Of a stretch of DNA of 64,000 nucleotides, positions 1 to 64,000 are shown one piece after another; position 1 is the stretch's first letter; each line of letters opens with the position of its first letter. Under the pieces are notes generated by a model, which did not search any database, had not been told where the DNA came from, and was given only the letters and a program-made list of their open reading frames with translations. This DNA comes from an uncultured Planctomycetales bacterium (lineage in GTDB: Bacteria; Omnitrophota; Gorgyraeia; Gygaellales; Profunditerraquicolaceae): the NCBI GenBank assembly GCA_964467905.1, contig CAYXSY010000002.1, positions 13,545 through 77,544 on the forward strand. Reading direction: 5' to 3'. The position numbers and the translations under genes were made by a program.

Positions 1-102
1 TACCCTAAAGCCTTTCTTCAAAAGATAGGTTTTTACTTTTTCTTTTAAATCAAATCCGGCATGATCTGAACCTATGCATAAATCTTTTTTTCCGTATTTC
101 AT
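1..102 (-). CDS. rpiB: ribose-5-phosphate isomerase B, first 34 codons only (gene runs off left edge)
   Basis: Reverse translation from ATG at 102-100 gives MKYGKKDLCIGSDHAGFDLKEKVKTYLLKKGFRV, which contains the RpiB/LacAB GSDHAGF N-terminal motif. The start overlaps the upstream stop by 1 nt (TGATG). Confidence 0.7.
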   Translation of the reverse strand, partial: MKYGKKDLCIGSDHAGFDLKEKVKTYLLKKGFRV

Positions 103-1220
103 CAGATTAACTCCGCTATTTTTTCTATGGCTTCCTTTATTGTTGCCAGTGTTTTAGCGTAGAACTCCGAGGGCCTGCCTATGGGGTCCTCGATATCCAT
201 ATTATTATCATCTATTTTATTGCCTGCAGAAAAATCTTTAGAGACTGACATTATATCACGGTTTCTAACCGGGTTAGCAAATTCTTTTAGTAAAAACACC
301 CTGCTCTTTATTTCAGGCGCCAGCTGTATTATCCTGTCTTCATGCACCTTCTCCATAACCAATATTAAATCCGACTTTCTTATCAAGGCCTCATTAAGGC
401 CTTTTGAGCGATGGGCCAACACATCTATACCTTCTCTTTTGAGAATATCTACCGTCTCAGCACTTGCCCCCATACCGCTAGACATCATGGTCCCGGCTGA
501 TTCTACTTCAACATCAAACCTTTTCTTCTCTTTGAGTTTCTTCTCCAGTAAAGCCTTAGCCATTACCGAACGGCAGGAATTACCAGTACATACGAAAAGA
601 ACAACTTTCTTATTAGCTACGCTTAATATGTCATCTTTTTTTATCGCACCCTCTCTTAAAACCTGTGTCTTGCCGCTGGTGACATCTACAACCGAAGATT
701 CAATGCCTAGACTTGCAGGTCCTGCGTCAATAGCAAAATCAACTAATCCATCCATATCCCTTATCGCCTCCGGGAAGTCGGCTGGAGCAGGTTTACCTGA
801 TACATTAGAAGAAGGGCAGGCTATCGGGACTTGTGCCAAAGCAACAACCCTAAGGGCAATCTCATTATCAGGCATACGCATACCTATGGTTTTCCCCAAT
901 CTTGAATTAAATACTATGGTTAAAGGCCCGGGCCAAAACTTATCTATCAGCTTATATGCGCAAACCGGTATATCACTGGCTAAGCCATTGACGCTCTCTT
1001 TTCTGTCTATAAGCAGAGAAAATGGTTTATCCTGCGGGCGCTTCTTGATTTCATATAACCTTTTTGCTGCACTTTTATCCGCCATGTTGGCTGCTATCCC
1101 ATAAACTGTCTCCGTAGGTATTATAACCAATCCCCCCTTGGCCAAGATATCAGCTGCCTCCTTAAGACACTTGTCATCAGGGAAAATAGGATCTAATTTA
1201 ACTACTTTGGTCTTACTCAT
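102..1220 (-). CDS. L-threonylcarbamoyladenylate synthase (TsaC/YrdC/Sua5-type) domain fused to a low-molecular-weight protein phosphatase domain
   Basis: The N-terminal half has the YrdC motif (GGLVIIPTETVYGIAAN ... KKRPQDKPFSLLI). The C-terminal half has the CX5R P-loop VLFVCTGNSCRSVMA and an IEDPIG general-acid region typical of LMW-PTP/YwlE. Confidence 0.8.
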   Translation of the reverse strand: MSKTKVVKLDPIFPDDKCLKEAADILAKGGLVIIPTETVYGIAANMADKSAAKRLYEIKKRPQDKPFSLLIDRKESVNGLASDIPVCAYKLIDKFWPGPLTIVFNSRLGKTIGMRMPDNEIALRVVALAQVPIACPSSNVSGKPAPADFPEAIRDMDGLVDFAIDAGPASLGIESSVVDVTSGKTQVLREGAIKKDDILSVANKKVVLFVCTGNSCRSVMAKALLEKKLKEKKRFDVEVESAGTMMSSGMGASAETVDILKREGIDVLAHRSKGLNEALIRKSDLILVMEKVHEDRIIQLAPEIKSRVFLLKEFANPVRNRDIMSVSKDFSAGNKIDDNNMDIEDPIGRPSEFYAKTLATIKEAIEKIAELI

Positions 1221-1699
1221 GCCTTAATTCTTGTCTTCTTTATTTTTTCGCGCATAGATTTCTTATAGCTCAGGAGTTTAGAAGTAATTGCCTTATCTGA
1301 TACAGCAAGTATCTCTAAAGCAAACAAAGCTGCATTCTTTGCCCCAGCCTTGCCGATAGCCATAGAGGCAACCGGTATACCCGAAGGCATCTGGACAGTA
1401 GATAATAACGAATCCATGCCTTTTAAACTGCTTGTTTCTATCGGGATCCCGATAACCGGCAGCACAGTATGAGCCGCAATAACACCTGCCAAAGCAGCTG
1501 ATCCTCCGGCAGCGGCAATAAATACCCTTACCCCCCTGTTATTAGCAGTCTCCACATATTTAGCAAGTTCTTTGGGTGTGCGATGGGCAGATAAAACTTT
1601 AACCTCAAAGGCTGCCTTAAACTCTTTCAACAAATCAATCCCGCAGCGCACAGTTTCTAAATCAGAATCACTACCCATGATAATGCTGATCTTGTTCAT
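1217..1699 (-). CDS. purE: N5-carboxyaminoimidazole ribonucleotide mutase
   Basis: MNKISIIMGSDSDL...SAHRTP...AGGSAALAGV are PurE signatures. I prefer ATG at 1699, which is preceded by AAAGGGAGGGG, over the GTG at 1726 used in the ORF track. Confidence 0.9.
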   Translation of the reverse strand: MNKISIIMGSDSDLETVRCGIDLLKEFKAAFEVKVLSAHRTPKELAKYVETANNRGVRVFIAAAGGSAALAGVIAAHTVLPVIGIPIETSSLKGMDSLLSTVQMPSGIPVASMAIGKAGAKNAALFALEILAVSDKAITSKLLSYKKSMREKIKKTRIKA

Positions 1700-1718
1700 A
1701 GCCCCTCCCTTTAAAACC

Positions 1719-1739
1719 CTAAACACTAAACCCTAAATC
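1719..1739. repeat. three tandem heptamers CTAAACA/CTAAACC/CTAAATC abutting a GC palindrome
   Basis: Read directly from the sequence. It lies immediately 5' of the palindrome at 1740-1759. Confidence 0.8.
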
Positions 1740-1759
1740 CCTGCCTACCGGCAGGCAGG
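1740..1759. repeat. copy A of 20-bp GC palindrome CCTGCCTaCCGGcAGGCAGG
   Basis: Near-identical to the perfect palindrome at 7200-7219 and to the partial copy at 21568-21583. Confidence 0.85.
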
Positions 1760-1843
1760 CTAAACAAATCTAAAACTCAAAATCCAAATGCTCAAAACTA
1801 AATAATTTTATAGTTTTGTGTTTAAAATTTTGAGTTTGTTTAG

Positions 1844-1890
1844 AATTTAGGATTTTGCTGCTTGTTAAACAAGCAGCAAATTTAGGATTT
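1844..1890. repeat. 23-bp perfect palindrome TGCTGCTTGTTAAACAAGCAGCA flanked by a perfect 12-bp direct repeat AATTTAGGATTT
   Basis: The direct repeat is at 1844-1855 and 1879-1890 and the palindrome at 1856-1878. It sits just downstream of the purD stop on the minus strand. Confidence 0.85.
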
Positions 1891-1899
1891 ATCATTATA

Positions 1900-3180
1900 T
1901 TACAGCGCTTTATAACCAATATCTTTTCTATAATGCATTCCCTCGAAACTTATCTTCCTTACCGCTTCATAAGTCTTATCTATAGCTTCTTTAATGGTAT
2001 CGCCTAAACCGGTGACACCCAAGACTCTCCCGCCATTAGTAACTATATCCCACTTACCGCCCTGTGTAACCATCTTAGTGCCGGCATGAAATACTATAAT
2101 ATCATGCATCTTCTCTACATCTTCGAGGCCGCTTATTAATTTACCTTTTGTATAATCTCCCGGATAACCTGCGGATGAACAAACTACGCAAACGCAAGGC
2201 CGCTTGTCCCATTCCAAAGCGCTGAAACGCGATAATTTTCCCTCGGCGACAGCCAACATCAACTCAATAAGATCAGTCCTTAGTCTCGGCAGAATCGCTT
2301 CTGTTTCGGGATCGCCAAAACGCACGTTAAACTCTAAGACTTTAGGCCCATCTTTTGTAATCATAATCCCAGCATATAAGATACCTTTATATTCTATCCC
2401 CTCTTTCAACAAACCTGCAATAATTCTATGCGCAACTGTCTTTAGGATCTGTTCGTATAATTTATCGGTTACTACCGGCGCAGGAGAATATGCACCCATC
2501 CCCCCGGTATTAGGCCCCTCGTCATTATCAAAAATGCGTTTGTGATCCTGCGATGAAACCAAAGGCACAACATGCCTGGAATCAGTAAGAAATAAGAGTG
2601 ACGCCTCTTGACCTTGGAGGCAATCTTCAATAATCAGGCGCTCTCCTGCCTTACCAAAAGATTTATGCAGCATAACCGAATCCAGCGCCTGCATAGCTTC
2701 TTTAATAGTGGCAGCGACAAAAACGCCTTTGCCCTGCGCTAAACCATCGGCCTTAATTACACAGGGCGCACCCTTTACGGAAATATATTTCTTGGCTTCA
2801 TCTAAATCAGAAAATACCCTAAAATCTGCAGTGGGCACGCCATAGCGGACCATCATCTGTTTGGCAAAAATCTTGCTTGCCTCCAGGTTAGCGGCTTTTT
2901 TATTGGGGCCGAATATTTTTAGCTTATGGCGTGAGAATTCATCAACAATACCTGCAGCTAATGGTGCCTCGGGCCCGACTACCGTCAGGTCTATTTTTTC
3001 TTTTCTGGCAAAATCCAATAACGAAACAATGTCATCTGCTTTTATATCAAGACACTCGGCATGCCGGGAAATCCCCGGATTCCCCGGTGCGCAAAATATT
3101 TTCTCTGCCAAAGGAGACTGCGCGATCTTCCATACCAACGCATGTTCTCTACCGCCTGAACCAATAACTAATATACGCAT
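1900..3180 (-). CDS. purD: phosphoribosylamine-glycine ligase
   Basis: MRILVIGSGGREHAL..., an ATP-grasp core and EFNVRFGDPE are all PurD signatures. Confidence 0.95.
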   Translation of the reverse strand: MRILVIGSGGREHALVWKIAQSPLAEKIFCAPGNPGISRHAECLDIKADDIVSLLDFARKEKIDLTVVGPEAPLAAGIVDEFSRHKLKIFGPNKKAANLEASKIFAKQMMVRYGVPTADFRVFSDLDEAKKYISVKGAPCVIKADGLAQGKGVFVAATIKEAMQALDSVMLHKSFGKAGERLIIEDCLQGQEASLLFLTDSRHVVPLVSSQDHKRIFDNDEGPNTGGMGAYSPAPVVTDKLYEQILKTVAHRIIAGLLKEGIEYKGILYAGIMITKDGPKVLEFNVRFGDPETEAILPRLRTDLIELMLAVAEGKLSRFSALEWDKRPCVCVVCSSAGYPGDYTKGKLISGLEDVEKMHDIIVFHAGTKMVTQGGKWDIVTNGGRVLGVTGLGDTIKEAIDKTYEAVRKISFEGMHYRKDIGYKAL

Positions 3181-3442
3181 ATATTTTTAAACTTAGTTTT
3201 ATAGAACTACCTTAAATGCCGCTGTCGGATTTTCGAGCGAGTGTCGATTTTAGCCAATGGAGCTTGAGCATTTTTGGGAATCCGAACACGCAAACTGTTC
3301 GGACGCCGAGGATGTTCGAGCCCGTTCTGGCGCAAACGCGCCGACGGGCGAGTTCCGCAGGCGCCGAAAATGCGAAAGAGCATTGGCGGCCCGAAGGGCA
3401 AAATCGACGCCGAGCGAGAAAACTGACAGTAGCATTTAGAAA

Positions 3443-4321
3443 CTATTTTGTTTCTTTCTTGTTCTCCATTTTTAACGGCAAAACCCCTGCCATCTCACTC
3501 ACAATATTAACCAACTGCTGGTCAGAAGGAACGACTATTTTAGCATTTGCGGCCAATGACTTCTCTACTGCCTCTATCCTGCGCAGGACCTGTGCATTGC
3601 CGACAAAATACTTCTCTGCCGCTTCGTTAACCAACCTTATTGCCTCTGCTTCACCTTCAGCCTCTAATATGCGCGCCTGTTTAACGCCCTCGGCTTTCTT
3701 AATCTCTGCCCGTTTTTGCCCGTCTGCGGCAGTTTCAGTTGCGGTAGCAAAATCAACAGCAGCGATTTTCTCATTTTCGGCCTTAACAACCTTATTCATC
3801 GTCTCCTGAACATCCTTAGGAGGATCAATTTCTTTCAATTCAGTCCTGACAATCTCAATCCCCCAGCTTTTGGTTTCTTCGCAAAGCGTCTTATGTAGCT
3901 CTTCATTAATCTTACCGCGCTCGCTGTTAGCGGATTTTAAAGTCAATGTACCGATTATGTTCCTTAGTGTGGTCCTGGCCAGGTTAACTATCTGCCACTG
4001 ATAATTATTAACATTATACTGAGAATTCTTTACGCTTTCCTCATCCGCTTTGACTTTAAAATAGACCTGGGCGTCAACCCTTGCATTCAAGTTATCGTTG
4101 GTAATAATCTCCTGCGGTTCGGCATCAACCATCTGTTCGGTTATATTAACCGAATATAAATGCTCAAATACCGGTATCACCCAATTAAAGCCGGGAGTGG
4201 CAAACCGGTTATATTTGCCTAATCGTTCAATCAAGCCTCTATGAGTCGGTCTGACAATTCTAATCCCGGCGATAAACACAATGACAGCAACAAATACCCC
4301 CCAATATAACAAATTAGCCAT
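3443..4321 (-). CDS. SPFH/band-7 (stomatin/HflC-like) membrane protein
   Basis: N-terminal TM segment, then an SPFH core (GLIERLGKYNRFATPGFNWVIP ... RTELKEIDPP) and an Ala/Glu-rich coiled-coil tail. Confidence 0.85.
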   Translation of the reverse strand: MANLLYWGVFVAVIVFIAGIRIVRPTHRGLIERLGKYNRFATPGFNWVIPVFEHLYSVNITEQMVDAEPQEIITNDNLNARVDAQVYFKVKADEESVKNSQYNVNNYQWQIVNLARTTLRNIIGTLTLKSANSERGKINEELHKTLCEETKSWGIEIVRTELKEIDPPKDVQETMNKVVKAENEKIAAVDFATATETAADGQKRAEIKKAEGVKQARILEAEGEAEAIRLVNEAAEKYFVGNAQVLRRIEAVEKSLAANAKIVVPSDQQLVNIVSEMAGVLPLKMENKKETK

Positions 4322-4341
4322 CTCTTGCCTCCTTCTCTGTT

Positions 4342-5376
4342 CTAACTGATCTCAACTAAACCTCTGCCCTTAACCGCTTCTCCTATTATCCAACCCTTAA
4401 GCTTAAAACGCATCAGGTATTTTATCATCTTAGCTGCAGAATCTTTTCTTACAACCAGAACCAATCCTACACCCATATTAAAAGTATGATACATTTCTTT
4501 ATCGCTAATACTGCCCTCATCCTGAATAATCCGGAATATCCTTGGCACAGGCCAGCTGGATTTATCAATTCTTACATTTACCGCTACAGGCAAAATGCGT
4601 GCTATCTTATCATAGAATGCTCCGCCGGTGATATGAGCTATACCAGTAACCCCCAACCCGCCTGAACCGAGCGTAGTCGAGGGATAACCCGTAACCCGTA
4701 ATAAAGACAAAACGGGTTTGACATAAATCCTTGTCGGCTTAAGCAATTCAGCGCAGTAGAGCTTTATCTTCTTATCCGAAAGGGCTTTTCTTACTAAGGA
4801 ATAACCGTTAGAATGTGCTCCGTTTGATTCAAGACCTATTAATACATCGCCTGGTTTGATTCGGGAACCATCAATAATGTTATTTCTTTCAACTGCTCCC
4901 ACACAAAAACCGGCAATATCATACTCTCCTTTACCATACATGCCGGGCATCTGCGCGGTTTCTCCTCCAATCAAGGAACAGCCGGAATCCAGGCATCCGG
5001 TATTAATACCCCTGACAATATCCAACAGGATATTAGTGCTTAAATTACTGTGAGCAATATAATCAAGGAAGAATAAAGGTTCGGCGCCGGTACACAAAAT
5101 ATCATTCACATTCATCGCTACCGCATCGATACCTACGGTATCATGCTTATTACATAGAGCGGCGATTTTAAGCTTTGTCCCTACTCCATCCGAAGATGAT
5201 ACTAATACCGGATTCTTATATTTGGTCTTATCCAGCGCAAAAAAACTTCCGAATCCGCCGATATCTTTTAAAACCTCAGTGCGGAATGACTTCCTTACTA
5301 AAGACTTTATATTCTTCTTAAAAGCATCTGCTTTATTTATATCTACCCCTGAACTTTTATAAGTTAGGCCTTTCAT
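4342..5376 (-). CDS. purM: phosphoribosylformylglycinamidine cyclo-ligase (AIR synthetase)
   Basis: LTYKSSGVDI..., SSDGVGTKLKIA and DYIAHS match PurM throughout. Confidence 0.95.
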   Translation of the reverse strand: MKGLTYKSSGVDINKADAFKKNIKSLVRKSFRTEVLKDIGGFGSFFALDKTKYKNPVLVSSSDGVGTKLKIAALCNKHDTVGIDAVAMNVNDILCTGAEPLFFLDYIAHSNLSTNILLDIVRGINTGCLDSGCSLIGGETAQMPGMYGKGEYDIAGFCVGAVERNNIIDGSRIKPGDVLIGLESNGAHSNGYSLVRKALSDKKIKLYCAELLKPTRIYVKPVLSLLRVTGYPSTTLGSGGLGVTGIAHITGGAFYDKIARILPVAVNVRIDKSSWPVPRIFRIIQDEGSISDKEMYHTFNMGVGLVLVVRKDSAAKMIKYLMRFKLKGWIIGEAVKGRGLVEIS

Positions 5377-5389
5377 AAAAAGATGCCTC

Positions 5390-6790
5390 CTAATCTTGTT
5401 CTTTACCAGTCCAGCAGTATTTACACAAATTCTGCTCTGATAATCCTATAGCTTTAACCATATCGGATAATTTCTGGTATATCAATGTAGTCGCACCCAG
5501 ATCTTTAGTAATCCAATCTACCATTTTTCTATACTTAGCTGAATCTTCATCAAGATATTCGCTGATATCTTTTATCTCCTTGCCTTCTATTGCCTTTATT
5601 GCCCTTCTAGCTACCAACTCCTGCATAGTACGCGTTGAATAGTTAAACTTACAGGGAAACATAAGCGGAGGACAGGCAATCCTTAGGTGTATTTCCTTAG
5701 CCCCACAATCAACAAGTTTTTGAATGGTATAATTCTTCAACTGCGTACCCCTGACTATGGAATCGTCGCAAAAGACTATGCGCTTACCGTTGATAATATC
5801 GGCTATCGGTATTAACTTCAGCCGCGCGATTAAATCGCGCTTCTCCTGGGTAGCCGGAGTATAACTCCTGTCAAAACCAGGAGTATATTTTACTAACGGC
5901 CTGCGGAAAGGCACCCCGGATTCCATAGAATAGCCTATGGCATGTGCCGTACCGGAATCAGGTATACCCGAAACCATATCTGCCTTTATCTTATCACATT
6001 TTGCCAGGCACGCTCCGCAACGCTCTCTGGCCATTTCAACATTTAACCCTTCATAAGAAGAAGCAGGAAAACCTGTGTAAATCCATAAAAATGAACAAAT
6101 CTGATTACATTTCGAACCCTTAGTCTTCGACTTTGTCCCGTCTTTGTCTATAAGAACTATTTCTCCGGGCTGGATATATTTTTTTACTTTATAACCTAAA
6201 TTATAAAAAGCCGATGACTCAGTCGTAACTGCCCAAGCGCCTGACTTTTCTCCTACGGTAAGCGGAGAATAACCAAGCCTGTCTCTGGCGGCATAAATCC
6301 CGTCTTTAGTGAGCAGCAGCAAAGAGCAAGACCCTTCAATCTGAGAAAACATACTCTCAATACCATCGGCTATATCTTTGCCTCTGATAATCAACTTGGC
6401 AATTAATTCCGGCAAGTTAACCGTACCGTCGGTAACCTCGCTGAATGACTGCCCTTCTTTATAAAGCTTCTCGGCAAGCTCTTCTGCATTCTCGACGAAC
6501 CCGTTAACAACAATGGCAAAGGGGCCGAATTTAGAATGAATCAATATTGGCTGCTCGTCTTTTGCGCTGATTACCCCGATGCCGCATGATACGCGCATCT
6601 TCTGGTAATCTTCATGAAACTTTGCCTTAAACTGGCTGCCGCGGATATCATGTATCTTCCGTATAATTTCTCCCCCGGAAAGCACAGCCAAACCTGCAAA
6701 CTGCGTCCCAAGATGAGAGTGATAATCTGTGCCATAAAATAAATCTTCGCCAAAATTATTACGCGCAGCCACTGCAAATATTCCGCTCAT
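5390..6790 (-). CDS. purF: amidophosphoribosyltransferase homologue with a divergent glutaminase domain (Ser in place of the N-terminal Cys)
   Basis: The PRPP loop RIVFCDDSIVRGTQL and the C-terminal Cys cluster (CKYCWTG) are PurF-like. The N-terminus reads MSGIF instead of MCGI, and a strong GGGGGAGG Shine-Dalgarno supports this start. Confidence 0.85.
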   Translation of the reverse strand: MSGIFAVAARNNFGEDLFYGTDYHSHLGTQFAGLAVLSGGEIIRKIHDIRGSQFKAKFHEDYQKMRVSCGIGVISAKDEQPILIHSKFGPFAIVVNGFVENAEELAEKLYKEGQSFSEVTDGTVNLPELIAKLIIRGKDIADGIESMFSQIEGSCSLLLLTKDGIYAARDRLGYSPLTVGEKSGAWAVTTESSAFYNLGYKVKKYIQPGEIVLIDKDGTKSKTKGSKCNQICSFLWIYTGFPASSYEGLNVEMARERCGACLAKCDKIKADMVSGIPDSGTAHAIGYSMESGVPFRRPLVKYTPGFDRSYTPATQEKRDLIARLKLIPIADIINGKRIVFCDDSIVRGTQLKNYTIQKLVDCGAKEIHLRIACPPLMFPCKFNYSTRTMQELVARRAIKAIEGKEIKDISEYLDEDSAKYRKMVDWITKDLGATTLIYQKLSDMVKAIGLSEQNLCKYCWTGKEQD

Positions 6791-6827
6791 TTCTATCCTC
6801 CCCCAAGAAATTTATTAAAACATAAGG

Positions 6828-7646
6828 CTACAAATTCTTGCGCGCATACTCCACGCCGTTCTGAAATATCCTTAGCCCATCGCCTTGCGCTCTTTTAGCC
6901 AGAGATGTCCACTGCGGATTCTGGGTAAAATCAATGTGTCTTTCCGGATGCGGCATCAAACCAAGTATTCTGCCCGTATCATCGCAGATGCCCGCAATAT
7001 TTTCTACCGAACCATTAGGATTATCCGGATAGACGCTCAAACGGTTATCGCTACTGCAATAACAAAAAACAATCTGTCCGTTTTTCTTTAATCTTTCCAA
7101 AACAGATTTATCTTTTGTAATGAATTTGCCCTCTCCATGCGCCACCGGCAAATAAATAACTTGCGGCAAATTCCTCGTCCATACACAATTTTGATTTTTC
7201 CTGCCTGCCGGCAGGCAGGGATTTTTTGATTTTTGGTTTCTTAGATACACCCACCTATCTTCAAACTTTCCTGAATCATTTATGATAAGGCTGACATCCT
7301 GCCTGAATGAATCGTTACCGGGTAAAATTCCGCTCTTGACTAAAATCTGAAAGCCATTACATATGCCTATGATAAGCTTGGCATCAGCTATAAAATCCCT
7401 TAAAGAATCGCCCAGTTTATATCGCAATTCATTCGCAAAAATCCTGCCCGCACCCAAATCGTCACCATAGGTAAAACCACCCGGCAAAGCAAGTATTTGA
7501 TAAGACTTAAGCATATCTTTATCCGCAATGATTTTATTAATATGCACAAGCTCCGCAGCTGCCCCCGCCTTTTGAAAAGCAAAAGCGGTCTCTTTGTCGC
7601 AATTGGTTCCTGCGCTTCTTAATACACAAACCTTAGGCTTTTTCAT
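6828..7646 (-). CDS. purQ: phosphoribosylformylglycinamidine synthase, glutaminase subunit
   Basis: The triad context is present (GICNGFQIL nucleophile Cys, MPHPERH). It is roughly 40 aa longer than I remember typical PurQ to be, partly because of the insert at 7189-7234. Confidence 0.9.
   Translation of the reverse strand: MKKPKVCVLRSAGTNCDKETAFAFQKAGAAAELVHINKIIADKDMLKSYQILALPGGFTYGDDLGAGRIFANELRYKLGDSLRDFIADAKLIIGICNGFQILVKSGILPGNDSFRQDVSLIINDSGKFEDRWVYLRNQKSKNPCLPAGRKNQNCVWTRNLPQVIYLPVAHGEGKFITKDKSVLERLKKNGQIVFCYCSSDNRLSVYPDNPNGSVENIAGICDDTGRILGLMPHPERHIDFTQNPQWTSLAKRAQGDGLRIFQNGVEYARKNL
7200..7219. repeat. copy B of the GC palindrome, perfect: CCTGCCTGCCGGCAGGCAGG, inside purQ coding sequence
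   Basis: Perfect 20-bp palindrome flanked by the 11-bp direct repeat TTTTGATTTTT (7189-7199 and 7224-7234). It translates in frame as ...KSKNPCLPAGRKNQN... Confidence 0.9.
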
Positions 7647-8337
7647 AAAATTTCTTTATCGCCTCAACAACTTCTTCTGGTTTATCAACTATAACAAATA
7701 TATCTAAATCATCCCGACTTATATTACCGTCCTTTAGAACCTTACTCTTAAACCAACTAATCAAGCCCTTCCAGTATTCCTTGCCCAAAAGTACAACCGG
7801 AAATTTCGCAATACGTTCAGTCTGTATAAGGTTTATTGACTCAAAAAATTCATCCAGCGTACCGTATCCTCCCGGCATAATTACAAATGCTTTAGCGTAC
7901 TTTACAAAAGTAACCTTCCTGACAAAAAAATAATGAAAGTCAAGTAATATATCCACATATTTGTTTGCCTTTTGTTCATGCGGTATCTGTATATTAAGCC
8001 CTACTGACTTACCTTTTGCTCTTCTTGCCCCTTTATTAGCTGCTTCCATAAGCCCCGGTCCGCTTCCGGTTATAACCGCATAACCTTCCTTAGCCAATAA
8101 ATAAGCAGTTTTCTCCGTAAGCTTATAATACCTGCTGCCGGGTTTTGTGCGGCTTGAACCGAATATAGAAACAGCATCACCCAAATCCGATAAAACCTCA
8201 AAGGCCTCAACAAATTCCGACATAATCCTGAATACCCTCCAGGGATCTTCATTTGTAAAGTCATCTTTCGGGATTATTTCGGTTTTCAGGTATTTTTTCA
8301 CCCCGCCCTTCCTTTCAGCATTATTATCACCAATCAT
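7633..8337 (-). CDS. LOG family / TIGR00730-type nucleotide 5'-monophosphate nucleosidase (lysine decarboxylase-like)
   Basis: Has the GSGPGLMEAANKGA and PGGYGTLDEFFE motifs. The start is uncertain: either ATG at 8337, or a GTG near 8298 with a better AGGAAGG Shine-Dalgarno. Confidence 0.8.
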   Translation of the reverse strand: MIGDNNAERKGGVKKYLKTEIIPKDDFTNEDPWRVFRIMSEFVEAFEVLSDLGDAVSIFGSSRTKPGSRYYKLTEKTAYLLAKEGYAVITGSGPGLMEAANKGARRAKGKSVGLNIQIPHEQKANKYVDILLDFHYFFVRKVTFVKYAKAFVIMPGGYGTLDEFFESINLIQTERIAKFPVVLLGKEYWKGLISWFKSKVLKDGNISRDDLDIFVIVDKPEEVVEAIKKFYEKA

Positions 8338-8389
8338 CCAGGAAGGGCGGGGTTCATCCCCGAGCTTCCTTTCAGCATTATTATACTGC

Positions 8390-11353
8390 CTACCACCTCA
8401 ACGGCTTCTGCCATGCTTCTTTTAATTCACTAATGTCTGCACCAACGCAAAGTTTGCCGTCAAGCCCATACACCTTAAATTTACTGCTATTATTAACGCA
8501 ACCGATTAAACCAAATGGTATCCCGCGAAGCGTACGTTCAAATAATCTCTGATTTCTTTTCTCAACCTCAACAACGAATCTTGAATTTGACTCGGAAAAC
8601 AACATAAAATCATTTCTTAGGTTATGATTCTTGATTCTTGAATTTTGAATTTTATACGGGACTTCCGAGATAAACAAATCCGCACCAAGCCCACCGGAGA
8701 AACTCATCTCAGCCGCTGCTACGCCAAGCCCGCCATCAGAACAATCATGCATAGACCTGATTAATCCGGAATCCGTTGCCTTATTTAAGGCGTTAAAAAT
8801 ATTCTTTGCATATTTAGGATATACTTTCGGAACAGAGTTACCAGTACAGGAATAGAGATCATAATAATGCGAACCGCCCATCTCATCATAGGTACAGCCG
8901 ACCGTATATATTAAATTCCCCGGCTCTTTAAGATACATAGACACGCATTTACGCACATCTTTCATTACGGCAATTGCTGAAATTAATAATGTCCCCGGGA
9001 TAGAAATCGACTTACCTTTAACGGTAAACTCATTGTATAGGCTGTCCTTACCCGATATAAAAGGCACGCCTAATGCCTTCGCCGTATCATAACATCCGTA
9101 AGAAGCACGCACTAAAGAACCTAGCCTGTCCGGCTTATCGGGATTGCCCCAACAAAAGTTATCCAATATAGCCACTTCATCCAAAGAGCATCCTGATGCT
9201 ACAATCTGCCTTAGCGCTTCATCAATGCAGGAAGCAGCCATCCAATAAGGGTCTATCAGGCCGTAACGAAAATTTATTCCGCAGGAAAGTGCAATACCTT
9301 TCCAAGAGCCAGGAAGCGGGCGGCTGATGCTGGCATCAGACGGGCCATCGTTACAGGCTCCGGCAAGCGGCTTTAAAACCGAAGCTCCTTGAACCTCATG
9401 GTCATACTGGCGAATAATCCATTCTTTAGAACAGATATCATAATGAGAAAGCAGCCGCATAAGATCTTTTGTATTATCTTTAAGACATTTTATATCCGGC
9501 TCTTTGTGGCGGCTCATTACAAAAACTGCCTTTTTCTCAATCTGCGGAATGCCCTGATGCAAGAATTTCATATCTAAATCACAAATTAAGCTTGAATCAT
9601 AATAAAGCTTAAGCCTTTTTGTTGCGGTAAACTCTCCTATTGCCGTAGCCTCAACCCCTTCAGAATCAAAGATATCTTTTAACTCCGCAAATTTATCTTT
9701 AGGCACAGAAAGCACCATTCTCTCCTGTGATTCCGAAATCCAAATTTCCATATAAGAAAGCCCCGAATATTTAAGCGGAACTCTCTCCAGGTGGACTTCA
9801 ACCCCCAAATCTTCTCCCATCTCACCTACGGCGCTTGAAAGCCCGCCCGCGCCGCAATCAGTTATAGCGCTATATAGATTCTTATCCCTAGCCTGCAGTA
9901 TAGCATCGGTCATCTTCTTCTCTTGGATAGGATTGCCTATCTGCACGGCCCCCGATGAGATAGTTTCTGATTCATGGGTCAGCTCTCCTGAAGAAAAAGT
10001 TGCCCCATGTATACCGTCTCTGCCGGTTAACCCTCCTACCACAACCACATAATCACCTGTCCTAGGATGCTTAAAAGATTTATCTTTGGGCATGATACCA
10101 ACGGTACCGCAATAGACTAAAGGATTACCCACAAATCTTTCGTGAAATAAAACAGCTCCGTTGACAGTAGGAATACCCATTTTATTTCCGTAATCGCGCA
10201 CACCTGAAACCACACCCTTCATCACACGTTTAGGATGTAAGGTGCCCGCGGGAAGCCTACTAAAGGGATACTCCGGAGAAGCAAAACAAAATACATCGGT
10301 GTTAAGAATCGGCTTGGCCCCGAGCCCGGTTCCAAGCGGATCTCTTATAACTCCCCCGACACCGGTATTGGCCCCGCCGAACGGCTCAAGCGCAGAAGGA
10401 TGATTGTGGGTTTCTACCTTAAAACAAATGTTATGTTTGTCATCAAAGCGTATTACTCCGGAATTATCTTTAAAAACGGACACACACCACGGCTTATTCA
10501 GCTCTTTGGTAACTTTCATTATGGTGGATTTTAATAAATTATCTATCCTTTTAGTTTTGGTTTTTGGATTTTGGGTTTTGGATTTGTTTCGGATTTCGGA
10601 TTTCGGATTTCGGATTTGTTCGCGATATCTTATCTTGCCCCTAAATGTCTTATGATAACAATGCTCGCTCCACGTCTGGGCGATAGTTTCTAATTCGCAA
10701 TCCGTGGGATTACGCTTAAGTGCTTTAAAATACCGCTTTATCTGACGCATTTCTTCCAGATTAAGGAAAAGCTGTCCCTGCTTACTAATCTTTTTTAATT
10801 TATCATCCGAACTGCCGAGCAAATCCACTGTAACCAGGTTAAATTTATAACCTGGATCCTGCACAGGATGAATTAAGCGGGCTGAATCTTGCGGCCTGAC
10901 GATATGCTGGATTAACTTATTATAAAGCAGCTTCTCTGAAATAGTTTTTAATTGATGCTCATTCAATCTGCCATGGATAACGTATTTTTTCGCGGTCTTG
11001 ACCGAAGATACGCCTTCTATGCCTAAATCACTTATTGCCTTTAAAGTCGAGGCTTCAACTGGATCCATCACTCCCGGGTTATAGGCAATTTCAATAATAT
11101 GTTCAGTAGACTTCTTTGCTAAACTAGAGAACTGTTTATTTATAGAATAATCCTGTGATATTTTATCGGTGAGTATTTCGCTGCAGATCTTATCGGCTTG
11201 CTCTTGAGAAATGCTGCCCTCTATAACATAGACCTGTATAAATTCAACGCCGCGGACAGAACCTATCCCCAGGTCAAATATATCTTTCTTGACTCCGGAC
11301 CCTACGGCGTCAAAAATACCTTTTTTATCTTTAACTTCTATGCGATAAAGCAT
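8390..11353 (-). CDS. purL: phosphoribosylformylglycinamidine synthase subunit PurL with an N-terminal PurS-like domain (PurS-PurL fusion)
   Basis: The N-terminus MLYRIEVKDKKGIFDAVGSGVKKDIFDLGI resembles PurS. The rest is PurL (SEHCYHKTF, VETHNHPSALEPFGGA, DCGAGGLSSAVGEM). It contains two low-complexity inserts encoded by heptamer repeats. Confidence 0.9.
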   Translation of the reverse strand: MLYRIEVKDKKGIFDAVGSGVKKDIFDLGIGSVRGVEFIQVYVIEGSISQEQADKICSEILTDKISQDYSINKQFSSLAKKSTEHIIEIAYNPGVMDPVEASTLKAISDLGIEGVSSVKTAKKYVIHGRLNEHQLKTISEKLLYNKLIQHIVRPQDSARLIHPVQDPGYKFNLVTVDLLGSSDDKLKKISKQGQLFLNLEEMRQIKRYFKALKRNPTDCELETIAQTWSEHCYHKTFRGKIRYREQIRNPKSEIRNKSKTQNPKTKTKRIDNLLKSTIMKVTKELNKPWCVSVFKDNSGVIRFDDKHNICFKVETHNHPSALEPFGGANTGVGGVIRDPLGTGLGAKPILNTDVFCFASPEYPFSRLPAGTLHPKRVMKGVVSGVRDYGNKMGIPTVNGAVLFHERFVGNPLVYCGTVGIMPKDKSFKHPRTGDYVVVVGGLTGRDGIHGATFSSGELTHESETISSGAVQIGNPIQEKKMTDAILQARDKNLYSAITDCGAGGLSSAVGEMGEDLGVEVHLERVPLKYSGLSYMEIWISESQERMVLSVPKDKFAELKDIFDSEGVEATAIGEFTATKRLKLYYDSSLICDLDMKFLHQGIPQIEKKAVFVMSRHKEPDIKCLKDNTKDLMRLLSHYDICSKEWIIRQYDHEVQGASVLKPLAGACNDGPSDASISRPLPGSWKGIALSCGINFRYGLIDPYWMAASCIDEALRQIVASGCSLDEVAILDNFCWGNPDKPDRLGSLVRASYGCYDTAKALGVPFISGKDSLYNEFTVKGKSISIPGTLLISAIAVMKDVRKCVSMYLKEPGNLIYTVGCTYDEMGGSHYYDLYSCTGNSVPKVYPKYAKNIFNALNKATDSGLIRSMHDCSDGGLGVAAAEMSFSGGLGADLFISEVPYKIQNSRIKNHNLRNDFMLFSESNSRFVVEVEKRNQRLFERTLRGIPFGLIGCVNNSSKFKVYGLDGKLCVGADISELKEAWQKPLRW
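8625..8652. repeat. heptamer tandem repeat TGATTCT x2 + TGAATTT x2 inside purL
   Basis: Read directly from the sequence. It encodes part of ...KIQNSRIKNHNLRN... on the minus strand. Confidence 0.85.
10553..10620. repeat. heptamer microsatellite inside purL: CGGATTT x4 (10590-10617) preceded by degenerate TTTTGGN units
   Basis: Read directly from the sequence. The minus strand reads AAATCCG x4 and translates as QIRNPKSEIRNKSKTQNPKTKTK. Confidence 0.9.
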
Positions 11354-11384
11354 TTTATATTATTGAGAATTAGGGAAGGAAATA

Positions 11385-12677
11385 CTAAAGCCCGAGCCGC
11401 TTAAAGATTTTTCCTATGTTACGTAAATAATAATCAAGATCAAAAATGCTGTCTAGCTCTTTCTTGGTAAAATACCTATTCGCTTCTTTATCGGCAAGCA
11501 AGTTATCCTTAAAGTCTGTCCCGTCTTTCCATGTCTTCATTGCACATCGCTGCACAACATCATAAGCCTGCGGACGCCTCAATCCTTTATACATAAGAGA
11601 CAATAAAACCCTTTGAGAGAATATCAATCCGTGCGTGCGTGCAAGATTAGCCAGCATATTATCCGGATAAACTTTCAAGCCTTCTATAACTTCAATCATT
11701 TTGTTAAGCATGTAATCCAGTGCTAGAGTCGAATCGGGTATAATTACGCGCTCAACCGAAGAATGCGATATATCTCTCTCGTGCCAAAGTGCCACATTTT
11801 CCATAGCAGCAACTGCGTTTGAACGCAAAAGCCGGCTCAAGCCGCATATACGTTCGCATATCACAGGATTTCTTTTGTGCGGCATGGCCGATGAACCTTT
11901 CTGTCCCTTACCAAAAGGCTCCTCTGCCTCCAAAACTTCGGTTCTCTGTAAATGTCTTATCTCAGTAGCAAATTTTTCTAATGACGAACCGACAATGGCA
12001 ATCCGGCACATCAAAACAGCATAAATATCTCTCTGTATTATCTGGGTAGAGATTTTTGCAGGCTGCAATTTAAGTTTTCTGCACACATACTCCTCAACCC
12101 AGGGATCAATATTAGAATACGTACCCACTGCCCCTGATATTTTACCGGTTGAGATTTCTTTTTTAGCTAACTGAAGCCGGTTAAGGTTGCGCCTGGTCTC
12201 GTCATACCAAAGAGCAAGTTTTAACCCGAAAGTAGTCGGCTCTGCATGTACGCCATGGGTACGGCCTATACAAACCATATCCTTATATTTTGTCGCCTTC
12301 TTGGCTAAAGCCTTAAGAAGTTTTTCTGCGTCATCGATAAGGATGTCACATGCTTCAACAAGCTGGACACCTAAAGTAGTATCCAAGACATCTGATGAAG
12401 TAAGGCCCATATGCAAATATTTAGCATCCTGACCTATATAGCCGGAAACATTCTGCACAAATGCTACCACATCATGCTGGGTTTTTTCTTCTATTTTCTT
12501 AATCTCTGATAAATTAAACTTTGCTTTTTTCTTTATGCGCTGAACCGCTGAAGAAGGGATAACGCCTTTTTTGGCAAGAGCTTCTAAACTAAGTATCTCT
12601 ATGGACAGCATGGTTTTAAATTTAAAATCTTCCTGCCATATATAATTCATCTTGGGTAGGCTGTATCTTTCAATCAT
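11385..12677 (-). CDS. purB: adenylosuccinate lyase
   Basis: Fumarate-lyase family signature GSSAMPHKRNP and PurB-type length and termini. Confidence 0.95.
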   Translation of the reverse strand: MIERYSLPKMNYIWQEDFKFKTMLSIEILSLEALAKKGVIPSSAVQRIKKKAKFNLSEIKKIEEKTQHDVVAFVQNVSGYIGQDAKYLHMGLTSSDVLDTTLGVQLVEACDILIDDAEKLLKALAKKATKYKDMVCIGRTHGVHAEPTTFGLKLALWYDETRRNLNRLQLAKKEISTGKISGAVGTYSNIDPWVEEYVCRKLKLQPAKISTQIIQRDIYAVLMCRIAIVGSSLEKFATEIRHLQRTEVLEAEEPFGKGQKGSSAMPHKRNPVICERICGLSRLLRSNAVAAMENVALWHERDISHSSVERVIIPDSTLALDYMLNKMIEVIEGLKVYPDNMLANLARTHGLIFSQRVLLSLMYKGLRRPQAYDVVQRCAMKTWKDGTDFKDNLLADKEANRYFTKKELDSIFDLDYYLRNIGKIFKRLGL

Positions 12678-12773
12678 AGTATCCTCCGAAGTAAATAATT
12701 ATAGCATAACTGCTTTTAATAAGAAAGAAAAAACTCTTTATCATAAAAGGTTACACGCTGGACTTTTTAGCAC

Positions 12774-12805
12774 AAAAAAACTCGGCTCTTTTATAAAAAG
12801 CCGAG
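12774..12805 (-). terminator. rho-independent terminator downstream of tRNA-fMet
   Basis: The minus strand reads CTCGGCTttttataaaagAGCCGAG followed by TTTTTTT. Confidence 0.7.
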
Positions 12806-12858
12806 TAAGGCTCAACCTCGGCCTCGTGGTGAGCGAGGCCAAAGGCCGAGTCGAACCA

Positions 12859-13198
12859 TTGCGGGGGCCCGATTTGAACGGACGGCCTTCAGGTTATGCT
12901 TACTACTGCAGCTTTCGCTGCCCCAGAGTTATTTTGAATAGGACTTAAAAAGTTAACCCTGGGTTTGTAGTCTGGACTATACCTTGATCCTTACAGGACC
13001 CCTGCCATCTAGTCTCTACACCTTCTCCAACAGAACATCGAAGATTGGCTCGGTATTACTTCCGGTTTTATCCGAGAGCTTCACCGAATTTGACAGGTTA
13101 TCCTCCAGCCGTTGCCGGCTAGGGAGCCCATTATCCCGCCCTTGCACGCAAGGACGGGACATTGAGCCTGACGAGCTACCAGACTGCTCCACCCCGCG
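12859..13198 (-). tRNA. initiator tRNA-Met (anticodon CAU) interrupted in the anticodon loop by a group I intron; no encoded CCA
   Basis: The 5' exon is cgcggggtggagcagtctggtagctcgtcaggct (13198-13165). The 3' exon is cataacctgaaggccgtccgttcaaatcgggcccccgcaa (12898-12859). Joined, they give a 74-nt cloverleaf almost identical to E. coli tRNA-fMet as I recall it. It has the C1xA72 mismatch and A11:U24 pair typical of bacterial initiators. Confidence 0.9.
12899..13164 (-). ncRNA. group I (IC3-like) intron within tRNA-fMet
   Basis: 266 nt. The splice sites were chosen so that the 5' exon ends in U and the intron ends in G. It contains GTCAAATTCGG (13094-13084) and GAAGGTGTAGAGACTAGA (13025-13008), which match the tRNA-intron core strings I recall from the Azoarcus/cyanobacterial introns. 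A 10-bp P2-like hairpin cccgtccttg/caagggcggg lies near the 5' end. Confidence 0.85.
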
Positions 13199-13326
13199 AT
13201 ATTAACTATCATAGTGGAATTCCAAACCTACCGAGGAACTCCATCTTGCGAAATTAAACAAAAAACTTATTTCCAGATATAGCAAATATTATATCAGAAT
13301 ATAGAAATACTACAAACAATATTTTA

Positions 13327-13605
13327 TTACCTTTTCTTCTCTTCAGGAACTATCTTTACCGGGACCTCTCCTTTACGCACGACACCAAGCCTTTCCCTGG
13401 CAATCTTCTCCTGATAAAGCGGATCCGTCTCCACCCGTTTAATCTCCTGATCTAAAAGAGCATTCTCTATATGAAGCTGCTTAATCTTGGTTTCCAGCTC
13501 CCGGTTCTTATCTTTTAACTCCTGCAGCTTAGTATAGCCGGGCAAAAAAATAACCAATAGAAACAAAGCAACGCCAAAAATCCAGAACGTTTTTTTTATA
13601 ACCAT
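13327..13605 (-). CDS. ftsB: cell division protein FtsB/DivIC (septum formation initiator)
   Basis: Single N-terminal TM segment, a leucine-zipper coiled coil, and a DPLYQEKIARERLGVVRKGE tail. It lies directly downstream of eno. Confidence 0.75.
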   Translation of the reverse strand: MVIKKTFWIFGVALFLLVIFLPGYTKLQELKDKNRELETKIKQLHIENALLDQEIKRVETDPLYQEKIARERLGVVRKGEVPVKIVPEEKKR

Positions 13606-14892
<1,287 letters not shown>

Positions 14893-14999
14893 TTAAAATT
14901 TTATCACAACTCCGAACATAGTCAAGTAATAAAACCGTTTTGCCAAATATAATTGACTTTTTGTTAGGATGTGCTATCCTCTTTTCTATAGGAGGAACT

Positions 15000-17900
15000 A
15001 TGAATACAAGTAAATTCAGGATATTCTTTAAGCTTTATTGGCTAAGAATCCTCATCATAACGATACTCTCCATCCTCGGAATCTCTCTTATCTTTGCATT
15101 AATCGCCAGCATAAAATCATGGGTAAACATGGAGTCTTTCTACAAGGAACAGATGAAAGCCAGCATAGGCTTCCAGCTCTATCTTACCCTTATCACAGCT
15201 TTGTTATGGGGCGCTATATATACCCATATGTGGTACTGGATGATGTTCAAAGGCGGTGGCTTTAGAGAATTTTCCAAACTACAGACCAAAGCCGTCAAAG
15301 GCGAAGACATAGGTATCAAATGGCAAGATGTTATAGGTATGGAGGAAGCAAAACGCGAAGCATGGGAAGCAGTTGAACTCATAAGGGAAAGATCGCGCGT
15401 CAAAACCATGGGCGGACAGATTATCAAGGGTATTTTATTAATCGGCCCTCCTGGCGTAGGCAAGACTTACCTTGCCAAAGCAATCGCAACCGAATGCGAT
15501 ATGCCCTTTCTTTCGGTTGTGGGAAGTGAACTCGAAGGCATCATCGTAGGTTTAGGCGCACAGAAAATACGTAAATTATTCAAATCAGCGCGCGATATGG
15601 CTGCTTTAAAAGGCGGATGCGTGATTTTCATCGATGAGGTTGACTCCGTGGCCCGCCCGCGTTCGCGCACTTTCGGATTCGGAGGCGGAGAAAGCTACAA
15701 CATGGCAGTAAACCAGCTCCTGGCGGAAATGGATGGCTTAAGGCAGAAAGATTTAAACATTGTCATCATTGCCGCAACTAACGTGACCGAAGAAGACCTT
15801 GACTCTGCACTGATGCGCGCAGGAAGATTTGACAGAAAAATATACATAGGCCTGCCGAGCTTAAAAGACAGAGAAAGCTTATTTAAATATTACCTTAATA
15901 AAGTTGCTTACAGCCGCTCGGAAGTAAAAATAGACCGCCTGGCCCGTCTAAGCGTAGGTAACTCCCCTGCCGATATAGCGAATATGGTTAAAGAAGGCTC
16001 TCTTATCGCTGCCAGGAAAAAGGCGCCTTTAATAACTATGTCGGAGCTCGAAGAGGCGCGCGAAAAAATATCATTAGGTATAAAACTAAACATAAAAATG
16101 AGCGATAAGGATAAGAATATCGCTGCCTATCATGAAGCAGGGCACGTTATTGTTACCTACCTATTAGTACCGACTAAAGACGTATTTAAGGCAAGTATCG
16201 TACCGAGAAGGACATCCGGAGGGTCAACCTGGATGGTCAAGAAAGAAGAATCTTATATACCTGATAAAGAAGATTTATTAAGCGAAATAAAGATTTTGCT
16301 CAGCGGTTATGCTGCTGAGAAAATTAAGTTCGGCATCACATCAAGCGGGGTGCATGACGACCTCAGGCGCGCCAATGAATTAGCCGATAAAATGGTTTCC
16401 ATATGGGGTATGGGTACATCCGGTGCAACTGCTGTCTCTGACATCAACAAATGGTCTCCCACCCAAAGCCAGATAGCCGAAAAAGATAAAGATGAAATAA
16501 TAACCAAGTGCTTCAATGAGGTGCATGAATTATTAAGAAAAGAACTGCCAATATTAGAAAAAATGGCTCAAGACCTTCTCCAAAAAGAAGACCTCGATTA
16601 TGACGCTATAGAAAATATATTCTCCGAATTCGGCAAAACTAGGCTGATGGAGAAAAAAGAATCCAAAGAAGAAAAAGCTATCGGCTGGGATGATGTTATA
16701 GGCATGGAAGAAGCTAAAGAAGAAGCAACCGAAATCGTCAAGCTAATTAAAGACCGCGCGCAACTTAATCGGATAGGTGGAAGAATTATCCGAGGGCTGC
16801 TTATGTTCGGACCTCCCGGCTGCGGAAAAACCTACCTTGCATCAGCTATGGCTAATGAAGCATCCTTACCCTTTCTAGTTAAAACCGGATCTGAATTTGT
16901 GGAGATGTACGTCGGAGTAGGCGCCAGCCGTATACGCCACCTCTTTCAGGAAGCGCGGGAGTTGGCACTTTCAAAAGGCGGATGCATAATATTTATTGAC
17001 GAAATAGATGCTCTTGGCGGTAAACGCGGCGAAACCAATTCAGGAGGTGCGCAAGAATACAACCAGACATTAAATCAGCTTCTGGCGGAAATGGACGGAT
17101 TAAAAGAAAAAGACGACCAGTATAACATAGTCGTTATCGGTGCCACAAATATGAAAGAGGAATTTATGGACCCGGCACTTTTAAGAGCAGGGAGATTCGA
17201 CAGGAAAATCTATGTTGACCTCCCCGGGCTAGAAGAAAGAACTAAACTCTTTGATTACTACTTAAAAAAAGTAAAATACAACCCTGATGAAATTAACAGC
17301 CACAAGTTAGCCGGAGTTACCTCCGGTTGGAGCCCGGCTGATATCGCTAATCTTACCCGCGAAGGAGCGCTGATTACTATACGCAATAAAAAAGAAGTTA
17401 TGGGAATAAAAGAAATTGAAGAAGCCAGAGAACGAATTGAGCTCGGCCTAAAAAGAAGGATAAAACTAAGCCCCGAAGAAAATAAAGCTACGGCTTACCA
17501 CGAAGCAGGGCATGCTATCGCCGGACATTTCTTTGCCCCCTGGATAGAGCAATATAAACTATCGATTATCCCGCGCAAACGCACGCTTGGCGTCTCCTGG
17601 GCGAATTTAAAAGGCGAAACCGAATCGCTGAATAAAAATCAAATACTCGGCCTGATAAAAAGGTCTCTCGGCGGATATGTCGCCGAGAAATTAAAATGCC
17701 CATCCACGACAAACGGAGTGACAATTGATTTCGAACATGCGCTCAAGAATGCTTATAGCATGGTCTGGGCTTACGGGATGGGTGCTTCAGGATATATAGG
17801 TAATTTCTATTCGCTTATGGAAAAAACGCAGCAGTCCATAATTTCCGAGGAGATGAAAGCAAAATTAGATAAAGATGTCCAGGAAATAATGCACCAATGC

Positions 17901-18029
17901 TTGAAGGAAACCGAAGAGCTCTTTAAAAAACATGACGCATTGTTAGAAACCCTCGCCAAGAAGCTACTTGAGAAAGAAGAACTAAACTATGACGAGATCG
18001 CAACAATATTTAAAGAATGTTCAAAGTAA
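15000..18029 (+). CDS. tandem-duplicated FtsH-like protease: TM anchor followed by two complete AAA+ / M41 zinc-protease units in one polypeptide
   Basis: Unit 1 has [24 protein letters not shown] and HEAGH. Unit 2 has [24 protein letters not shown] and HEAGH. ATG at 15000 is preceded by AGGAGG, so I prefer it to the track's TTG at 14940. Confidence 0.85.
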
Positions 18030-18850
18030 AGATCTCCTTTATTATATTATTCTTACTTAGCCTAATATCCGCGGGATGCCAACCTAAACCTCAATCGGTT
18101 AAACATACCTACTCTAAAGAAACAGTAGCCAATGATATCATCGAATTATGCAGGCGCGAATATAAAAGGGAGCCTAAAGTCTGGCTCATCAATGATACGG
18201 TCTGGGTATATATCCCGTTTGAAAGCCTTATAGATAAGAATATGGAGCCGACCAAGGAGGTCAGCGATACTTTAAATGATATAGTCCTGGCTTCCAGCAG
18301 GGTTGTGCTAAGCATGAATCCGCGCCCGAAATTCCTGGTAATCGCTGCTTCTGATATCAAAGAATACGGCATAGACTACCTGACCATAAGTTATATACCC
18401 GACCTTATAAAATACCGGCTCGATGCTATCTCAAGGGACGAATTCTTACGCAGGCACATAACCAGAATCAAAGAAAGCTTTGATGCCATGTCGGATGCTG
18501 AAGGCAAGCACCTTGAAAAGACAGATATAAAGTTGGAGGATTTTATGTCTGAACAGATGGCATCACGCATAAACTTAAAATTTGCAGAAGATCCGCTACT
18601 GAAGGACCATTTTAAAGTAAATAAGGTATCCGTGAGGTTTAAAGATGAGGCGTTTGAAATTACTGTAGACATACAACAACTTACTCAACCGAAAGCCCCT
18701 GTAGATATCCAAGAGGAAATCGCTAAAGTTGTCTCAAGCGTAGTGCGGGCTTACAATTTCAGTAATTTTGCGCTTGCCCAGATTGAAAATGTTGCCACCG
18801 GAGAAAAAACTGTACTTAGCAGCCGCAGGCTAAGAGAATCCGCTAATTAA
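18017..18850 (+). CDS. lipoprotein of unknown function
   Basis: Signal peptide with lipobox LISAGC. It overlaps the end of the FtsH-like gene, so the two are probably co-transcribed. Confidence 0.6.
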   Translation: MFKVKISFIILFLLSLISAGCQPKPQSVKHTYSKETVANDIIELCRREYKREPKVWLINDTVWVYIPFESLIDKNMEPTKEVSDTLNDIVLASSRVVLSMNPRPKFLVIAASDIKEYGIDYLTISYIPDLIKYRLDAISRDEFLRRHITRIKESFDAMSDAEGKHLEKTDIKLEDFMSEQMASRINLKFAEDPLLKDHFKVNKVSVRFKDEAFEITVDIQQLTQPKAPVDIQEEIAKVVSSVVRAYNFSNFALAQIENVATGEKTVLSSRRLRESAN

Positions 18851-19460
18851 TCTTAACCTTCCTCCCCTTTATCTTGATTCTGCCATTAATAAACAGATTG
18901 ATTGCCTGCGGATAAAGCCTGTGTTCTATCTTATGGATTCTTCTCTCCAGAGAAGCTAGAGTATCGTTATTTCTGACCTGGATACCTTCCTGCAAAATAA
19001 TCGGACCATGATCCATTTTCTCATCTACAAAATGCACGGTTACCCCTGTAACCTTGATGCCATAATCAAAAGCATCCTTTATGGCATGTGCGCCTTTAAA
19101 TGAAGGTAATAATGCAGGGTGAATATTGATAATTTTATTTCTATATGCGTTAATTAATTTATGCCCGAGCATGCGCATGAAACCAGCCATAACGACCAAA
19201 CCAATCTTATTCGCCTTTAAACAAGCTATAATAGCATCCTCAAAACTGTCCCTATCAGAAAAATCATCTCTCCTAAGCAAAACGTAATTTATCTTTAACT
19301 TTTTAGCTTTTTTCAATACGCCTGCGAGCGGCTGGTCGCAAACTAAAATCTTAAGACAAGCCTTAATCCTGCCCGCTTTTACCTGCTTTGCTATAGCTTC
19401 AAAATTAGAGCCCCTTCCAGAGGCAAAAACAGCAATATTAATCATTTTGTGTTGTCCCAT
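18843..19460 (-). CDS. purN: phosphoribosylglycinamide formyltransferase
   Basis: IAVFASGRGSNFEAI and NIHPALLPSFKG are PurN motifs. Confidence 0.9.
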   Translation of the reverse strand: MGQHKMINIAVFASGRGSNFEAIAKQVKAGRIKACLKILVCDQPLAGVLKKAKKLKINYVLLRRDDFSDRDSFEDAIIACLKANKIGLVVMAGFMRMLGHKLINAYRNKIINIHPALLPSFKGAHAIKDAFDYGIKVTGVTVHFVDEKMDHGPIILQEGIQVRNNDTLASLERRIHKIEHRLYPQAINLFINGRIKIKGRKVKIN

Positions 19461-20260
19461 ACGCCCTTCTCTTTAATGGCTATAGCCCTTGTAGGGCAGA
19501 CTTTAAAACATTCTCCCACATTACTACAAATATTATAATCGATTACGGCCAAATTGTTAACTATCTTTATTGCCCCTTTAGGACAGCTCTTTTCACATTT
19601 ATGGCAAGCGATACAGCCAACAGAACAAACCTGCATAACATTTTTACCCATCTCAAGAGATTTGCACCGGACCGCGTAATATTTTCCGGACTCAACAAGG
19701 CTGAATAGTTTCTTCGGGCACGCCGCCACACACCTGCCGCAGGCAACACACTTTTGTTCATCGACTACAGGCAAATCATCTTCATTCATCTTAATAGCAC
19801 CGAAAGGACACGCCTTAACGCAAGTACCAAATCCAACACAACCATACTCACAGCCTTTTGGACCGCCCGAAATTAAACTCGCAGCCACGCAATCTTTAAG
19901 CCCGCGATAAACAAACTTGTCTTTAGCCCTTTTATTACCACCATAACAATGCAAAACTGCTACGGTTTTAATCTTTTCCTGAAGCTTTAAACCAAGAATC
20001 TCGGCAATCTCCCCCCTAGTTTCCTGGGTCATTACAACGCACTTCTCAATGCTACAGCTACCATGAATCAGGCCTTCAGCAAACCCCATACATCCAGGCA
20101 TGCCGCAAGCACCACAATTTGCCCCTGGGAGCTTAGCCAAGATTTTCTCAAAGCGCGGGTCAGCTTTGACGCAGAATTTCTTACTGGCAAAAGCAAGTCC
20201 GACGCCAAACAATATACCTAATCCAGATAAAGCAATAATCGGCTGTATAATATTCATCAT
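19442..20260 (-). CDS. rnfB: Rnf complex subunit B (polyferredoxin)
   Basis: N-terminal TM segment, a CGACGxPGC motif, and several CxxCxxCxxxCP 4Fe-4S motifs. Confidence 0.85.
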   Translation of the reverse strand: MMNIIQPIIALSGLGILFGVGLAFASKKFCVKADPRFEKILAKLPGANCGACGMPGCMGFAEGLIHGSCSIEKCVVMTQETRGEIAEILGLKLQEKIKTVAVLHCYGGNKRAKDKFVYRGLKDCVAASLISGGPKGCEYGCVGFGTCVKACPFGAIKMNEDDLPVVDEQKCVACGRCVAACPKKLFSLVESGKYYAVRCKSLEMGKNVMQVCSVGCIACHKCEKSCPKGAIKIVNNLAVIDYNICSNVGECFKVCPTRAIAIKEKGVWDNTK

Positions 20261-20869
20261 TTAAAATTTAAATCCGTTAAATCCCATAAATGCAAGGCTC
20301 ATAAGCGAAGCGACCATAAAAGCTATCGGGATCCCGCGCATGTATTTTGGGACATCCGATAATTCCAAGCGCTCCCTTATGCCTGACATAAGCAATAACG
20401 CTAACAGAAAACCTACCCCCGCAAAAAATGCCTGAAAAGTAGCATAAGCAAAACTATAAGGCACTGCTTTATCTTGTATAAAAAAGATATTAATATTTAA
20501 AATCGTAACTCCAAGGACAGCACAATTGGTAGTAATCAACGGCAAATAAATACCCATGCTCCTGTACAAGGTAGGAGAATATTTACGTATTACCATTTCA
20601 ATAAATTGCACGAACGCAGCGATAACAAGGATAAAACTTATAGTACGCAGATAGCCTATATTAAAAGGAACAAGGATATAATTATATAAAGCCCAAGTTA
20701 TTACCGAAGAACAGGTCATAACAAATATCACTGCCAACCCCATAGAAACAGCGGGCTTTGTTTCTTTCGAGACACCCAAGAAAGGACACAACCCAAGAAA
20801 TTTGGAAAGAATAAAATTCTGCACAAAAACCATATTTATTGCTATAGCTATAATCTTGCCTATTTCCAT
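20261..20869 (-). CDS. rnfA: Rnf complex subunit A
   Basis: Polytopic RnfA/NqrE-like sequence. ATG at 20869 (MEIGKII...) lies 1 nt after the rnfE stop. The track's longer start overlaps rnfE. Confidence 0.9.
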   Translation of the reverse strand: MEIGKIIAIAINMVFVQNFILSKFLGLCPFLGVSKETKPAVSMGLAVIFVMTCSSVITWALYNYILVPFNIGYLRTISFILVIAAFVQFIEMVIRKYSPTLYRSMGIYLPLITTNCAVLGVTILNINIFFIQDKAVPYSFAYATFQAFFAGVGFLLALLLMSGIRERLELSDVPKYMRGIPIAFMVASLMSLAFMGFNGFKF

Positions 20870-20870
20870 A

Positions 20871-21488
20871 TTAATGACCGCATCCGCCCTTTCTATCCAC
20901 ATTCTTACCCTTAAGCAAGTTGACAAAAGCAATGAGCAACCCTAATGTAAGCAGCGCTCCGGGAGAAAGTATAAATACCGTTATCGGTTCAAATCCATGC
21001 AAAACCTTAAAACCTAAGATACTACCCGAACCTAATAACTCACGCACAAACGCTATCGCACTTAATCCTAACGTAAAACCTATACCCATGCCTAAGCCAT
21101 CAGCTAGAGACGGCATAATCGGGTTTTTGGAAGCAAATGCTTCGGCCCTGGCCAAAATAATACAATTTACCACAATTAACGGAACAAAAATGCCTAAGGC
21201 CTGATCCAGCTGCGGGAGATACGCCTTCATCATCAACTCGCAGATAGTTACAAAAGTAGCGATGATAACGATGAACGCCGGCAGACGTATCTTATCCGGT
21301 ATGAAATTTCTGACTGCAGAGATTATCCCGTTTGAACCCACCAAGACAAAAGTAGCTGCAGCCCCCATGCCAAGAGCGTTAATTAAGGAAGTGGACACCG
21401 CCAGTGTCGGACATAATCCTAATATCATACAAAATGTAGGATTTTCTAAGGTAATGCCTTTGGTAAATTCTCTAATGAGTTTTTTCAT
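20871..21488 (-). CDS. rnfE: Rnf complex subunit E
   Basis: RnfE/NqrD-like (NPTFCMILGLCPTLAVS, VPLIVVNCIIL). Confidence 0.9.
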   Translation of the reverse strand: MKKLIREFTKGITLENPTFCMILGLCPTLAVSTSLINALGMGAAATFVLVGSNGIISAVRNFIPDKIRLPAFIVIIATFVTICELMMKAYLPQLDQALGIFVPLIVVNCIILARAEAFASKNPIMPSLADGLGMGIGFTLGLSAIAFVRELLGSGSILGFKVLHGFEPITVFILSPGALLTLGLLIAFVNLLKGKNVDRKGGCGH

Positions 21489-21567
21489 AATCTTAGTAAC
21501 TAGTAAGCTCGTAACTAGTAACTCGTAATTCTAAAAAATTCTCTATTTTCTAATTACTCGTTATCTA

Positions 21568-21583
21568 CCTGCCGGCAGGCAGG
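21568..21583. repeat. copy C (partial) of the GC palindrome, CCTGCCGGCAGGCAGG, in the rnfD-rnfE spacer
   Basis: Embedded in a longer imperfect inverted repeat: GTAACTAGTA (21511-21520) pairs with TACTAGTTAC (21597-21606), and ACTCG with CGAGT. GTAAC-type heptamer words lie at 21497-21530. Confidence 0.8.
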
Positions 21584-21598
21584 CGAGTTACGGATGTA

Positions 21599-22561
21599 CT
21601 AGTTACGTATTTTTGTGCCGTAAATACGCGGCTTCACATACCGGTCAATTAACGGCACAAAGGCATTCATAATCAGTATAGAATATGAGACACCCTCAGG
21701 ATATCCTCCGAAACGCCGGATGATAAAAGTAACCAATCCACATGCCGCACCGAATATCAACTGGCCGTTACCGGTCAGAGGCGTAGTTACGTAGTCTGTA
21801 GCCATAAAGAATGCACCTAAGATAAGTCCTCCGGATAGTATGCTGAATAAGAAATCGCCCTTAAACATACCTTCGCTACCGAAGACATAACTTAAGAGGC
21901 CTACAGTCAGAATAAAGCTAAGCGGCGTCTGCCACCAAATATACTGTTTCCATAATAAATATATCGCACCGATAAGCAGGGCTAAAATACAAACTTCCCC
22001 TAAGCATCCGCCGCGATTACCAATAAATAAATCCCAATATGACAGATGCATCCCTGATAAACCGGCTAATCCCCCCTCCTTAAATACCGTAAGAGGCGTG
22101 GCTTGAGTTACCGCATCTACACTTAACGGCCTGCTAAAATGAGTCATATATGCCGGCCAGGAAGCCATAAGAAAAGCCCTTGCGGCTAAAGCCGGATTAA
22201 AAATATTTCTTCCCAATCCGCCGAAAAGCTGTTTAACTACAAAAATAGCAAAGAAACCTCCGATAAGCGGCATCCATAGCGGAACGGTTGAAGATAAGTT
22301 ATACGCAAGCAACAGTCCTGTCAGGGCTGCGGATCCGTCTTTGATAGTTATTTCCTTATGCATGAGTTTTTGGATAAGAGCTTCGCTGATAACGCAGCTG
22401 GCTACGGATACTGCTATAACTTTTAAGGCTGATAAACCGAAGAAAACTACCCCAGCGATACCCGAAGGCAAAAGTGCGAAAAATACCGACCACATTATCT
22501 TTGGGGTTGTCTCGTGACTGGTTATATGCGGAGAAGGACCGACAATTAATTTATCTGACAT
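21599..22561 (-). CDS. rnfD: Rnf complex subunit D
   Basis: RnfD/NqrB-like polytopic protein (GRNIFNPALAARAF, FFMATDYVTTP). Confidence 0.9.
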   Translation of the reverse strand: MSDKLIVGPSPHITSHETTPKIMWSVFFALLPSGIAGVVFFGLSALKVIAVSVASCVISEALIQKLMHKEITIKDGSAALTGLLLAYNLSSTVPLWMPLIGGFFAIFVVKQLFGGLGRNIFNPALAARAFLMASWPAYMTHFSRPLSVDAVTQATPLTVFKEGGLAGLSGMHLSYWDLFIGNRGGCLGEVCILALLIGAIYLLWKQYIWWQTPLSFILTVGLLSYVFGSEGMFKGDFLFSILSGGLILGAFFMATDYVTTPLTGNGQLIFGAACGLVTFIIRRFGGYPEGVSYSILIMNAFVPLIDRYVKPRIYGTKIRN

Positions 22562-23087
22562 CTTTAACTTCCTTGCTAAGTTCGGGCGTCAACTCCGAAA
22601 TCTTATCTTTTATACTGCTTATTACGGCGCGCGAAGAAATTGTCGCTCCGGTTATAGCCTGTACAGAGTTTAGAGAGCTTGTGTTCTTACCCTTAAACTG
22701 CCCGGTAAAATCCTGCTCTGCAACCCTGCTGCCTAATCCGGGAGTTTCATTCAATGATAAAACTTTAATTGCGCTGATATCAAGATTCAGGTCCAGGCCA
22801 ACCAAAGTCTCAATATCAGAAGAATAACCTTTACCGGATGCCTTAATGGCAAAACCCTGCAGATGCCCGGAGCTGTCATAAACAAGATAATAATCAAGTT
22901 TATCGGCGCTAATATGCGCCTTAAAATTAGCCGCCTGCGGGAATACTGCTTCTAAAGCAGCTTTCTCCTCTTTTTCATTTTGCAACTTTATCTGCGGCTG
23001 CGTAAAACCGTTGACTACCGCCAGCAAAGCGCTTGAGATAATACAAATAACTCCCAGAACTGCTCCAAATTTAACGGGTTCTTTCAT
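22551..23087 (-). CDS. rnfG: Rnf complex subunit G (FMN-binding)
   Basis: N-terminal TM segment, ETPGLG, and the flavinylation motif ITGATISSRAV. Confidence 0.85.
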   Translation of the reverse strand: MKEPVKFGAVLGVICIISSALLAVVNGFTQPQIKLQNEKEEKAALEAVFPQAANFKAHISADKLDYYLVYDSSGHLQGFAIKASGKGYSSDIETLVGLDLNLDISAIKVLSLNETPGLGSRVAEQDFTGQFKGKNTSSLNSVQAITGATISSRAVISSIKDKISELTPELSKEVKDVR

Positions 23088-24367
23088 TTATTCACCATCA
23101 TTTTTGCATATTTTATCGCCTGTACAAGGTTAATCTTTTGCGGACAGACATAATTACAGCTGCCGCATTCAATACAATCCAAACATCCTTCTAGGCGCGC
23201 CTGCTGCCAGTTCCTGCTGCTCGATGACAAAGCAATACTGCAAGGCATCAGCCCAACGGGGCAATTCTGCACGCAGCGGCTACAACGTATGCAAGAATTT
23301 ATCTGGCGCAAGTCCTTTATAGCGCCCTTTAGAAGTAACAAAGCATTCGTACTCTTGATAACCGGCGCATCCAAACTAAACTGAGCCACTCCCATCATCG
23401 GACCGCCAGAAATCACCGTAGCCGCTTCGCTCTTAAGCGGCGAACAGAATTCGACTAGCTCTTTAAAAGGCGTGCCTATACGCACCAACAGATTCTTCGG
23501 GTTACTTAAACAATCTCCGGTTACGGTAACTACCCTTTCATATAAAGGTTTCGCCAAATAAACTGCTTCATATATAGCAAAAATCGTGGCTACATTCTGC
23601 ACAACCACACCTATGTCAAACGGCAGTTTACCACTGGGTACTTCTTTGTCTAAAACACTCTTGATGAGCTGTTTTTCTCCCCCTTGCGGGTATACACTGG
23701 TAAGGACTTTTACCTCATACCCCTTGCCACTTACCCCAGCCCTGAATTTATCTATTGCCTCCGGTTTGTTGTTTTCTATAGCAATATAAACCTTCCCCAC
23801 CCCCAGGCATCTTGCAACTAACTCCACCCCCCTGATTATCTCCTGTGTCTTCTCGACCATCAAACGGTCATCCGATGTTATATAAGGCTCACACTCTGCC
23901 CCATTGATAATCAGCGTATCTACCGGCTTGGCGGGATTAAGTTTTATATGTGTCGGGAAAGACGCTCCGCCCATCCCCACAATACCTGCTTCAAAAACAA
24001 TGTTTCTTATCTCCTGGGGAGTTATCTTGTCTATCTGTTCCTGCGATTTTACAGCCTTATGGATTTCTGATTTATCCTGCCCATCACTTTCGATAATTAT
24101 TGCTTTGGCTCTACCCAGCACTGGATGCGGACGGTCTTCTATCGCTAAGACTCTCCCCGAAACAGATGAATGAACCAGAGCAAAAACATGGGCTTGGGCA
24201 GAAGCAATCCTCTGTCCTGTGCTGACATAATCTCCGACTTTTACCTCTATATCAGAACAAGGTTTTCCTAGATGCTGAATGATAGGTATGTAAACCTTGG
24301 CAGGCAATGCCAGTTTCTGAATTGGGTTGTGTTCGGTAAGAACTTTATTCTCTGCTAATTTAACCAT
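23084..24367 (-). CDS. rnfC: Rnf complex subunit C
   Basis: GIVGMGGASFPTH, a SLBB-like region, and two C-terminal CxxCxxCxxxCP clusters. Confidence 0.9.
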   Translation of the reverse strand: MVKLAENKVLTEHNPIQKLALPAKVYIPIIQHLGKPCSDIEVKVGDYVSTGQRIASAQAHVFALVHSSVSGRVLAIEDRPHPVLGRAKAIIIESDGQDKSEIHKAVKSQEQIDKITPQEIRNIVFEAGIVGMGGASFPTHIKLNPAKPVDTLIINGAECEPYITSDDRLMVEKTQEIIRGVELVARCLGVGKVYIAIENNKPEAIDKFRAGVSGKGYEVKVLTSVYPQGGEKQLIKSVLDKEVPSGKLPFDIGVVVQNVATIFAIYEAVYLAKPLYERVVTVTGDCLSNPKNLLVRIGTPFKELVEFCSPLKSEAATVISGGPMMGVAQFSLDAPVIKSTNALLLLKGAIKDLRQINSCIRCSRCVQNCPVGLMPCSIALSSSSRNWQQARLEGCLDCIECGSCNYVCPQKINLVQAIKYAKMMVNK

Positions 24368-25611
24368 GACATCTTCCTGGAATATATAAAACTTATGAGT
24401 CCAATCAGGCTAAAAACTACCCCCACGCTCATAAGGACTGCCGCGTGAGAAAATCTCTCAGCGAAGAAACTGCCCAAGAACATAAACAACATGAAGCCGG
24501 AATGCATAGCAATCTCGATAGAACTAAAGGTTTTGCCCATCATTGAAGTATCGCTTGCATGATGTACTATAGTGTTTGAGGCTATCATAATCGGAGCGAC
24601 AAATAACCCTAAGAGGAAAGATAAAACTGCTGCAACAATAAAATACGGATAGCTCTCTAATACAGATGAAAACACAACCAACATTATACCGCTGGTAATT
24701 AAAGATAAGAATATTATTTTATAGTGCGATAACCTCTGTCCAAATCTGCCGTAAATAAGCGAACCTAAGAAAAGCCCAAGCCCCAGAAACATTATTAAGA
24801 ACCCTAAATCCAGGGTCACGGAATTTAATGTCTGCCGTATAAATACAATCCCGACTACATAAATAGAGCCTCCTGCGGCACCGAGTAAAAACATAATCAG
24901 GCCTGTAAAACGCACCGCTTTCTGCCTGATAAAATAAACCAAACCCTCTCTTACCTCCTGTATAACCGATTTTTTGATTGCTTCAACGATCTGTCCTGCC
25001 ATTTCTTTTATCTTAAGATGCCTTTCCCTGCCGGGAACCTTAATAAGAAAAATAAGGGTTGCAGAGACAAAGAAACTTAAGGCATCCATATAGAACCCGC
25101 CTGCGGAACCCATATATTCTACGATCAGGCCGCCGATGGCAAAACCGGCGATAGCAGCAATCATGCCCGTTATATTCACCAGAGAGTTCCCTATAAGCAG
25201 GTCTTCTTTAGAAACTATCTCGGGGATAATAGACATTTTTGCCGGGACAAAGAATCTGCCTATAGAAAATGTCAGAAATATCAACAGATATATAAGCCCA
25301 AGGGCATCTTTAGACATTAAAAACAAAGGAATAAACAGGACCAAAGCCGACCTTAAGAAATCCGATATAAACATGGTATTACGCCTGTTCCATCTGTCAA
25401 CATAGACCCCGGCAACAGGCCCGATGAGAAACACAGGAAGTATAGTAAAAGAAAGTAGTTTGGCTAATTGGATACTGGAGCCTGGGGCATCGGTTGGGAT
25501 AAAACCAATCAAGGCCATCTGGCCGAAACGATCGCCAAGCTGAGAAATAATTTGCCCCAGCCAAAGCAAAAAGAAATTACGGTTCCTCAGGATCTCGGTA
25601 AATTTTGACAT
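24355..25611 (-). CDS. MFS transporter
   Basis: About 12 predicted TM helices with the DRWNRR loop motif after TM2. I prefer ATG at 25611, because the track start at 25626 is a TTG abutting the tRNA. Confidence 0.8.
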   Translation of the reverse strand: MSKFTEILRNRNFFLLWLGQIISQLGDRFGQMALIGFIPTDAPGSSIQLAKLLSFTILPVFLIGPVAGVYVDRWNRRNTMFISDFLRSALVLFIPLFLMSKDALGLIYLLIFLTFSIGRFFVPAKMSIIPEIVSKEDLLIGNSLVNITGMIAAIAGFAIGGLIVEYMGSAGGFYMDALSFFVSATLIFLIKVPGRERHLKIKEMAGQIVEAIKKSVIQEVREGLVYFIRQKAVRFTGLIMFLLGAAGGSIYVVGIVFIRQTLNSVTLDLGFLIMFLGLGLFLGSLIYGRFGQRLSHYKIIFLSLITSGIMLVVFSSVLESYPYFIVAAVLSFLLGLFVAPIMIASNTIVHHASDTSMMGKTFSSIEIAMHSGFMLFMFLGSFFAERFSHAAVLMSVGVVFSLIGLISFIYSRKMSWLN

Positions 25612-25626
25612 AAAAGACAGAAACAA

Positions 25627-25699
25627 AGCCGATGAGAGGGATCGAACCTCCGACCCGCGCTTTACGAAAGCGCTGCTCTACCAACTGAGCTACATCGGC
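25627..25699 (-). tRNA. tRNA-Thr (anticodon CGU)
   Basis: The minus strand reads GCCGATGTAGCTCAGTTGGTAGAGCAGCGCTTTCGTAAAGCGCGGGTCGGAGGTTCGATCCCTCTCATCGGCT. This folds as a cloverleaf with anticodon loop TTCGTAA. Confidence 0.9.
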
Positions 25700-25873
25700 A
25701 GGAATATTACGCAGCCTACCAAAGCTATAAACTCTAAAGAATAAAAGAGTTAAGCCGCAATTCAATACAGCTAATAAATTATATCAACTTTTAAGTAATA
25801 GTCAATGCAACTCTATGCTCGTCCGGAGGCCGATTGATAAAGCCGATTCCTTAAGGGATTATGTAAAAAATGG

Positions 25874-25901
25874 TTGACAAACCACCAAAAAGTGATATAA
25901 T
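25874..25901 (+). promoter_or_regulatory. sigma-70-type promoter for cspA
   Basis: TTGACA (25874-25879), a 16-nt spacer ending in TGa, then TATAAT (25896-25901). It leaves a ~175-nt leader, which is typical of cold-shock genes. Confidence 0.6.
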
Positions 25902-26083
25902 TTTTAACAAATCAGCAAGGTTTTAAAAGGAGTTACCTATTTTTTGCAAGGATTTAACATACCGTAAAGCAATGAAATATAAGGAATTACTTTGCTTTAC
26001 GGTTTTTTATTAATTCCGCCCAAAGCGGAATGCAACGCCCCGGATAACCCGGGGATTCATTTGAGGAGGTGAAATAGTAACAA

Positions 26084-26290
26084 ATGGCAAAAGGTAAAGT
26101 GAAATGGTTCAGTAATCAAAAAGGCTACGGTTTTATCACGGGTGAAGACGGCAAAGACGTATTTGTCCATCACACCGCAATCAAAGGCGAAGGCTACAAA
26201 ACCTTGGAAGAAGGACAAGAAGTAGAATTTGACGTAACCCAGGGACCTAAAGGAGACCAAGCTACCAACGTAAGCAAGTTAGGTAAATAG
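26084..26290 (+). CDS. cspA: cold-shock protein (CspA family)
   Basis: [15 protein letters not shown] (RNP1) and VFVHHTAI (RNP2). Confidence 0.95.
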
Positions 26291-26313
26291 GCTCCTAAAA
26301 ATAAAAAAAATAA

Positions 26314-26349
26314 CCCCCCGTACTGATAACTCAATGCGGGGGGTTTTTA
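26314..26349. terminator. bidirectional rho-independent terminator between cspA and the convergent 172-aa gene
   Basis: CCCCCCG...CGGGGGG stem followed by TTTTT on the plus strand, with an A-rich run on the other side. Confidence 0.7.
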
Positions 26350-26361
26350 TATCTTACGCAA

Positions 26362-26880
26362 TTATTCCTTTACGAATTTACCTCCAACCCAAACCCAAGA
26401 ATCCCAGGCAGGCATGAATGTCGAAGTATTATTAAGCTTGGAAGCTTTACCGACCCTAATCTTAGGTATAGTCTGAAAATCTGTATCTAATCCGTATTCG
26501 CTGGTAGCGGAGAAAATCTTATATAATTTGTTATTTTTCAATTGGTAAACTACGATGTTCTCTTTTTTATCCGGACCGTCAAAATGTACCACCAGCTTCT
26601 TAAATCCATCGTAATCAAAATCTACTAGTTCTAGCTTTATGATTTTTCCGGGAATCACCAGGCTATCTATAATGTCTTTTGTCTTGTTTCTTTCTTTCAC
26701 CGATAAAACAAACACGCCTTCGCTCGAGTATTTATCTTCTATCTCGACAATCTTCTTTTTACTATCAGCACCTAAATCAGCGTTATAAGACTGAATGTTC
26801 TTGTTATTTTCTTTAGCATAAACAACGCCCACAGAACCAAAAGATAACAACAATAATAAGACTGCAAGAAAAATCCTCAT
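26362..26880 (-). CDS. secreted protein of unknown function
   Basis: Cleavable signal peptide (MRIFLAVLLLLLSFGSVGVVYA) and a GGAGG Shine-Dalgarno upstream. Confidence 0.6.
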   Translation of the reverse strand: MRIFLAVLLLLLSFGSVGVVYAKENNKNIQSYNADLGADSKKKIVEIEDKYSSEGVFVLSVKERNKTKDIIDSLVIPGKIIKLELVDFDYDGFKKLVVHFDGPDKKENIVVYQLKNNKLYKIFSATSEYGLDTDFQTIPKIRVGKASKLNNTSTFMPAWDSWVWVGGKFVKE

Positions 26881-26930
26881 ATCGCCTCCTTGTTATTTAA
26901 TAATTATACCATCTAAATTAAAAACTGCAA

Positions 26931-26970
26931 AAACAAAAAAAGAGCAACTTTTTAAGCTGCTCTTTTTTCT
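26931..26970 (-). terminator. hairpin plus T-run; would terminate the tRNA-Phe transcript in the unoccupied site
   Basis: The minus strand reads AGAGCAGCttaaaaaGTTGCTCT followed by TTTTTTTT. A T-run is also present on the plus side. Confidence 0.55.
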
Positions 26971-27022
26971 ACATGGTGCCAAGATCCCTCGTTTCACTCG
27001 GGATCGGCACTGACATACAAAA

Positions 27023-27042
27023 ATATGGTGCCGAGGGAGGGA
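27023..27042. repeat. distal att direct repeat (ATATGGTGCCGAGGGAGGGA)
   Basis: 20/20 identical to 59891-59910, which covers the last 17 nt of tRNA-Phe plus 3 nt. It is followed by a 9-bp inverted repeat CGAGGGAGG/CCTCCCTCG (27032-27058). Confidence 0.9.
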
Positions 27043-27112
27043 TATTATACCTCCCTCGTACAAGTAGTTAATATAGCATAGGTTAGAATTGATGTCTATC
27101 ATTTTTGAGACT

Positions 27113-28222
27113 TTAGATGGACGATAAATCGTCCTGCTTTTTGGCTCCTAATGTGAATCTTTCCTTGAATATCCTGGCTTTGTAGTCTTCGGCCAAGTGC
27201 TTATACTTGTTCATGGTCTCGGCGTCAGCCCAACCGCCTAACTCCTGAATTACATCTAGAGGCACGCCACGCTCAGTCATAAGCGAGGCCCAAGAATGCC
27301 TAGTTTTGTGAAGTTTTTTAACCGGCAGTTCGGCTGCCTTACAGATTTTCTGGAACTCCTGACGGATCTTATCTTGGCCAAGGATCTTAGTGACCGAATT
27401 TACGAAAACCCACCTTTCGTTCTTCTTAGGCAATTCCTTTAATATAGGTAACAATTCCGGATGAATCGGTATCGTCCGCATTTCTTTGTCTTTAGGCTCA
27501 AAAAACAGCTTTTCGTTGATATGTTTTGGCTTGATGTAAATGCATCCACGCTCTAAGTCTAAATCCTGCCAAGTTAAGTACCTCAACTCATTCCTACGCA
27601 TGCCGGTATAAAAAAGAGTCGCAAAGATAGCGTGCCAGTTTATTTTCTTACAGAACTGCTTGGAAACCTCCAGTATCTTTAATACCTCTTCATCGCTATA
27701 GAAGAAACCATCCTGGCTAGGCACAGACAAGAGGCTGGTATTCTTCACCGGGTTTTCAATATGCAAGTTTTTCTCTTTGATTAGCAGATTAAATAAGTTA
27801 CTTAAGGTGTCCCTTTCAAAGTTAATGGTCACCGGGCTTATCCCATTTTTAAGCCGGTAATTCATAAATTCGCTAAAATGCCTAGTTTCCAGTTCGTCAA
27901 GATAGTTTAACGAAGGGTATTTTTCTACGATAAACTGCTTGAAGTTATTGATGATTTCCTTAAAGCGCTGTAAGCTATTCGGCTTAACTCTACCTTCCTT
28001 AATTTCGTAATAGGCCTCAATAGCCTGCTTCAACGTAACCCGGTAAGTAGGATACGGGCTATTTTTGCTCTTTAGCTGCTTAATATAATCCGCATAGGCG
28101 AATTTGGCTTCCTCTATAGTTTCGCCTAGCCTAATCCAGGGGCGTGAGCCATCTGGATTAGTTATCCGCATTACATAATACCTTCCCCTCTTTTTGGGGA
28201 ATTTCGGTAAACCTCTACTCAT
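27113..28222 (-). CDS. int: tyrosine recombinase / phage-type integrase
   Basis: SAM-like N-terminal domain plus a catalytic domain with ...YTGMRRNEL..., HKTRHSWAS (HxxR) and the ...MNKYKHL Tyr region. Confidence 0.9.
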   Translation of the reverse strand: MSRGLPKFPKKRGRYYVMRITNPDGSRPWIRLGETIEEAKFAYADYIKQLKSKNSPYPTYRVTLKQAIEAYYEIKEGRVKPNSLQRFKEIINNFKQFIVEKYPSLNYLDELETRHFSEFMNYRLKNGISPVTINFERDTLSNLFNLLIKEKNLHIENPVKNTSLLSVPSQDGFFYSDEEVLKILEVSKQFCKKINWHAIFATLFYTGMRRNELRYLTWQDLDLERGCIYIKPKHINEKLFFEPKDKEMRTIPIHPELLPILKELPKKNERWVFVNSVTKILGQDKIRQEFQKICKAAELPVKKLHKTRHSWASLMTERGVPLDVIQELGGWADAETMNKYKHLAEDYKARIFKERFTLGAKKQDDLSSI

Positions 28223-28416
28223 AATAATTTAGTATTAGCCACTGTTCCCGCCAGCCTTGAGTTCTCCCAGTTTTCCAAATCTTTTTCCCTGAATAACAGC
28301 TTTCCTCTGGGTTTAATATGCGGGATATGCTGAATCGAAGTCCACTCATAAAGCGTATGGATGGAAATTCCGTATCTTTCGCAAACGTCTTTAGGCTCTA
28401 AGAAAGTTTTCGTCAT
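28219..28416 (-). CDS. xis: excisionase-family / MerR-type HTH DNA-binding protein
   Basis: 65 aa. CERYGISIHTLYEWTSIQHIPHIKPRGKLLFREKDLENW fits the excisionase HTH pattern. It overlaps int by 4 nt. Confidence 0.75.
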   Translation of the reverse strand: MTKTFLEPKDVCERYGISIHTLYEWTSIQHIPHIKPRGKLLFREKDLENWENSRLAGTVANTKLL

Positions 28417-28450
28417 CTTTCTTGCCTCCTGGTTTTCTGTAGTTTATTTA

Positions 28451-28558
28451 GTGAAAGTATTCACCGTGATTTTATTCACATTATAGACAAAAGAATGCTG
28501 GTTGTCAAGAAAAAAGTGAATATTTTCACCTTGACTTTTTTCACATTATTGCTATTAT
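28451..28558. promoter_or_regulatory. divergent control region: two GTGAA-N4-TTCAC operators and a candidate promoter for the XRE gene
   Basis: GTGAAagtaTTCAC (28451-28464) and GTGAAtattTTCAC (28516-28529). Extra TTCAC half-sites at 28475 and 28540. TTGACT (28531-28536), 16 nt, then TATTAT (28553-28558). No Shine-Dalgarno lies before ATG at 28565, so the transcript may be leaderless. Confidence 0.55.
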
Positions 28559-28564
28559 ATACCC

Positions 28565-29026
28565 ATGAAGAACATAGGTGCACTATTGCGGGCTAAAAGG
28601 AAAGAGGCTGGCTTTACTGCGGAACTATTGGCGCAGATGGCGGGTGTTGATAGGACGTATATTACAAAAATTGAAAAACACAACAAGCTTCCTACTTTGG
28701 CAATAATGCGGGTTATCTGCGATAAGTTATATGATGCTGAAGATTTATTCAGAGATTACCTTAAAATAAAATATCCTGCCCAGTATGAAAAACTAGAAAA
28801 AGAAAAGGCAACCCGTGAAATTGGATACCTAGGCCGTGAGTTTAACGAAATAAAAAAAGCGGTTGAAAAGATTAACAAAGCGGGAATAACCCCTAAAGAA
28901 TTGAGTAACTTGAAGAAACGAATATTCTTTTTTGGAAATGATGTGAATAGATCGGTAACTAGATTGCAGTATTATATGGATGAATTACGGAAAATGAAAA
29001 AGATTGCATCCAAACTTAAAAAATAG
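28565..29026 (+). CDS. XRE-family HTH regulator (cI-like)
   Basis: LRAKRKEAGFTAELLAQMAGVDRTYITKIEKHNKLPTLAIM is an HTH_3/XRE motif. It is divergent from xis-int. Confidence 0.85.
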   Translation: MKNIGALLRAKRKEAGFTAELLAQMAGVDRTYITKIEKHNKLPTLAIMRVICDKLYDAEDLFRDYLKIKYPAQYEKLEKEKATREIGYLGREFNEIKKAVEKINKAGITPKELSNLKKRIFFFGNDVNRSVTRLQYYMDELRKMKKIASKLKK

Positions 29027-29109
29027 CCTCTTAAGTAGAATAAGATTCCTTACATACCACTTGGTAATCCAGACAAATATCCAAGGAAAAACAAGGTATC
29101 TCTCAAAGT

Positions 29110-29144
29110 GAGTCCCGAAAGCAAGCTTCTAACTTTCGGGACTC
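29110..29144. terminator. 12-bp perfect-stem hairpin between convergent genes
   Basis: GAGTCCCGAAAG...CTTTCGGGACTC. There is no clear T-run, so the terminator function is tentative. Confidence 0.4.
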
Positions 29145-29190
29145 TTACCGGATGTTGGCACCGGTTTCAGGCAGGATGGGGTAACCCGCC

Positions 29191-29430
29191 CTATTTTATT
29201 CTCTCATTCATATCCAACAGCAGCTTAATCATCACTGAGGCAGTCAAAAATACGAAAAAATAGAACGCGCCGACTATCAGGGTAACCACGCCCATCCATG
29301 GCGGCGTATCAGGCTGGCCTATGCCGGAAAAGATTATCAACGAGCTAATTACGCCTAACCCCGCGGCTGTCCAAGCTACGACTTTGAAAATCGTCACTGC
29401 CACACGCAATACCTTGTAATTTCCGTTCAT
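29191..29430 (-). CDS. small two-TM membrane protein, last gene of the giant-ORF operon
   Basis: Two hydrophobic helices, with a GGAGG-like site upstream (GAGGGAGGAAGAAG). Confidence 0.55.
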   Translation of the reverse strand: MNGNYKVLRVAVTIFKVVAWTAAGLGVISSLIIFSGIGQPDTPPWMGVVTLIVGAFYFFVFLTASVMIKLLLDMNERIK

Positions 29431-29452
29431 CTTCTTCCTCCCTCTTCTTGCT

Positions 29453-30703
29453 TTAGAGCTTGCTAAGCAGCATCCGCTCAGTCCGATCTACGGAATTAAG
29501 ATTCTGCATACTGAGCCCGGTTTCCCTTACCGGCCTTATGGCAGGCAAGTCTTTAGCCAGCACTATTGAGCCCTCCTCCAGGGAATTATCCGTGCTTAAT
29601 TGAAGCTGATTCTTAGCGTACATTAAAGGCTGCCGCTCATCCTGCGGAATGAATAAGTCGCAGGTAAACATAACCCCAGAGGCGTCCTGCGCCTGCGGTT
29701 CTGCATAGGTCCTGACTGTCCGGATATTCCTAAAGTCTACGCCACCGCTAAAGTAGTGCCTGGTTACGGCATAAAATGGTCCTGATAAATAGTCGTTTTC
29801 AACAAACGAATACTCTCCTTCTTTTAAGGACTTAAGGTAATCTTGGTAAACCTGCTTAGGAGCATAGGTATCGCTTGCTTCTATGCCTACTAGGGCATTA
29901 TAGCTGGCCTGCCTTAATAAGGGCTCGGTTGAAGGGCTGAACTTCTCTTTATACCACGCTGCCAGGATTAAGGCATTATACGCCTCCCTTAAATCCGCAT
30001 AGCCGTAGGATTCGTTTACTTTTCTGTTTAACTCAGGCAGAATCATCTCCTGCATAAGCTTAGAGGTAAAATTATCCATTTCTTCTTCTCTTTTGTCTTT
30101 TACCTTAGCTTTTCTGGAAAGATACGCCGGCTCAAGGCAGACTTTGAGTTTGGCTTTGATAATGGAGAATTGATTTCTCTCTTCGTAGACCGTTACTTCA
30201 TCCGGAACAATCCAAAGCCGGGTGGACACCGAGATTTTATCCATCACGCCCAATTCCTGGGCTTTCTTATAGATACGCTGCCAGAATTCCCGGCCGGTTT
30301 TAGAGTTCTGCGGATTGGTCAGTTTCGCAGCATCTTCTTTTAACCTCAAATCGGCCTTAAGCATAACCCTGCCAAAGTCGGTCTCGCCTAAAATAGAGTC
30401 AACAATCCTGTTTGGCTCATCAGGATTGAGGTTAACCCAGAATACCTCTTGAGATAAGCCTAGGCTCACAAAAAAATACTCTAAATTATTCTGCACGGCT
30501 TTTCTAGCATCCAGGATCGGTTCAAAGTTACCGGGTTTTCTGCCCCGGATAACAAACCTTAAGTGATTAACCTTTCCTTGGCTGTCTACAACCAGCGAGC
30601 TAAAGACTGTCGAGCTTACCTCTGGCTCTTTTACATCTTCGCTAAAGGCAAAGGAAGCAGTAAGAAAAAACCCTAAAATAATCAGGAAAAGTATTTTCTT
30701 CAT
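29453..30703 (-). CDS. secreted protein of unknown function, translationally coupled to the giant ORF
   Basis: Signal peptide MKKILFLIILGFFLTASFAFS. Its start overlaps the giant ORF stop by 1 nt. Confidence 0.65.
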   Translation of the reverse strand: MKKILFLIILGFFLTASFAFSEDVKEPEVSSTVFSSLVVDSQGKVNHLRFVIRGRKPGNFEPILDARKAVQNNLEYFFVSLGLSQEVFWVNLNPDEPNRIVDSILGETDFGRVMLKADLRLKEDAAKLTNPQNSKTGREFWQRIYKKAQELGVMDKISVSTRLWIVPDEVTVYEERNQFSIIKAKLKVCLEPAYLSRKAKVKDKREEEMDNFTSKLMQEMILPELNRKVNESYGYADLREAYNALILAAWYKEKFSPSTEPLLRQASYNALVGIEASDTYAPKQVYQDYLKSLKEGEYSFVENDYLSGPFYAVTRHYFSGGVDFRNIRTVRTYAEPQAQDASGVMFTCDLFIPQDERQPLMYAKNQLQLSTDNSLEEGSIVLAKDLPAIRPVRETGLSMQNLNSVDRTERMLLSKL

Positions 30704-33700
30704 TACGCCATACCTTCCAGTTCTTTATTGGCTTTATCCAGCTCTTCTAAGTACTGGGTATCTACCTTAGTTTTTTCAATGGGCTTAAAGATTATTTCCT
30801 TGATTTTTCCTTCATCATCCAGCTCGATATTGCCTTTCTCATCGGTTTTGGCTGCGATATATTCTTTTACCTCAGCCGGTAAGGAAGCATAGAATTTCGG
30901 CTCTTTGGCCAAGACAGCTACAATTAAGCCTAAGCTGGAAAGGGTTTGGGTTTCCTCGCCGCGCCGCACCAGCACATCCACCTTTTTGCCCCAGTACCTC
31001 ACGTTATCCTCAAAGATAATTCTTACGGAGCCTGCGATTAGATAGGGTTCTAATGTCTTGATTAAATAATCTTCGGGTATATCTGGGATTGCTACCATCT
31101 TCTTAAGCAGATCTTCAGTAAGACCTAAAACCTTGATGATTTTCTGCTTATTTAACCGGGGATTAATATTAATTAACCTCACACGCAGGTTCTTAGGGAT
31201 CTGCTTTTTCTCCTGAGCCTGGTATAAAGAGGCAAGCGCCTCTGTAAAGCCTAATCCTTTTAGCTGAGGCGCGCCCTTTGAAGTATCAATTAAGGTATCC
31301 ACATCCACTTCCAAAGTTAGACCGCTGTAGGCTTGGCTTAAGCTGTTTATCGCATAAATAGCATTCCGGCTTAAGCCCATATTCCCGCTTTGATTAACAG
31401 TAAAGAACGTTTTAGCAAAAGGATCCAGCTGTGCCTGAGGAATACTTTCCGGCGTGGGAGAAACAGAAGGAATAAAATTAGGAGTAGTGGTTGAAGCCAT
31501 TTGCCCCTGCTGTAGAGAACCAAGGGCTTCTTCGATATTATCTAAATCAGCTAAAACAATATTTTCAAAATATTCCGGCCTTAAACCTTGCTGGATTAAG
31601 CCCGGATGCAGCTCGTTTCTTGCCCTGGCATGATAGAGAAGCGAACCTGCGCCGCCGTAATCCAAGGCAATGACTTTTCTGCCTGCCTCCAAGGCAGCAA
31701 TAGCCTCATGTAGTGTGCCTCCCCTACCGTTTAAGATGATAACCACATCGGCAACTTTTCCCATGCCGATCCGGCGCTCAAACATATCCCGGCCAAAGTG
31801 AACGGTTTCTACCTTTCGCGGACCAAAAGCACTATATTCGTAATCCGCATCCATATCCTCAGGCAGAAGCGCAAAGAATCTGTCATCTTTACCTTGAGAT
31901 TCCTCAAGCGCTCCCCTGTAGACATCTACCCCGACGCCGGCAACGCCGCCCGTAAACACAAAACCGCCTTCACCGACAAATCTTCTGAGTCTTCTGCCTA
32001 ATTCCATTCCTATTTTTTGGGAATATCCTCTTGCCGGAATAGTTGCGCCGATTACACCTATCCTTATGCCTGGATACTGTTCTCTTATGCCCTGCGCTGC
32101 AGAATCAAAATCATAAGGCTTTAATACGCGCCTTACAGGCCGTACAGTAAGTGCCGGCGTTTTTTCTCGAGGCTTTGCTGATTGCGCAGAAACATTTGGC
32201 TGGGGTTCTTCTTTAAAATCTTCTTCGTTTTCCGGCCGGTCAGACGCAAATATCCTGTTCCTAAAAATCAAAACCGTGGCAATTATCCCTGCCAAACAAC
32301 CCACTATAAAACTGGTAAAAGGATCCGTATTTTCCAATACGCCGCTTCCTCCCGCTGCCAGAAACGGCAGGAAGTTGAAAGAATTCAGTTTTACCAGTTC
32401 CGGCTTGGCTTGAGGTTTTGGAGTTTCCGCCGGGCTGCTGGACAGAGAATTTATAAATTCAGCCAAAAGCTGATTGCTACCCTGCCAGCCGCCCTGCGGA
32501 TAAAAGCTGATTCCTCCTCTTAGATAATGCAGGAACGGCCTTCCGCCTACAGAAAACACCCTGGCGCTCTTAAGCATCATATCGCGGTCATCGCCGTCTT
32601 CCTCAAAGCTGTTGCCTAAGATTAAAACTTCTCCCGGCTTAGGTTCAAAACCAAACCTGTCTTTGCATACGGTTGTTAAATGGTATTTAACCGCGATAGA
32701 CTTGTCTACTCCCTTTATGGTCATGCGTATTGAGGTACGGCCTATCTCTTTTAAGACAATCGGAAGCTGCTCGCGCCCCAAGGCAGCCTGCAGACGCTTA
32801 CGGATCTCCCGGCGCAGGAATCCCCTTTCCTTTAACCGGATAATTATCTGGCTTCCGGCATCAATAAGCCTGGCAGGGCCGGCGACAACCTGACCTTTCT
32901 TATTCTTAGCTTCCCTATCCAGGCCGTATTCCTTGAATATGGAATCTATGGCTTTACGCCAAGACTGCATCTGGCGCTCAGCAAGCTCGCTGCCTGCGGT
33001 ATTATAAAGCGGCTGGGGCAAAGTATTGCCGTGCTTATCAAAACCGTAGGCCTGGCTGCCGGTAGCTGCGTAAATAGTCAGATTGGAAAGCAATGCCTTG
33101 TTCTGCGCCGGAACCTGGCTTAAAAGGTATCTCTCTACCTCTTTGTAGCTTTGCGTAGTCACAATAGCTACCTGTACGCCTAAGCCTAAAAGATAAAGCA
33201 GTTTTTCCATTACCGGCTTGGGTACTTCTTCCAGGGTATTCGCCAAGGTGCCGTCTAAATCTGAGACAACTGCTTTGTACGGAAGATTTACCAAGTCATT
33301 AGGCTTAGCGGGAATTTTAAGCCTTTGCTGATAAATTCCTTTAATGCGCCCGTATTCCCTGCGGACATTCTCGTTAAGCGCATCGGATAAGCTTACGCCT
33401 GTCGCATCCACATTAAAGATTAATCTTTGGATATGCGAGGTATCGTCAAAATAAGCCGGCAGATGATGCATCTTTTTGCCTTTAGTAATCCAGCTGCGCA
33501 TGAATACCGGAACGTCTTCATCCAGCATGGCGGAATTGACAAAAATCATTGCCGGCTGCACCACGTCATCTGCGGAAATAGCTCTTACCCTGCGCACTTC
33601 CTGGCGGTCCTCCCTGATTACCAACTCCAAGCCGCCGGGATTCCAAAAACCTACGTCATATAGATACCGCCTGGTTTTAACTGTTGGATCAAAAAGCCGC

Positions 33701-36700
33701 AGCAGGCGGCGGCGAAGCGTCTTGTAATCGCCTTTTTTCATTAAATCTCGGATAAAATGCCCGCTGGTTTTGACATTGCGCTTAAACATCTGCTCCTGGC
33801 CTCTTGAGACAATATCATTTACGGCAATGATTAAATTACGGTATCCTACATAGGCGTCAGGATAACGGCCGGACTTTCTGTCCTTGGGCCTGGCTAAGAG
33901 ATGCTGCGTGCCGTCCACCACGATAATCACCGGCTGCTCGTTTAAGATGCGGTCATAAAGATTGGCGCTGAAAAGGTCCGGCTTTACCAGAGTAGGATGC
34001 TCGTGGGATTCGCTGGAGCCGATTCTGGCGTAGTGCACCTCAATGCCGTCTTTGGCTAAATCCCTTAATAATGGGCTGACTGCAAACCTGCCGTAGCTTA
34101 AGTTCGGCACCACCCAGACGGCTCTTCCCATCTTATCCGCCTGCCTCTTGACTTGTAAGATAAACTCTCTTAAACGATAGGCTTCGTAGGCTGCGAATTT
34201 AACCTCGGCTTTTTCCCTGCCGTCAACACTGGCATGCTTAGCGCCGTTGTTAAAATTCTTCAATATCTCCAGATATTCGGCATAGCTGTATCTATGGGTC
34301 TGTTTTAAGGTCCTGTCTACCAGTTCCCGGAAAGTCGTATACTCTAAATTAACATGCAGCTCATTCTTAGGATTAAAGGCGACATCGCCTGTCTTAAATT
34401 TCCTTCTGATTTCCTGCCAAGTCAGTACGGCAGAATCAATTTTCGCCTTTGTACCCTGTTTAATTAATTCGGCCAGTAAATATCTTGTCGGCTCAAAACC
34501 TGCCAAACAGAGTTCCTGCAGGGCATATATCCCAAGTTTAAAATCGCTTAAATCCTTAGTTAAATTTACAACCTCGGGAAGCATTTTGGCTAAGGCAAAG
34601 GTGGGATTCCTACCGGATTTAAGCAGATTAATTCCTAAAAGCATTGCCTCATTTAATTCATCAATACTTCGTGTATTTCTTTCCACTTGGGGCATAATAT
34701 TTTTTAAAAGCTCATGATAATCGTAGTGCTTATCCTGCAAAGTCAAAGCAAATCTCTCGGCAAGATTTAAGCTGTTTGCAAATTGTTTTTCATCCCCGGC
34801 CTTTGCAGAAATCGCAGGCAGGCAGTATTTAAACACATGGCGCGGATTAATCTTGGCTTTTCTGAGGCGCGCTGCTGCATTATTTATCTCCTGAATGCGT
34901 TTATCCTGAATGCCCTTGGATAGAACCGGCAGCATATTTATAAAGAGCTGGTATGGCTCGATGCTTTGGATTTTCTTCCAGCTGACATGGCGGGATATCT
35001 CCCTGAATAGAAATATGCGCTCTTTTCTTTCCAAGAAACTCACCGCTCTTATTATTTCCCTGTAAAGGCGGCCGGTCTTATAAAGCTTAATTGCGGAAAC
35101 CGTACTTACGAAGATAAAGGCTAAACCCAAAGTAGCTATGCCTGCATAAAGAAGCGGCATCTTGGAAGCATCATATAGGCCTTCCAAGGACGCGCCGAAA
35201 CTCTGCCAGAGATCAGGCAGGCTTAAGGAGCCGATGAACGCAGACAATGGCGAACTTACTGTAGTACTGCCAGCCCTGTGTATAATCTCTCCCAAGAGCT
35301 GGTCTGTGCCGCGCCAGCCATGATGCGGATAATCTTCTACGCCTGCGGGAAGGCCTTTTTCTTTTCCTACGGAAACAACCCGCGCGCCTGCTGTTACCAT
35401 CGGCTGATCGCTTCCAGCCTGGGCGAACCTGTCTCCTACAATAAGCAACTTTGATAAATCTACCGGGCGGTTAAGCCGCGAAGGAAAAACCTGACCTAAG
35501 AAATTATCCTTGGCGCTGCCTTTATCCGCGCCCTTTAACACAACATGTATGGTAGATGTGCCTGAATATTCAGTCTGAAAAGGTAGGTTATTTGCGGCGA
35601 TCAATTGGACTAAAGTCGTATTTACCAGATCGCGTTTGTCTTTATGTTTATCCAAATGGATGCTTAGCTGCGCGCCGCGGTCAATTACTTTGACTGAGCC
35701 GTTAAGGGTGCCCAGCGCCTGGTTAATGAGATTTCGGATTAAAGCGCACTGCTCGCCAGTAACATCTGTTTGGGACCTGTCGCTGACAAGGATAGGATTG
35801 GCTTTGCCGTCAAAATTATAAAGCTGTACACCCCGGTTGGCATAAAGGAATAAGTTACCTAAGTGCTGCTTTTTATCGACATCTACCCTGTCTAGTATAT
35901 GCTCTCTTACTTCATCAAGACTCTGTGAGGTAACTATCCCGATAATTACACCTGATGAAAGAAGATAAATAAGCTTATCCAGCAAAGCCTTGTCTATGTC
36001 TTTTAGGGTATCAGTAAGCGTGCCGTCTAAATCAAAGAGCATGGCTTCGTAGGTGTTGCGCACAGCCTCCGGTGTCGGTTCTTTATATTCAACCTGGGGA
36101 AGCTTTCCTTTGTAAAAACCTTTGAGCTGCTGGGAGGCCCTGGTAGTCTCAAATTCCAAGGCATGCGTTAGATAGAGACCTCTTCCGTTGACAGCCAAGG
36201 CGTTCTGCTGGATCTGCCCCCGGTCGTCAAAGAAAGCCGGCTCATGCGTTCCTTCAAGGCCGGACCATTTCTTGATATCCTTAGGGATATCCTCATCCAA
36301 TAGCGGCGAATTAATAAAGATAAGCGCGGGAGAATCCAAATGCTCAGGGTCAAACGGGGTAACATTCTGCACCTCTTGGCGCGCTTCCCGGATTACCAGC
36401 TGCAGGCCGCCGGGATTCCAAAACTCTAAGCGATACAAAGGTACATCCTGCCCAGAGTCAGAAGCCAGTGTTTTGAGCTTTGAAACAAGCGTATTATAAT
36501 CCGAGGAATTCTGTCTTAACTGGTTTAAGAAATCAGTGCTTATTCTTACCCGGTCATGGAACGCATCGGCATTTCCTCCGGATAAAACATCGTCTACCGC
36601 CACGATTAGATTGCGGTATCCTACATAGGCGTCAGGATAGCGTGAAGACTTTCTTTCGTTGGGCCGGGCCAAAAGATGTTTGGTGCCGTCAACAGCAATG

Positions 36701-39700
36701 ATTACTGGACGTTCCCGCAAAATCCTTTGGTACACATCATCAGTGAAAAGTCCCTGTTTGACTAACTGCGGATTGTTATGGCATTCGGTTGAGCCGACCT
36801 TGGCGTAATGTATCTCAATGCCAAGCCTGGCTAACTCATCTAAAATTGGGCTGACGGCAAACTTCCCATAACTTAAATTAGGCACGACCCAAACCGGCCT
36901 GCCGAGTTTGTCTGCTTTTTGTTTTACCGCAATAATGAACTCAAGCAAACGGTAGGCTTCATAAACTGCCAAGCGTATTTCGCCGGCTTCCTGATTGCCC
37001 AAACTGGAAGCGGATCCGGTCGAAGAATGGAACCCTTTGATAAATTCTTTATAGTCTTTATAAGAAGTTGATAAAGACACTTGGGGCGCGAGAGCGCGGT
37101 AGGTATTGTATTCTAAGTCTACATGGAGAGGGTTATTGGGGTCGAAACGGACTGCGCCGGACTTGAAATCCGAAAGCAGTTTTTTCCACTGCGCGATCTG
37201 CTCTGAGGCCTGACTTTGCGAGGTGGTTTTTTGCAGTGTTTCGATTAAAAGCCGGGTGGGATGAAGCCCGCCTAGAACCAGCTGGCGGATAATTCCCAGC
37301 CGCTCAACTTTTACATTAGCGTCTTTTGCTCCCTTAAAAGCATCTGGAACCACTGCGGTTAACAGCTCGCTAAGGGCCTGCTTGTTCTGTGAAACCGAGC
37401 CCTTAATAAACCCGCAGACCGCTTCAAAAACAGCCAAGCTGTCTATCAGCTTGCCCAGATTATTTGCTTCGAGGTTAACAGTCCTTATATCAACATTGTA
37501 CAGCTTAAGACCGGCTGCCAAACTTTCCAGCAGCGCAAGCCCTTTATCAAACTCAGCTTCATCTTTGGCTATTCTGGACACTAAAGGCACGCCGTGCTCA
37601 AGGATATACTGCGAATTAAACCCTGACTTGTTTAATTTATCCAGGAAAAGGGCGAGTTTTTCAATCTGCTTAATCTTGCTGGTTTTGGATATGCTGGGGA
37701 GATTTCTGGCGATAAGGCCAGCCGGATCATACATGCCGTAGCTTTCTCTGTAGGCAAGAGAAACTGCTATTCTTTTTAAAGTCAGACGCTCCCTAAAAGT
37801 AGTTGACCCGGCATAAGCTAGAAGCCTTTTGTATACCTTATTCACCTGGTGGTTTAAATTGACAAGCGTAATGGCGAGGATAACGCTACCTATGCCCAGC
37901 AGCACAGAAAGCCAGATATACGTATTGGCCAAGTATGACAGAAGATAAGCCGGGACTTTTTCTTTCCAGGGCTTGTCCTGGTTGAAGTCCCTTAAGGCCT
38001 GGGCAGCGCTATGGTGTTTCTCATAAGAAAAGAGGCTGCTCCTTGCCTCCTCTTCGGAGAGGAACATTGTACCTTTGGTTTCGGGATATAAACTCTCCAG
38101 GATCTGCCGAGCCGCATCGCGGGCGGCAATACTCTCAGATTGAAAAACAGGCTCGATTTTATTTTTGGGGACTTTTCTTTCGACAAGTTCATTAACGGCG
38201 ATGAGGCGTATTTCCTCATCGGGATGCGGGAGGCACTCAATAAAAAAGTCAATGGGATTGACACCCATAATAAGGTCTGAAGATACATAATTGGGACATT
38301 TTCTAAGCGCCTGCATTGCGGTTTTAGCCAATGCAACATTCTGGGAGCCGTCTGGCTCTTGGTAACGCACGACCCAGACTAGTTTTTCTGTTACGGCTCC
38401 CGTCAATGCGTGGTCTTTTTTGGAAAGCGCGTCAATAACCAAGGCCAGCTGGGCGGGTTTATCCCGGTAATTCTCCGGTGTAAACGGTTCCAATAGAATC
38501 CATCTGGAAGAACTATAAGAACCCTGGCAAAGCTCGTCTAATTTATTTATCGCTGCGGAATTTATATCAGGATAATAGTTCCCCCCTGATGAAGGCTCTA
38601 TAACTATACGTGCCAAAGCCTTAAGAAAATTTTCCCCTATACTTAAATTAGGTTTCTCTAGCACATCGCTGCTTAACGCATTGATAACCGTAAGAAGAGC
38701 CGCCGGATTATTCTGGTAATTCTCTGATGTAAATAATTCAGCTAATGTGAGCCTGCCGCCATAATAGCTTGAGAGGATTGAAACCGCTTTTTTGATAACA
38801 TCCGGATGTACTGAGCGGTCGGCATTGCTGTATAAAAGAACCTGTTTGGTTTTCTCAGTAAGATTATCGTCCCTGTTGGAAACTATCTGGTCTAAAATCT
38901 GAATGACTTTCTGCGGGTTTTCCTGGTACATTCCCAGAGTAATCGGTTCTGCTGCCGCAGGCGCAGGGGCAGGAGTAGTAATCACTTTTGTTTTCGGCGG
39001 AGGTGGCGGCACAGGAGGATGCGGAATCGGCTTTGAAACCTCTAAAGGTGCCAGTTCAACCATCTCCACCTTGCCTGATCCCGGCTTAAGAGGAATTTTC
39101 TCAAGCAACGCCTTTGCTTTCCTCACTGCGATTTGCCGGAAATCGTGTCCGCTGCCTAAAGCTACAACCTGTTCTAAAGCCGTTTTAACCTCAGGGGTAA
39201 CGCGCTCTCCCTGTTCCGTTGCTATGGCAATAATGGCTTCAGCTGCGCCATCGCGGCCGCGCCAGTCAGACCGAGATAAAGCCCGCTTGAACTTATTGAG
39301 TGCCTCATTGGTCTTAATACGATACAATGCACGTGCTGCCGGCGGGATAGTCCCGTCAAGATAATATCCGCCTTCTAAAACCGCATCGGTCACGATCCAA
39401 TAAAGTTTCGATATCAACCCCTGGTCGCTGACATTTGAATCTTTTATGGCTTCAAATACTGCCGGCAGGATGCAGCGGGCCAGGTAATTTTCCGGAGTCA
39501 AAGAATCAATTATCCGGTTTGTTCCGCCGTCAGAAAGCAGTATCGCCGCGACAGTCCTTACCACATCCGCATCATATGTCTCTCTGCCGGCATAGGCCTT
39601 GAAAGCCAGCCATTGCAGCGAATCCAATATAGCAGTAGAGTGCGATTTTGTCTTTGATACGGCATCCAGAACCTTCAAAAGGCGCACAGCCTTATTCAAC

Positions 39701-42700
39701 AACTCGGGGTTTCGTAATATCTTGGCTAGAGCTTCCTGTCCGCTGCTGCCTAAATCCATAAGCGCAAGAGAAGCCTGCAGGGTTGTATCGGGATAGAACT
39801 TATTGTCTGATGTATCCGCTTCCACTATAACCCATTGCAAAACTTTGATTATGCGCGAATCGGATACCTTCTTGGAACGGATAAGCTCTATAGCTTTATT
39901 AATCTTCGCAATATCATTCTCATAATTATACTGAGTAAAAACCGCATCCAGCGATTCAGTTAACGAATCTTCGCTTTTTGTATCCGCGACTATTACAGCC
40001 CGTTCTATCTGCGCCCGGGCTTCGGGCGATACAGTTACATAATCTGCGTAGCTGACAAATGAAGGAAAGAATGAAAATGTGGCAAACATAACCGGCAGGA
40101 TACTCCGTAAAACTTTTCCAAAGCCTGAATCCGAAGACCTATCCTTTCCTATATCATTGATTCTTTTGCCCTTCTCTATCTCCAACAAGATTTTATAGGT
40201 GGCTGGCCAATTCCTTTCCCCCACGAGGTCTTCCGAAAACACGATACCAAGTTTCTGCAGATTTTTTAACACATCCCTTTCGGGTTTTCTCCCTACAGAT
40301 ACTATATGCCCTCCCGGCAAAACGCTAATTACATCGGTATCCAGCCCTCCGGCGGAAAAAGAATCCCCGGCAAAAAATACCTGTTCATAAGGAATTTTTG
40401 CTCCGGCATCATGTTCTATTATCCGCAAAGAATGTTCTGCAGCAGTTGCCTTATTCACTCCGCCAATAAGAACATGTACCGTATGCCTGCCGCCTGACCG
40501 AGGCTGTAGATGCCATCCTTTTTCGCTGAATAAATCTGTTAGGATAGCGCTAACCTTACTTCTATCTTCCTGTTTACGTACGGAAATTGTAATTGCCCCA
40601 TGGCGTTTTAGCGGATTCTGCCTAACATTAGTCAAGTTTATATTTCTATATCCGTGCTCTGCCAATCTAGCTTTTACAGCGTCTTCTACAAAAGCCTGAT
40701 TCCATTCTTTATCGTGGTCATCATCTCCGGGGATTTCCTTTTCAAAGACAGAGTTTTTAAGCGGATCATATGCTTTTTCTTTAAATATGTTTCCGCCTTT
40801 ATCAAACCGATAACACTCAGCACCCCCGGCAGTATAAATAATAAGCCTCTCTAACAGTTCTTTCTTTGCCCCATAGTACGAATAAAAAGGTTCAACGATA
40901 TGTTTATAGATTTCGTCTTTCCCCTGCATACTTATCAAAACGATATACGCACCTTTCTCTAAGAAAACTATCAGCTCTCCCAACATGCTTCTATCTATGT
41001 CTGTAACCGTATTAGTGAGAGTGTCGTCTATGTCAAACATCATAACGGAATATGGCTTAGCCAGCTCAAGGGGCGTTGGTTTTACTCCTGCAGGCCTTAC
41101 TTCTGCGGAAAAAACAGAAACCCTCTGTTCTAGTTCCTCTTTTGTTCTCTGGAGTCTGCTTGTTTCTTCTTCTAATGCCTCCCTTTTTCTGGTTAATGCA
41201 GGCACTTCTGTATCAAGCGAGACTTCTCTTGCTTTTAATTCGTCAAGGTGAACGGTGAGATTGCTTACTTCCTGCCTTACTTCTTCTAACTGTGTATTAA
41301 GAGACGCGATTCGCTCTTCTATTTCCTGTTTTTGTTTAAGCGCTTGCTCTAAGGCCTGTGTTTCCTGTTGTTTCCTGCGGGATAAATCAGATAGTTCTTG
41401 TTCCAATTGCGTTTTTTGAGCAGCAAGGGATGCTGCTTTTGTCCTTAACTCTTCCAACTGCCTTTGTCTTTGCGCAGTTTCCGCGTCAAGAGATGCGGTT
41501 TTTGTCTGGGAATCCTGCTGGAAAGAAGCTGCGTTTTGCTCAATTCTTCGCACTTCAGCAGCAAGGTCGCGATGCTGCGCCTGCAAAGCAGAAACTTCTG
41601 CGGACAAGTTCCTTCTATCATCCTCAAAGGCATGTATTGCTGCCTCTGATTCCTGTTTTTGTTTCTCAAGAGCGGATAGATATGTTCTTAATCTTTCTGT
41701 TTCCTGCGCAGACTGACCTCTTTCTTTATATAGACCGGATATATCCTGGGACAGCTTAGAAATTTCTGTTTCAAGATTCTTCTTTCGTTCTTTAAGCGAA
41801 ACTATCTGCGTATCTTCTCGCGCGCCTTTTGTTTCTAGGCCTTTGATTTTTCTTTCCAGATCCGCTAATTCTTTTTGTCTATCGTCAACAGCCTGGTCTA
41901 AAGCTTGCTGCTGCCGGGCTAATTCTTCCTTCCGGGAGTTTAAGTCAGCGATCGCCTGAACGAGCTCTTCCTGCTGTCGGCTTAATCCGGATAATTCTTT
42001 TTCCAAGGCATCCTTCTTGCCCTCCAAGGAAACCAGCGCATCCTCAGATTCTTTCTTTTTAACCTGCAGCGACTCCAAATTCACAGCAAGGGCGGATAGA
42101 TTCTGCTGCGCTTTAAGGACAGCCTGCTGGGTTTCGGCAAGTTGCGAACGGGCGCTTGCGGTTTCTTCTTGAATTTGGGCTTCCTGGCTGGCTTTGGTTT
42201 GCTCTAAAACACGCAGCTCATCTTCTAATGCTTTAGCTTGACTCTGAAGCTGAGCAATTCTTTCTTCGTAATGCCGGTGTTCTTTTTCTAAGTTTTCTAG
42301 CTCTTTTCTAAGGCGGGACAGTCTTCCTTCTTCATCAGAGATTTCTTTAGCGATAGTGCTTTTTCTTGAGGCCACTTCGCGCTCCAGCTGCTCTATTGCC
42401 TGCCTTAAACTATCATCGCCGGATGGCGTGGTTTCCAACGTATCGGATCTTGCTTGAGTTTTCGCCAGAACTTCTTCCTGAACCTTTCTTTTCTGCTCTG
42501 CTTCTTCTAAGGCGCGCTGAGATCTTTCAAGGTCAGCTCTTACAGCAGCTAGTTGCTCTTGCGAAGCATCTATTTCTTCATCCAGCCGATCCTTATCCGC
42601 CTGTCTCCTGCGAATATCATCCCTTAGCTCTCTAATCCTGGACCATTTACGATAGACATACAGGCGCATGAAACCTAGTCCTGCGCCAAACGCAGCTAAA

Positions 42701-45462
42701 ATTGATAACGCCGCCTTCCAGCCGCTGTTTAAACCTTTCCACCAATTGGCAGCGTATTCCCTAAATTCAGGATGCTTCTCTTCGGCTTGGGTAACCTGCT
42801 GTTCTGCGGTATCAAAACGTTTCTCCAGATCAGATACCTTTTGCTCTAAAGATTGGCTATCTTGCTCAAGAGAAGAGATTCTTCCTTCGGCTTTTTTCTG
42901 CTCAACAGTAAGATGCTCCACTGCCTGCTTGGCTGCTTGGTTTTCCTGCTGGGCTTGAGATAACTGATGTTCTACTTCTACCAGGCGTTTCTCGGTTTGG
43001 GATTTATCTTCTCTTTGAATAGACGCAGGCGGAGTTTCGGGCGCTTGCGACTGTGAAGGAGCTGTAACCTTAACCGGCACTTCAGGCGCAGGAGTTTTTT
43101 CAGGCTGGGCAGACGCGGTTGTAACTTGCGGTGTCTGCTGCACAGGAGTTACAACCGTAGGTTGTACTTCAGTCCTGCCTAAAAGCTTATTTGCTGCCTG
43201 GGTATCTAAGGTGGGTAAAGTTACCGGCTGGTTTGGACGAAGCAAATTAGGATTAGCCAGATTATTGACGCTGGCAAGCTGTTCAACTATACCGTCCCTG
43301 CCGTAAAGTAAGGCTGCGGTAGGCTTCTTGCCCTGCGCCAACAAAACATCCCTGCCAATGCCGCCTAAAGTATCTTCTGCCGGCGTATCCCTATGCCAAA
43401 CCTGCACAATTGCCTGGGGCGCGCCTTCCGGGTTAGCGGCAAAATAATGCGCGGCAGCCGGCTGGGAGGTAAATAAAATTGACGCGATGGCTAAGCTTAA
43501 GAAAATCTTTCTCGCCTTTTTCTTAAAGGCAGTTAAGGCCTGACTTAAATAACCTGGCTGGATTGAGGTAGACACTGTTACCTGGATGTCTTTGGGCTTA
43601 GTTGGCTCCTTGGCAATGAGTGATGTTTTATCTTTCCGCGGCTGGCGGGGAGTTATAGGCGAAGAGGATTCTTTTTGTTCTTTTTTGGCAATAACCGTTG
43701 CGGGCGCAAATTCTCCTAAGGCAAGCTCGACTGCTTTTTGGTCTTCGGCGGATAATCTTAATCTGGATAATTGCGCCTGAATTTCTCTGGTTGGGTAATA
43801 TCTGGTTGAACGGGCAATCCAGTAGTTAATCAGAACCTGGCGGGCTTGCGGATCCGAAATACTGTTAATAATCTGTAAGGTGTCGGGATCGTTTAAAACA
43901 TCCTCTAAAGGAAGCTTTTTGTCTTTAAGGTAGGAAAAATAAACGGTTTCTTTATCCTGGCTCGCCTTAATATTAGGAGCAACGACAACATATGAGATAT
44001 CTTTCTCCTTTAGGATTGAGGTAATACCTTGGGTATGAAAACCGCCGGCAACCAAGATCAGTGAATTTGCGCTGTAGTCGCGGTTCATCCTGTTTAACGA
44101 ATTGCCGACCATAGCTTTATCCCGGTCATAAGCAAGGGAATAGAATTTATCCAAAGAGGCGATATCTCCATCCGTAGGTAGAGAGCTTAAAACCCTGGAG
44201 TTGGTGTATTTCTTTAAGGTTAAGATAAGGTTCTTGGAATTAAAGGCACCGCGGTTCTTTTTGAAATACTCATAGTCCTTGGGAGAAAGGTTGATACTGG
44301 AAAGCCCTTTGAGGATGCGTATTATATAGGTAAGGGAATCCAGGTCCTTTTGCACGGAATTGGTAATCAGCTTTTCCTTTAAGGCCTGGGTAAAATCATC
44401 AACCTCGGCAAAGAGCCTAGAGTTATCCAGGTTTTCTGATAGGCGAATGTATTTAATATAAGAGAAAAGGTTATTGTAGGCGCTTGTAGGAATTTTTGCT
44501 TTATCAGTCAATTCTTCAAGGTAAGTATAGTATTCAGCCGGTTTGATTTTATCTACCTTAAAATCAAGGCTCTTTTTAACCAGTTCCTCTAAGTCAGATT
44601 TGGATAGGGCTTTCGTTAGAACATCAATCAACTGCTGGCGTTCGATTTCCGCCTGGTCAAAGTTAATCCTAGTTTCCAGTTCTTGCAAGCTGATGATCCG
44701 GGAAAGATTCGGATATTCGGAAAGATTAAAGTTATTGATAATTGAGGCTATATTTAGGTAAGAAAGATACTCCTCTAGAGAAATCCTCCCCTCCTTAAAG
44801 TCGGAACTACGGGAATCAAGCTCTTTTAGGTCCTTAGAGTAGTATTTATTCTTTAGGGTAGTGATGACCTCTTCAATTACCCCGAAGCTTGGGTTTAGGG
44901 ATTCGGAAATGCGCTGGTTGTCCTTAAAGGCATTCAGGTGGCTGGCGTAGAGCTCTTTATCCTCTGCGCCGTAGATAACCGGGGGCTTGTCTTCGGTGAT
45001 TAGAAGATAATCCGTGCCTGAGATAAAGGCCTTGGAGAGAAAATACTTGGCGATTTTCTCGCGTATCTTTTTATCTTTGGGGAAGCTTCTGAAAAAATCA
45101 GCGTCAAACTCGCCGAACCCGCCTTCAACCGAAACCAGGTTCGCCTTATATTTATCCTTTAGGTATTTAATAAGCCGGGATTCGTTTTCCTGCGCCTCTG
45201 GATTGGCATGGGCGTCCTGAATATGAATCACTAAACGCGAGGAATTGTATTTTGAAGTATAGGAATCCTTAATTACGCCTAACTCTTGGGGGATATCGAT
45301 TGCGGAAGGATTGCTTTGTTCGGAAGGCTGCCAGGATTTCGAACCTAAAACCTCACCTGCCTTGGCCCAGGAAAGATCATATGCAAGAAAGCAGACAATC
45401 AAAACAATACAGATTGTTTTAATGAATATTCTTAATTTTTTGTGCGCCTGCCAATTTAACAT
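30703..45462 (-). CDS. giant multi-domain membrane protein (4,919 aa)
   Basis: Uninterrupted 14,760-nt frame with an ATG start. At least 7 hydrophobic segments. Approximate nt ranges: N-terminal domain with IHIQDAH and AGGFH motifs (43990-45290); LysM-like segment (43210-43410); ~640-aa coiled coil (41070-42990); HAD domain 1 FDIDDTL (40230-41050); HEAT-like repeats and a poly-Pro tract (38020-40090); two ~880-aa repeated modules, each ending in a HAD domain (32520-37950); LOG-like Rossmann domain (31620-32080); unknown C-terminus. Confidence 0.85.
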   Translation of the reverse strand: MLNWQAHKKLRIFIKTICIVLIVCFLAYDLSWAKAGEVLGSKSWQPSEQSNPSAIDIPQELGVIKDSYTSKYNSSRLVIHIQDAHANPEAQENESRLIKYLKDKYKANLVSVEGGFGEFDADFFRSFPKDKKIREKIAKYFLSKAFISGTDYLLITEDKPPVIYGAEDKELYASHLNAFKDNQRISESLNPSFGVIEEVITTLKNKYYSKDLKELDSRSSDFKEGRISLEEYLSYLNIASIINNFNLSEYPNLSRIISLQELETRINFDQAEIERQQLIDVLTKALSKSDLEELVKKSLDFKVDKIKPAEYYTYLEELTDKAKIPTSAYNNLFSYIKYIRLSENLDNSRLFAEVDDFTQALKEKLITNSVQKDLDSLTYIIRILKGLSSINLSPKDYEYFKKNRGAFNSKNLILTLKKYTNSRVLSSLPTDGDIASLDKFYSLAYDRDKAMVGNSLNRMNRDYSANSLILVAGGFHTQGITSILKEKDISYVVVAPNIKASQDKETVYFSYLKDKKLPLEDVLNDPDTLQIINSISDPQARQVLINYWIARSTRYYPTREIQAQLSRLRLSAEDQKAVELALGEFAPATVIAKKEQKESSSPITPRQPRKDKTSLIAKEPTKPKDIQVTVSTSIQPGYLSQALTAFKKKARKIFLSLAIASILFTSQPAAAHYFAANPEGAPQAIVQVWHRDTPAEDTLGGIGRDVLLAQGKKPTAALLYGRDGIVEQLASVNNLANPNLLRPNQPVTLPTLDTQAANKLLGRTEVQPTVVTPVQQTPQVTTASAQPEKTPAPEVPVKVTAPSQSQAPETPPASIQREDKSQTEKRLVEVEHQLSQAQQENQAAKQAVEHLTVEQKKAEGRISSLEQDSQSLEQKVSDLEKRFDTAEQQVTQAEEKHPEFREYAANWWKGLNSGWKAALSILAAFGAGLGFMRLYVYRKWSRIRELRDDIRRRQADKDRLDEEIDASQEQLAAVRADLERSQRALEEAEQKRKVQEEVLAKTQARSDTLETTPSGDDSLRQAIEQLEREVASRKSTIAKEISDEEGRLSRLRKELENLEKEHRHYEERIAQLQSQAKALEDELRVLEQTKASQEAQIQEETASARSQLAETQQAVLKAQQNLSALAVNLESLQVKKKESEDALVSLEGKKDALEKELSGLSRQQEELVQAIADLNSRKEELARQQQALDQAVDDRQKELADLERKIKGLETKGAREDTQIVSLKERKKNLETEISKLSQDISGLYKERGQSAQETERLRTYLSALEKQKQESEAAIHAFEDDRRNLSAEVSALQAQHRDLAAEVRRIEQNAASFQQDSQTKTASLDAETAQRQRQLEELRTKAASLAAQKTQLEQELSDLSRRKQQETQALEQALKQKQEIEERIASLNTQLEEVRQEVSNLTVHLDELKAREVSLDTEVPALTRKREALEEETSRLQRTKEELEQRVSVFSAEVRPAGVKPTPLELAKPYSVMMFDIDDTLTNTVTDIDRSMLGELIVFLEKGAYIVLISMQGKDEIYKHIVEPFYSYYGAKKELLERLIIYTAGGAECYRFDKGGNIFKEKAYDPLKNSVFEKEIPGDDDHDKEWNQAFVEDAVKARLAEHGYRNINLTNVRQNPLKRHGAITISVRKQEDRSKVSAILTDLFSEKGWHLQPRSGGRHTVHVLIGGVNKATAAEHSLRIIEHDAGAKIPYEQVFFAGDSFSAGGLDTDVISVLPGGHIVSVGRKPERDVLKNLQKLGIVFSEDLVGERNWPATYKILLEIEKGKRINDIGKDRSSDSGFGKVLRSILPVMFATFSFFPSFVSYADYVTVSPEARAQIERAVIVADTKSEDSLTESLDAVFTQYNYENDIAKINKAIELIRSKKVSDSRIIKVLQWVIVEADTSDNKFYPDTTLQASLALMDLGSSGQEALAKILRNPELLNKAVRLLKVLDAVSKTKSHSTAILDSLQWLAFKAYAGRETYDADVVRTVAAILLSDGGTNRIIDSLTPENYLARCILPAVFEAIKDSNVSDQGLISKLYWIVTDAVLEGGYYLDGTIPPAARALYRIKTNEALNKFKRALSRSDWRGRDGAAEAIIAIATEQGERVTPEVKTALEQVVALGSGHDFRQIAVRKAKALLEKIPLKPGSGKVEMVELAPLEVSKPIPHPPVPPPPPKTKVITTPAPAPAAAEPITLGMYQENPQKVIQILDQIVSNRDDNLTEKTKQVLLYSNADRSVHPDVIKKAVSILSSYYGGRLTLAELFTSENYQNNPAALLTVINALSSDVLEKPNLSIGENFLKALARIVIEPSSGGNYYPDINSAAINKLDELCQGSYSSSRWILLEPFTPENYRDKPAQLALVIDALSKKDHALTGAVTEKLVWVVRYQEPDGSQNVALAKTAMQALRKCPNYVSSDLIMGVNPIDFFIECLPHPDEEIRLIAVNELVERKVPKNKIEPVFQSESIAARDAARQILESLYPETKGTMFLSEEEARSSLFSYEKHHSAAQALRDFNQDKPWKEKVPAYLLSYLANTYIWLSVLLGIGSVILAITLVNLNHQVNKVYKRLLAYAGSTTFRERLTLKRIAVSLAYRESYGMYDPAGLIARNLPSISKTSKIKQIEKLALFLDKLNKSGFNSQYILEHGVPLVSRIAKDEAEFDKGLALLESLAAGLKLYNVDIRTVNLEANNLGKLIDSLAVFEAVCGFIKGSVSQNKQALSELLTAVVPDAFKGAKDANVKVERLGIIRQLVLGGLHPTRLLIETLQKTTSQSQASEQIAQWKKLLSDFKSGAVRFDPNNPLHVDLEYNTYRALAPQVSLSTSYKDYKEFIKGFHSSTGSASSLGNQEAGEIRLAVYEAYRLLEFIIAVKQKADKLGRPVWVVPNLSYGKFAVSPILDELARLGIEIHYAKVGSTECHNNPQLVKQGLFTDDVYQRILRERPVIIAVDGTKHLLARPNERKSSRYPDAYVGYRNLIVAVDDVLSGGNADAFHDRVRISTDFLNQLRQNSSDYNTLVSKLKTLASDSGQDVPLYRLEFWNPGGLQLVIREARQEVQNVTPFDPEHLDSPALIFINSPLLDEDIPKDIKKWSGLEGTHEPAFFDDRGQIQQNALAVNGRGLYLTHALEFETTRASQQLKGFYKGKLPQVEYKEPTPEAVRNTYEAMLFDLDGTLTDTLKDIDKALLDKLIYLLSSGVIIGIVTSQSLDEVREHILDRVDVDKKQHLGNLFLYANRGVQLYNFDGKANPILVSDRSQTDVTGEQCALIRNLINQALGTLNGSVKVIDRGAQLSIHLDKHKDKRDLVNTTLVQLIAANNLPFQTEYSGTSTIHVVLKGADKGSAKDNFLGQVFPSRLNRPVDLSKLLIVGDRFAQAGSDQPMVTAGARVVSVGKEKGLPAGVEDYPHHGWRGTDQLLGEIIHRAGSTTVSSPLSAFIGSLSLPDLWQSFGASLEGLYDASKMPLLYAGIATLGLAFIFVSTVSAIKLYKTGRLYREIIRAVSFLERKERIFLFREISRHVSWKKIQSIEPYQLFINMLPVLSKGIQDKRIQEINNAAARLRKAKINPRHVFKYCLPAISAKAGDEKQFANSLNLAERFALTLQDKHYDYHELLKNIMPQVERNTRSIDELNEAMLLGINLLKSGRNPTFALAKMLPEVVNLTKDLSDFKLGIYALQELCLAGFEPTRYLLAELIKQGTKAKIDSAVLTWQEIRRKFKTGDVAFNPKNELHVNLEYTTFRELVDRTLKQTHRYSYAEYLEILKNFNNGAKHASVDGREKAEVKFAAYEAYRLREFILQVKRQADKMGRAVWVVPNLSYGRFAVSPLLRDLAKDGIEVHYARIGSSESHEHPTLVKPDLFSANLYDRILNEQPVIIVVDGTQHLLARPKDRKSGRYPDAYVGYRNLIIAVNDIVSRGQEQMFKRNVKTSGHFIRDLMKKGDYKTLRRRLLRLFDPTVKTRRYLYDVGFWNPGGLELVIREDRQEVRRVRAISADDVVQPAMIFVNSAMLDEDVPVFMRSWITKGKKMHHLPAYFDDTSHIQRLIFNVDATGVSLSDALNENVRREYGRIKGIYQQRLKIPAKPNDLVNLPYKAVVSDLDGTLANTLEEVPKPVMEKLLYLLGLGVQVAIVTTQSYKEVERYLLSQVPAQNKALLSNLTIYAATGSQAYGFDKHGNTLPQPLYNTAGSELAERQMQSWRKAIDSIFKEYGLDREAKNKKGQVVAGPARLIDAGSQIIIRLKERGFLRREIRKRLQAALGREQLPIVLKEIGRTSIRMTIKGVDKSIAVKYHLTTVCKDRFGFEPKPGEVLILGNSFEEDGDDRDMMLKSARVFSVGGRPFLHYLRGGISFYPQGGWQGSNQLLAEFINSLSSSPAETPKPQAKPELVKLNSFNFLPFLAAGGSGVLENTDPFTSFIVGCLAGIIATVLIFRNRIFASDRPENEEDFKEEPQPNVSAQSAKPREKTPALTVRPVRRVLKPYDFDSAAQGIREQYPGIRIGVIGATIPARGYSQKIGMELGRRLRRFVGEGGFVFTGGVAGVGVDVYRGALEESQGKDDRFFALLPEDMDADYEYSAFGPRKVETVHFGRDMFERRIGMGKVADVVIILNGRGGTLHEAIAALEAGRKVIALDYGGAGSLLYHARARNELHPGLIQQGLRPEYFENIVLADLDNIEEALGSLQQGQMASTTTPNFIPSVSPTPESIPQAQLDPFAKTFFTVNQSGNMGLSRNAIYAINSLSQAYSGLTLEVDVDTLIDTSKGAPQLKGLGFTEALASLYQAQEKKQIPKNLRVRLININPRLNKQKIIKVLGLTEDLLKKMVAIPDIPEDYLIKTLEPYLIAGSVRIIFEDNVRYWGKKVDVLVRRGEETQTLSSLGLIVAVLAKEPKFYASLPAEVKEYIAAKTDEKGNIELDDEGKIKEIIFKPIEKTKVDTQYLEELDKANKELEGMA

Positions 45463-45579
45463 AGGCTACCTACAAACAAAAAACCGTACTGACCCTTTTG
45501 TTGGCCAATACGGCTTGTGTTCTCCTCCCTGAACCCGTGGCAAAAGCCGAAATCCTGCCGGAAAACTGTCTGTAAGGAA

Positions 45580-45608
45580 AGTATACAATATATATATATA
45601 TATATCAA
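45580..45608 (-). promoter_or_regulatory. candidate promoter of the giant ORF with an (AT)9 tract in the spacer
   Basis: The minus strand reads TTGATA (45608-45603), a 17-nt spacer, then TATACT (45585-45580). 15 of the 17 spacer nt belong to the (AT)9 run at 45588-45605. It lies ~115 nt upstream of ATG at 45462. Confidence 0.5.
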
Positions 45609-45804
45609 GCAGAAAGTTAACTTTAGCTGCGGCAAATAGATAGGGCCTGTAAGCGCTAAAAACAGGCGTAATGCCTAGAATCTTAGGCTCAGGAAGAAAA
45701 TCGCTGCGGAATTTATTATGCTTTCGCCAGTCCAACATCCTTTTGACTCATCTTTTTCTCCTCTCGCAGGACTTTGGACTTTCTAAAACTTTTTTAAGAA
45801 GTGG

Positions 45805-45853
45805 CCAAAATAAAAAGCCGAACTGATTGACCCTTATAATCATCAGTCCGGCT
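45805..45853 (-). terminator. rho-independent terminator separating the upstream small genes from the giant-ORF unit
   Basis: The minus strand reads AGCCGGACTGATGAttataaggGTCAATCAGTTCGGCT followed by TTTTATTTT. Confidence 0.6.
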
Positions 45854-45934
45854 TTAAAAAGTTTTTTGACTTTTCCGTGGCTTACCGGATATTCTGTTAA
45901 ACAGGCCTCCACCTGCTTAACAGCGAAACTCTAT

Positions 45935-46147
45935 CTAAGACCATGGGCAGATTAACGCATGGTTGATAACCTTACAAAAACAATACAGCCCGCATAAACC
46001 GCAGTGGCGGGGCATTCTATTGGCTTTTAAGCGCGGCACATATTCCTGTTTTGCGCGCTTGATTAAAAAATCTAAGTCTTCTTGTGTATGGTTTGCTTTT
46101 GCCATAATCTCCTCAACTGTCTTTCTGCTTTTCTTTTGTTTTTTCAT
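45935..46147 (-). CDS. hypothetical basic protein (70 aa)
   Basis: Open frame only. It has Cys-rich C-terminal motifs (HCGLCGLYCFC), and its start overlaps the small zinc-ribbon ORF in another frame. Confidence 0.3.
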   Translation of the reverse strand: MKKQKKSRKTVEEIMAKANHTQEDLDFLIKRAKQEYVPRLKANRMPRHCGLCGLYCFCKVINHALICPWS

Positions 46148-46244
46148 GAACCTCGCAGTATATACCGCCGCATTTACAGATTACACGGCCGGGCGATGCG
46201 CTAAAACCAACAGCTTTACAGATTGTGCATCTTACTTTGACCAT
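46113..46244 (-). CDS. 43-aa zinc-ribbon-like peptide (below the ORF-track cutoff)
   Basis: MVKVRCTICKAVGFSASPGRVICKCGGIYCEVHEKTKEKQKDS has CxxC...CxC...C spacing. An AGAAGG Shine-Dalgarno lies 6 nt upstream of the ATG. Confidence 0.3.
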   Translation of the reverse strand: MVKVRCTICKAVGFSASPGRVICKCGGIYCEVHEKTKEKQKDS

Positions 46245-46275
46245 CGCAGGCCTTCTTTCAAAAGCTTAAAGCGAC

Positions 46276-46485
46276 CTAGAGGACCCTGCGAGAGGAAATG
46301 GAGATTAATATCTCGCTTGGCAAAATATTATCTCCCGGTACTTCCCCAAGGTCGCCTATTATTTCTTTAATGCGTTTCTTAGGAGTAATCCTGATATACC
46401 CAATCAACCCGGCAATTAAAGGGAAATGACAATGCCTTGTGGTTTCGCACAAATCGTGGGCTATTTTATGCATATCCATAAGCAA
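46276..46485 (-). CDS. hypothetical protein (69 aa)
   Basis: ATG preceded by AAGGAGGAAA. I recognise no motif. Confidence 0.45.
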   Translation of the reverse strand: MLMDMHKIAHDLCETTRHCHFPLIAGLIGYIRITPKKRIKEIIGDLGEVPGDNILPSEILISISSRRVL

Positions 46486-46519
46486 TTTCCTCCTTGTGGT
46501 TAGAGTATAACATATAAGA

Positions 46520-46657
46520 TGACATTTGTCAAGGTTATCACCTAATAAATGTCATATACTATAACACCTTATCTAACAATATGTTATACTAAATATTATA
46601 TTATTTAATGACATATATATAATGAATACAACTCAATATGTCATATTTTACTTGACA
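46520..46657. promoter_or_regulatory. operator array (ATGACAT / ATGTCAT motifs) and candidate promoter for the XRE-cupin gene
   Basis: TGACAttTGTCA palindrome (46520-46531). ATGTCATAT (46549-46557). ATGACATAT (46608-46616), inverted relative to ATATGTCAT (46636-46644). TTGACA at 46652-46657 with TAAGAT 17 nt downstream. Confidence 0.5.
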
Positions 46658-46698
46658 AAAGGCCTTTTTAATTATAAGATTTATGTGGAGAGAAGATT

Positions 46699-47286
46699 AT
46701 GAAACTTCATGAAAAAATCAAGAAAATTCGGATGGAAAAAGGATTAAGCTTAAGAGAGCTCCATCGGCTAATATACAATGACTTTAAAGAAAATACCGTT
46801 GCCTACCGGACGCTCTTAAGAATAGAAGCTGGCGATACAGATGGCAGAGGCTCTACCCTTCATCAGATAAGCACCGCCCTAGGTATGTCCTTACGTGAAT
46901 TAAAAAAAGATACCGAGGAAGAAACTAATCCCCTTGATTTTGTTAAAAGAAATAAACGGTTGGGCAGGTATGTTTTTAATGAAGGCGCCTACGCAGATCT
47001 TTTGATGCGGCAGAATCATAATTTTATGGTAACCGAGCTTGTATTAAAGCCGGGGGGAGAAACGAAACTGGAGCGCGACCCTGCTAGTGAAGACCGCGAT
47101 ACCCCAGCGTTTGAGAAATATATTTATTGCCTGAGAGGAAGTATAACCTGTTTTATCGGCAATGAACAGCGTATATTAAAAAGCGGCGATGGACTTGCCT
47201 TTCCAAGTTCCATGCCGCATTGGTTTGAAAATGCCTCAAAAGGCACAACCCGCTGCCTTATTTTTCAAAATCCGCGCTACCTTTAG
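46699..47286 (+). CDS. XRE-family HTH regulator with a C-terminal cupin sensor domain
   Basis: The N-terminal IKKIRMEKGLSLRELHRLI is an HTH. The C-terminal GGETKLE...GDGLAFPSSMPHWFEN is a cupin barrel. Confidence 0.85.
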   Translation: MKLHEKIKKIRMEKGLSLRELHRLIYNDFKENTVAYRTLLRIEAGDTDGRGSTLHQISTALGMSLRELKKDTEEETNPLDFVKRNKRLGRYVFNEGAYADLLMRQNHNFMVTELVLKPGGETKLERDPASEDRDTPAFEKYIYCLRGSITCFIGNEQRILKSGDGLAFPSSMPHWFENASKGTTRCLIFQNPRYL

Positions 47287-48037
47287 GTTTATACTTACCT
47301 ATACTTGCCAAGAAATCTCTGATTTTCCTGTCTAATAAACGCACAGAAAACGGCTTTGGGATGTAATCATCAGCACCTTCCTTGATTACATTATGCGCCA
47401 TTTCTTCACTGTCAAACCCGGTAATAACCCAAATGCAAGGCCTTTGCTCCAGTTTTCTTGCTTCTTTAATCACCTCCAACCCGCTTATTCCCGGCATCTT
47501 TATATCAAGCAGCACCAAATCAAACTTATCTTTCTTTAATAACTTCAGGGTTTCTTCACCGCTGCCTGCTTCGCTAATCCTGCACTCAAAACGCCTATCT
47601 AAGATACTTTTTAAAGAAACACGGACTTCCTCTTCATCATCAACGATAAGTATATTGGCCGGCTCTTTTGTTTTAGAGATCTCGCTAACCTTTAAGATTA
47701 CGACATCCTCTAAATAATCGGTGGTAAAGGGTTTCGTAATGAACTCATCCGCGCCTAAAGCCTTAGCCTTCTCCTTCGTATCAGCATCATCGCTGACGGT
47801 AATCATAATAACTTTTGTTTCCGGCGAACTCTTCTTCAAGAGACGCAAAACTTCAAGGCCATTCATATCAGGCATTTCTATATCAAGAAATACCAACTCG
47901 GGCTTTTCTTTCTTGGCAATATTTAACGCCTCGTTTCCATTCGTAGCGATACGCACATCATAACCAAGAGGTTTAAAAAAATCCCTCAGGTACTCACACA
48001 ATCCTTTTTCGTCATCAATAATCAAGAGCTTTATCAT
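47258..48037 (-). CDS. response regulator with two complete receiver domains and no output domain
   Basis: REC1 has LIIDDEKG...FLDIEMPDMNG...FITKP. REC2 has LIVDDEEE...LLDIKMPGISG...YIPKP. Confidence 0.85.
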   Translation of the reverse strand: MIKLLIIDDEKGLCEYLRDFFKPLGYDVRIATNGNEALNIAKKEKPELVFLDIEMPDMNGLEVLRLLKKSSPETKVIMITVSDDADTKEKAKALGADEFITKPFTTDYLEDVVILKVSEISKTKEPANILIVDDEEEVRVSLKSILDRRFECRISEAGSGEETLKLLKKDKFDLVLLDIKMPGISGLEVIKEARKLEQRPCIWVITGFDSEEMAHNVIKEGADDYIPKPFSVRLLDRKIRDFLASIGKYKPKGSADFEK

Positions 48038-48039
48038 TT

Positions 48040-48306
48040 TTATGTTTTATCGGCTAAATAGCTGACGATGTCCTCAACGGTTTTAATTTTCTCGATGTCT
48101 GTGTCCAGAATCTCGATATTAAATTCTTGCTCTAATGCCATAATTAGTTCGGTCGCATCCAAAGAATCTGCGCCTAAGTCTTCGGCAACTCTGGCGGATA
48201 AAATAACTTTATCCTCGCCTATTTTAAGCTGATTTGCGATTATCGGCCTGATCCTGACAAGCAACTCTTCCTTCTTATCCTGAGGAATATCTTCTCTGCC
48301 GAACAT
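48040..48306 (-). CDS. acyl carrier protein
   Basis: LGADSLDATELIMALEQEF contains the DSL phosphopantetheine attachment motif. Confidence 0.85.
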   Translation of the reverse strand: MFGREDIPQDKKEELLVRIRPIIANQLKIGEDKVILSARVAEDLGADSLDATELIMALEQEFNIEILDTDIEKIKTVEDIVSYLADKT

Positions 48307-48307
48307 A

Positions 48308-48571
48308 TCATTTCTTTCGTTTTGTCGCTTCTCTTAATTTATCCACAAAACGATCAAGCGCATAGACATGCTCAAGTATTTTCTCGGCATCGCCAACCGG
48401 GACGGGCTCCTTATCTTCTCCTGTTATATGAGAGCCTACGGCCATAGAAATAGCGTAAAGGTCGTTGCCTATGTGGTGATTTAGCAATTCCCAAACGACA
48501 TCATCAACAACTATTTTTTCATTTATGATTTTATCGAAAAGTTCTTTCTCATTGGGTAACGGATTAGCCAT
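48308..48571 (-). CDS. 87-aa protein with an H-box-like motif (possible phosphotransfer protein)
   Basis: LNHHIGNDLYAI resembles the kinase H-box NHEIGNPLNII encoded in the same operon. It is otherwise unrecognised. Confidence 0.45.
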   Translation of the reverse strand: MANPLPNEKELFDKIINEKIVVDDVVWELLNHHIGNDLYAISMAVGSHITGEDKEPVPVGDAEKILEHVYALDRFVDKLREATKRKK

Positions 48572-48582
48572 ATATTTTGCTC

Positions 48583-48963
48583 CTATCCTTTGCTGACCAA
48601 TTTAGCAACCTTTTTTATCGCCTTCTCTAAATTCTCCAGCCGCGTGGGCTTAATCACATAATCCGTCGCCCCTATCTTCTTGGCCTTAAGGGCGCTCTCT
48701 TTATCCCAGGTTACCATAATACATTTACAAGCAGGGTTAATCTTCAATAATTTCTCCAGAATTTCCAGTCCGCTTAGGCCTTTTTGCATATGGATATCAA
48801 TCAATGCCATATCCGGCTTTATGTTTTTTGCCAAGGATAAAGCCCTGCTGCCCGTCTGCGCTGTCTGGACCTTGAAATTCCGCCTTTCAAAAATAGTTTT
48901 TTCGTACTTGCAGATTTCTTTTTCATCATCAACAACCAATAATGTTACTTTTTTGTCCGACAT
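48583..48963 (-). CDS. single-domain (CheY-like) response regulator
   Basis: LLVVDDEKE...ALIDIHM...VIKP. Confidence 0.9.
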   Translation of the reverse strand: MSDKKVTLLVVDDEKEICKYEKTIFERRNFKVQTAQTGSRALSLAKNIKPDMALIDIHMQKGLSGLEILEKLLKINPACKCIMVTWDKESALKAKKIGATDYVIKPTRLENLEKAIKKVAKLVSKG

Positions 48964-49872
48964 TTAATCCACCTCCTTAGCCACTAAAAAGTATTTTAAA
49001 CAGACTTCTTTAACCGCTGCGTTTAAACGTTGAAGCGTCTCTTGAAAAAGCAATGAATCATGGTGGAATTCCATAGGCATCTCAATAAATTTAGTGCCTC
49101 GTTTGATCAAGACTTCTGCTTCCTCCCATTTTACCGCCGGATCGCCAAAAAGTATGATTTCTTTAGGAGGATTAGGCATTTTTATAAGGGTCAGGCCGAA
49201 TTCGCCAAGAAGGCCTACTAACGCTACATCAAGGATAATAATATCGGGCTGAAATTTCCTGATGTATTCAGACTGTTCTAAGCCGCTTTCAAGTACCTCG
49301 TATACACCATTGCAAAGGTCTTTACGCATAAAATAATCCTTTAGCAATCCCGAAATTAATCCGCGCGGGCTCACAATCAGAAGGCGCGCCTTAGGAAGCG
49401 ATTCCTCTGGAGTGACGTATTCTGTCTTTTGCGGCATTTTTTGTGTTGTGCCTATAGCCATACGTTCGGTTGTGCCAGATTCTGATAACAATTCTTCTAC
49501 TTTGTCTAATAAATCATCGATTAAAAGCGGTTTAATGAAGAAGAAATCGCAGCCGATACCATCAACCGCATCCTTGTATTCCCTATCATAGGCGGTCATC
49601 ACAATAACCTTAATATTCGAATAATCGCTGCGAAGCAATCTTAAGATTTCGATTCCGTCAACCTTAGGAAGCCTTATATCCAAAAGCACCAAGTCCGGGG
49701 CTTGGTTCTTAATAATATCGAGGCACAGCTGACCGTCTTCGGCTTTGAATACCTCGTAACCTCTGGGATGAAGAAAACCCTCCAGCGCATCTGTCACGAA
49801 CTTCTCATCATCAACAATCAGGACTTTCTTCTGAGCTTCCATTTTGCCTGTTTTACGGCTCCCCTGCCTCAA
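48964..49872 (-). CDS. response regulator: complete receiver plus a degenerate second receiver-like domain
   Basis: REC1 has VLIVDDEKF...LLDIRLPKVDG...FFIKP. The second half (LLIVSPRG...IIILDVAL) lacks the acidic pair. An alternative start at 49842 (MEAQKK) would avoid overlapping the upstream gene. Confidence 0.8.
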   Translation of the reverse strand: MRQGSRKTGKMEAQKKVLIVDDEKFVTDALEGFLHPRGYEVFKAEDGQLCLDIIKNQAPDLVLLDIRLPKVDGIEILRLLRSDYSNIKVIVMTAYDREYKDAVDGIGCDFFFIKPLLIDDLLDKVEELLSESGTTERMAIGTTQKMPQKTEYVTPEESLPKARLLIVSPRGLISGLLKDYFMRKDLCNGVYEVLESGLEQSEYIRKFQPDIIILDVALVGLLGEFGLTLIKMPNPPKEIILFGDPAVKWEEAEVLIKRGTKFIEMPMEFHHDSLLFQETLQRLNAAVKEVCLKYFLVAKEVD

Positions 49873-50098
49873 TGCCTTTTTCTTTATAAATAATATCCTT
49901 CAGCCGGCGCAACTCCTTGCTTGCTTCTACCGCTGTTTCTTCTAATTCCGAAAGGCGATTGATAATTTTTTCCATATCTTGAGGCATAGCTGTGTCCTTG
50001 AATCTCTGCTTGATTTCGGCCCTAGCCAAGCCCGTGCCAACAGTTATCTTATTATGCAAATTTCCTATCTTATGAAATAGCTCTCTTATGGCTGTCAT
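49853..50098 (-). CDS. 81-aa helical protein with an H-box-like motif (possible phosphotransfer protein)
   Basis: LFHKIGNLHNKI resembles the H-box. The rest looks helical (ELEETAVEASKELRRLKD). Confidence 0.45.
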   Translation of the reverse strand: MTAIRELFHKIGNLHNKITVGTGLARAEIKQRFKDTAMPQDMEKIINRLSELEETAVEASKELRRLKDIIYKEKGIEAGEP

Positions 50099-50101
50099 GT
50101 A

Positions 50102-50470
50102 TTATTCCTTTGCAGTAAGTTTTGCCAATAATTTTTCGATATCGGTTAATATAATCGGTTTAAAAATCACTTCATCAGCCCCTAAATTACGGAAACGTTT
50201 CTCCATGTCTTCATCATAATAAGCGGTTAGTATCACAAATTTTATCTCGGGATGATTTTTCTTGGTTCTTTCCAAGATTTTATCGCCTTCGAGATCGGGA
50301 AGTTTGTAATCACAGAAGATAACATCCGGTTTTTTATTCTCAATTATACCGAATGCGCCTTCTGCGTCACCGGCTTGGTAAGGCTCGTAATTGAACATTG
50401 TCATGGCCTTAGCAAAATCTTTAGTAAATTCCAGCTCATCATCCACTATTAGGACTTTCTTCATTGCCAC
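50102..50470 (-). CDS. single-domain (CheY-like) response regulator
   Basis: VLIVDDELE...IFCDYKLPDLEG...VILTAY...IFKP. Confidence 0.9.
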   Translation of the reverse strand: MAMKKVLIVDDELEFTKDFAKAMTMFNYEPYQAGDAEGAFGIIENKKPDVIFCDYKLPDLEGDKILERTKKNHPEIKFVILTAYYDEDMEKRFRNLGADEVIFKPIILTDIEKLLAKLTAKE

Positions 50471-50476
50471 GTCTCC

Positions 50477-52585
50477 TTACTCTGCTTTAGGGAATTCTAA
50501 AACAAAAGTAGTGCCTACCCCTACTTTGCTTTTAAATGAAATTTCGCCTTTATTTTTCCAGACCAACTGCCGCACTATTGAGAGACCCAACCCTGTACCC
50601 TTGGTACCTTTAGTGGTAAAAAACGGCTCAAAAACCCTATGTATTTTATCTTCAGATATACCTTTACCGGTATCCTGAATTTCAATGCGCACTTTTCCAG
50701 CTGGCGTGATAAATGCTCTTATAGTGATAGTTCCTGCCCTTTCAATAGACTGGCCTGCGTTACGGATAATATTAAATAAAATCTGCTGCGTTTCATGTTC
50801 ATCCGCCAAAATTTTGTTTGGATCAGTAGAGATTTCTTTAATTATCTTTATCCTTTCCAGCTCTAAATCGTGCCCTAATATGCCCAACGTATTCTCTATC
50901 TCCTGCGGAATACTGATTATTACCGGCTTGAATTCTTTCCCCGGCTTGGCAAAGTTAGAAAGTTTCTTGGTAATTTCTGCTATACGCTCGGTTTGTTTTA
51001 TGGTTTCGTCTAAGATAGCAACGCATTCTTCCATAATTTCTTCCTTGGGTTTGTCTTTATAAAAACCTCTCTGGACGGCAGTGCGGAATACCTGAATTTT
51101 CGTGTTAATGATATTCAGAGGATTTCCTATTTCGTGGTTTATCCCTGCTGCCATAGTGCCAATAGCAGCCCGGCGTTCTGCTTGAGCCGCCTCGGTCAAA
51201 AGCTGGGCATTGGCAACAGCGATTGATTCGGTGCGGGCAAGGTCCTGCAAAACATCCAAATCGTCCTTAGAATAATCCTCATCCGACTTCTTTTTGCCCA
51301 CAGAGATAAAACCGATTAAATCGCTGTGAAGCATTAACGGCAGCACGATGGTTGCTTTGAGGGAAGACATTTCAGCGGCAATTGCCGGGTTAACGCCGGC
51401 AATGCCGTTAACCTGCCTGATAACGGCGGGAAGCTGGCGATTCTTAAGGAATATAATCAGCTTTGATTCAGCGGTAAAAGCAAGGTCTTTACTTTCAAAC
51501 CCTAAAGAATCGTAGAGTTGGTATTTATCCTGGATTTTATTTAAAATAAAAACTGCGCAGGTATAAGGGTGCAGTGTCTCATCAAGCAGTTTTAGAGTCG
51601 AGCGGATAACGGTATCGAGGTTAAGCTCGGTTACCACATTATCAATAAAGGCCTTGATAATCTGTTTGTATTCATATTTTTTCTGGAAGAGAAACTTATC
51701 GGTAGCATTAATAAGCCAAGTTTCGGTGGGGCGTAGTGTAAAAACGATAATAAAAGCACTTATAGCAAAGGCAAGCAAGCTATTACCGCCAGCGATAAAC
51801 TGAGATATCAGAAGCGTCATTGCCACGAATATGCCAAAGGCGAAAGCGAACATCCCGGCGAAGACTACCGTCTTCTTGATAATTACCTCTATCTCCATCA
51901 ACTGATGACGGAAAATTGCATAGGCGGTAATTAAACAAAAGGCAATCATAAATGTAAAACCAAAAGGAGAAGTATTCAATGTTACATTGATGCCATAATT
52001 GGGCAAGAAATCAATTGCGGCGAAGGTACCTATTAAGCCCGAGAAAAATATATATTTCCTTTTTGTCGCCTCGTGCGGAGAGATATCTTTTCTCTTCCAG
52101 AAAGAAAAAAACATAATAAGCAATGCAGCAGTAAAATAAAAATTGAAATATAGAAGAAACAGTAAGTGGCTAGGGATAAAAACCTTCGGATAATAACCCC
52201 AAGGATAAGTGAATAGATCCACTATGAACCATTTTTGCGTAAAAACGATTGTCCCAAAGAATAAAGCGCATAAATATCCCCAAAATACCAATCTGCTCAA
52301 TTTTCTATTTTGGTTGCCTAAAAAACACATTTCAAAGTGATACCATACAATAGGAATGAATATTACCCCCAAATATCCAATTTTAAAGAAAAACAGGCTG
52401 GTAATTTTTTGGTCGGATAGATATGCTAAACTGTAAGAAAATAACCACACAAAAATAGTCGTGCAGAAAAAGAAGAAGATTTTATTTATCTGCGACCCTT
52501 TGGCTTTCTTCAATACAAATAAACCCAAGATTAATACTAGGAGCGAAGAAATTAAAGTAGAGAAAAAGGGAAGGTTAAAATTCAT
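50477..52585 (-). CDS. sensor histidine kinase (multi-TM N-terminus, GAF-like domain, HisKA, HATPase_c)
   Basis: About 7 N-terminal TM helices. H-box NHEIGNPLNII, N-box FNIIRNAGQS, G1 IQDTGKGI and G2 GTGLGLSIV. Confidence 0.9.
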   Translation of the reverse strand: MNFNLPFFSTLISSLLVLILGLFVLKKAKGSQINKIFFFFCTTIFVWLFSYSLAYLSDQKITSLFFFKIGYLGVIFIPIVWYHFEMCFLGNQNRKLSRLVFWGYLCALFFGTIVFTQKWFIVDLFTYPWGYYPKVFIPSHLLFLLYFNFYFTAALLIMFFSFWKRKDISPHEATKRKYIFFSGLIGTFAAIDFLPNYGINVTLNTSPFGFTFMIAFCLITAYAIFRHQLMEIEVIIKKTVVFAGMFAFAFGIFVAMTLLISQFIAGGNSLLAFAISAFIIVFTLRPTETWLINATDKFLFQKKYEYKQIIKAFIDNVVTELNLDTVIRSTLKLLDETLHPYTCAVFILNKIQDKYQLYDSLGFESKDLAFTAESKLIIFLKNRQLPAVIRQVNGIAGVNPAIAAEMSSLKATIVLPLMLHSDLIGFISVGKKKSDEDYSKDDLDVLQDLARTESIAVANAQLLTEAAQAERRAAIGTMAAGINHEIGNPLNIINTKIQVFRTAVQRGFYKDKPKEEIMEECVAILDETIKQTERIAEITKKLSNFAKPGKEFKPVIISIPQEIENTLGILGHDLELERIKIIKEISTDPNKILADEHETQQILFNIIRNAGQSIERAGTITIRAFITPAGKVRIEIQDTGKGISEDKIHRVFEPFFTTKGTKGTGLGLSIVRQLVWKNKGEISFKSKVGVGTTFVLEFPKAE

Positions 52586-53682
52586 AGGCTCTTTCTTTTA
52601 AGAAAGTTACTCTTAAAACAATACTCTATCATTTTCTCAACGTCTTCCGTAAGAATTCGTGGAAATTCAAAGCTAAGCTTATCCAAAACCTTAAGCGTAG
52701 AAGCGGAATCTATTTTTGTAAGACAAATGGTGTTGAAAAGAAGTGATTTTTTGGTAAGCATCCTTTTAGATGGGCTAATTTCATCTAAATCATAACCCCA
52801 GTCAACTCTTTGCGGTCTGTCAAATCCGATATAACGCTTTGCTATTTCAAAGAAATCTACGGTTGAAATTGGCGCATCTCCAAACAAGTGGTAATTTTTA
52901 TTAACGGCGCTAGAGCTGTTGGATATTAAACAGATGGCTTTGGCAACTAAGTCAACCGGAGATAAATTAAGCGGAACTTTTTTTATAGGAAAAACATCTA
53001 AAGTCTCTTGGCTCCAGAGACGTAATAGCTGGTAAACGTGATCGAATTTCGGTGTATTACCCACAGCCGATTCTCCAATAATAGCCGGTGGCCTAAAAAC
53101 ATCTACCCAAAGCCCTTTTTTCCTAAACTCCGCAACCAATAACTCTGCCTCAAACTTACTTTGTTCATAAGGCGTATTGAACTTCTGTTTTACATCTAAA
53201 TCATTTTCTGTAAATGTTCCGTTGTAGTCACCGCAAATATAAACGGAACTTATATGATTTATTTTTTTTAGTTTTCCTGTCTTATTCCAGTCTAACCCAA
53301 ATTCAAGAATTCTTTTCGTTCCCTCAACGTTGACCTCCTTAAGCTGCTCTGGCAATGCGTTGAAATGGGTTTCCGCTGCGCAATGAAATATTTCTTCGAC
53401 TTCTTGCGCTAAAGATTTTAATATATTTTTTTCTATACCCACTTCCTCTTTTGTAACATCACCTTCAATAACAACTAAATTATTGTAGCTGCTTACCGCC
53501 ATATTGTGATCCCAAAACCCTAAAGCTTTTTCTATTCTTAAATCTGCGCTATCTTTGTTCAACTCCCTCGAAAGCGCGTATACTCTGTAGTTTCTTTCAA
53601 GTAAAACTTTTAACAAATATGAACCTAGGAAACCGGTGCCGCCGGTTAATAATACTGTCTTTTTATGAAGTTTGTCATCCAT
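52582..53682 (-). CDS. SDR-family thioester reductase / NAD-dependent epimerase-like protein
   Basis: VLLTGGTGFLGSYLL Rossmann motif, a YxxxK site (YEQSKFEAE), and a layout like stand-alone thioester-reductase (NAD_binding_4) proteins. Confidence 0.75.
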   Translation of the reverse strand: MDDKLHKKTVLLTGGTGFLGSYLLKVLLERNYRVYALSRELNKDSADLRIEKALGFWDHNMAVSSYNNLVVIEGDVTKEEVGIEKNILKSLAQEVEEIFHCAAETHFNALPEQLKEVNVEGTKRILEFGLDWNKTGKLKKINHISSVYICGDYNGTFTENDLDVKQKFNTPYEQSKFEAELLVAEFRKKGLWVDVFRPPAIIGESAVGNTPKFDHVYQLLRLWSQETLDVFPIKKVPLNLSPVDLVAKAICLISNSSSAVNKNYHLFGDAPISTVDFFEIAKRYIGFDRPQRVDWGYDLDEISPSKRMLTKKSLLFNTICLTKIDSASTLKVLDKLSFEFPRILTEDVEKMIEYCFKSNFLKRKSL

Positions 53683-53690
53683 GTTTGATT

Positions 53691-53868
53691 ATTATTTTGC
53701 TTCCGCCCGCTTATCCAGCCACTCTTCCATCTTTTCTTTTCTAAAACGCCAAACTCTGCCAATTTTCACCGCGGGGACTTTTCTTTTTTGCGCTAAGCGA
53801 TACAGCGTGCCGTGATGAACATTTAAATAGTTGGCTGCTTTTTCTATGGTCATTAGCTTCTCACTCAT
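53691..53868 (-). pseudogene. excisionase-family HTH gene split across two frames (needs a +1 shift near 53821-53828)
   Basis: Frame A from ATG at 53868 gives MSEKLMTIEKAANYLN and then runs off-pattern. Frame B gives VHHGTLYRLAQKRKVPAVKIGRVWRFRKEKMEEWLDKRAEAK*. Joined, they match the full excisionase HTH pattern. Confidence 0.5.
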
Positions 53869-53889
53869 GGCACCTCTATCCTTTATGGG

Positions 53890-54300
53890 CTATTCTTTGG
53901 GCAATATCGAGGCAACCCAATGATAAAATCTACTGGACTGCTTTGCCATTTCCCGCGCCTCATCCTGAAATACGTTTCGCCTTTCATACTGAACCATGTT
54001 TTTCTTGGCAATAACTTTCCTCAAAGACTTTGCCTTATCCTTAGCTTCAGAGAAAGTAAGCGAGGCAACGAGGTCACAGACATCAAAATGGTCATCTGAA
54101 ACCGACCGCACCCCTTTTTCGAAAACACAAAGCGCATCCGCCGAAGAGATAGCGCACTGAATGGCTAACGTCGCAGCGGCATTGTAATTATTACTCTCTA
54201 TCGCTTTAAGCATCTGCTGGTAATTATCCGCTGCTTTCTTTAAATAGTCGGCTGCAGCGCTTTTGTCTTCCTGCTTGATTTTAATCTCTCTTGGAGCCAT
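53890..54300 (-). CDS. HEPN-like protein (putative toxin partner of the adjacent nucleotidyltransferase)
   Basis: All-helical 136-aa protein with a HEPN-like core (AAATLAIQCAISSADALCV). It lies 3 nt downstream of the MNT gene. I do not see a clear Rx4-6H motif. Confidence 0.55.
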   Translation of the reverse strand: MAPREIKIKQEDKSAAADYLKKAADNYQQMLKAIESNNYNAAATLAIQCAISSADALCVFEKGVRSVSDDHFDVCDLVASLTFSEAKDKAKSLRKVIAKKNMVQYERRNVFQDEAREMAKQSSRFYHWVASILPKE

Positions 54301-54303
54301 AGC

Positions 54304-54948
54304 CTACGTGAGCTCAAAAGGCTCTTTTCCAAAAATTACGGTGTATGACTTTAATAAAGTTGAGACGGGAGATAACCGTTTTTTCATTCTGCGCGCGAAT
54401 TCATCTCTCGACTTAATATAAGCATCCAAATGCGCGCCAAAGCATTCGTTAAATTCACTTGTTATGCCGCTAACAAACTTCTCTTCTATTTCTTTAACAT
54501 CGCCTCTGTTTTTAACTACTACCGCGATATCAACATCGCTGCCTGCCGCCGCCTGGCCGCGCTGAACACTGCCGTAAAGCATTAGAGAGTCAATCTTGTC
54601 TTTCAGGCGCGACTTCGTAAGCTCCCTGATCAGAAAGTTGCCTATATCTTCTTTCAAGGCGGACTCTTTCTTAAAACTCGGCCTTAGAATGTCTTTTACT
54701 ATTCTGTTCTTGACATTGAGGGCATAGATATGCTGCTTACCGATAATCTCCAATTTGAGGACATTTTGGCTGTACAGGCCTTTTAAGGCGGCATGCGTAG
54801 CAGGCGGGGAAACCCGGATCAGCTTGGCAATTTCCCTTCCGGAAGCCCTGAAATTATCGGTTCGGGAGGCAAAAAGCCGCATAATCTTTAATTTGCTTGC
54901 CGTATTCAAGATTATATCTAAACTGTTCTCTATCGCCATAATCGCCAT
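54304..54948 (-). CDS. winged-helix domain fused to a minimal nucleotidyltransferase (MNT) domain
   Basis: LYGSVQRGQAAAGSDVDIAVVV is the GSxxRG...DxD NTase motif. The N-terminal ~90 aa look like a wHTH (SGREIAKLIRVSPPATHAALKGL). Confidence 0.8.
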   Translation of the reverse strand: MAIMAIENSLDIILNTASKLKIMRLFASRTDNFRASGREIAKLIRVSPPATHAALKGLYSQNVLKLEIIGKQHIYALNVKNRIVKDILRPSFKKESALKEDIGNFLIRELTKSRLKDKIDSLMLYGSVQRGQAAAGSDVDIAVVVKNRGDVKEIEEKFVSGITSEFNECFGAHLDAYIKSRDEFARRMKKRLSPVSTLLKSYTVIFGKEPFELT

Positions 54949-55018
54949 AGCTATTGTTTTATTGAGTTAACACTTGTTAAGTTACATTAACAGATTTCGC
55001 GCCTTCTGTCAACATATT

Positions 55019-55155
55019 TTTGCTCCCAAGCACTTAAAGCTGCTTTTTGCGGTCTGCCTTCGCCCTCTTCTACAACTTCCTTCGCGAAGGCAACCGCATG
55101 TATTAAGCGAAAATCACCCAGCCCAGCCGCCTGAAGCAGCCAAAAACAAAAAGGC
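55019..55155. repeat. left copy of a 137-bp inverted repeat
   Basis: Its reverse complement equals 58891-59027 at 136/137 positions (A at 55146 pairs against C at 58900). It contains an internal 12-bp palindrome CCTTCGCGAAGG. Confidence 0.95.
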
Positions 55156-55183
55156 TTCGATACTGTAATTATTGCACCCTTTA

Positions 55184-55312
55184 TCACTTAGCTGGCTTCT
55201 GAGGATTAGGCTTGCTGGGAGGAGGAGGCGGAGGCGGAGGTATAATTCCTTTTGTTGGCCTAGGGACACTAGGCGGAACTTTTCCTGTAGTACGCGACTT
55301 ATTTTCGCTCAT
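55184..55312 (-). CDS. 42-aa proline-rich peptide (below the ORF-track cutoff)
   Basis: MSENKSRTTGKVPPSVPRPTKGIIPPPPPPPPSKPNPQKPAK, with an AAAGGAGAG Shine-Dalgarno 7 nt upstream. Coding status is uncertain. Confidence 0.25.
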   Translation of the reverse strand: MSENKSRTTGKVPPSVPRPTKGIIPPPPPPPPSKPNPQKPAK

Positions 55313-55326
55313 CTTTTAGCTCTCCT

Positions 55327-55764
55327 TTATTTAAAAGGCAAATTTAAATAACTAAAAATAACCAAGGAAGCGACACCTAGAGTAAATAAAATAATGGATA
55401 AATAGTTACAGCACGTTGTCATGAATGAGAAATTATTCTGTTCTTTTTGCTTATCCTCCAACAATACTTTCTCGCATATCTCAACTTGTTTTCTAAAAGC
55501 TACCTGGCTCAATAAAAATGAGATTAATGTAGAGAGGGCGCTTAAAGAGAATAATAGCCAAGCAGACAGAATCCACCCACGTGTATCTACTCTTGGGTTA
55601 GGTGCAATTTGATTAATAAAAGCAATGGATATACCAAGCGCGCCGGCTGATAGCGTAAGAATTGCGCGATCAAAATGTTCATACATAGACTGTTCTGCTT
55701 TTATAAGATCTTTCCTCTCTTCTAAATATATCTTATATTCCTCATTTTCTAATTTTTCTGGCAT
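55327..55764 (-). CDS. membrane protein of unknown function (3 TM)
   Basis: Three hydrophobic helices after a charged N-terminus. Confidence 0.5.
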   Translation of the reverse strand: MPEKLENEEYKIYLEERKDLIKAEQSMYEHFDRAILTLSAGALGISIAFINQIAPNPRVDTRGWILSAWLLFSLSALSTLISFLLSQVAFRKQVEICEKVLLEDKQKEQNNFSFMTTCCNYLSIILFTLGVASLVIFSYLNLPFK

Positions 55765-55873
55765 AATCAGCTCCTTAGGATAACTTAATTAGTCTATTTA
55801 CTCCCTTTTAGTAATATTATAGCACTATTTAAAGCTATTTGAACCCCTTTATGTTTACCTCGCGCCAAACTTT

Positions 55874-58114
55874 CTATAACGTATACTTAACTATGCTTCC
55901 GATAAGCTTATTCCTTTCTTTTTCGTCAAACAAAAACTCATGGTTTGCGATTCTAGCAAGACCACCCCGTAGGAAGATTACGCTCTTTTTAAAAGGCAAC
56001 CTTAAAAATATGTTCTCTGAGATATAGTTCTTCTTGGCGGTATAAATAGAGCCTGCGCCTGTTCTTAGGCCATCAATCATGCCTTGTTGGGAAATTAGGG
56101 TATCCTTGGCCTGGTAGGTAGTCTGGCCGGTCTTACCGGACCAGAATTCAGCGTCTTTGGGATCTTCCTGCAAGAAAATAATCTTGGTTGCGGTATTGGT
56201 AAAGATAGCATTCTCGAATGCCGCTGATACGCTGGATAAATTTCCCCGAGATTGATTGGAGAGCACCAGACAAAAGTTAGCGCTCCTGACCTTGGAGATC
56301 ACATCTACAAAATGCGAACAGGCCAAATTCTGGAACTCATCGATGAAGACAAAGTATGGCGGATCAATCTCTTGCCTGACCACGGCCTGGGCTTTTAAAT
56401 CAATAATCAGCATCCTACCAATTGCTTCGGCTAGACGCGTATTCACTTGGCTTTTTAATGCAAAGAAGATGATGTCGCCGTTTTTAATCACTTTGGCTAA
56501 ATTAAGTTCGTCTTTATTCAGGGCATCCAGGCCAGCGATGCAGGAAATCGCCGCAAATAATCCCTTAACCTCTTGGCTGCTTACATTCAGCGCCTCGAGA
56601 AAATATGGGTCCTCAAGGGCGTTTCTAACCGTAAAGAAATTTATCTCTTTTTTCTCATCGGTCATTTCCTTTAATAAATCTACAAAAGCCATGGTCTGGA
56701 CATTGGAGTAAAAGCCTGCCGGGCCGTGGTAAACCAGCTCTAATGCGTTCATAATCCGGTCTACCTTGGAATGGATATCTCCCGAAGACAGCGGATTATA
56801 TCCTATCGATGACTCATCCGGGTCAATGCTGAAATAATAGAATTTCTTACCCTTTTCCCCGGCTTTTTGCTGGACGTATTTCTTAAATACTTCATCCCCC
56901 TTAAAATCTACGAAACAGCATCCCCTGCCTTTTTCTATTGCCTGCTTGGCCAAAGGCAGAATTATCAACGACGTCTTGCCGCTTCCGGTAGGCCCTAAGA
57001 CGTGCAGATGATGGCTAAGCATTTTTTCTTCTGCTACAATATCGCCTTTATCATCGCCCAAGCCAAGGAAATATTTATCGGTGTTGGTGTAGCGCGCTAT
57101 TTTTTTATTAATATCGTAGCTGGCCTTCTTAAATTCGACGGTTTCGATAGAGAGTTCTTTCTTTTTCTCAAGGTCCTTATCTATCTTGTAGAAATCTTCC
57201 AGCTTACGCCTCTGGCGTGGCAGGACGTGCCGGGTGAAGTAAATATACCCGAGATAACCAAGCAGGATAACCGATAAAACCAAAGCCAAAACCAAAAACC
57301 ACCTGCCTTCTTTTAAAATAAACCCGTGCCAGAAGCTCCACTGGATAACCTGCCAGCCTTCATTACTGAAGGCTAGACTCGGGTCATGAAAACCGATCCT
57401 GCCGAACCAATAGCTGAATACCCAAAGCAGATAATAACCCCAAAGTTTAATGCTCTTTAACTGATAAGCGATAAACAAAACCGATAGACCGAATAACCCC
57501 AAGATATCATTAGGTATTAAGCCACGGGAAAATACCCGCCCCATCCTTGAGGATAAAAGTACAGTCTCAGAGTAAAGCCAGGGGTATTTTTGCTCTATCT
57601 TTGCCGGAAACAGATAATCTTTGAGCTTTTTTAGATCCTCTGTACGATTGGTGTTTTTTAAGAAATCAGAGAATTGGTCGATAGTTAAAAAACCTATGTT
57701 TTTACCCGGCTCTTTAAGCTGGCGACAAGCAACCTGAGAATATCTGCCGGTAAGCAAAAAGGTCTTTTTCCAACCGTAAGGATTGGTTTTCATATAGGCA
57801 GGCGGAAACTCAAAAAACCAGGTTTCCGGCAGGACAAAATAGCCGTGTATTTTTAAAGGGGTTGAGTCTTTGTCAGCATCCTTTGGCTGCCCTGGCGGCA
57901 CAACCATTACCAAGGCATCGGTTCCGAAGGTCTCCTTTAAGGATGAGCCCAAAAGATGCGTTTTCATTACTGCCGGGATATCCTGATACGAGCCGAAAGT
58001 AATAAATTCAGTCCCGTAATGAACCCCTACCCACCAGCCAAAGCCGATGTAAATAAGCGGAATTGCGATTAAAAACCGCCAACAAAGAGTACCGAAACTA
58101 ACATTCTTCTCCAT
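55874..58114 (-). CDS. type IV coupling protein-like ATPase (VirD4/TraD/TraG family)
   Basis: N-terminal polytopic membrane domain, Walker A VLGPTGSGKTS, Walker B YFVFIDEFQNL, and a LVLSNQS sensor-like motif. Confidence 0.8.
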   Translation of the reverse strand: MEKNVSFGTLCWRFLIAIPLIYIGFGWWVGVHYGTEFITFGSYQDIPAVMKTHLLGSSLKETFGTDALVMVVPPGQPKDADKDSTPLKIHGYFVLPETWFFEFPPAYMKTNPYGWKKTFLLTGRYSQVACRQLKEPGKNIGFLTIDQFSDFLKNTNRTEDLKKLKDYLFPAKIEQKYPWLYSETVLLSSRMGRVFSRGLIPNDILGLFGLSVLFIAYQLKSIKLWGYYLLWVFSYWFGRIGFHDPSLAFSNEGWQVIQWSFWHGFILKEGRWFLVLALVLSVILLGYLGYIYFTRHVLPRQRRKLEDFYKIDKDLEKKKELSIETVEFKKASYDINKKIARYTNTDKYFLGLGDDKGDIVAEEKMLSHHLHVLGPTGSGKTSLIILPLAKQAIEKGRGCCFVDFKGDEVFKKYVQQKAGEKGKKFYYFSIDPDESSIGYNPLSSGDIHSKVDRIMNALELVYHGPAGFYSNVQTMAFVDLLKEMTDEKKEINFFTVRNALEDPYFLEALNVSSQEVKGLFAAISCIAGLDALNKDELNLAKVIKNGDIIFFALKSQVNTRLAEAIGRMLIIDLKAQAVVRQEIDPPYFVFIDEFQNLACSHFVDVISKVRSANFCLVLSNQSRGNLSSVSAAFENAIFTNTATKIIFLQEDPKDAEFWSGKTGQTTYQAKDTLISQQGMIDGLRTGAGSIYTAKKNYISENIFLRLPFKKSVIFLRGGLARIANHEFLFDEKERNKLIGSIVKYTL

Positions 58115-58868
58115 CGTTATCCCTCCCGATTCGGTTAATTGCTTCGGTTATTAAACATACCTCGCCTTGATAAAAACAGCCCCCTTGGGCTAACAAATCA
58201 AAGCTGGTCAGAATAAATTTTCTTTCAAAAAGATCCGGGGCGATAATCTGAAATTTCTCCTTTAGATACTCGTAGTAGGTCTTTGAAGCAGCGATAACTA
58301 ATGCGCCCGAGTACTTGGAAATCTTGTCAATGTCGTACTTGTAAAAGCCGGCCAAGCGTTTAAGGATTTTTAGGTTCTTGGGAGTGGTTTCTATCTCCAA
58401 GGCTAGATGCTGACCGCTGGCAAGCTTAAGCAAGCCGTCAGGCACCTTATATTGTTTGCGTGCGCCGGTCCTTAAAACCCCTTCCGGAATCCACTCTTTT
58501 ATCTCTAGGCATCGCCTAAGCAGAAAATAGCTCTCTACCAGGGCATTGTGATGCTGAAAAGTATTAATCCCGGCGTGAGTTTTTTCAAAGCGGTAATTGC
58601 CGATTAATGGCTCATCGGGCGAAAGAAAATCCTTGGCCTTCTGGGTTAGATAATAAATCTTGGCCTTAACTGAAAGCTCCTTATAAACGCTGATATAGCC
58701 GTCTTTAACAGTGTTATCTATCAACCATTGGGTTGAATTGATTTTGATAACCTCTTTAATGGAGGTGATTAAATGGCTCCTTAAGGCATATCTAAACATA
58801 TAAATAAAACGCAGCAATAGCTTAAGCCGCCTGTCGTGTTCTTCCTGGGTAAGTCTGCCTGTTTTCAT
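58098..58868 (-). CDS. hypothetical protein, possibly replication-relaxation family
   Basis: The call rests on position (overlaps the coupling-protein start), size, and an N-terminal wHTH-like segment. It is weak and based on context only. Confidence 0.35.
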   Translation of the reverse strand: MKTGRLTQEEHDRRLKLLLRFIYMFRYALRSHLITSIKEVIKINSTQWLIDNTVKDGYISVYKELSVKAKIYYLTQKAKDFLSPDEPLIGNYRFEKTHAGINTFQHHNALVESYFLLRRCLEIKEWIPEGVLRTGARKQYKVPDGLLKLASGQHLALEIETTPKNLKILKRLAGFYKYDIDKISKYSGALVIAASKTYYEYLKEKFQIIAPDLFERKFILTSFDLLAQGGCFYQGEVCLITEAINRIGRDNDGEEC

Positions 58869-58890
58869 ATCAAGCTATCCTCCTGTTTTT

Positions 58891-59027
58891 GCCTTTTTGC
58901 TTTTGGCTGCTTCAGGCGGCTGGGCTGGGTGATTTTCGCTTAATACATGCGGTTGCCTTCGCGAAGGAAGTTGTAGAAGAGGGCGAAGGCAGACCGCAAA
59001 AAGCAGCTTTAAGTGCTTGGGAGCAAA
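58891..59027. repeat. right copy of the 137-bp inverted repeat
   Basis: See 55019-55155. Confidence 0.95.
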
Positions 59028-59125
59028 GTAAATATTTAAAATTCGGTTTTCTCAATGAGTAAAAACTTAACTTATACGGCATAATAAGTTCCGTATAAGT
59101 TAAAATATCAAATACTCCTAGCTGC

Positions 59126-59707
59126 TTAAGCATTAATAACCACTCCTTCCAACATCTCTTTTACTACCTGCGGGTCAAAGCCTTTATCTACCAAGAAGCT
59201 GCTTGTTTTAGCCACGCCATTGACCCTAGCCCAGGCACGGATGTCCTTCTTTTGTTCCTCGGTAAAAGAAAAATTTTCGGGCGTATTGTTAATTTCATGC
59301 TTAATTACCTCCTTTATATTAAGGGTCCCATTTTGGGATGCTTTCAACACCGGATTGGCACCCTTTAGCGCCAAATTGGCACCCTTTGCGTCCGGGCCAA
59401 AGGGTCCCATTTTGGCATTCTTTCGAAGATTATCAAAACATCCCAATCTGGTATCCTTTAGCAGTATCCAATAGCGCGTAGGCGAACCCTTATGCTTACC
59501 GATCTGGTAATCTATTCTGCCTGCTGTTTTCAAGTAAATGCGCGCCCTTTGAATGGTGTTATCGCCAAGGTCTAAATAATCTTTTAGGTTCTTGTCAATG
59601 CAATAAAATGAGCCATCTGTTGCTAGCATTCTGCGTTCAGAGAAATATTTGTATTTCCCCTGTAACGCGATAAAAACTAACTTTGCTGCCGGTGTCATAC
59701 TCTTCAT
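59126..59707 (-). CDS. hypothetical protein with an N-terminal wHTH-like domain (possible replication or regulatory protein)
   Basis: GGGAGG Shine-Dalgarno. AKLVFIALQGKY...LGDNTIQRARIYLKTAGRI resembles HTH_36/DnaD-type wHTH domains. Iteron-like DNA repeats lie inside the gene. Confidence 0.4.
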   Translation of the reverse strand: MKSMTPAAKLVFIALQGKYKYFSERRMLATDGSFYCIDKNLKDYLDLGDNTIQRARIYLKTAGRIDYQIGKHKGSPTRYWILLKDTRLGCFDNLRKNAKMGPFGPDAKGANLALKGANPVLKASQNGTLNIKEVIKHEINNTPENFSFTEEQKKDIRAWARVNGVAKTSSFLVDKGFDPQVVKEMLEGVVINA

Positions 59708-59858
59708 TTTGCCTCCCGTTTTGAAACGCGATTTTGAGACTATATGAGACTATAACTTTTAAAAGGGCATAAAATCTGCCAAAAGCACCTAAAAGCCCCT
59801 AACAAACAAAAAAAGCGTAACTGCTTCAAAAATGAAGTAATTACGCTTAAATATAATG

Positions 59859-59884
59859 AAAAAGCGGGGTTACGAAAACCCCGC
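59859..59884 (-). terminator. rho-independent terminator just inside the element, immediately 3' of tRNA-Phe
   Basis: The minus strand reads GCGGGGttttcgtaaCCCCGC followed by TTTTT. Confidence 0.6.
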
Positions 59885-59890
59885 TTTTCT

Positions 59891-59910
59891 ATATGGTGCC
59901 GAGGGAGGGA
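59891..59910. repeat. proximal att direct repeat (3' end of tRNA-Phe)
   Basis: Identical to 27023-27042. Confidence 0.9.
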
Positions 59911-59968
59911 ATCGGACCCCCCACGCCGGCCTTTTCAGGGCCGCGCTCTACCACTGAGCTACCTCGGC
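59894..59968 (-). tRNA. tRNA-Phe (anticodon GAA), CCA encoded
   Basis: The minus strand reads GCCGAGGTAGCTCAGTGGTAGAGCGCGGCCCTGAAAAGGCCGGCGTGGGGGGTCCGATTCCCTCCCTCGGCACCA. This folds as a cloverleaf with anticodon loop CTGAAAA. The T-loop reads TCCGATT. Confidence 0.9.
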
Positions 59969-60050
59969 AAATCTAATTTTAACTCTAAGCTACTTGTTCT
60001 GAAGGTTATATTTTACACGATTTTGGGAAAAATTAAAGCAAATTTATCAG

Positions 60051-60434
60051 CTAGCGCGCTTCTTCCATAATCTTAACAAACATATCCTGGGCCAGGCTAA
60101 TATTAGGCATATGGTATTTACGCGCAGAGACTCTCAGACGCGTTGTCGCTCTTGTCAAATTAAACAACCTTATATAAACCCGGCTCGACTCTGCTTCCAG
60201 CTCTATTGTACCTTTCGTATAATTTTCCTGCTTTATTGTGCCCCGAATCTTGCCTACCCTTAATGCTGCATTCCATATTGAATCATATGTCTTATCGGTC
60301 TCCCCCTGCACTGTATCCTTACTGACCGCATATACCGCCACTCCTCCTACGGTAGCACCCACAATCAAAGGAACACACCCCGCAGTATTACATATAAAAA
60401 CAAATGCCAGAATATAACACGCTATCCTTCTCAT
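60051..60434 (-). CDS. lipoprotein of unknown function
   Basis: Lipobox NTAGC followed by a Gly-rich segment. It directly abuts the transporter stop. Confidence 0.6.
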   Translation of the reverse strand: MRRIACYILAFVFICNTAGCVPLIVGATVGGVAVYAVSKDTVQGETDKTYDSIWNAALRVGKIRGTIKQENYTKGTIELEAESSRVYIRLFNLTRATTRLRVSARKYHMPNISLAQDMFVKIMEEAR

Positions 60435-61994
60435 TTAAAGCACCTTTCTTCTTTTCTTGCGCCAGGCGATTTTAACCATTAACGCCAAAATACCAAAAAT
60501 CAATACAAGTCCTAATCTGGTAAACAAAACAAACGGCCTGTCGGAGACAGAAACATTTTTCATAAATATTATCGGCAGCCACTCCTGATAAAACCATGCT
60601 CCCAATATAATAAACAAAAATAAAGGAGTAATATATTTAATGATAAACTTATATATTCCCGGTATGCGCATATCCGCACCCTTATGTATCTCATCCCAGG
60701 CCTTCTCCATACCAAAAACCCAGGCAAACAATATCGTCTCTATAGTAGCAAAAACTACCAAGAAAAATGTTCCGCCCCAGAAATCAAGCTCATTTACAAC
60801 GCCATTCTTTAAAAAGAATACCGCCGACTGACATAACAGAAACGATACAACGGCAAAAATGGTTACTGCTTTCTTACGGGAAATATTAAACTCATCCTCC
60901 AGGAAAGCTACTGCCGGCTGTGCCAGCGATACCGAAGAAGTTACGCCAGCCAGGAATAAAAGGAAGAACCAGCAAAAGCCCATAATCTGCGGCAGAGGCA
61001 TTTTATTAAGCACAAGCGGCATAGTAACAAAACCTAAGTTAAAAACACCTGATCTGGCGATATCTTGCATTTGAGCCGGGCCAAAGAATACAAAGGCTGC
61101 CGGTATTATAATGCTCCCGCCTAAGATAATCTCGGCAAATTCATTTGTACTGGATGCAGTAAGCCCGGATAGAGCCACGTCATCGCCTTTAGATAAATAA
61201 CTGGCGTAGGTAAGAATAACGCCTATCCCGACGCTTAAGGTAAAGAATATCTGCCCTGCTGCTTCAAGCCATACCTTAGCGGATTTCAATGCAGAGAAAT
61301 CCGGATTCCATAAAAAACCTAAGCCGCCGAATATATTCCATTCCGGATGTTCTGCCACGGGAGAACCCAAAGTTAATACGCGAACCAGCAATATAAAACC
61401 GAAAATAAATAAAAGCGGCATAGCCCATTTGCAAAATTTCTCTATCCCGCCTTTAATACCATGATAAATAACTACGGTATTAATAATAAATGTTGCAATG
61501 AAAAAAGCATAGGCCGTACCTATGCCCGAGAAATAAACATTCTTTTCAACCCCCTGGAAGCCGCTCAAAAAACTGCCCATGCTAGCCTGATCGACGACAG
61601 AAGAATACTTTCCGGTAAGCGCAAAGAAACTATAAGCTAATGTCCAGGATTCTATAAAAGTATAATAAATAAAGATTACCAACGGGCCGAAAATCCCGAT
61701 TACTCCGAAATATTTTATAAAACGGTTTTTCTGCCATATGCTATGGAATATACCGGGGGCTGTACCATGTTCAAACCCTCCCCCGTAACGGCCCAAGGTC
61801 CATTCAATCCACATAAGCGGTATGCCAAGCAGAAAAAGCGAGATAAAATACGGTATCATAAAAGCGCCGCCGCCGTTTGAAGCAACCTTGGCAGGAAAAC
61901 GTAAAAAATTGCCCAAACCGATAGCCGAACCGGCTACCGCCATGATAATCCCCAAACGCGAACCCCAGCTATCTCTTTTCTTTTGCTTGTTCAT
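60435..61994 (-). CDS. sodium-dependent transporter, NSS/SNF family
   Basis: WGSRLGIIMAVAGSAIGLGNFLRFP is the NSS TM1 signature, and there are ~12 TM helices. I prefer the start at M6 of the track ORF. Confidence 0.9.
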   Translation of the reverse strand: MNKQKKRDSWGSRLGIIMAVAGSAIGLGNFLRFPAKVASNGGGAFMIPYFISLFLLGIPLMWIEWTLGRYGGGFEHGTAPGIFHSIWQKNRFIKYFGVIGIFGPLVIFIYYTFIESWTLAYSFFALTGKYSSVVDQASMGSFLSGFQGVEKNVYFSGIGTAYAFFIATFIINTVVIYHGIKGGIEKFCKWAMPLLFIFGFILLVRVLTLGSPVAEHPEWNIFGGLGFLWNPDFSALKSAKVWLEAAGQIFFTLSVGIGVILTYASYLSKGDDVALSGLTASSTNEFAEIILGGSIIIPAAFVFFGPAQMQDIARSGVFNLGFVTMPLVLNKMPLPQIMGFCWFFLLFLAGVTSSVSLAQPAVAFLEDEFNISRKKAVTIFAVVSFLLCQSAVFFLKNGVVNELDFWGGTFFLVVFATIETILFAWVFGMEKAWDEIHKGADMRIPGIYKFIIKYITPLFLFIILGAWFYQEWLPIIFMKNVSVSDRPFVLFTRLGLVLIFGILALMVKIAWRKKRRKVL

Positions 61995-62439
61995 AAAACC
62001 AATTTTCAAGGATACCCAGAGTATTTGCGACTTCCCGGCTTAACTTGTCCCCGAAAACAGTAACTTTCGGTTGAATGGCCAAAATTATTATATCCGCCTT
62101 GATATGGGTTTGCAAATAGTTTATGGACATAGAAAGCGAGGTGTCATGCGTAGAGTAAAAACCTACCGTTGCCAGCTCATTCGTGCCTATCTCCCTGAAT
62201 TCACCCGGATTCCCTCCAAAATCAGCGGCATCAATTATGATTATACTCTCCGGATCCTCTTTAATAAACCTGCCTAAATAATTCTCAAAAGCAGTCTCAA
62301 CATCGAATACGGAATAAATACCTTTAGACTTTAGGCGCCCTGCCAGTATTGAACCTGCCCCATCGTCGCTGCGAAGTCTATTACCCAAACCTACAATAAG
62401 AACCCTGCGGTCAAGATAGGGTATAAGACGCTTTAACAT
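61969..62439 (-). CDS. hydrogenase maturation protease (HyaD/HybD/FrhD family)
   Basis: VLIVGLGNRLRSDDGAGS and ...IIIDAADFG...HD... motifs. Confidence 0.8.
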   Translation of the reverse strand: MLKRLIPYLDRRVLIVGLGNRLRSDDGAGSILAGRLKSKGIYSVFDVETAFENYLGRFIKEDPESIIIIDAADFGGNPGEFREIGTNELATVGFYSTHDTSLSMSINYLQTHIKADIIILAIQPKVTVFGDKLSREVANTLGILENWFYEQAKEKR

Positions 62440-62443
62440 ACAA

Positions 62444-62677
62444 TTACATTTTAGCAGTTGCTTCTTTAATCAACGGCAATATCCCCTCTATCTCTTCCTT
62501 GGATAATCTGCCTAAGCGGGCATAAATAAAATTACCCGAGCGGTCCTTTATTTCTCTGGTAATCTGCAGTTTCTTAGCACCCTTATTATAAGAATGCACG
62601 CTCACTACAATCTTCCCCTCTTCTGCTTCCCATTCCTTAGAAAATACCAACTCATCAAGATTTGTATCGTATGGCAT
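62444..62677 (-). CDS. small protein, possibly PC4/YdbC-like
   Basis: The size and a beta-rich pattern (KIVVSVHSYNKGAKKLQITRE...RLGRLSKEE) suggest it. Tentative. Confidence 0.35.
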   Translation of the reverse strand: MPYDTNLDELVFSKEWEAEEGKIVVSVHSYNKGAKKLQITREIKDRSGNFIYARLGRLSKEEIEGILPLIKEATAKM

Positions 62678-62751
62678 TTGTTTCCTCCTTTCAATGAGCC
62701 CGTAACCTATAGAAGTCCGCCGCAGGCGGACGACATAAGCTATTCGGGTGG

Positions 62752-63057
62752 TTAAAACTTCTTCCCGTGCCTGTATGGACGAGTTTTATTGTACTCTATC
62801 TTTTTAAGCAGGGCTTCTTTTAAATCAATTTTACGTGCCCCGCAATAATCGAATATCCTGATACAACAATCAGCTAACTCTTCGGCAATATCTTCTCTCT
62901 TGCCGTGGTTACGCATTGCCTCCAGCGCTTCAGAAAGTTCTGAATGCATCAGCGCGATAAGCTCCCCCTCGTTACGCTCACTATCCCACCAGCCTTTTTC
63001 TTTAGCAATACGGTGACATTCTTCTATAAGATAACCTATATCGTTGTTATTTGACAT
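62752..63057 (-). CDS. MazG-like nucleoside triphosphate pyrophosphohydrolase
   Basis: ELSEALEA ... EELADCCIRIFDY is the EExxE/D metal-binding helix pair. I prefer the start at MSNNND. Confidence 0.8.
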   Translation of the reverse strand: MSNNNDIGYLIEECHRIAKEKGWWDSERNEGELIALMHSELSEALEAMRNHGKREDIAEELADCCIRIFDYCGARKIDLKEALLKKIEYNKTRPYRHGKKF

Positions 63058-63496
63058 CTTCCTGAATCTCCTCTTTAGGTGGTGCAATGGCTAATTCCAA
63101 TTTAGTAAATAATTTGTTCGCTATGATGTCGCGCTGATAGCTGCTGGGAGAAGAAACCTCAAGCCTTGTATTCTCCTGGTCTATCCTTGTTAAAAACACG
63201 CCCACAACAGTCGTATCTGCACGGGAAACATAGAAAGCAATTAAACCTTTTGTCTTATCTGAAGAATAAATATAACAACCGATTTCCTTAAGTAAATTTT
63301 CTGTCTTGGTATAGCACTCATCGAGCCCGATAGGAAAAACTTTCTTCAGGGCTAAATCACGCGAGCTTTCTATTTCTTTCGTAGATACGCCAAGCAAACC
63401 TTTTACATGCCCTTTCATACTAACACAACCCGAGAAAGAAATAACACAAAATACAAAAACTGCTAGATATAATATCTTCCTGTTATTTAAAAACAT
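63047..63496 (-). CDS. lipoprotein of unknown function
   Basis: Signal peptide with lipobox FSGC. Confidence 0.6.
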   Translation of the reverse strand: MFLNNRKILYLAVFVFCVISFSGCVSMKGHVKGLLGVSTKEIESSRDLALKKVFPIGLDECYTKTENLLKEIGCYIYSSDKTKGLIAFYVSRADTTVVGVFLTRIDQENTRLEVSSPSSYQRDIIANKLFTKLELAIAPPKEEIQEDVK

Positions 63497-63508
63497 ATAC
63501 CTGCCTCC

Positions 63509-64000
63509 TTATTCATTTATTAGCTGTAATATCTTATCCAGATGTTTCAGGGCCTCATCCTGACCCCTTTGGCAAAACTCTTTTGCGCGATGCAGCTCAA
63601 GCCAATATAGGCCTTGGGTGTTAGGATGAAGCAATACATCGGCAAGCTGCCCTTCCTTCTGCGCTACTTCAGATTGCATAATTTCAATGCTGCTGAATAC
63701 CAAATCCAAGATATTAGTCCTGAATTTATCCTTCAGGTATTGCTTTAGGATACCATATTTTTTATTTATATCCAATACATCGGAAAGTTTAATATTGACC
63801 TGATCTTTTACCAATTCATATTGCTTGACTATATCGTCTTTTGAGGGCGTAACATTGACAGCGATAATTTTCCTTGCCCCCATCTTATATAAAATCTCCG
63901 TCGGAAGTGGATTGATTATTCCCCCGTCTAAAAGTATTTCCTCCTTGACCCTGAAAGGCGCAAATACCCCGGGCATAGAGCAGCTTGCCATAATAGCATC
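63509..64000 (-). CDS. patatin-like phospholipase, C-terminal part (gene continues past the right edge)
   Basis: LLDGGIINPLPTE carries the catalytic Asp (DGG) motif. The N-terminal GxSxG region must lie beyond position 64000. Confidence 0.8.
   Translation of the reverse strand, partial: DAIMASCSMPGVFAPFRVKEEILLDGGIINPLPTEILYKMGARKIIAVNVTPSKDDIVKQYELVKDQVNIKLSDVLDINKKYGILKQYLKDKFRTNILDLVFSSIEIMQSEVAQKEGQLADVLLHPNTQGLYWLELHRAKEFCQRGQDEALKHLDKILQLINE

Follow-up and report, generated by a model that had tools for sequence, protein, structure and literature searches.

A 20-nt palindrome inside a heptamer array of purQ, a probable copy of a miniature insertion element found in many bacterial phyla

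Introduction

How does a perfect 20-nt palindrome come to lie, in frame, inside a housekeeping gene, and what is it? The question is raised by purQ in a 64-kb window, by which we mean the whole stretch of DNA that was analysed. We consider it likely that the palindrome, called PAL here, belongs to a family of miniature insertion elements that are non-coding and form hairpins, and that it is probably a neutral passenger of purQ. In the reading that best fits the evidence PAL is non-autonomous, is tolerated in a protein loop, and comes closest to the small dispersed repeats (SDRs) of cyanobacteria and to intragenic REPs.

Results

The host gene occupies positions 6828-7646 on the minus strand and encodes a 272-aa FGAM synthase glutaminase subunit, identified from its ORF and from NCBIfam TIGR01737 (206.6 bits, cutoff 177.8). 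The named source of its closest homologues is Candidatus Omnitrophota. The ORF is intact, retains the conserved motifs and is modelled with the correct fold. PAL (CCTGCCTGCCGGCAGGCAGG, 7200-7219, strandless, with an 8-bp stem and a CCGG loop) has the 11-mer TTTTGATTTTT on either side, at 7189-7199 and again at 7224-7234. The surrounding stretch is translated as ...YLRNQKSKNPCLPAGRKNQNCVW..., with PAL and one extra base coding for PCLPAGR. A preliminary description of this DNA had reported the palindrome, the flanking repeats and their in-frame reading, and the sequence and the 272-aa minus-strand ORF agree with it. An identical short palindrome across unrelated assemblies could hint at a technical origin, but an artefact of assembly or library is hardly credible here. 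Independent assembly yielded the same 272-aa PurQ and the same DNA around PAL in five samples or assemblies. The orthologue is colinear with the flanks, the reading frame is preserved, and PAL is present in the genomes of cultured isolates.

P0002, the closest PurQ at 92% identity, is shorter by exactly 21 nt, or seven residues, at the PAL site in both the DNA and the protein alignment, and PAL-bearing and PAL-free purQ contigs are both found in one metagenome assembly. This supports the earlier view of the segment as an insertion. Taken by itself, a pair of 92%-identical proteins documents a change and gives it no direction, and a precise loss may in principle account for any single case.

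The same description had the flanking direct repeats going with the insert, and on this point we come to a different view. The repeats are units of a heptamer array, delimited by alignment with a relative, that PAL splits in two. The gene-upstream part (7220-7241, minus strand) reads AGAAACC AAAAATC AAAAAATC, with one extra A in the last unit, and codes for RNQKSKN, while the gene-downstream part (7188-7199, minus strand) reads AAAAATC AAAAT and codes for KNQN. In a PAL-free relative (L001) the array is uninterrupted, CCAGAAA being followed by three continuous CCAAAAT units, and the number of units is the same as in the window. The 11-mer alone has 14 matches at up to one mismatch where 8.2 are expected, which is not significant, and it is meaningful only as a piece of the array. 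A target-site duplication was rejected because the flanking 11-mers are continuous array units in the PAL-free relative and because nested copies of PAL, described below, add exactly 20 nt. Compared with the Salmonella enzyme and with those Omnitrophota PurQs that have the short form, the array too is an insertion.

Comparison of 120 PurQ homologues places these events in a loop that is bounded by the invariant motifs FEDRW and AHGEG and varies in length from 32 to 57 aa. The loop is of the short form in 10 homologues, holds about four heptamer units in 89 (the unit differing by lineage), carries an extra small insert in 17 and contains PAL-derived peptides in 7. The PAL-bearing proteins are scattered, and the nearest relatives of each are PAL-free, with the exception of one 93%-identical pair. 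Their PAL copies differ in the unit boundaries, in the reading frame and in the +1 base that repairs the frame. The frame is repaired by an added A in the upstream array unit in the window purQ and in L204, by an added C at the junction in purQ of L205 and purM of L126, by an added A at the palindrome centre in L206, and by an added T in one PAL arm, at a second PurQ site, in L209. Two GTAG-tagged hairpins occupy the same loop in yet another lineage, L207. PAL has entered this PurQ loop at least six times independently, and the loop is an insertion hot spot across Omnitrophota.

The same peptide in PurQ proteins of unrelated lineages had been named beforehand as a sign that the segment is ancestral. 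Other Omnitrophota PurQs do have palindrome-derived peptides in this loop, so nominally the sign is there; because position, frame and +1 base differ in the DNA, they represent independent insertions and not ancestry. We therefore think it very improbable that the segment was ancestral in the PurQ clade and precisely deleted in the relatives, even though a hairpin between direct repeats favours slippage deletion and the same palindrome is seen in the same loop of other lineages. In addition to the scatter among PAL-free neighbours and the differences in array position, frame and compensating base, the equal number of array units makes the difference from the relative a clean 21 nt, where palindrome plus unit would otherwise be missing.

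At up to three mismatches the window has three copies of the 20-mer (with none at 7200, one at 1740 and two at 21564), compared to 0.01 expected from shuffles. The second copy (CCTGCCTACCGGCAGGCAGG, 1740-1759, strandless) is in the spacer between purD and purE, the flanking genes being assigned by Pfam. The third (TCTACCTGCCGGCAGGCAGG, 21564-21583, strandless) sits in a spacer with rnfD on one side and the next rnf gene on the other, from identification of the neighbouring genes, and contains the 16-mer at 21568-21583 as an exact match. Both are intercistronic, in the pur and rnf operons. Both also adjoin strandless heptamer arrays located by TRF and sequence. Those of the 1740 copy, within 1714-1804, are AAACCCT x4 (1714-1742) and units of the CAAAACT type (1765-1804). 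The 21564 copy has TAGTAAC x4.9 on one side, at 21494-21528, and an inverted partial copy of this array on the other, at 21584-21610.

Arrays are also read in frame in two other pur genes, again on the minus strand. In purL, TTTCGGA/TTTTGGA units at 10549-10620 (ORF and TRF) are read IRNPKSEIRNKSKTQNPKTKTK, with an array at the same site in L205, and a second array at 8625-8653 (TRF) is read KIQNSRIKNHN, with arrays at the equivalent site in five other lineages. In purM, TTACGGG units together with a different insert of about 28 nt (4643-4703, sequence comparison) are read LRVTGYPSTTLGSGGLGVTG; this PurM loop holds arrays in many lineages and PAL in L126.

To place the insert in the protein we used an AF2 model of PurQ from the 120-sequence alignment, after an earlier model from 28 sequences (pLDDT 58.7) was discarded. 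The model has a mean pLDDT of 86.4, with 63 over residues 141-150, and matches FGAM synthetase glutaminase domains with a TM of 0.82. It places the insert in a length-variable, low-confidence coil after the strand 131-137, which is consistent with the tolerated loop that had been suggested from the sequence. None of the six frames of PAL contains a stop codon, nor does the A-rich array in its sense orientation, and purQ therefore reads through, gaining the seven residues in what appears to be a tolerant coil. It is this that makes the insert most likely a neutral passenger.

At the RNA level, PAL is predicted to fold as a stable hairpin (-15.4 kcal/mol) within the mRNA of purQ. A pattern match also predicts a terminator-like structure at 7198-7234 on the plus strand, antisense to purQ, with a 10-bp stem, a 4-nt loop and a TTTTTTGATT tail; it ranks second among the terminator-like sites within 1-20000, with a fold of -17 kcal/mol. 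An intrinsic terminator on the purQ sense strand was rejected, as AAAAAUCAAAA comes after the hairpin there and the pattern is met on the antisense strand only. These predicted structures could mean that the hairpin, alone or along with the array, has been retained because it is useful, as an antisense terminator, for mRNA stability or processing, as a translational pause or as a surface peptide. The intercistronic placement of the other two window copies, typical for REP-type RNA elements, and the filling of the same PurQ, PurM and PurL loops by such sequences in many lineages point the same way. We nevertheless judge a useful role improbable, since the closest relative has no hairpin, the asymmetric variant of PAL shows no orientation bias relative to transcription, and the loop occupants vary in sequence, length and frame, so there is no conserved peptide.

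PAL has a wide distribution. The 20-mer was found at no fewer than 120 loci in at least 10 phyla, isolates included, where chance would give about 2 by calculation. The phyla include Omnitrophota, Patescibacteria, Bacteroidota (cultured members too, among them Winogradskyella echinorum KCTC 22026, Olivibacter oleidegradans CCM 7765 and Flagellimonas yonaguniensis), Planctomycetota, Nitrospirota, Chloroflexota and proteobacterial groups. Among viral contigs, 48 stretches carry PAL and none carries any of four control palindromes. Together with the window copies at 1740 and 21564, these copies across genomes and viral contigs support the first proposal, that the palindrome is a dispersed element and not a feature of purQ. 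Roughly 12-24% of the sites lie within long ORFs; by gene context 54 copies are between co-directional, 10 between convergent and 8 between divergent genes, and 44 are in ORFs of at least 110 aa. No Rfam family covers PAL, and a literature search on its sequence and on Omnitrophota palindromes gave nothing relevant and no description of the repeat family.

In four clean nestings of PAL in PAL, taking out 20 nt restores the outer copy, which was split at C^CGG or CCG^G, without duplication; degenerate nestings are present as well. PAL is also found at the centre of other palindromes and within tandem arrays, again duplication-free. When the flanks are oriented on the asymmetric variant (61 sites), position -1 is occupied by G at 45 and by A at 13, and position +1 by G at 36, by T at 20 and never by A, a pattern that differs from the complement pattern with p = 2.5e-14. 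Short-period arrays are present at 9.9% of PAL sites and at 1.1% of control positions, across phyla, by a windowed test used in place of an over-stringent strict periodicity threshold. PAL is embedded in heptamer arrays in the window purQ, in L204, L205, L126, L189 and L209, and at many viral and genomic sites.

An alternative route is gene conversion or short-homology recombination, with another genomic PAL copy in a similar heptamer array as the donor and the array units on both sides as homology. All three window copies lie in or next to heptamer arrays, the 1740 and purQ copies share AAATC directly 5' of PAL, and the units adjoining the purQ PAL also differ from the closest relative (TCAAAAA versus CCAAAAT), as they would in a conversion tract. 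In L205 the unit GCTACGA is common to arrays of three different genes, suggesting exchange among arrays. However, conversion leaves unexplained the nestings of exactly 20 nt, the unrelated palindromes and tRNA-like sequences as targets, the polar R^K flanks, the finding of one and the same 20-mer in phages and across many phyla, and the separate +1 repair of each coding copy. For these reasons we consider it unlikely, although a better candidate than the alternatives discussed above, and prefer the insertion of a small element.

No linked transposase was found among 2,336 ORFs of 168 PAL loci compared by all-against-all BLAST; the only proteins that recur near these loci, judged from sequence, are phage structural proteins, a ParB-like protein, an ABC ATPase and sensor kinases. 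The G.U-preserving variant showed no enrichment on the sense strand (8 vs 11 between genes and 7 vs 2 inside ORFs), and without such a strand bias nothing speaks directly for a role of PAL as RNA or for an RNA intermediate. A fuzzy covariation search for diverged PAL copies was dominated by 4-nt register shifts of a CCTG repeat.

We also considered PAL as a tRNA 'intron' and rejected the idea, as the three PAL-bearing tRNA-like sequences examined from genome contigs proved to be fragments, either truncated or degenerate, and only the one in L047 is called a tRNA after the 20 nt are taken out. Separately, a phage tRNA-Met in L242 is called with PAL as a long variable arm.

Discussion

The comparisons show directly that the insert is of secondary origin, that insertion recurs at this site and has an exact length, and that PAL nests in itself, has polar flanks and is widely distributed. 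In the mechanism we propose, the Omnitrophota PurQ loop would first have held a heptamer array and PAL would have landed there later. Each insertion would add exactly 20 nt with fixed polarity between a purine and G or T, with no target duplication. The preferred target would be DNA able to be single-stranded or slipped, such as palindrome centres, PAL's own copies and short arrays, mostly of 7-nt period. A gain of 20 nt shifts the frame, and so only copies with a nearby +1 change survive; in the window purQ the rescue would be the extra A in the adjacent array unit. The mRNA hairpin and the antisense terminator-like structure, both predicted, may then be by-products. We infer that PAL is an actively mobile element, travelling in single-stranded form (DNA or RNA), and a neutral presence in PurQ.

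A bolder version of this can be put forward, which we hold tentatively and would not yet bet on. At only 20 nt, PAL could rank among the smallest mobile elements known and be pan-bacterial, passing from phylum to phylum, possibly with phages, and entering R^K sites of hairpin loops and slipped heptamer arrays in single-stranded form. The PurQ, PurM and PurL arrays would then be its landing pads or footprints, and loops of housekeeping proteins would have been remodelled by it in Omnitrophota and the candidate phyla radiation.

For purQ alone the result is a tolerated 7-residue loop insert, and the PAL family is of greater interest. Very small mobile repeats have so far been known from Nostocaceae alone; with PAL their range would widen to a large part of the bacterial tree, which raises the question of which enzyme moves a 20-nt hairpin. 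Omnitrophota enzymes have lineage-specific, repeat-derived peptides at fixed loops, which matters for the alignment and phylogeny of these genes. The repeats are relevant for annotation too, because spurious low-complexity 'hypothetical' peptides arise from them. Presence/absence polymorphisms of PAL may additionally work as strain markers.

Comparison with known systems

RPE-1 type elements are roughly 100-150 bp long and known only from Rickettsia. The preliminary description had drawn an analogy to RPEs, which holds for the way PAL works, as a palindromic repeat in frame within a still-intact housekeeping gene, and fails for size, PAL being 20 nt (+1 by alignment) and not about 100-150 nt. 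PAL also requires a separate +1 change for frame and occurs in many phyla, in a comparison by length, frame and range. RPEs are REP-like elements found in frame in ORFs (PMC3733652).

REPs themselves, for which a nature as miniature mobile DNA has been proposed, are palindromes of 20-40 bp (Di Nocera et al. 2013, PMC3733652). They lie mostly between co-directional or convergent genes, and some GTAG/CGTC-tagged copies are in frame within genes, where they are thought to form linkers or loops (PMC3733652). PAL resembles them in its stem-loop of an 8-bp stem and 4-nt loop, within the 20-40 bp range, and in being mostly intergenic between co-directional or convergent genes with some in-frame intragenic copies. 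It differs in having no unpaired GTAG or CGTC end at the 61 oriented sites, where the only bias is R at -1 and K at +1 (GTAG occurs only inside the loop of the T-variant), and in having no RAYT or other transposase nearby at the 168 loci. PAL is also identical in sequence across phyla, whereas REPs are species- or genus-specific. Classification as a MITE was rejected, PAL having 20 nt and no duplication compared to 70-300 bp with terminal inverted repeats and target-site duplication.

The closest likeness is to SDR1-8, the small dispersed repeats of Nostocaceae, which are said to be hairpin-forming and 21-27 nt long and which reportedly often lie within tandem heptameric repeats, nest in their own copies and have no known transposase. 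PAL, likened to them by description, is just below this size range at 20 nt, forms a hairpin, is dispersed, and is likewise often in heptamer arrays and nested in its own copies. The SDRs (Elhai et al. 2008) are cited in PMC5861425, PMC4390886 and PMC3116915. SDR5 enters HIP1 between its third and fourth nucleotides (PMC4390886), a fixed-point insertion in a palindrome like that of PAL at the PAL centre. Reports of SDRs are confined to Nostocaceae (PMC5861425), whereas PAL occurs in many phyla and in phage contigs, and PAL and its arrays fill coding loops in frame.

Heptamer simple-sequence repeats are in excess over other periods in bacteria, with species-specific units in intergenic positions (PMC4692102). 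The arrays described here share tandem 7-nt units of lineage-specific sequence with these repeats and with the STRRs of Calothrix and Nostoc, and differ from both in standing in frame at conserved PurQ, PurM and PurL loops and in being probable landing sites for a hairpin element.

The palindromic insert in purQ

The perfect 20-nt palindrome CCTGCCTGCCGGCAGGCAGG at 7200-7219 lies inside a 272-aa ORF (6828..7646, minus strand) that is identified as PurQ by TIGR01737 (206.6 bits vs a cutoff of 177.8) and whose closest homologues carry the annotation Candidatus Omnitrophota. The plus strand reads ...caat TTTTGATTTTT CCTGCCTGCCGGCAGGCAGG gatt TTTTGATTTTT ggtttc..., with the two 11-mers TTTTGATTTTT at 7189-7199 and 7224-7234, and the stretch is translated in the ORF as ...FEDRWVYLRNQKSKNPCLPAGRKNQNCVWTRNLP.... 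The neighbors of purQ are purL (with an N-terminal PurS-like part), a LOG-family gene, purF and purM. The LOG/TIGR00730-family (lysine-decarboxylase-like) gene, at 7633-8337 on the minus strand, separates purL from purQ and shares 14 nt with the beginning of the latter, an arrangement kept in related Omnitrophota loci. An artefact origin of the palindrome is ruled out, as separate assembly in five samples or assemblies gave an identical PurQ protein and identical DNA in this region.

With up to 3 mismatches allowed, the 20-mer has three sites in the window (7200, 1740 and 21564) vs 0.01 expected. The copies at 1740 and 21564 are intercistronic, between purD and purE and between rnfD and the next rnf gene respectively, and both are adjoined by heptamer arrays, i.e. 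tandem 7-nt units. The 11-mer TTTTGATTTTT alone has 14 matches in the window vs 8.2 expected, which is not unusual.

Alignment with orthologues, as the preliminary description had proposed, delimits the insert to 7 aa. The nearest PurQ (P0002, 265 aa, 92% identity) is palindrome-free and reads NQKPKS-------KIQN vs NQKSKNPCLPAGRKNQN in the window, and the length difference in the DNA is exactly 21 nt; contigs for both proteins are present in metagenome assembly GCA_020047475.1. The relative has AA CCAGAAA CCAAAAT CCAAAAT CCAAAAT TGT and the window AGAAACC AAAAATC AAAAAATC [20-nt palindrome] AAAAATC AAAAT TGT, with an equal number of heptamer units, the 21st nucleotide being an extra A in the unit immediately upstream of the palindrome. 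Because the array is present without the palindrome in the relative, the flanking 11-mers are units of a 7-nt tandem array that predates the insertion. They had been taken as part of the inserted unit, which must be given up, and a target-site duplication as their source is likewise rejected, given that the array is uninterrupted in P0002.

Structure and RNA

The 120-sequence AlphaFold model of PurQ is confident (mean pLDDT 86.4, pTM 0.89) and matches FGAM-synthetase glutaminase domains (TM 0.82) and Thermotoga PurQ. Residues 131-137 are modeled as a strand and residues 138-154, which hold the array and palindrome, as coil, with a low pLDDT of about 63 over 141-150; in the alignment the Salmonella enzyme is gapped here. 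The predicted coil, together with a loop length range of 32-57 aa among homologues, supports a loop that may well tolerate insertion. The original idea of a dispersed palindrome, inserted in frame in a tolerated loop, holds up.

In the purQ transcript the palindrome folds into a hairpin of 8 bp, closed by a CCGG loop (-15.4 kcal/mol), between A-rich flanks and with no U tract, and on the antisense strand, where it is followed by TTTTTTGATT, it scores terminator-like. Both structures are treated as by-products. The array is tolerated in the gene in one orientation only, since the T-rich strand contains TGA. The insert in purQ is most likely a neutral passenger.

Repeated insertion at the PurQ loop

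The loop, bounded by the invariant motifs FEDRW and AHGEG, was compared in the best 120 homologues; C96 and the H233/E235 motif are also invariant in the PurQ alignment. A short form of 32-34 aa (e.g. YLKSQKCVW) is found in 10 of the 120 and a loop of 36-38 aa in 4, while 89 have 39-41 aa with a heptamer array and 17 have 44-57 aa, the array plus a further small insert. The class with 7 additional residues corresponds to about four tandem heptamers, whose unit is lineage-specific (AAAATCC, AGTCCAC, CACCGGT or GAAACCA). Since 7 is not divisible by 3, successive units fall in different frames until all three have been used, and the encoded peptides repeat every 7 aa (e.g. SPQSTVHSPQ and KPETRNHKPE). 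The longest loops have a small palindrome within the heptamer array.

Six coding copies of our palindrome could be compared. In the window purQ (unit AAAAATC, 3 units upstream and 1.7 downstream, peptide PCLPAGR) and in L204, the locus of homologue P0007 (AAAAGTC, 2 and 2.7 units, PAYRQAG), an extra A lies in the upstream unit. An extra C at the junction restores the frame in L205 (P0021; CTACGAG, LPCRQAG) and in the purM gene of L126 (GCGATTA, HACRQAG), and an extra A at the palindrome center does so in the decayed copy of L206 (P0016, CLPDRQA). L209 (P0032) has its copy at a second, C-terminal PurQ site (ACCAGCG, PCLAGRQ), where one arm has gained a T. All six copies add 21 nt net, each by a different +1 change, which is the outcome expected if a 20-nt element went in independently on every occasion and only alleles with a restored frame persisted. 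Apart from one 93%-identical pair, none of the PurQs with the palindrome has another as its nearest relative, and the nearest neighbors of each lack it, which implies at least six events.

Different small palindrome families occupy the loop in other Omnitrophota (L207, L208, L209 and L210), including two GTAG-tagged REP-like hairpins in L207 (3301-4152; VGRGLAPV...VGTGRDLS) and a 26-nt palindrome, CCCTTTACCTGC-AA-GCAGGTAAAGGG, in L209. A second PurQ hot spot is seen near the C-terminus (HPRWT...GDG).

Heptamer arrays at other sites

Across 490 kb of sequence from Omnitrophota, made up of the window and purQ neighborhoods, 47 tandem arrays of period 7 lie outside the purQ loop, many of them at a few shared orthologous sites, vs 10 arrays of period 6, 25 of period 8 and 26 of period 9. 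In-frame arrays with lineage-specific units are found in many lineages in PurM (IYVKP to HITGG) and at two PurL sites. The window purL carries them on the minus strand at 10549-10620 (read IRNPKSEIRNKSKTQNPKTKTK) and 8625-8653 (read KIQNSRIKNHN), and other lineages have arrays of different units at both places. In purM (4643-4703, minus strand) TTACGGG units surround a different insert of about 28 nt, TCCCTCGACTACGCTCGGTTCAGGCGGG, read LRVTGYPSTTLGSGGLGVTG and common to the close relative L001. The PurM loop has 24 aa in its short form and 29-30 aa with arrays, and holds the 20-nt palindrome in L126. The purL, purQ and purM arrays of L205 all consist of the heptamer GCTACGA and other genomes use other units, which hints that the arrays of one genome evolve in concert or exchange sequence. 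A second, unrelated palindrome, TTGCTGCTTG-TTAAA-CAAGCAGCAA, at 1855-1879 is bracketed by direct repeats AATTTAGGATTT (1845-1856 and 1879-1890), the same architecture as at the purQ site.

Distribution and insertion contexts

Searching one genome per species (596 Gb) with the query CCTGCCTRCCGGYAGGCAGG gave at least 120 loci vs about 2 expected by chance by our own calculation. Among the matches listed, the hosts include Omnitrophota, many Patescibacteria/CPR lineages, Bacteroidota (including cultured Winogradskyella, Olivibacter and Flagellimonas), Planctomycetota, Nitrospirota, Chloroflexota, Bdellovibrionales, and gamma- and delta-proteobacterial MAGs. In IMG/VR the pattern occurs in 48 stretches, with several copies on some contigs, vs 0 matches for each of two composition-matched palindromes and two natural PurQ-loop palindromes. 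The palindrome or its CATGCCTACC subvariant is present in about 6 copies on a 4.1-kb IMG/VR contig (L256) and in 6 copies on a 29.5-kb viral contig (L238/L247/L249).

No relationship is seen between the flanks of different loci, which leaves the 20-mer itself as the unit. In four clean cases it is nested in its own copies, the outer palindrome being restored on deletion of 20 nt and split at C^CGG / CCG^G; more degenerate examples are also seen. It is found at the center of unrelated palindromes (L073, L088, L238/L247) and in short tandem arrays, mostly of heptamers, whose unit is merely split (L239, L241, L230, L217 and others), and short-period arrays lie beside 9.9% of its sites vs 1.1% of control positions. 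About a third of copies share one asymmetric change (CCGGTAGG). With 61 sites oriented on it, position -1 has G at 45 sites and A at 13, and position +1 has G at 36, T at 20 and A at none, a pattern far from the complement pattern of a polarity-free process (p = 2.5e-14).

The palindrome also occurs in tRNA-like sequences. On the phage contig L242 (2239-2330, IMG/VR) ARAGORN calls a tRNA-Met in which it forms a long extra arm at the variable-loop position; the related L213 has the same junction and no callable tRNA. In the window, a tRNA-fMet-like 5' half, CGCGGGGTGGAGCAGTCTGGTAGCTCGTCAGGCTCA (about 13160-13197), where ARAGORN calls no tRNA, is directly followed by a group I intron (12959-13163, minus strand) barely at the Rfam threshold (50.3 vs a gathering score of 50).

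Long ORFs contain about 12-24% of the sites, and several of these ORFs are large (e.g. 714-721 aa), so that the palindrome is depleted from coding DNA and is not barred from it. None of its three reading frames, which are identical on both strands, contains a stop codon. Separately, the window has a giant 4,919-aa ORF (30703-45462, minus strand) with only weak Pfam matches, to SLOG cluster4 and to a HAD-like domain near the C-terminus.

Comparison with known systems

The closest match to this family is the small dispersed repeats of Nostocaceae. Elhai and colleagues reportedly described these in 2008 as hairpin-forming units of 21-27 nt, often within heptameric tandem repeats and nested in their own copies. 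One of them, SDR5, enters the HIP1 palindrome at a constant position (PMC4390886), and outside Nostocaceae no repeats of the SDR type were found (PMC5861425). REPs inside genes have been documented, among others in Rickettsia and in O. terrae, a PVC member (PMC3733652); unlike REPs, our palindrome has no GTAG/CGTC tag and no visible RAYT. An excess of heptamer repeats in bacteria is known, poorly studied and described as intergenic (PMC4692102). Our literature search, which covered few subscription journals, found no paper on this sequence or on such a phenomenon in Omnitrophota or CPR. The analogy to RPEs drawn in the preliminary description applies only to the in-frame, tolerated-insert behavior; the element is SDR/REP-like rather than RPE-like, and its family is a variant on a known kind of element.

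Follow-up and report, generated by a model that had tools for sequence, protein, structure and literature searches.

A tRNA-fMet gene of Candidatus Omnitrophota, very probably split at U33/C34 by an endonuclease-less group I intron of the fMet.2Ug class

Results and discussion

In the stretch of 64 kb of DNA analysed here (hereafter the window), a tRNA-fMet gene of Candidatus Omnitrophota lies between eno-ftsB and purB, and between its U33 and C34 there very probably sits a group I intron of the fMet.2Ug class and the IC3 subgroup that lacks an endonuclease gene. The gene occupies positions 12859-13198 on the minus strand, and its spliced exons form a 74-nt initiator tRNA. An interrupted initiator tRNA-Met gene with a bacterial tRNA-type group I intron had been proposed in the initial annotation, and the proposal held on every test run; the two segments 266 nt apart that join into a 74-nt tRNA had been placed there with exact coordinates, to which the minus strand can be added. 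The parts of the gene and the signal behind it are as follows.

13165-13198 (-): tRNA-fMet exon 1, 34 nt, positions 1-33, with C1, A11 and U33 at its 3' end, ending in ...GUCAGGCU
12899-13164 (-): group I intron, 266 nt, IC3 type by homology, without an endonuclease gene
12859-12898 (-): tRNA-fMet exon 2, 40 nt, C34 to A73, CAUAACCUGAAGG...CCCCGCAA
12780-12806 (-): intrinsic-terminator-like hairpin with a U-run, 53 nt past the tRNA 3' end, a consensus match only

Gene anatomy and splice junction

The exon boundaries were set by ARAGORN with introns allowed, together with direct reading. An intron-aware tRNA search had been suggested in the initial annotation, and ARAGORN run in this way recovers tRNA-Met(cat) with a 266-nt intron, while under default settings it reports only tRNA-Thr and tRNA-Phe in the 64-kb window and misses the interrupted tRNA-fMet. 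The borders read ...GGCU/CAAU...UAAG/CAUAAC (slashes mark the splice sites), and the intron termini are CAAUGUCCCG...GUAGUAAG, with CAAUG at the 5' end and UAAG at the 3' end by direct reading. Because the intron and exon 2 both begin with CA, three possible junctions yield one and the same spliced product; only U33/C34 gives a U at -1 together with an intron-final G, so that the earlier choice of this junction as the sole one obeying the rules is correct. Exon 2 ends at the discriminator A73 and the CCA is not encoded. Since the promoter scan found no sigma-70-like promoter upstream of the gene on its strand, it is possible that tRNA-fMet is co-transcribed with eno-ftsB.

The sequence of exon 1 is identical in two other contigs, L002 and L123, and these also bear on whether an error in the metagenome assembly placed the intron inside the tRNA gene. 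The source is evidently a metagenome, and a related contig, L001, differs from the window upstream of the guide sequence. However, L002 (SRR15237811), which is an independent assembly, has the same exon-intron-exon sequence over the whole gene, L123 (ENA activated sludge) has the same sequence as far as its contig end, and the architecture is common to more than 130 loci, so that an assembly artefact has a practically negligible chance of being the explanation.

Initiator identity of the tRNA

The spliced 74-mer bears the C1xA72 mismatch at the end of the acceptor stem, the A11:U24 pair and the CAU anticodon, all three as they had been described in the initial annotation. Moreover, the near identity to E. 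coli tRNA-fMet noted there amounts to 93.2% over the full length, measured against the E. coli genes annotated as tRNA-Met that occur four per genome, and these four-copy genes we take to be the initiator genes. Bacterial initiator tRNAs typically have three consecutive G:C pairs at 29:41, 30:40 and 31:39, a near-universal feature; the anticodon stem here consists of A29:U41, G30:C40 and G31:C39, and has two such consecutive pairs, not three. This departure is what would speak for an elongator tRNA-Met, or a lysidine-modified tRNA-Ile2 with a CAU anticodon, in place of an initiator. Against such an identity stand the C1xA72 mismatch and the A11:U24 pair, the resemblance to the four-copy E. coli genes, and fMet-type exons in 119 of 119 homologous hosts among the matches listed. 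A29:U41, for its part, is shared by every one of the 75 relatives from Omnitrophota whose tRNA-fMet was seen beside ftsB, 62 without and 13 with an intron, and among the matches listed from the genome scan it also occurs in several Patescibacteria, in one Planctomycetota and in one gammaproteobacterial genome. Because the intronless copies carry it too, A29:U41 is a lineage trait of these initiator tRNAs and not a mark of decay, and an elongator or Ile2 identity is highly improbable. A link between intron presence and one anticodon-stem variant was considered as well and rejected, since interrupted and intronless states occur on several variants.

Identity and fold of the intron

All three strings that had been assigned to the catalytic core of such introns, namely GUCAAAUUCGG, CCGAGCCAA and GAAGGUGUAGAGACUAGA, are found in the intron. 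The Rfam search proposed in the initial annotation also gives a match: RF00028 (Intron_gpI) aligns over its full length (model 1-253) to 13163-12959(-) with 50.3 bits and an E-value of 8.4e-10, by a small margin over the gathering score of 50. Because RF00028 passed only just, our own collection of homologues and our own model were built. The genome scan covered one genome per species with the pattern AGAGACT-N(88-118)-GCATAACCYRRAGG; an earlier pattern, exon 1 plus GTCAAATTCGG, had matched the window and was dropped because in published fMet introns the P1 loop is far longer and the J3/4 sequence varies. The scan gave at least 120 loci (L003-L122), in 119 of which both exons were located by Hamming-distance anchors, and among the matches listed all 119 homologues have the same insertion site, a U at -1 and a G at the intron end.

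In all, 81 distinct ORF-less copies were aligned (alignment A1), and a P1-P9 structure was drawn up on the window sequence. Over its 62 pairs, 94.7% of the cells in the 81 homologues are paired in the standard way, and shifting the 3' strands by 1-3 columns lowers this share to 34-43%; both sides have changed in 42 of the 62 pairs, and none of 500 shuffles reaches the observed values. Such two-sided changes affect 5/6 pairs in P3, 5/6 in P8 and 4/4 in P6a. P7 makes up the pseudoknot together with P3, and its closing pair varies among UA, GC, AU and CG. Covariation in 81 homologues thereby argues strongly for the P1-P9 fold, including the P3/P7 pseudoknot. In addition, a covariance model of the P3-P8 core (model R1) was made from 34 copies, comprising cyanobacterial, Nitrospirota, Bacteroidota and other cores with all Omnitrophota sequences excluded, and its search of the 64-kb window returned a single match, at 12965-13101(-), with an E-value of 6e-20. 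The minimum free energy (MFE) fold of the intron alone scores z = -6.58, and the P1 extension, P2, P3, P4, P5, P6, P8, P9, P9a and P9b all appear in it. The predicted elements are listed below.

13125-13168 (-): P1, exon bases G30-U33 plus intron C1-A2 (13168-13163) with the guide UGGGCU (13130-13125)
13160-13149 / 13144-13133 (-): P1 extension hairpin, 12 bp, seen in the MFE fold
13103-13124 (-): P2 with a GCAA tetraloop, compensatory changes in 9/9 pairs across the family
12965-13101 (-): catalytic core, R1 match of 102 bits, covariation in P3, P4, P5, P6a, P7 and P8
13097-13092 / 13006-13001 (-): P3, with AAA as J3/4
13088-13083 / 13054-13049 (-): P4, followed by P5 and P6/P6a
13014-13010 / 12979-12975 (-): P7, the G-binding helix
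13000-12995 / 12991-12986 (-): P8, followed by J8/7
12899-12971 (-): P9 domain, covariation helices 10-12 and MFE fold
12971-12967 / 12906-12902 (-): P9
12963-12954 / 12931-12922 (-): P9a, 10-bp stem with a 22-nt A/U-rich loop
12921-12908 (-): P9b, GCAGC-GAAA-GCUGC, GAAA tetraloop
12899 (-): terminal G, a G in 119/119 homologues among the matches listed

Within P1, the U33-G wobble at the 5' splice site is present in 81 of 81 sequences, and the pairs U33-G, C32-G, G31-C and C(+1)-G are likewise invariant (81/81). The triplet AUG at 13131-13129, directly 5' of the three G's of the guide, is a candidate P10 strand that can pair with C34-A35-U36 of exon 2, and the intron bases +1 and +2 are CA, the same as at the start of exon 2. 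The tetraloops GCAA of P2 and GAAA of P9b are as in IC3 introns, and the IC3 label itself would be carried over from the homologous fMet introns. As a separate observation, the 22-nt P9a loop ACUUUUUAAGUCCUAUUCAAAA (P9a, window 12922-12963, minus strand) is without counterpart in the other 80 aligned copies, and the relative L124 has a different, longer stem at this position.

Host locus and distribution among relatives

The order eno-ftsB-tRNA-fMet-purB-purL-purQ is common to the window and to L106 from Candidatus Omnitrophota, with 67-81% protein identity. In four further Omnitrophota loci (L047, L048, L056 and L115) an enolase match lies beside an interrupted tRNA-fMet, accompanied by an FtsB match in three of the four. 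Because of the synteny and protein identity with L106, the host is assigned to Omnitrophota and not to the cyanobacteria, in agreement with the earlier remark that its gene content did not look cyanobacterial.

A metagenome scan with FtsB collected 80 related loci (66-100% identity). Just downstream of ftsB, 62 of them have an intronless tRNA-fMet, 13 have one with an intron at 33/34, and in 5 the tRNA was not seen. Among the 13 interrupted relatives, five have an ORF of ~150-190 codons, taken to be an I-Ssp6803I-like endonuclease gene, seven have none and one runs off the contig end. In 12 of the intronless relatives the empty site is GTCAGGCT/CATAACCTGAAGG, exactly the exon ends of the window joined together, which differs from the canonical GTCGGGCT/CATAACCCGAAGG. 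Among the copies listed, a crude core tree built by neighbour joining places the window intron within a clade of only Omnitrophota introns, and the best core identity of this intron to any other copy listed is ~75%.

Two other features were also observed in the window. A 1029-aa protein with a TTG start, encoded at 14940-18029 (+), contains two AAA and two peptidase M41 regions and is a tandem double FtsH, both halves of which align to other Omnitrophota FtsH. At 30703-45462 (-) there is a single open reading frame of 4919 codons.

Homing endonuclease and mobility

Among the matches listed, 34 of the 119 homologues carry an ORF in the P1 loop, in most cases of 131-188 codons. The ORF of L106, which is the copy that was scanned against Pfam, matches PF11645 (PD-(D/E)XK) with an E-value of 4.8e-44 and PDB entry 2OST with 4.5e-49, and the other ORFs begin with very similar sequences; 2OST is presumably I-Ssp6803I, the homing endonuclease of the tRNA-fMet intron of Synechocystis. 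The hosts of the ORF-bearing copies listed are Acidobacteriota, Nitrospirota, Bacteroidota, Chloroflexota, Omnitrophota, Patescibacteria, Planctomycetota, Methylomirabilota and Proteobacteria. In at least seven copies the ORF reaches a UAG inside the conserved GUGUAGAGACU of P7.

No endonuclease ORF (PF11645) is present in the window intron, whose longest ORF has 48 codons and no Pfam match. This frame is placed as follows.

13016-13162 (-): 48-codon open frame, comprising a start codon, the hairpin and a C-terminal tail

As an endonuclease gene the frame was rejected for lack of a family match, and it is probably not a gene. We infer that it is a relic of a homing-endonuclease frame, for which the comparison with L001 is informative. 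From the guide sequence (13133) through the tRNA 3' end, the DNA of L001 is 100% identical to the window, and its purB product is identical too. In place of the 12-bp hairpin of the window, L001:1-300, upstream of the equivalent of window position 13133, encodes the C-terminal 100 aa of an endonuclease that shares 71% identity with the L106 protein; the corresponding frame of L001 runs on from this PD-(D/E)XK endonuclease into a tail identical to that of the window frame, NGLPSRQRLEDNL... It may be that L001 is a chimeric contig. If it is not, a single population contains alleles with and without the endonuclease gene.

As to the origin, homing driven by an I-Ssp6803I-like PD-(D/E)XK enzyme would have brought the intron to this lineage, and in the window copy the endonuclease gene would then have been replaced by the 12-bp hairpin, so that the direction of change appears to be endonuclease loss. 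That sister copies encode an I-Ssp6803I-like endonuclease explains why the intron is found in some relatives at the locus and not in others. Altogether, the window carries a mobile intron in a form that lacks the endonuclease gene, with a ribozyme under structural selection.

Intactness and selection

Of the alignment columns, 58 do not vary among the other 80 sequences, and the window matches every one of them; among the 106 columns with at least 90% conservation it departs from the family at 7. These seven departures are the exon base A29, two compensatory pairs that take up four columns (G-C to U-A in P4 and C-G to U-A in P5), and one each in L5 and in the internal loop of P6. A closer comparison is offered by L124, whose FtsB is 83% identical and whose intron is the same and likewise lacks the endonuclease gene. 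Where the two copies differ in P2, P3, P5 and P6a, the substitutions that were checked by reading all retain pairing, the stems of the P1 extension and of P9a are still hairpins after many changes, and the single-stranded core, the joining regions and P7 are unchanged. Because these differences keep the pairing and leave the joining regions and P7 as they are, the substitution pattern, as read from the two sequences, is that of a ribozyme under selection and not of one in decay. P2 has a C-A mismatch, which is present in L124 also. The L5 and the P5 extension deviate from the family consensus, and these deviations or the P9a loop could affect tertiary docking.

It should be considered here that the intron might be inactive and the tRNA-fMet a pseudogene, the work being done by an uninterrupted initiator gene elsewhere. 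The visible part of the genome is 64 kb, the RF00028 score is borderline, the endonuclease gene is absent, and L5 and P9a are unusual, all of which would suit a dead gene. It would be hard to reconcile, however, with the 58 of 58 family-invariant positions kept and the compensatory nature of the deviations, with differences from L124 that preserve structure, with exons that retain C1xA72, A11:U24, CAU and 93% identity to E. coli, and with a locus that is the syntenic tRNA-fMet site in 75 relatives. Moreover, no second tRNA-fMet was found in the 64-kb window or in the 0.94 Mb around the other 119 intron-bearing genes listed. A dead gene is accordingly very unlikely, and the reading of a functional, selected ribozyme is preferred.

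Proposed splicing and its consequence for initiation

For such a functional ribozyme, self-splicing would be expected by analogy with other group I introns, and the steps proposed are those of standard group I chemistry. In the folded precursor, G30-U33 and the first intron bases would lie on the guide 5'-UGGGCU, with the U33-G wobble at the 5' splice site, and a free (exogenous) guanosine nucleotide bound in P7 would attack after U33. The AUG of the guide would then pair with C34-A35-U36 of exon 2 as P10, displacing intron positions +1 and +2, and the terminal G (12899) would next occupy the G site. Attack by the 3'-OH of U33 would ligate the exons and restore the CAU anticodon loop (CU-CAU-AA), and the CCA, because it is not encoded, would be added after splicing. 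Selection would hold the ribozyme intact because the host needs the tRNA.

It is plausible that this is the sole initiator tRNA gene, in which case all initiation would depend on splicing, because the relatives keep tRNA-fMet at the same locus and the scanned DNA (the window and the 0.94 Mb) has no second copy. A further step would be that, under the same assumption of a sole initiator gene, guanosine- and Mg2+-dependent splicing sets the supply of mature tRNA and couples initiation to nucleotide or energy status. This we consider a very unlikely, rather speculative extension. If true, the coupling would account for the compensatory change that preserves the structure here, as against clean loss in 62 sister lineages, and the ribozyme might then amount to more than a passenger that these very small bacteria tolerate.

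Comparison with known systems

Four classical classes of bacterial tRNA introns, Leu.3Ug, Arg.5Ug, fMet.2Ug and Ile2.5Ug, all of them IC3, were described by Williams 2020, where fMet.2Ug denotes the U33/C34 site (10.1101/2020.01.27.920355). On its insertion at U33/C34 and its sequence and structural homology to the members, the window intron is classed as fMet.2Ug. In the part of Nakagawa 2026 drawn on here, 33/34 is a common site in tRNA-fMet, IC3 tRNA-fMet introns are recorded in Bacteroidota and Cyanobacteriota (Table S5 included), and PF11645 endonucleases are given for two cyanobacterial copies only in a survey of complete genomes (PMC13011429). Our literature search found no paper on a tRNA-fMet group I intron in Omnitrophota. 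The genome scan yields at least 119 genes with an fMet 33/34 intron in at least 15 phyla, at least 10 Omnitrophota genomes among them, and it adds Nitrospirota, Omnitrophota, Patescibacteria, Chloroflexota, Acidobacteriota, Planctomycetota, Methylomirabilota, Proteobacteria, Desulfobacterota, Actinomycetota, Elusimicrobiota, Armatimonadota and others. With the fMet 33/34 intron in at least 15 phyla, the statement of the initial annotation that bacterial tRNA group I introns are known mainly from cyanobacteria, which made the host seem unusual, is outdated. For annotation it matters that such a genome would appear to be without an initiator tRNA, because default tRNA finders miss the interrupted gene. 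Stages of the homing cycle are also captured at one syntenic locus, where 62 empty sites, endonuclease-bearing copies and endonuclease-less copies are found, and an endonuclease-bearing and an endonuclease-less allele stand beside identical purB.

Among the closest known systems is the cyanobacterial tRNA-fMet intron (Synechocystis PCC 6803, Scytonema, Dermocarpa; fMet.2Ug, IC3), with which the window shares the host gene and the U33/C34 site, the U at -1, the G at the intron end and the covarying P1-P9 structure. In fact, the window intron aligns along the whole core with the Scytonema and Nostoc copies (L013 and L031), and the absence of an ORF is a feature that it has in common with most cyanobacterial copies. 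In those copies of the scan that encode an endonuclease, the gene lies in the P1 loop, as it does in the Synechocystis-type sequences in Table S5 of PMC13011429. On the other hand, the host of the window is Omnitrophota, and the core identity to any listed copy is at most ~75%; P4 closes with U-A and not G-C, and the U-A pair in P5 is unique to the window; L2 is GCAA, P5 is extended, P9a has its 22-nt A/U-rich loop and the exon has A29:U41.

With regard to the I-Ssp6803I system (PD-(D/E)XK, 2OST), related P1-loop ORFs are found in Omnitrophota copies (L106, L110, L115, L138, L146, L161, L180 and L190), and L001, from the same population as the window, also encodes this family in the P1 loop, whereas the window copy lacks the endonuclease gene and has the 48-codon relic frame only. 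The IC3 introns of Azoarcus tRNA-Ile and Anabaena tRNA-Leu share with the window intron a short P1, a P2 with a GNRA loop and a GAAA loop in P9, and all are without P5abc. The core strings GUCAAAUUCGG, CCGAGCCAA and GGUGUAGAGACUAGA of the window are, as we assume, those of the Azoarcus intron as well. However, the Azoarcus intron (tRNA-Ile, 36/37) and the Anabaena intron (tRNA-Leu, 34/35) interrupt other tRNAs at other sites, and the exon bases of P1 and P10 differ. The window intron leaves the knowledge of group I introns and of translation initiation unchanged; set beside these systems, it is a well-documented Omnitrophota example within a classical family, that is, a new example and not a new phenomenon.

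Follow-up and report, generated by a model that had tools for sequence, protein, structure and literature searches.

The giant gene and its surroundings

The window, i.e., the whole stretch of DNA that was analysed, is 64,000 nucleotides long and originates from an uncultured member of the Omnitrophota. The bacteria of this uncultured phylum are very small and possibly predatory, and their giant genes are thought to be important in cell-cell interactions. Promoters and phase variation are not mentioned in the published work on these giant genes that was searched. Loci from other genomes and contigs are referred to by L numbers.

The window contains a giant ORF of 4919 aa (14.8 kb) on the minus strand, with its start codon at 45462. 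In the encoded protein, an N-terminal membrane anchor is accompanied by at least four further hydrophobic segments; the other features recognized are a long coiled coil, three HAD-like modules and a C-terminal SLOG domain. The protein is predicted to be membrane-embedded, has enzyme-like HAD/SLOG domains and is not an obvious surface antigen. The N-terminal 620 aa represent a family in Candidatus Omnitrophota; in alignment-based scans, 456 matches from GTDB species genomes and 474 from JGI metagenomes were confirmed. The closest relatives from these scans are at most 75% identical, and all are without the promoter-plus-leader module described below. A metagenome scan with the single N-terminal protein yielded 229 pattern matches, none of which was confirmed, and an exact look-up of the giant protein found no record.

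Three small ORFs (45935-46485, minus strand) are located upstream of the giant gene, behind a strong promoter at 46532-46504. They encode a 67-69-aa protein, a 43-aa zinc-ribbon-like protein (CxxC...CxC) and a 70-aa protein ending in HCGxCxL...CxxVxxxLICPW; no Pfam match was found for the three. L007 and L169 encode counterparts of the 43-aa and 70-aa proteins ahead of their giant gene; the 70-aa type was found there in L003, L008 and L087 as well, and homologues of the 67-aa protein occur in L168-L170. Two of the three ORFs were skipped by the gene callers in L002.

On the other side of the giant gene, a tRNA-Thr gene is followed by a tyrosine integrase gene (27113-28222), both within 25627-28222. 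A TraG/VirD4-like coupling protein (55874-58114) and a tRNA-Phe (59894-59968) are encoded beyond the giant gene. The region with integrase and coupling protein may be an integrative element; no att-like repeat of the tRNA-Thr of 14 nt or more was found. The G+C content of the giant gene is 0.445-0.48, that of the flanks 0.40-0.43. A 266-nt group I intron (RF00028, 12959-13163, 50.3 bits) splits a tRNA-Met gene (CAT; 12858-13199, minus strand) after position 36; the 5' half of this gene is initiator-like (CGCGGGGTGGAGCAG...). The gene was missed by default ARAGORN and called with introns allowed. Group I intron matches were also seen in L041, where the 3' part of a 23S rRNA gene (1-1498) contains one match above the gathering score (67 bits) and a weaker second one (30.1 bits vs a gathering score of 50). 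In that locus a 5S rRNA gene follows the 23S part, just upstream of a member of the giant-gene family.

Promoter, AT tract and leader elements

The features upstream of the giant gene are listed below in the direction of transcription.

46532-46504, minus strand: upstream promoter TTGACA-17-TATACT (11/12, with TG), predicted to drive the small-gene unit, with transcripts running into the ancestral leader
45941-45712, minus strand: relic ancestral leader, conserved in orthologues
45923-45894, minus strand: hairpin P0 of the relic leader, with UGGAGG loop
45881-45875, minus strand: GCCACGG of the relic leader
45855-45804, minus strand: terminator-like hairpin P2 and T-run of the relic leader
45787-45768 with 45741-45722, minus strand: anti-start helix of the relic leader
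45751-45716, minus strand: 11-codon uORF of the relic leader
45738-45736, minus strand: old start codon, part of the relic leader
45738-45466, minus strand: ORF beginning at the relic ATG; its 90 open codons span the AT tract
45737-45463, minus strand: lineage-specific segment of approximately 276 bp, absent in 14 orthologues, present in L169
45620-45615, minus strand: alternative -35 hexamer TTAACT, pairing with TATATT at a spacing of 2n+4
45608-45603, minus strand: -35 hexamer TTGATA (sequence and promoter scan)
45605-45588, no strand: (AT)9 simple sequence repeat (TRF); the homologous tract in L169 (4094-4105) is (AT)6
45592-45587, minus strand: alternative -10 hexamer TATATT, formed by the 3' end of the tract and one T
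45585-45580, minus strand: -10 hexamer TATACT, predicted start at approximately 45573-45571
45579-45463, minus strand: leader of the AT-tract promoter, predicted to be structured (MFE -44 kcal/mol, z = -4.7 vs shuffles)
45541-45535, minus strand: GCCACGG in the AT-promoter leader (sequence)
45534-45519, minus strand: hairpin P1 in the AT-promoter leader (predicted fold)
45516-45470, minus strand: intrinsic-terminator-like hairpin and tail, TTTTGTTTGTA; 14 pairs (45516-45481), a diverged copy of the ancestral P2
45462-30703, minus strand: giant ORF, start homologous to the start of the orthologues

The -35 hexamer TTGATA matches TTGACA in five of six positions, and its last three bases come from the AT tract. 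It is separated from the -10 hexamer TATACT by a 17-nt spacer, TATATATATATATATTG (45602-45586, minus strand), 15 bases of which are also supplied by the tract. The predicted hexamers score 10/12 (5/6 + 5/6) in the promoter scan, and the promoter lies 118 nt upstream of the start of the giant ORF. An earlier note on this DNA had described the same hexamers and spacing, which were borne out by reading the minus strand and by the promoter scan; its (AT)9 run at 45588-45605, with the share of the spacer and the overlap with the -35 hexamer, stands in the sequence exactly as it was given there.

The (AT)9 repeat is 100% pure and the sole dinucleotide array that TRF reports in the window, the longest other dinucleotide repeat having four units. 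Under a first-order Markov model, alternating A/T runs of 18 nt are expected about 1e-5 times per 64-kb window, and 841 kb of other Omnitrophota loci contain one dinucleotide repeat of at least six units, an (AT)6. Of dinucleotide shuffles of the 472-nt intergenic region, 4.3% contained a coding-strand promoter match of at least 10/12. The tract is therefore very surprising against chance, and the hexamers alone only mildly so. Neither a divergent gene nor a plus-strand promoter-like site overlapping the tract was found; the flanking units are on the same strand.

The tract and its surroundings are absent from 14 orthologous loci with 55-75% N-terminal identity (L003/L086/L088, L004, L005-L008, L087 and L089-L093). 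In the window, a segment of approximately 276 bp is situated between the ancestral leader with the old start codon and the present ATG, which corresponds to the start of the orthologues. This segment holds the promoter and a diverged second GCCACGG/terminator-like element (45544-45474). The same layout was found in one further lineage (L169, see below), and an insertion in the common ancestor of the window genome and L169 would be the best explanation. BLAST found no second copy or donor of the 275-nt segment in the window and loci L001-L165, and a repeat search found no terminal inverted repeats, so that an origin from a MITE or IS element is unsupported.

The leader of the orthologues begins with a covarying hairpin with UGGAGG loop, followed by CCGGy...GCCACGG and an optional hairpin. 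Next come a terminator-like hairpin with conserved sequence (GCCGGACUGA/UCAGUYYGGC) and U-run, and a TTCTTAAGAA palindrome. The 3' part contains AAAGTCCAAAATCCT, which is able to pair with the start-codon region AGGATGTTGGACT, and ends with a strong Shine-Dalgarno sequence with a short uORF and the start codon. When a profile of 10 orthologous leaders (the window left out) was searched with nhmmer, window positions 45889-45808 were matched with E = 7e-12. The match of the second copy (45544-45474) is end-to-end but weak (E = 1.2 over 1.8 Mb searched). No sigma-70-type promoter was evident between the ancestral element and the gene in the close orthologues that were checked, and sigma-54 and other promoter types were rejected there on inspection by eye. 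The hairpin and T-run at 45855-45804 had been taken earlier for a terminator (45805-45853) supporting an independent transcription unit. Hairpin and T-run are real, but this is not simply the end of an upstream unit, because the hairpin is an ancestral leader element that directly precedes the orthologous gene, with no sigma-70-type promoter evident between the two.

Some further observations concern the orthologue-type leader (window 45941-45712; L005-L008, L087, L089-L093). GCCACGG is invariant in it. The sequence conservation of the terminator-like hairpin is unusual for a plain terminator, and truncated folds contain a possible competing helix (CCGGC/GCCGG, CGGCA/UGCCG). The orthologous start codon lies in AGGATGTTGGACT, the pairing partner of the conserved AAAGTCCAAA(A/G)TCCT, with the Shine-Dalgarno sequence and short uORF left in the loop. 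This pairing looks like a start-codon sequestration that could be relieved by translation of the uORF, which would explain the DNA-level conservation of the first codons (MLDW). A response-regulator gene is located directly upstream of the leader in L169 (3049-3756) and in most orthologues, and is absent there in the window lineage, in which the leader follows a small Cys-rich gene instead (45930-45960).

In the leader of the AT-tract promoter, the U-run of the second hairpin (U6GU3) ends 8 nt before the ATG. Taken by itself, this hairpin looks like an efficient intrinsic terminator. At least 12 distant homologues share this layout, i.e., promoter, conserved leader, (G)CCACGG hairpin with U-run and ATG, and no further promoter is evident in them between hairpin and gene; regulated read-through is therefore probably the norm in this gene family. 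A possible antiterminator pairing, CGGCUU/AAGCCG, overlaps the 5' half of the hairpin, with thin covariation support. Neither the window nor 12 related loci gave a relevant match to the covariance models of Rfam 15, whether gathering or relaxed thresholds were applied. A hairpin with T-run was found in 11 of 54 family leaders and in 12 of 54 reverse-complement controls, and only the GCCACGG subset of these hairpins is convincing.

A leader family was recognized in diverse Omnitrophota (L033, L034, L038, L040, L041, L065, L074, L115, L122, L128, L129 and L142). It comprises TTGACA-16/17-TATACT, a GAAAGCGCTTTC-type palindrome, AAAGTC, a hairpin based on (G)CCACGG/CCGTGG(C) and a U-run, with the start codon 10-40 nt past the U-run and no match in Rfam. 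These leaders are a candidate attenuator or regulator-binding leader for the giant-gene family.

The tract and the promoter in related loci

The 67-aa neighbour gene has a homologue on L169, a 62.6-kb Logan contig (SRR29782965) that was reached by this route. Over its first 323 aa, the giant protein encoded there shares 87% identity with that of the window, and relic leader, old ATG, insertion, promoter, second element and real ATG are arranged as in the window. The two upstream regions are 87% identical overall in pairwise alignment. The tract of L169 is (AT)6 where the window has (AT)9. The alignment contains a single clean 6-nt gap, confined to the tract, and the flanks are identical over 21 nt upstream and 17 nt downstream. 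The tract length thus differs between related genomes, as the earlier note had proposed to check, in a comparison of two lineages with approximately 13% divergence in this region. In L169 the pair TTGATA/TATACT is 11 bp apart, which would be too close for the two to function as a pair, and the scan finds TTAACT-16-TATATT (9/12; L169 4079-4106) instead; in the window (n=9) the spacing of TTAACT and TATATT is 22 bp. From this alignment, the repeat number has changed since the two lineages split, with hexamers and surroundings unchanged. The difference of nine versus six units indicates a mutable tract; because it separates lineages with approximately 13% divergence, it is no demonstration of high-frequency reversible switching. 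In L169, either the promoter would be dispensable or the weaker 9/12 alternative would be used.

The (AT)9 repeat is also present in the Logan contig L002 (SRR15237811), which is 100% identical to the window over 2.8 kb. Since L001 and L002 are both 100% identical to the window, they represent the same strain, and their (AT)9 is no independent test; two runs of the window strain both assemble as (AT)9. Other look-ups with the neighbour genes gave only same-strain contigs (L001, L002 and L085) and contigs of related strains, close relatives of L169 among them, that end before the tract. The latter are L166 and L167 (ERR7850082/83, a strain with approximately 93% identity), L168, L170, L171 and L172. 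Short-read contigs of several samples break in or near the ancestral leader and relic start, namely L001 (window 45727), L172 and L168/L170/L171. A mixture of co-occurring strains, differing at the boundary of the insertion, may lie behind these breaks.

The ORF from the relic start codon crosses the insertion, the tract and the hairpin and is closed by a TAG (45468-45466) one codon before the real ATG and in frame with it. A frame open over such a length was found in 0.3% of 20,000 dinucleotide shuffles (P = 0.003). In L169, the relic ORF (3962-4228) is open for 88 codons and ends with a TAG two codons before the ATG. Indels of -1 and +1 shift the middle of the frame between the two ORFs, so that the open frame is kept and the peptide is not. 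The relic leader is the best-conserved stretch of the comparison (92% identity); the 5' part of the insertion and the coding start are 80-81% identical. Past the tract, each of the three frames is open until a stop within approximately 11 nt of the real ATG. A protein-level frameshift switch was rejected, as none of the frames leading out of the tract continues into the giant ORF. The open relic ORF suggests a second, promoter-independent route by which the giant gene could be expressed. The ancestral route may still work, and the giant gene might not need the AT-tract promoter; an active promoter could exist beside this route.

Across the gene family, the coding strand carries a promoter of at least 10/12 no more than 300 nt ahead of the start codon in 56 of 111 non-redundant homologous Omnitrophota loci, compared with 12 of 111 in the opposite-strand control. 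Spacers and hexamers were tabulated for 55 of these family promoters; the spacer is 17 nt in 37, 16 nt in 18 and 18 nt in none, and the commonest -10 hexamer is TATACT (24 of 55). The family promoter type was described as a TTGACA-like hexamer and TATA(C/A/T)T with a spacer of 16-17, approximately 35-250 nt upstream of the start on the coding strand. The window site (5/6 + 5/6, spacer 17, 118 nt upstream) fits this type. By the tabulated spacers, a 2-bp change in spacing would leave the range that is used by the family promoters. The -10 context TTGTATACTT recurs in L033, L034 and L038, where that of the window, ATATTGTATACTT, is found again nearly exactly. Alternating AT runs of up to 11 nt occur inside several family spacers (L061, L142, L127). 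Within the window, 12 sites of at least 10/12 fall in 7.2 kb of noncoding sequence and 15 in 56.8 kb of coding sequence, i.e., noncoding sequence is approximately six times denser in such sites, which argues that the organism uses sigma-70-type promoters. Two of the matches in the window are perfect (12/12).

Proposed mechanism, alternatives and meaning

The reading considered here as the main one, with a probability of approximately 0.5, is that of an active promoter with attenuation in the leader behind it; a slippage-prone tract would set the spacing of this promoter and with it its activity. A promoter-plus-leader module of approximately 276 bp would have been inserted between the ancestral leader with the old start and the present start. 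With nine units, TTGATA and TATACT would stand at 17 bp, the spacing most used by the family promoters. Slipped-strand gain or loss of one unit would change the spacing to 19 or 15 bp, outside the usable range. The spacing of the main pair equals 2n-1, and this pair would be usable only at n=9. The second pair, TTAACT/TATATT, would be usable at n=6 or 7, where its spacing of 2n+4 gives 16 or 18 bp. At n=8 and at n of 10 or more, neither pair would be usable. The tract would thus act as a spacing dial that turns initiation on or off, or moves it to a different start. Transcripts would then cross a structured leader of 111-117 nt, whose hairpin and U-run end just before the ATG, and a second control of the attenuation type is likely according to the predicted fold. 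Activity of the promoter, an effect of its spacing on expression and read-through of the hairpin are all inferred from sequence.

Several points count against the promoter-switch reading. A hairpin resembling an efficient terminator stands between promoter and ATG. Half of the -35 hexamer is supplied by the tract itself, and the match occurs in 4.3% of shuffles by chance. There is only one simple sequence repeat in 64 kb, where classical contingency genomes carry many. The protein, with its enzyme-like HAD and SLOG domains, is not an obvious surface antigen. Finally, the relic ORF is open through the tract (p = 0.003), which suggests expression without the AT promoter. The earlier note had proposed a phase-variation switch like that of the hif genes; the anatomy, the family-type promoter and the change in tract length agree with it, but the length difference lies between lineages, and a switching rate is not demonstrated by it. 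True phase variation overall is regarded as rather doubtful.

What competes most seriously with an active, tract-tuned promoter, although it is held to be possible rather than probable, is a translated leader that contains the tract as a neutral microsatellite, the promoter match being incidental. The giant gene would then be expressed in the ancestral way. Transcription from 46532-46504 would run through the GCCACGG/terminator-like element, and ribosomes would start at the relic ATG (45738) under control of the anti-start helix and uORF, melt the second hairpin, stop at the TAG at 45468-45466 and re-initiate at the ATG at 45462 by translational coupling. The relic frame speaks for this, as it is open over 90 codons (P = 0.003) and ends in frame one codon before the real ATG, and as the L169 frame is also open (88 codons) with a changed peptide; however, the argument is drawn from only two lineages, which are not independent. 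All frames past the tract end near the ATG, so that slippage would not break the coupling, and the relic leader is best conserved (92%). Lack of an evident sigma-70-type promoter between element and gene in the close orthologues points to read-through as the ancestral state, but transcription from upstream must cross three terminator-like hairpins. The hexamers of L169 are 11 bp apart, as an incidental match would allow; in the window, hexamers, 17-nt spacer and -10 context match the family promoters too well for an accident. This explanation is moreover compatible with an active promoter.

It is also conceivable, though distinctly improbable, that the promoter is real and its main product is an RNA of approximately 105 nt ending at 45516-45470, i.e., a small RNA or a constitutively terminated leader, in which case the tract would tune that RNA and not the giant gene. 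The 14-pair hairpin with U6GU3 directly before the ATG and a leader that folds far better than shuffles (z = -4.7) would suit such a product. The layout is shared by at least 12 distant homologues, but since no other promoter is evident past the hairpin in them, it argues for read-through or regulated attenuation rather than for a separate RNA gene. The possible antiterminator CGGCUU/AAGCCG over the 5' half of the hairpin points the same way, and no Rfam family matches. That the tract or its length is an artefact of assembly or sequencing is effectively excluded. Microsatellites are error-prone in some sequencing chemistries; against this, the window and the second-run contig agree on (AT)9, the contig of an unrelated study has a homologous tract at the same place, and typical assembly k-mers are longer than either tract (18 and 12 nt).

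Host-adapted pathogens account for nearly all known cases of promoter switching by repeats. Among the genes with promoter repeats of the homopolymer type are opc, fim and vlp. In Haemophilus influenzae, a (TA)9-11 repeat between -35 and -10 sets the spacing of the hifA/hifB promoters (van Ham et al. 1993, as summarized in PMC2651432 and PMC3899988). The (AT)9 of the window exceeds the threshold of five units described for dinucleotide SSRs in H. influenzae and lies within the hif range (PMC2651432). As in hif, the repeat unit is the same, the unit number nearly equal, the spacer filled by the repeat, the step size 2 bp, and the tract length different between related genomes. Unlike the window tract, which serves one direction, the hif tract serves two divergent, overlapping promoters. 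Switching of hif was shown experimentally and within strains, whereas the window locus is known from one difference between lineages. The host also differs, being an uncultured environmental member of the Omnitrophota and not a host-adapted pathogen, as does the target, which is a 4919-aa multi-domain membrane protein behind a terminator-like leader hairpin and not a pilin. By its sequence, the site has a repeat over the length threshold, within the spacer, with a length difference between genomes and conserved flanks; the bidirectional arrangement specific to hif is absent. The AT-tract promoter is a credible hif-like candidate with partial support, which would work like the hif switch on paper.

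Homopolymer repeats in promoter spacers are known from porA of Neisseria meningitidis, and promoter repeats from Bordetella pertussis and Mycoplasma hyorhinis (PMC3899988). As in these promoters, the number of repeats between -35 and -10 would set transcription, graded or on/off. Homopolymer tracts change in 1-bp steps with intermediate levels, whereas the window tract changes in 2-bp steps and only n=9 suits the main pair. With leader attenuators and riboswitch platforms, the window shares the hairpin and U-run before the start, the possible alternative pairing over the 5' half and a layout conserved across the family; it differs from them in having no known ligand or factor, no Rfam match and thin antiterminator covariation. 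Termination-reinitiation coupling is resembled in both lineages by a relic ORF that stops 3-6 nt before the ATG of the giant ORF and in frame with it. Unlike in classic coupling, this ORF is a by-product of an insertion with microsatellite, promoter and terminator-like hairpin, and its peptide is unconserved.

In the most far-reaching form of the proposal, which is unlikely as a whole, (AT)n would switch a promoter of recent acquisition among three states, two with different hexamer pairs and one off, giving subpopulations with and without the costly 4919-aa membrane protein. The insertion would have bypassed the ancestral attenuator-plus-uORF control, and the ancestral route would survive as a translated leader in which all three frames end at the start codon, so that the repeat could slip without breaking this route; the locus would then be the first of the contingency type in Omnitrophota.

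The site represents a candidate for a repeat-switched promoter in a phylum without such control described in the giant-gene literature searched. Its origin would be unusual, namely the capture of a promoter by insertion between an ancestral leader and its gene. As a case of regulatory rewiring, an insertion of 276 bp would have put a family-typical promoter and leader before a gene whose relatives appear to rely on read-through. If the switching were true, free-living or episymbiotic environmental bacteria would join the organisms that use microsatellites for bet-hedging.

Follow-up and report, generated by a model that had tools for sequence, protein, structure and literature searches.

Two inverted, near-identical copies of a conserved non-coding element, here called E, bracket the mobilisation genes of a tRNA-linked island in the window, i.e., the whole 64,000-nt stretch of DNA that was analysed. 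In every related locus a homologue of E lies directly upstream of a MOB_C-type relaxase gene, and the inverted pair recurs in islands of the same kind, which makes this layout a trait of a family in an uncultured phylum. The reading we tentatively lean towards is that the island is an integrative mobilisable element (IME) in which the copies form two oriT-like sites of opposite orientation, and that the pair would serve as a recombination substrate as well.

Repeat arms and the genes between them

A repeat search of the window located the inverted arms at 55019-55155 and 58891-59027. They are 137 nt each, complementary at 136 of 137 positions, with a spacing of 3735 nt; the only mismatch sets 55146 A against 58900 G, while the similarity ends sharply on either side. 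The first-pass annotation's description of 137-bp inverted repeats with one mismatch is thus borne out, as is the palindrome it placed in the repeat: CCTTCGCGAAGG lies at 55079-55090 within the left arm, as part of a larger hairpin. A 52-nt core of the arm occurs at two sites only in the window, with none expected according to 100 shuffles.

The arms are also seen in an independent k-mer assembly of public reads. Three Logan contigs from run SRR15237811 match window positions 58998-59948, 52187-55048 and 55116-58930 at 100% identity, and each ends exactly 30 nt into the perfect repeat. These contigs independently present both arms, the A/G mismatch and, through their breaks, all four repeat edges, and a contig of a 97%-identical strain from a different run breaks at the same point. 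Nothing was found in favour of an assembly artefact, and such an origin of the arms deserves practically no credence.

The features of the window on which the argument draws are the following.

59891-59968, minus strand: tRNA-Phe (gene 59894-59968; 20-nt attachment core 59891-59910)
59126-59707, minus strand: w193, a winged-helix protein of 193 aa, marker gene of tRNA-linked islands
58891-59027, minus strand: IR-R, or E(+), native copy of the conserved element upstream of mobC
59006-59021, minus strand: box 1 (CCCAAGCACTTAAAGC), conserved, at the outer edge of E; mirror copy at 55025-55040
58949-58997, minus strand: hairpin in IR-R, GCGGTCTGCCTTCGC pairing with GCGAAGGCAACCGC in a 14-15-nt stem
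58098-58868, minus strand: mobC, 256 aa, N-terminal winged helix and C-terminal PD-(D/E)xK nuclease, Replic_Relax / MOB_C type
55874-58114, minus strand: VirD4/TraD-type coupling ATPase (T4CP), 746 aa, full length, Walker A GPTGSGKT
55327-55764, minus strand: putative membrane protein, hydrophobic, 145 aa, no family match
55184-55312, minus strand: proline-rich ORF, 42 aa, a gene call in the Logan contig, doubtful as a gene
55019-55155, plus strand: IR-L, or E(-), second copy of E, inverted, closing the mob cassette on the side away from mobC
55049-55097, plus strand: hairpin in IR-L, the same stem-loop, containing the palindrome
53890-54948, minus strand: nucleotidyltransferase/HEPN pair, directly outside IR-L
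27113-28222, minus strand: tyrosine integrase, 369 aa, Phage_integrase match 1e-30
27023-27042, minus strand: direct repeat of the tRNA-Phe 3' end, 20 nt, exact, E-value 7e-6, at the far island end

Read along the minus strand from 59707 to 55019, the order is w193, E, mobC, coupling ATPase, two small ORFs and inverted E, with the mobC and T4CP genes overlapping. The genes listed earlier were all recovered, with products of 256 aa (relaxation-type protein), 746 aa (coupling ATPase) and 145 aa (hydrophobic protein), and the 42-aa ORF was added to them. The stretch of the 145-aa protein gene varies between strains.

The MobC of the window yields an E-value of 1.1e-7 and 31.5 bits against the NCBIfam model NF041423 ("MobC family replication-relaxation"), whose cut-off is 200, and no Pfam match at E <= 0.01. 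Among the aligned members of its family, 9 of 13 match PF13814 (best E-value 1.2e-7), which is equated with MOB_C in CONJscan (PMC5357655). Its AlphaFold model (pLDDT 77) presents a winged helix and a restriction-endonuclease domain; when the model was searched against the PDB, the C-terminal half matched EcoO109I (the best, E-value 1e-4), Can2, NucS and PspGI, and the N-terminal half matched MecI/MarR. Residues D144, E158 and E160 are invariant in the family, and K164 is present in at least 90% of members. The mobC product is therefore considered a putative MOB_C-type relaxase, for which the predicted fold and the conserved residues fit while the profile scores are below threshold. As for the T4CP, its matches to the Pfam families TraG-D_C, TrwB_AAD_bind and T4SS-DNA_transf (41.6, 32.2 and 32.1 bits) are all above the cut-offs, its translation includes GPTGSGKT and FVFIDEFQ, and at least 120 T4CP clusters from Omnitrophota share 63-73% identity with it.

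Mirror-image ORFs had been reported at both ends of the repeats. Such ORFs do exist, but the two named as a pair, 54987-55187 and 58912-59133, are both on the minus strand and do not mirror each other; the true pairs are 54987-55187 (minus) with 58889-59062 (plus), and 54974-55168 (plus) with 58912-59133 (minus). Because reading frames across E are not conserved among homologous elements, all four are best read as non-coding.

Element E and its island

E is a non-coding element of about 135 nt whose nucleotide sequence is conserved across some 24 loci of Omnitrophota; its native copy in the window ends 22 nt ahead of the mobC ATG. It is composed of box 1 (CCCCAAGCACTTAAAGC), a hairpin with a 14-bp stem and a 20-nt loop that includes a conserved CAAC motif, and an AAATCAC box. 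In IR-L, the stem is formed by GCGGTCTGCCTTCGC at 55049-55063 and GCGAAGGCAACCGC at 55084-55097. Across 24 copies of E, 95.5% of the hairpin positions pair, with two compensated pairs.

In the loci linked to a type IV secretion system (T4SS), E separates the genes of the mating pore from that of the relaxase. This agrees with the reported placement of MOB_C oriTs, which is between the pore (MPF) genes and the relaxase gene, and thus supports the oriT reading. We infer that E is a transfer origin, likely overlapping the mobC promoter/operator; E could also be solely a promoter/operator or 5' UTR. Among the three options that the first-pass annotation had put forward for the repeats, paired oriT-like sites is the best fit, in that the arms are two copies of the relaxase-upstream element, with oriT as their presumed function.

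What had been described as an otherwise unique element is an island of about 33 kb at tRNA-Phe, with the tyrosine integrase at its far end and the mobilisation cassette at its tRNA end. No T4SS pore families were found among the island ORFs scanned, in which the 4919-aa and 416-aa ORFs were left unassigned, and no helper F-like T4SS lies in the window; a helper-type F-like T4SS with E occurs in other Omnitrophota genomes. With an integrase, tRNA attachment repeats, its own relaxase and T4CP, and pore genes not found, the island is probably an IME that would use a resident T4SS. Some mobilisable plasmids and IMEs are known to be marked by a MOB_C relaxase with its own VirD4 (PMC5704250).

Recurrence among related islands

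The inverted pair is found in ten distinct island loci (the window, L003, L020, L021, L025, L030, L035, L040, L043 and L049). Relatives adjoin tRNA-Ser, tRNA-Phe or tRNA-Glu. In the tRNA-linked islands the tRNA is followed by the winged-helix gene, E and mobC, then by variable genes, the inverted E and a toxin-antitoxin pair; w193 is invariably between the tRNA and E(+), and in related islands the position outside IR-L is held by DUF6088/AbiEii. The tRNA-linked islands with the pair are without pore genes. A single E is found in 12 loci linked to a full F-like T4SS, in the order TraG_N, E, mobC, T4CP, TraL/E/K/B/V/C. The recurrence of the mirrored layout across tRNA-inserted islands of Omnitrophota indicates a family design rather than a transposon or an assembly error. 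The second copy is absent in the island-like loci L022 and L023; together with the T4SS-linked loci, which function with one E, this indicates the pair is not required.

Arm length across loci ranges from 117 to 167 nt. The window is distant from the main island group, with MobC 39-46% identical and E 36% different, yet the outer edges of the pair coincide, give or take a few nucleotides, in these two deeply diverged lineages. Within the window, the arms present no differences over a 121-column core, against at least 44 differences to any other locus. The earlier proposal of recent duplication or ongoing gene conversion is therefore a fair one. The best reading is that the inverted pair is recombinationally active, for which the loss of the cassette in L036, the mosaic arms of L043 and L021, and the reversed cassette of L039, itself perhaps an assembler error, are the evidence.

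Readings of the inverted pair

Under the dual-origin reading, MobC would nick opposite strands at the two E copies because these are inverted, and from either nick transfer would proceed outwards from the cassette. As a result, the excised circle could be sent as either strand and in either direction. The mob genes would enter the recipient last, which is the general rule and is applied to MOB_C by analogy. From the unexcised island, DNA of either flank could be sent. The pair would recombine via homologous recombination or MobC-catalysed oriT-oriT exchange, and this would keep the arms alike, could flip the cassette and would sometimes delete it. A more far-reaching version, which we consider improbable, takes the pair for an adaptation to hydrolytic, non-covalent MOB_C chemistry: it would serve bidirectional transfer through nicks on opposite strands, or a 137-nt panhandle would prime or repair the strand in the recipient, the transferred strand folding back in place of the relaxase-mediated rejoining of HUH relaxases. 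If true, conjugative DNA would be processed in a novel manner, in an uncultured phylum.

The two oriTs of R6K are located in inverted repeats. R6K, pAD1 and ICEclc each carry two oriTs, and at least in ICEclc a single relaxase serves both transfer origins (PMC5587640; PMC5714925; bioRxiv 10.64898/2026.01.13.699239). The island would resemble these elements in having two origins, here near-identical candidate copies. It differs from them in that it is non-conjugative and its relaxase/T4CP cassette is closely enclosed by the two copies, their oriT role being a predicted one. In addition, its relaxase is of the MOB_C type, whereas those of R6K and ICEclc belong to other families. The prototype MOB_C relaxase, TraX of pAD1, has a restriction-endonuclease active site with no covalent intermediate detected; pAD1 oriT2 has an inverted-repeat structure, and TraX is reported to be recombinase-like (PMC12857230; PMC5714925; PMC5587640), with oriT-specific recombination (PMC5587640; PMC5714925). 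However, the inverted repeat of pAD1 lies inside one oriT, whereas here two candidate oriT copies are several kb apart. The binding sites of TraX are five direct repeats at 70-120 bp from nic (PMC12857230), and no array of this kind is evident in E.

A MOB_C relaxase beside its own VirD4-type coupling protein is shared with CloDF13 (MobC and MobB) and with streptococcal IME class 8 (MobC and VirD4), elements with a PF13814 PD-(D/E)xK relaxase and no pore genes (PMC5704250; PMC5357655). To the curated MobC model, the window MobC has only the weak similarity given above. The streptococcal IMEs have serine integrases, whereas this island has a tyrosine integrase, and an inverted duplicate of the upstream region is not described for either type in PMC5704250 or PMC5357655.

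One alternative, which we regard as rather unlikely, is a segmental inverted duplication without a function of its own, arisen once or a few times in the island lineage and kept alike by gene conversion from the selected upstream copy. The inner extent of the duplicate is variable, which resembles segmental duplication more than a precisely defined site: in several loci (the L003 type) the duplicated segment takes in the first 20 nt of mobC, and in L021 and L030 the block is shortened on its inner side. In the same direction point the two loci without a second copy, the arms that drift or become mosaic (L043, with 20 differences, and L021), and L036, a close relative of L021 in which the cassette is absent and the island intact. 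Nevertheless, neutrality sits poorly with a pair present in two deeply diverged lineages with a nearly constant outer boundary, and with second copies that have all retained the AAATCAC box as well as the hairpin and its loop motif. As long inverted repeats tend to be unstable, their persistence suggests selection.

A similar, low probability is given to an invertible on/off switch, in which the arms would purposefully flip the mob cassette and gate read-through from the w193 side into mobC and the T4CP. An invertible segment had been among the options proposed earlier, and it is a possible one. From w193 to the toxin-antitoxin pair, cassette included, all genes run in one direction, the length of the arms would suffice for homologous recombination, and in one of five assemblies of a related strain, L039, the cassette is reversed relative to L038, L049, L050 and L051 at 99.8-100% identity. 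Since the L039 join, which connects the cassette's distal end with the flank on the w193 side, crosses a 136-nt perfect repeat, it may be an assembler error, and the other 10 of 11 resolved contigs have the same orientation. Inverted repeats around a gene block and a reversed contig are reminiscent of invertons and shufflons, but here the arms copy a functional upstream element, one orientation is dominant, and no dedicated invertase was found in or beside the cassette, the nearest recombinase being the island integrase, 27 kb off. Recombinase-driven invertible segments typically have short repeats, which the arms of this family far exceed in length. Moreover, since each arm carries the full upstream element, mobC would retain its own upstream region either way.

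Somewhat more doubtful still is a regulatory pair, in which E(-) would be a convergent promoter, terminator or insulator, or the 5' and 3' copies would form a long stem in the mob mRNA that serves its processing or stability. E is located where the mobC promoter and 5' UTR must lie, it folds better than shuffles (z ~ -3), and a promoter-like site for the next operon (TTGACA-17-TAATGT) lies 7 nt outside IR-L, so that E(-) divides two transcription units; L021 and L036 have the same promoter-like layout outside E(-). On the other hand, E has no Rfam family match, the arms revealed neither a strong sigma-70 consensus nor an intrinsic terminator, the ORFs that open at the duplicated start codon of mobC are short and lack conservation, and 137 nt of near-identity is unnecessary for regulation.

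Finally, it is highly improbable that the mobilisation genes arrived on a nested transposon with the arms as its terminal inverted repeats, as had been suggested, even if a discrete gene set is bounded by two near-identical inverted ends and the whole set is missing in L036 relative to L021. Pfam and/or NCBIfam searches found no transposase or recombinase among the four products between the arms, and the arms have no target-site duplication, the flanks ...ACATATT and GTAAATA... being unrelated. The repeat is neither a generic repeat nor a transposon end. A similarity search of a plasmid collection gave no match, nor did single exact-match patterns derived from it in species-representative genomes or viral contigs. 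The right arm is the region that ancestrally precedes mobC, found in single-copy loci too, and the "empty" L036 site retains 28 nt of E, with its junction at a 9-nt microhomology.

The inverted repeat and its island

The first-pass annotation described a 137-nt inverted repeat, and both arms were recovered at the positions it gave, 55019-55155 (left arm, E(-)) and 58891-59027 (right arm, E(+)), with a spacing of 3735 nt. Their sole mismatch is 55146 A versus 58900 G, similarity drops off sharply past both ends, and the 52-nt core of the repeat occurs at two sites only, one per arm, versus 0 expected by chance. The repeat is also seen in raw data: three contigs from an independent k-mer assembly of run SRR15237811 (Logan; 58998-59948, 52187-55048 and 55116-58930) are 100% identical to the window, all end exactly 30 nt into the perfectly repeated stretch, and reproduce the A/G mismatch. 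Logan assembles with k = 31, with which 30-nt overhangs are consistent. Contigs of a 97%-identical strain likewise begin within the right arm. An assembly artefact as the source of the repeat is effectively excluded, with next to no probability left to it.

Every gene of the cassette region lies on the minus strand.

Order of features along the minus strand
59894-59968, minus: tRNA-Phe
minus: w193, 193-aa winged-helix protein
right arm, E(+)
minus: MobC, 256 aa, putative relaxase
minus: coupling ATPase (T4CP), 746 aa
minus: hydrophobic (putative membrane) protein, 145 aa
minus: ORF of 42 aa
left arm, E(-)
minus: nucleotidyltransferase/HEPN pair

The final 20 nt of the tRNA-Phe region recur as a direct repeat at 27023-27042, next to a tyrosine integrase, which places the cassette at the tRNA end of a ~33-kb island (27023-59910). 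The island also contains two-component genes and, as giant cargo on what is putatively a mobilisable element, a 4919-aa ORF (30703-45462, minus strand). Housekeeping genes occupy the first 26 kb of the window, and no T4SS pore gene was found among the window ORFs scanned. A second, degenerate stretch resembling a tRNA 3' end (26965-26990) lies immediately beyond the far repeat of the island, with a terminator-like hairpin after it, and may have been left by an earlier integration.

MobC matches the NCBIfam "MobC family replication-relaxation" model weakly, and nine of the thirteen members of its family match Pfam Replic_Relax (PF13814). The latter is the family named MOB_C by CONJscan (PMC5357655) and has been placed in the PD-(D/E)xK fold (PMC3424549). 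The AlphaFold model of MobC (pLDDT 77) predicts an N-terminal winged helix and a C-terminal domain, whose best solved matches are the restriction/repair nucleases EcoO109I, Can2, NucS and PspGI. D144, E158 and E160 are invariant in the family, and K164 is kept in at least 90% of members. The ATPase scores above the Pfam thresholds for TraG-D_C, TrwB_AAD_bind and T4SS-DNA_transf.

More than 120 relatives of the coupling protein were found at 63-73% identity, and nearly all of those with a name belong to Candidatus Omnitrophota, Velamenicoccus archaeovorus among them; MobC relatives are encoded at 13 genome loci, all likewise from Omnitrophota. An early guess of cyanobacterial origin, prompted by a group I intron, was dropped, as the relatives of T4CP, MobC and w193 come from Omnitrophota. 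The intron match itself (12959-13163, minus strand) scores 50.3 bits, right at the Rfam gathering score, and ARAGORN places no tRNA around it.

The element upstream of mobC

In all related loci, the DNA immediately preceding mobC is homologous to the right arm. By this homology, the arm is the native mobC-upstream region, here termed element E, rather than foreign DNA.

Features of E in an alignment of 24 copies
box: CCCCAAGCACTTAAAGC
hairpin: GCGGTxxGCCTTCG ... CGAAGGCxACCGC, with a loop of ~20 nt containing a nearly invariant CAAC
box: AAATCAC

Across the 24 copies, pairing holds in 95.5% of the cells of the stem, with compensated changes at two positions. Small ORFs called over E in other contigs use frames that differ between loci, which indicates conservation at the nucleotide level. 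A protein-like frame, LLQAAGLGDFRLIHAVAFAKEVVEEGEGRPQKAALSAWEQ, was considered and rejected since homologous elements are read in different frames: the window and L022 (L numbers denote the related loci and contigs compared) use frames offset from those of the "PKHLKLFACGKPS" ORFs that were called in other loci. A degenerate-codon pattern for frame LLQAAGLGDFRLIHAVAFAKEVVEEGEGRPQKAALSAWEQ found nothing among 185,579 genomes. The Rfam scan of the window returned only two tRNAs and the group I intron, the arms having no match; the whole module had no match in the plasmid collection, and viral contigs gave none to a pattern combining box 1 with the stem.

E occurs in two kinds of locus.

Gene order in loci carrying E
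T4SS-linked locus: TraG_N, E, mobC, T4CP, small genes, TraE/K/B/V/C, secretin
tRNA-linked island: tRNA, w193, E, mobC, variable genes, inverted E, toxin-antitoxin or defence genes

The T4SS-linked loci examined (n = 12) have a single E. A single contig holds both copies in ten distinct cases (the window and loci L003, L020, L021, L025, L030, L035, L040, L043 and L049), the contig of L019 begins within an arm, and the second copy is absent from the island-like L022 and L023. The outer edge of the arms falls no more than a few nucleotides from box 1 in seven loci, and the inner edge takes three positions, one of them 20 nt into mobC.

Cassette interiors between the two copies
window, 3.7 kb: mobC, full T4CP and two ORFs
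1.9-kb variant: mobC, a 300-aa membrane-domain-only T4CP fragment and a 63-aa protein
5.8-kb variant: the 1.9-kb gene set plus the gene for a 1199-aa HTH_3 protein
1.4-kb variant: mobC and a 159-aa protein

In most tRNA-linked islands, a conserved gene encodes the coupling protein's N-terminal membrane domain alone, ~300 aa, with no ATPase (L003 6083-6985; also L019, L020, L022, L023, L025, L035, L040, L043 and L049), and is followed by that of a 63-64-aa Imm_superinfect-like protein. The window, with its full-length T4CP, is the exception. In the 97%-identical strain, the comparison of L001 3035-3705 with window 55156-55895 shows complete divergence right after the T4CP stop; by this comparison, the cassette stretch adjoining the inverted copy is strain-variable.

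Several neighbouring features were also recorded. A LAGLIDADG-type homing-endonuclease-like ORF lies between tRNA-Ser genes upstream of the island in L021 (7669-8823) and L036 (100-363). In L029, a tyrosine-integrase-like gene (3147-4172) directly precedes w193, where other loci have the tRNA gene. A tRNA-Asn immediately upstream of the TraG_N gene in the F-like T4SS locus L009 (5269-5344) suggests that loci of the T4SS-linked kind are integrated conjugative elements in their own right. L054/L055 (10001-13585) hold an 83%-identical relative of the 1199-aa protein, in a chromosomal context without any E.

Readings of the pair

What the loci show directly is how the cassette is built, that its arms are homologous to the mobC-upstream element, that the pair recurs, and that deletion and mosaic events have occurred. 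The reading we tentatively prefer, at somewhat less than even confidence, is that E forms a pair of oriTs allowing bidirectional transfer, with recombination between the copies. E would be an oriT, probably overlapping the mobC promoter, given its position between pore genes and relaxase in T4SS loci, its hairpin, and its retention with mobC in islands stripped of everything else. In the second, inverted copy the nick would fall on the opposite strand, so that transfer could set out from either flank of the cassette, heading away from it. The arms would be homogenised, and the cassette flipped and occasionally deleted, by recombination between the copies, either homologous or catalysed by MobC, as reported for the MOB_C relaxase TraX.

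A purposeful inversion switch for the cassette is unlikely. Four assemblies of the L049 strain give w193, E, mobC ... 1199-aa gene, E(-), AbiEii, whereas in a single contig, L039, w193 and E are joined to the 1199-aa gene at its end, in reverse orientation. This is a possible inversion, indistinguishable from an assembler error because the join spans 136 nt of perfect repeat; a search for further contexts of the 1199-aa gene recovered no extra junctions.

A functionless duplication, its copies kept alike by conversion, is about as improbable. Over a 121-column core, the window arms show 0 differences between each other versus at least 44 to every other locus, and the arms of L040 show 5 versus at least 14. 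Given that the window's MobC and T4CP are equally distant from the main island group and the T4SS-linked loci, either the pair is old with homogenised arms, or it has had more than one origin, with the outer edge the same each time. The recent duplication or ongoing gene conversion first proposed is a reasonable account of the near-identity. The L043 arms are mosaic: they differ at 20 positions and resemble different lineages. In L021, box 1 of the upstream arm is a variant.

A role of the inverted pair at the transcriptional or RNA level is less probable still. The window unit folds ~3 SD better than shuffles; the promoter and terminator scan placed no site within the arms, with counts not above shuffles. 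An ORF driven by the duplicated mobC start in E(-) was rejected, its products being 6-34 aa and not conserved. A sigma-70-like TTGACA-17-TAATGT (54984-55012, minus strand) lies 7 nt outside the left arm and points at the nucleotidyltransferase/HEPN pair; TTGACA just outside E(-) is common to L021 and L036 too.

A nested transposon-like unit, as suggested at first, with the arms as its terminal inverted repeats, is very improbable and effectively excluded: no target-site duplication was found at the arms, the right arm is native to mobC, and L036, which lacks the cassette and is 90-95% identical to L021 on both sides, joins w193 and the first 28 nt of E via a 9-nt microhomology to DNA just outside E(-). 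By this junction, L036 is an inverted-repeat-associated deletion and not a transposon excision.

Arm identity, mosaics, the L036 deletion and the possible L039 inversion are evidence, at the sequence level, that the E pair is recombinationally active.

Relation to known systems

IMEs in which a MOB_C relaxase comes with a VirD4 of the element's own are a known kind, and in a few mobilisable plasmids and IMEs this combination is the recognised signature (PMC5704250); dual oriTs are known from R6K, pAD1 and ICEclc. What appears to be new is that, in an island family of Omnitrophota, an inverted pair of the relaxase-upstream element around the mob cassette is a conserved trait; no description of this was found in the literature searched, including recent Omnitrophota preprints.

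MOB_C is the least understood major relaxase family, and how it recruits and rejoins strands is open because no covalent DNA intermediate has been seen (PMC12857230). The E pair bears on how such non-covalent relaxases process DNA: E is a conserved candidate oriT of ~135 nt that can readily be synthesised and whose hairpin and loop motif are defined, and this, together with the natural contrast between single-copy and inverted-pair loci, makes binding, nicking, polarity and oriT-oriT recombination directly testable. The pair is real, recurs and lends itself to experiment; its function is what we infer.

The finding also defines an Omnitrophota family of tRNA-inserted mobilisable defence/cargo islands, one with the 4919-aa gene, which the shared cis element ties to the F-like T4SS loci of the phylum. 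Many short-read contigs end within E, as expected of a repeat, and the E repeats account for the fragmentation of these regions in short-read assemblies.
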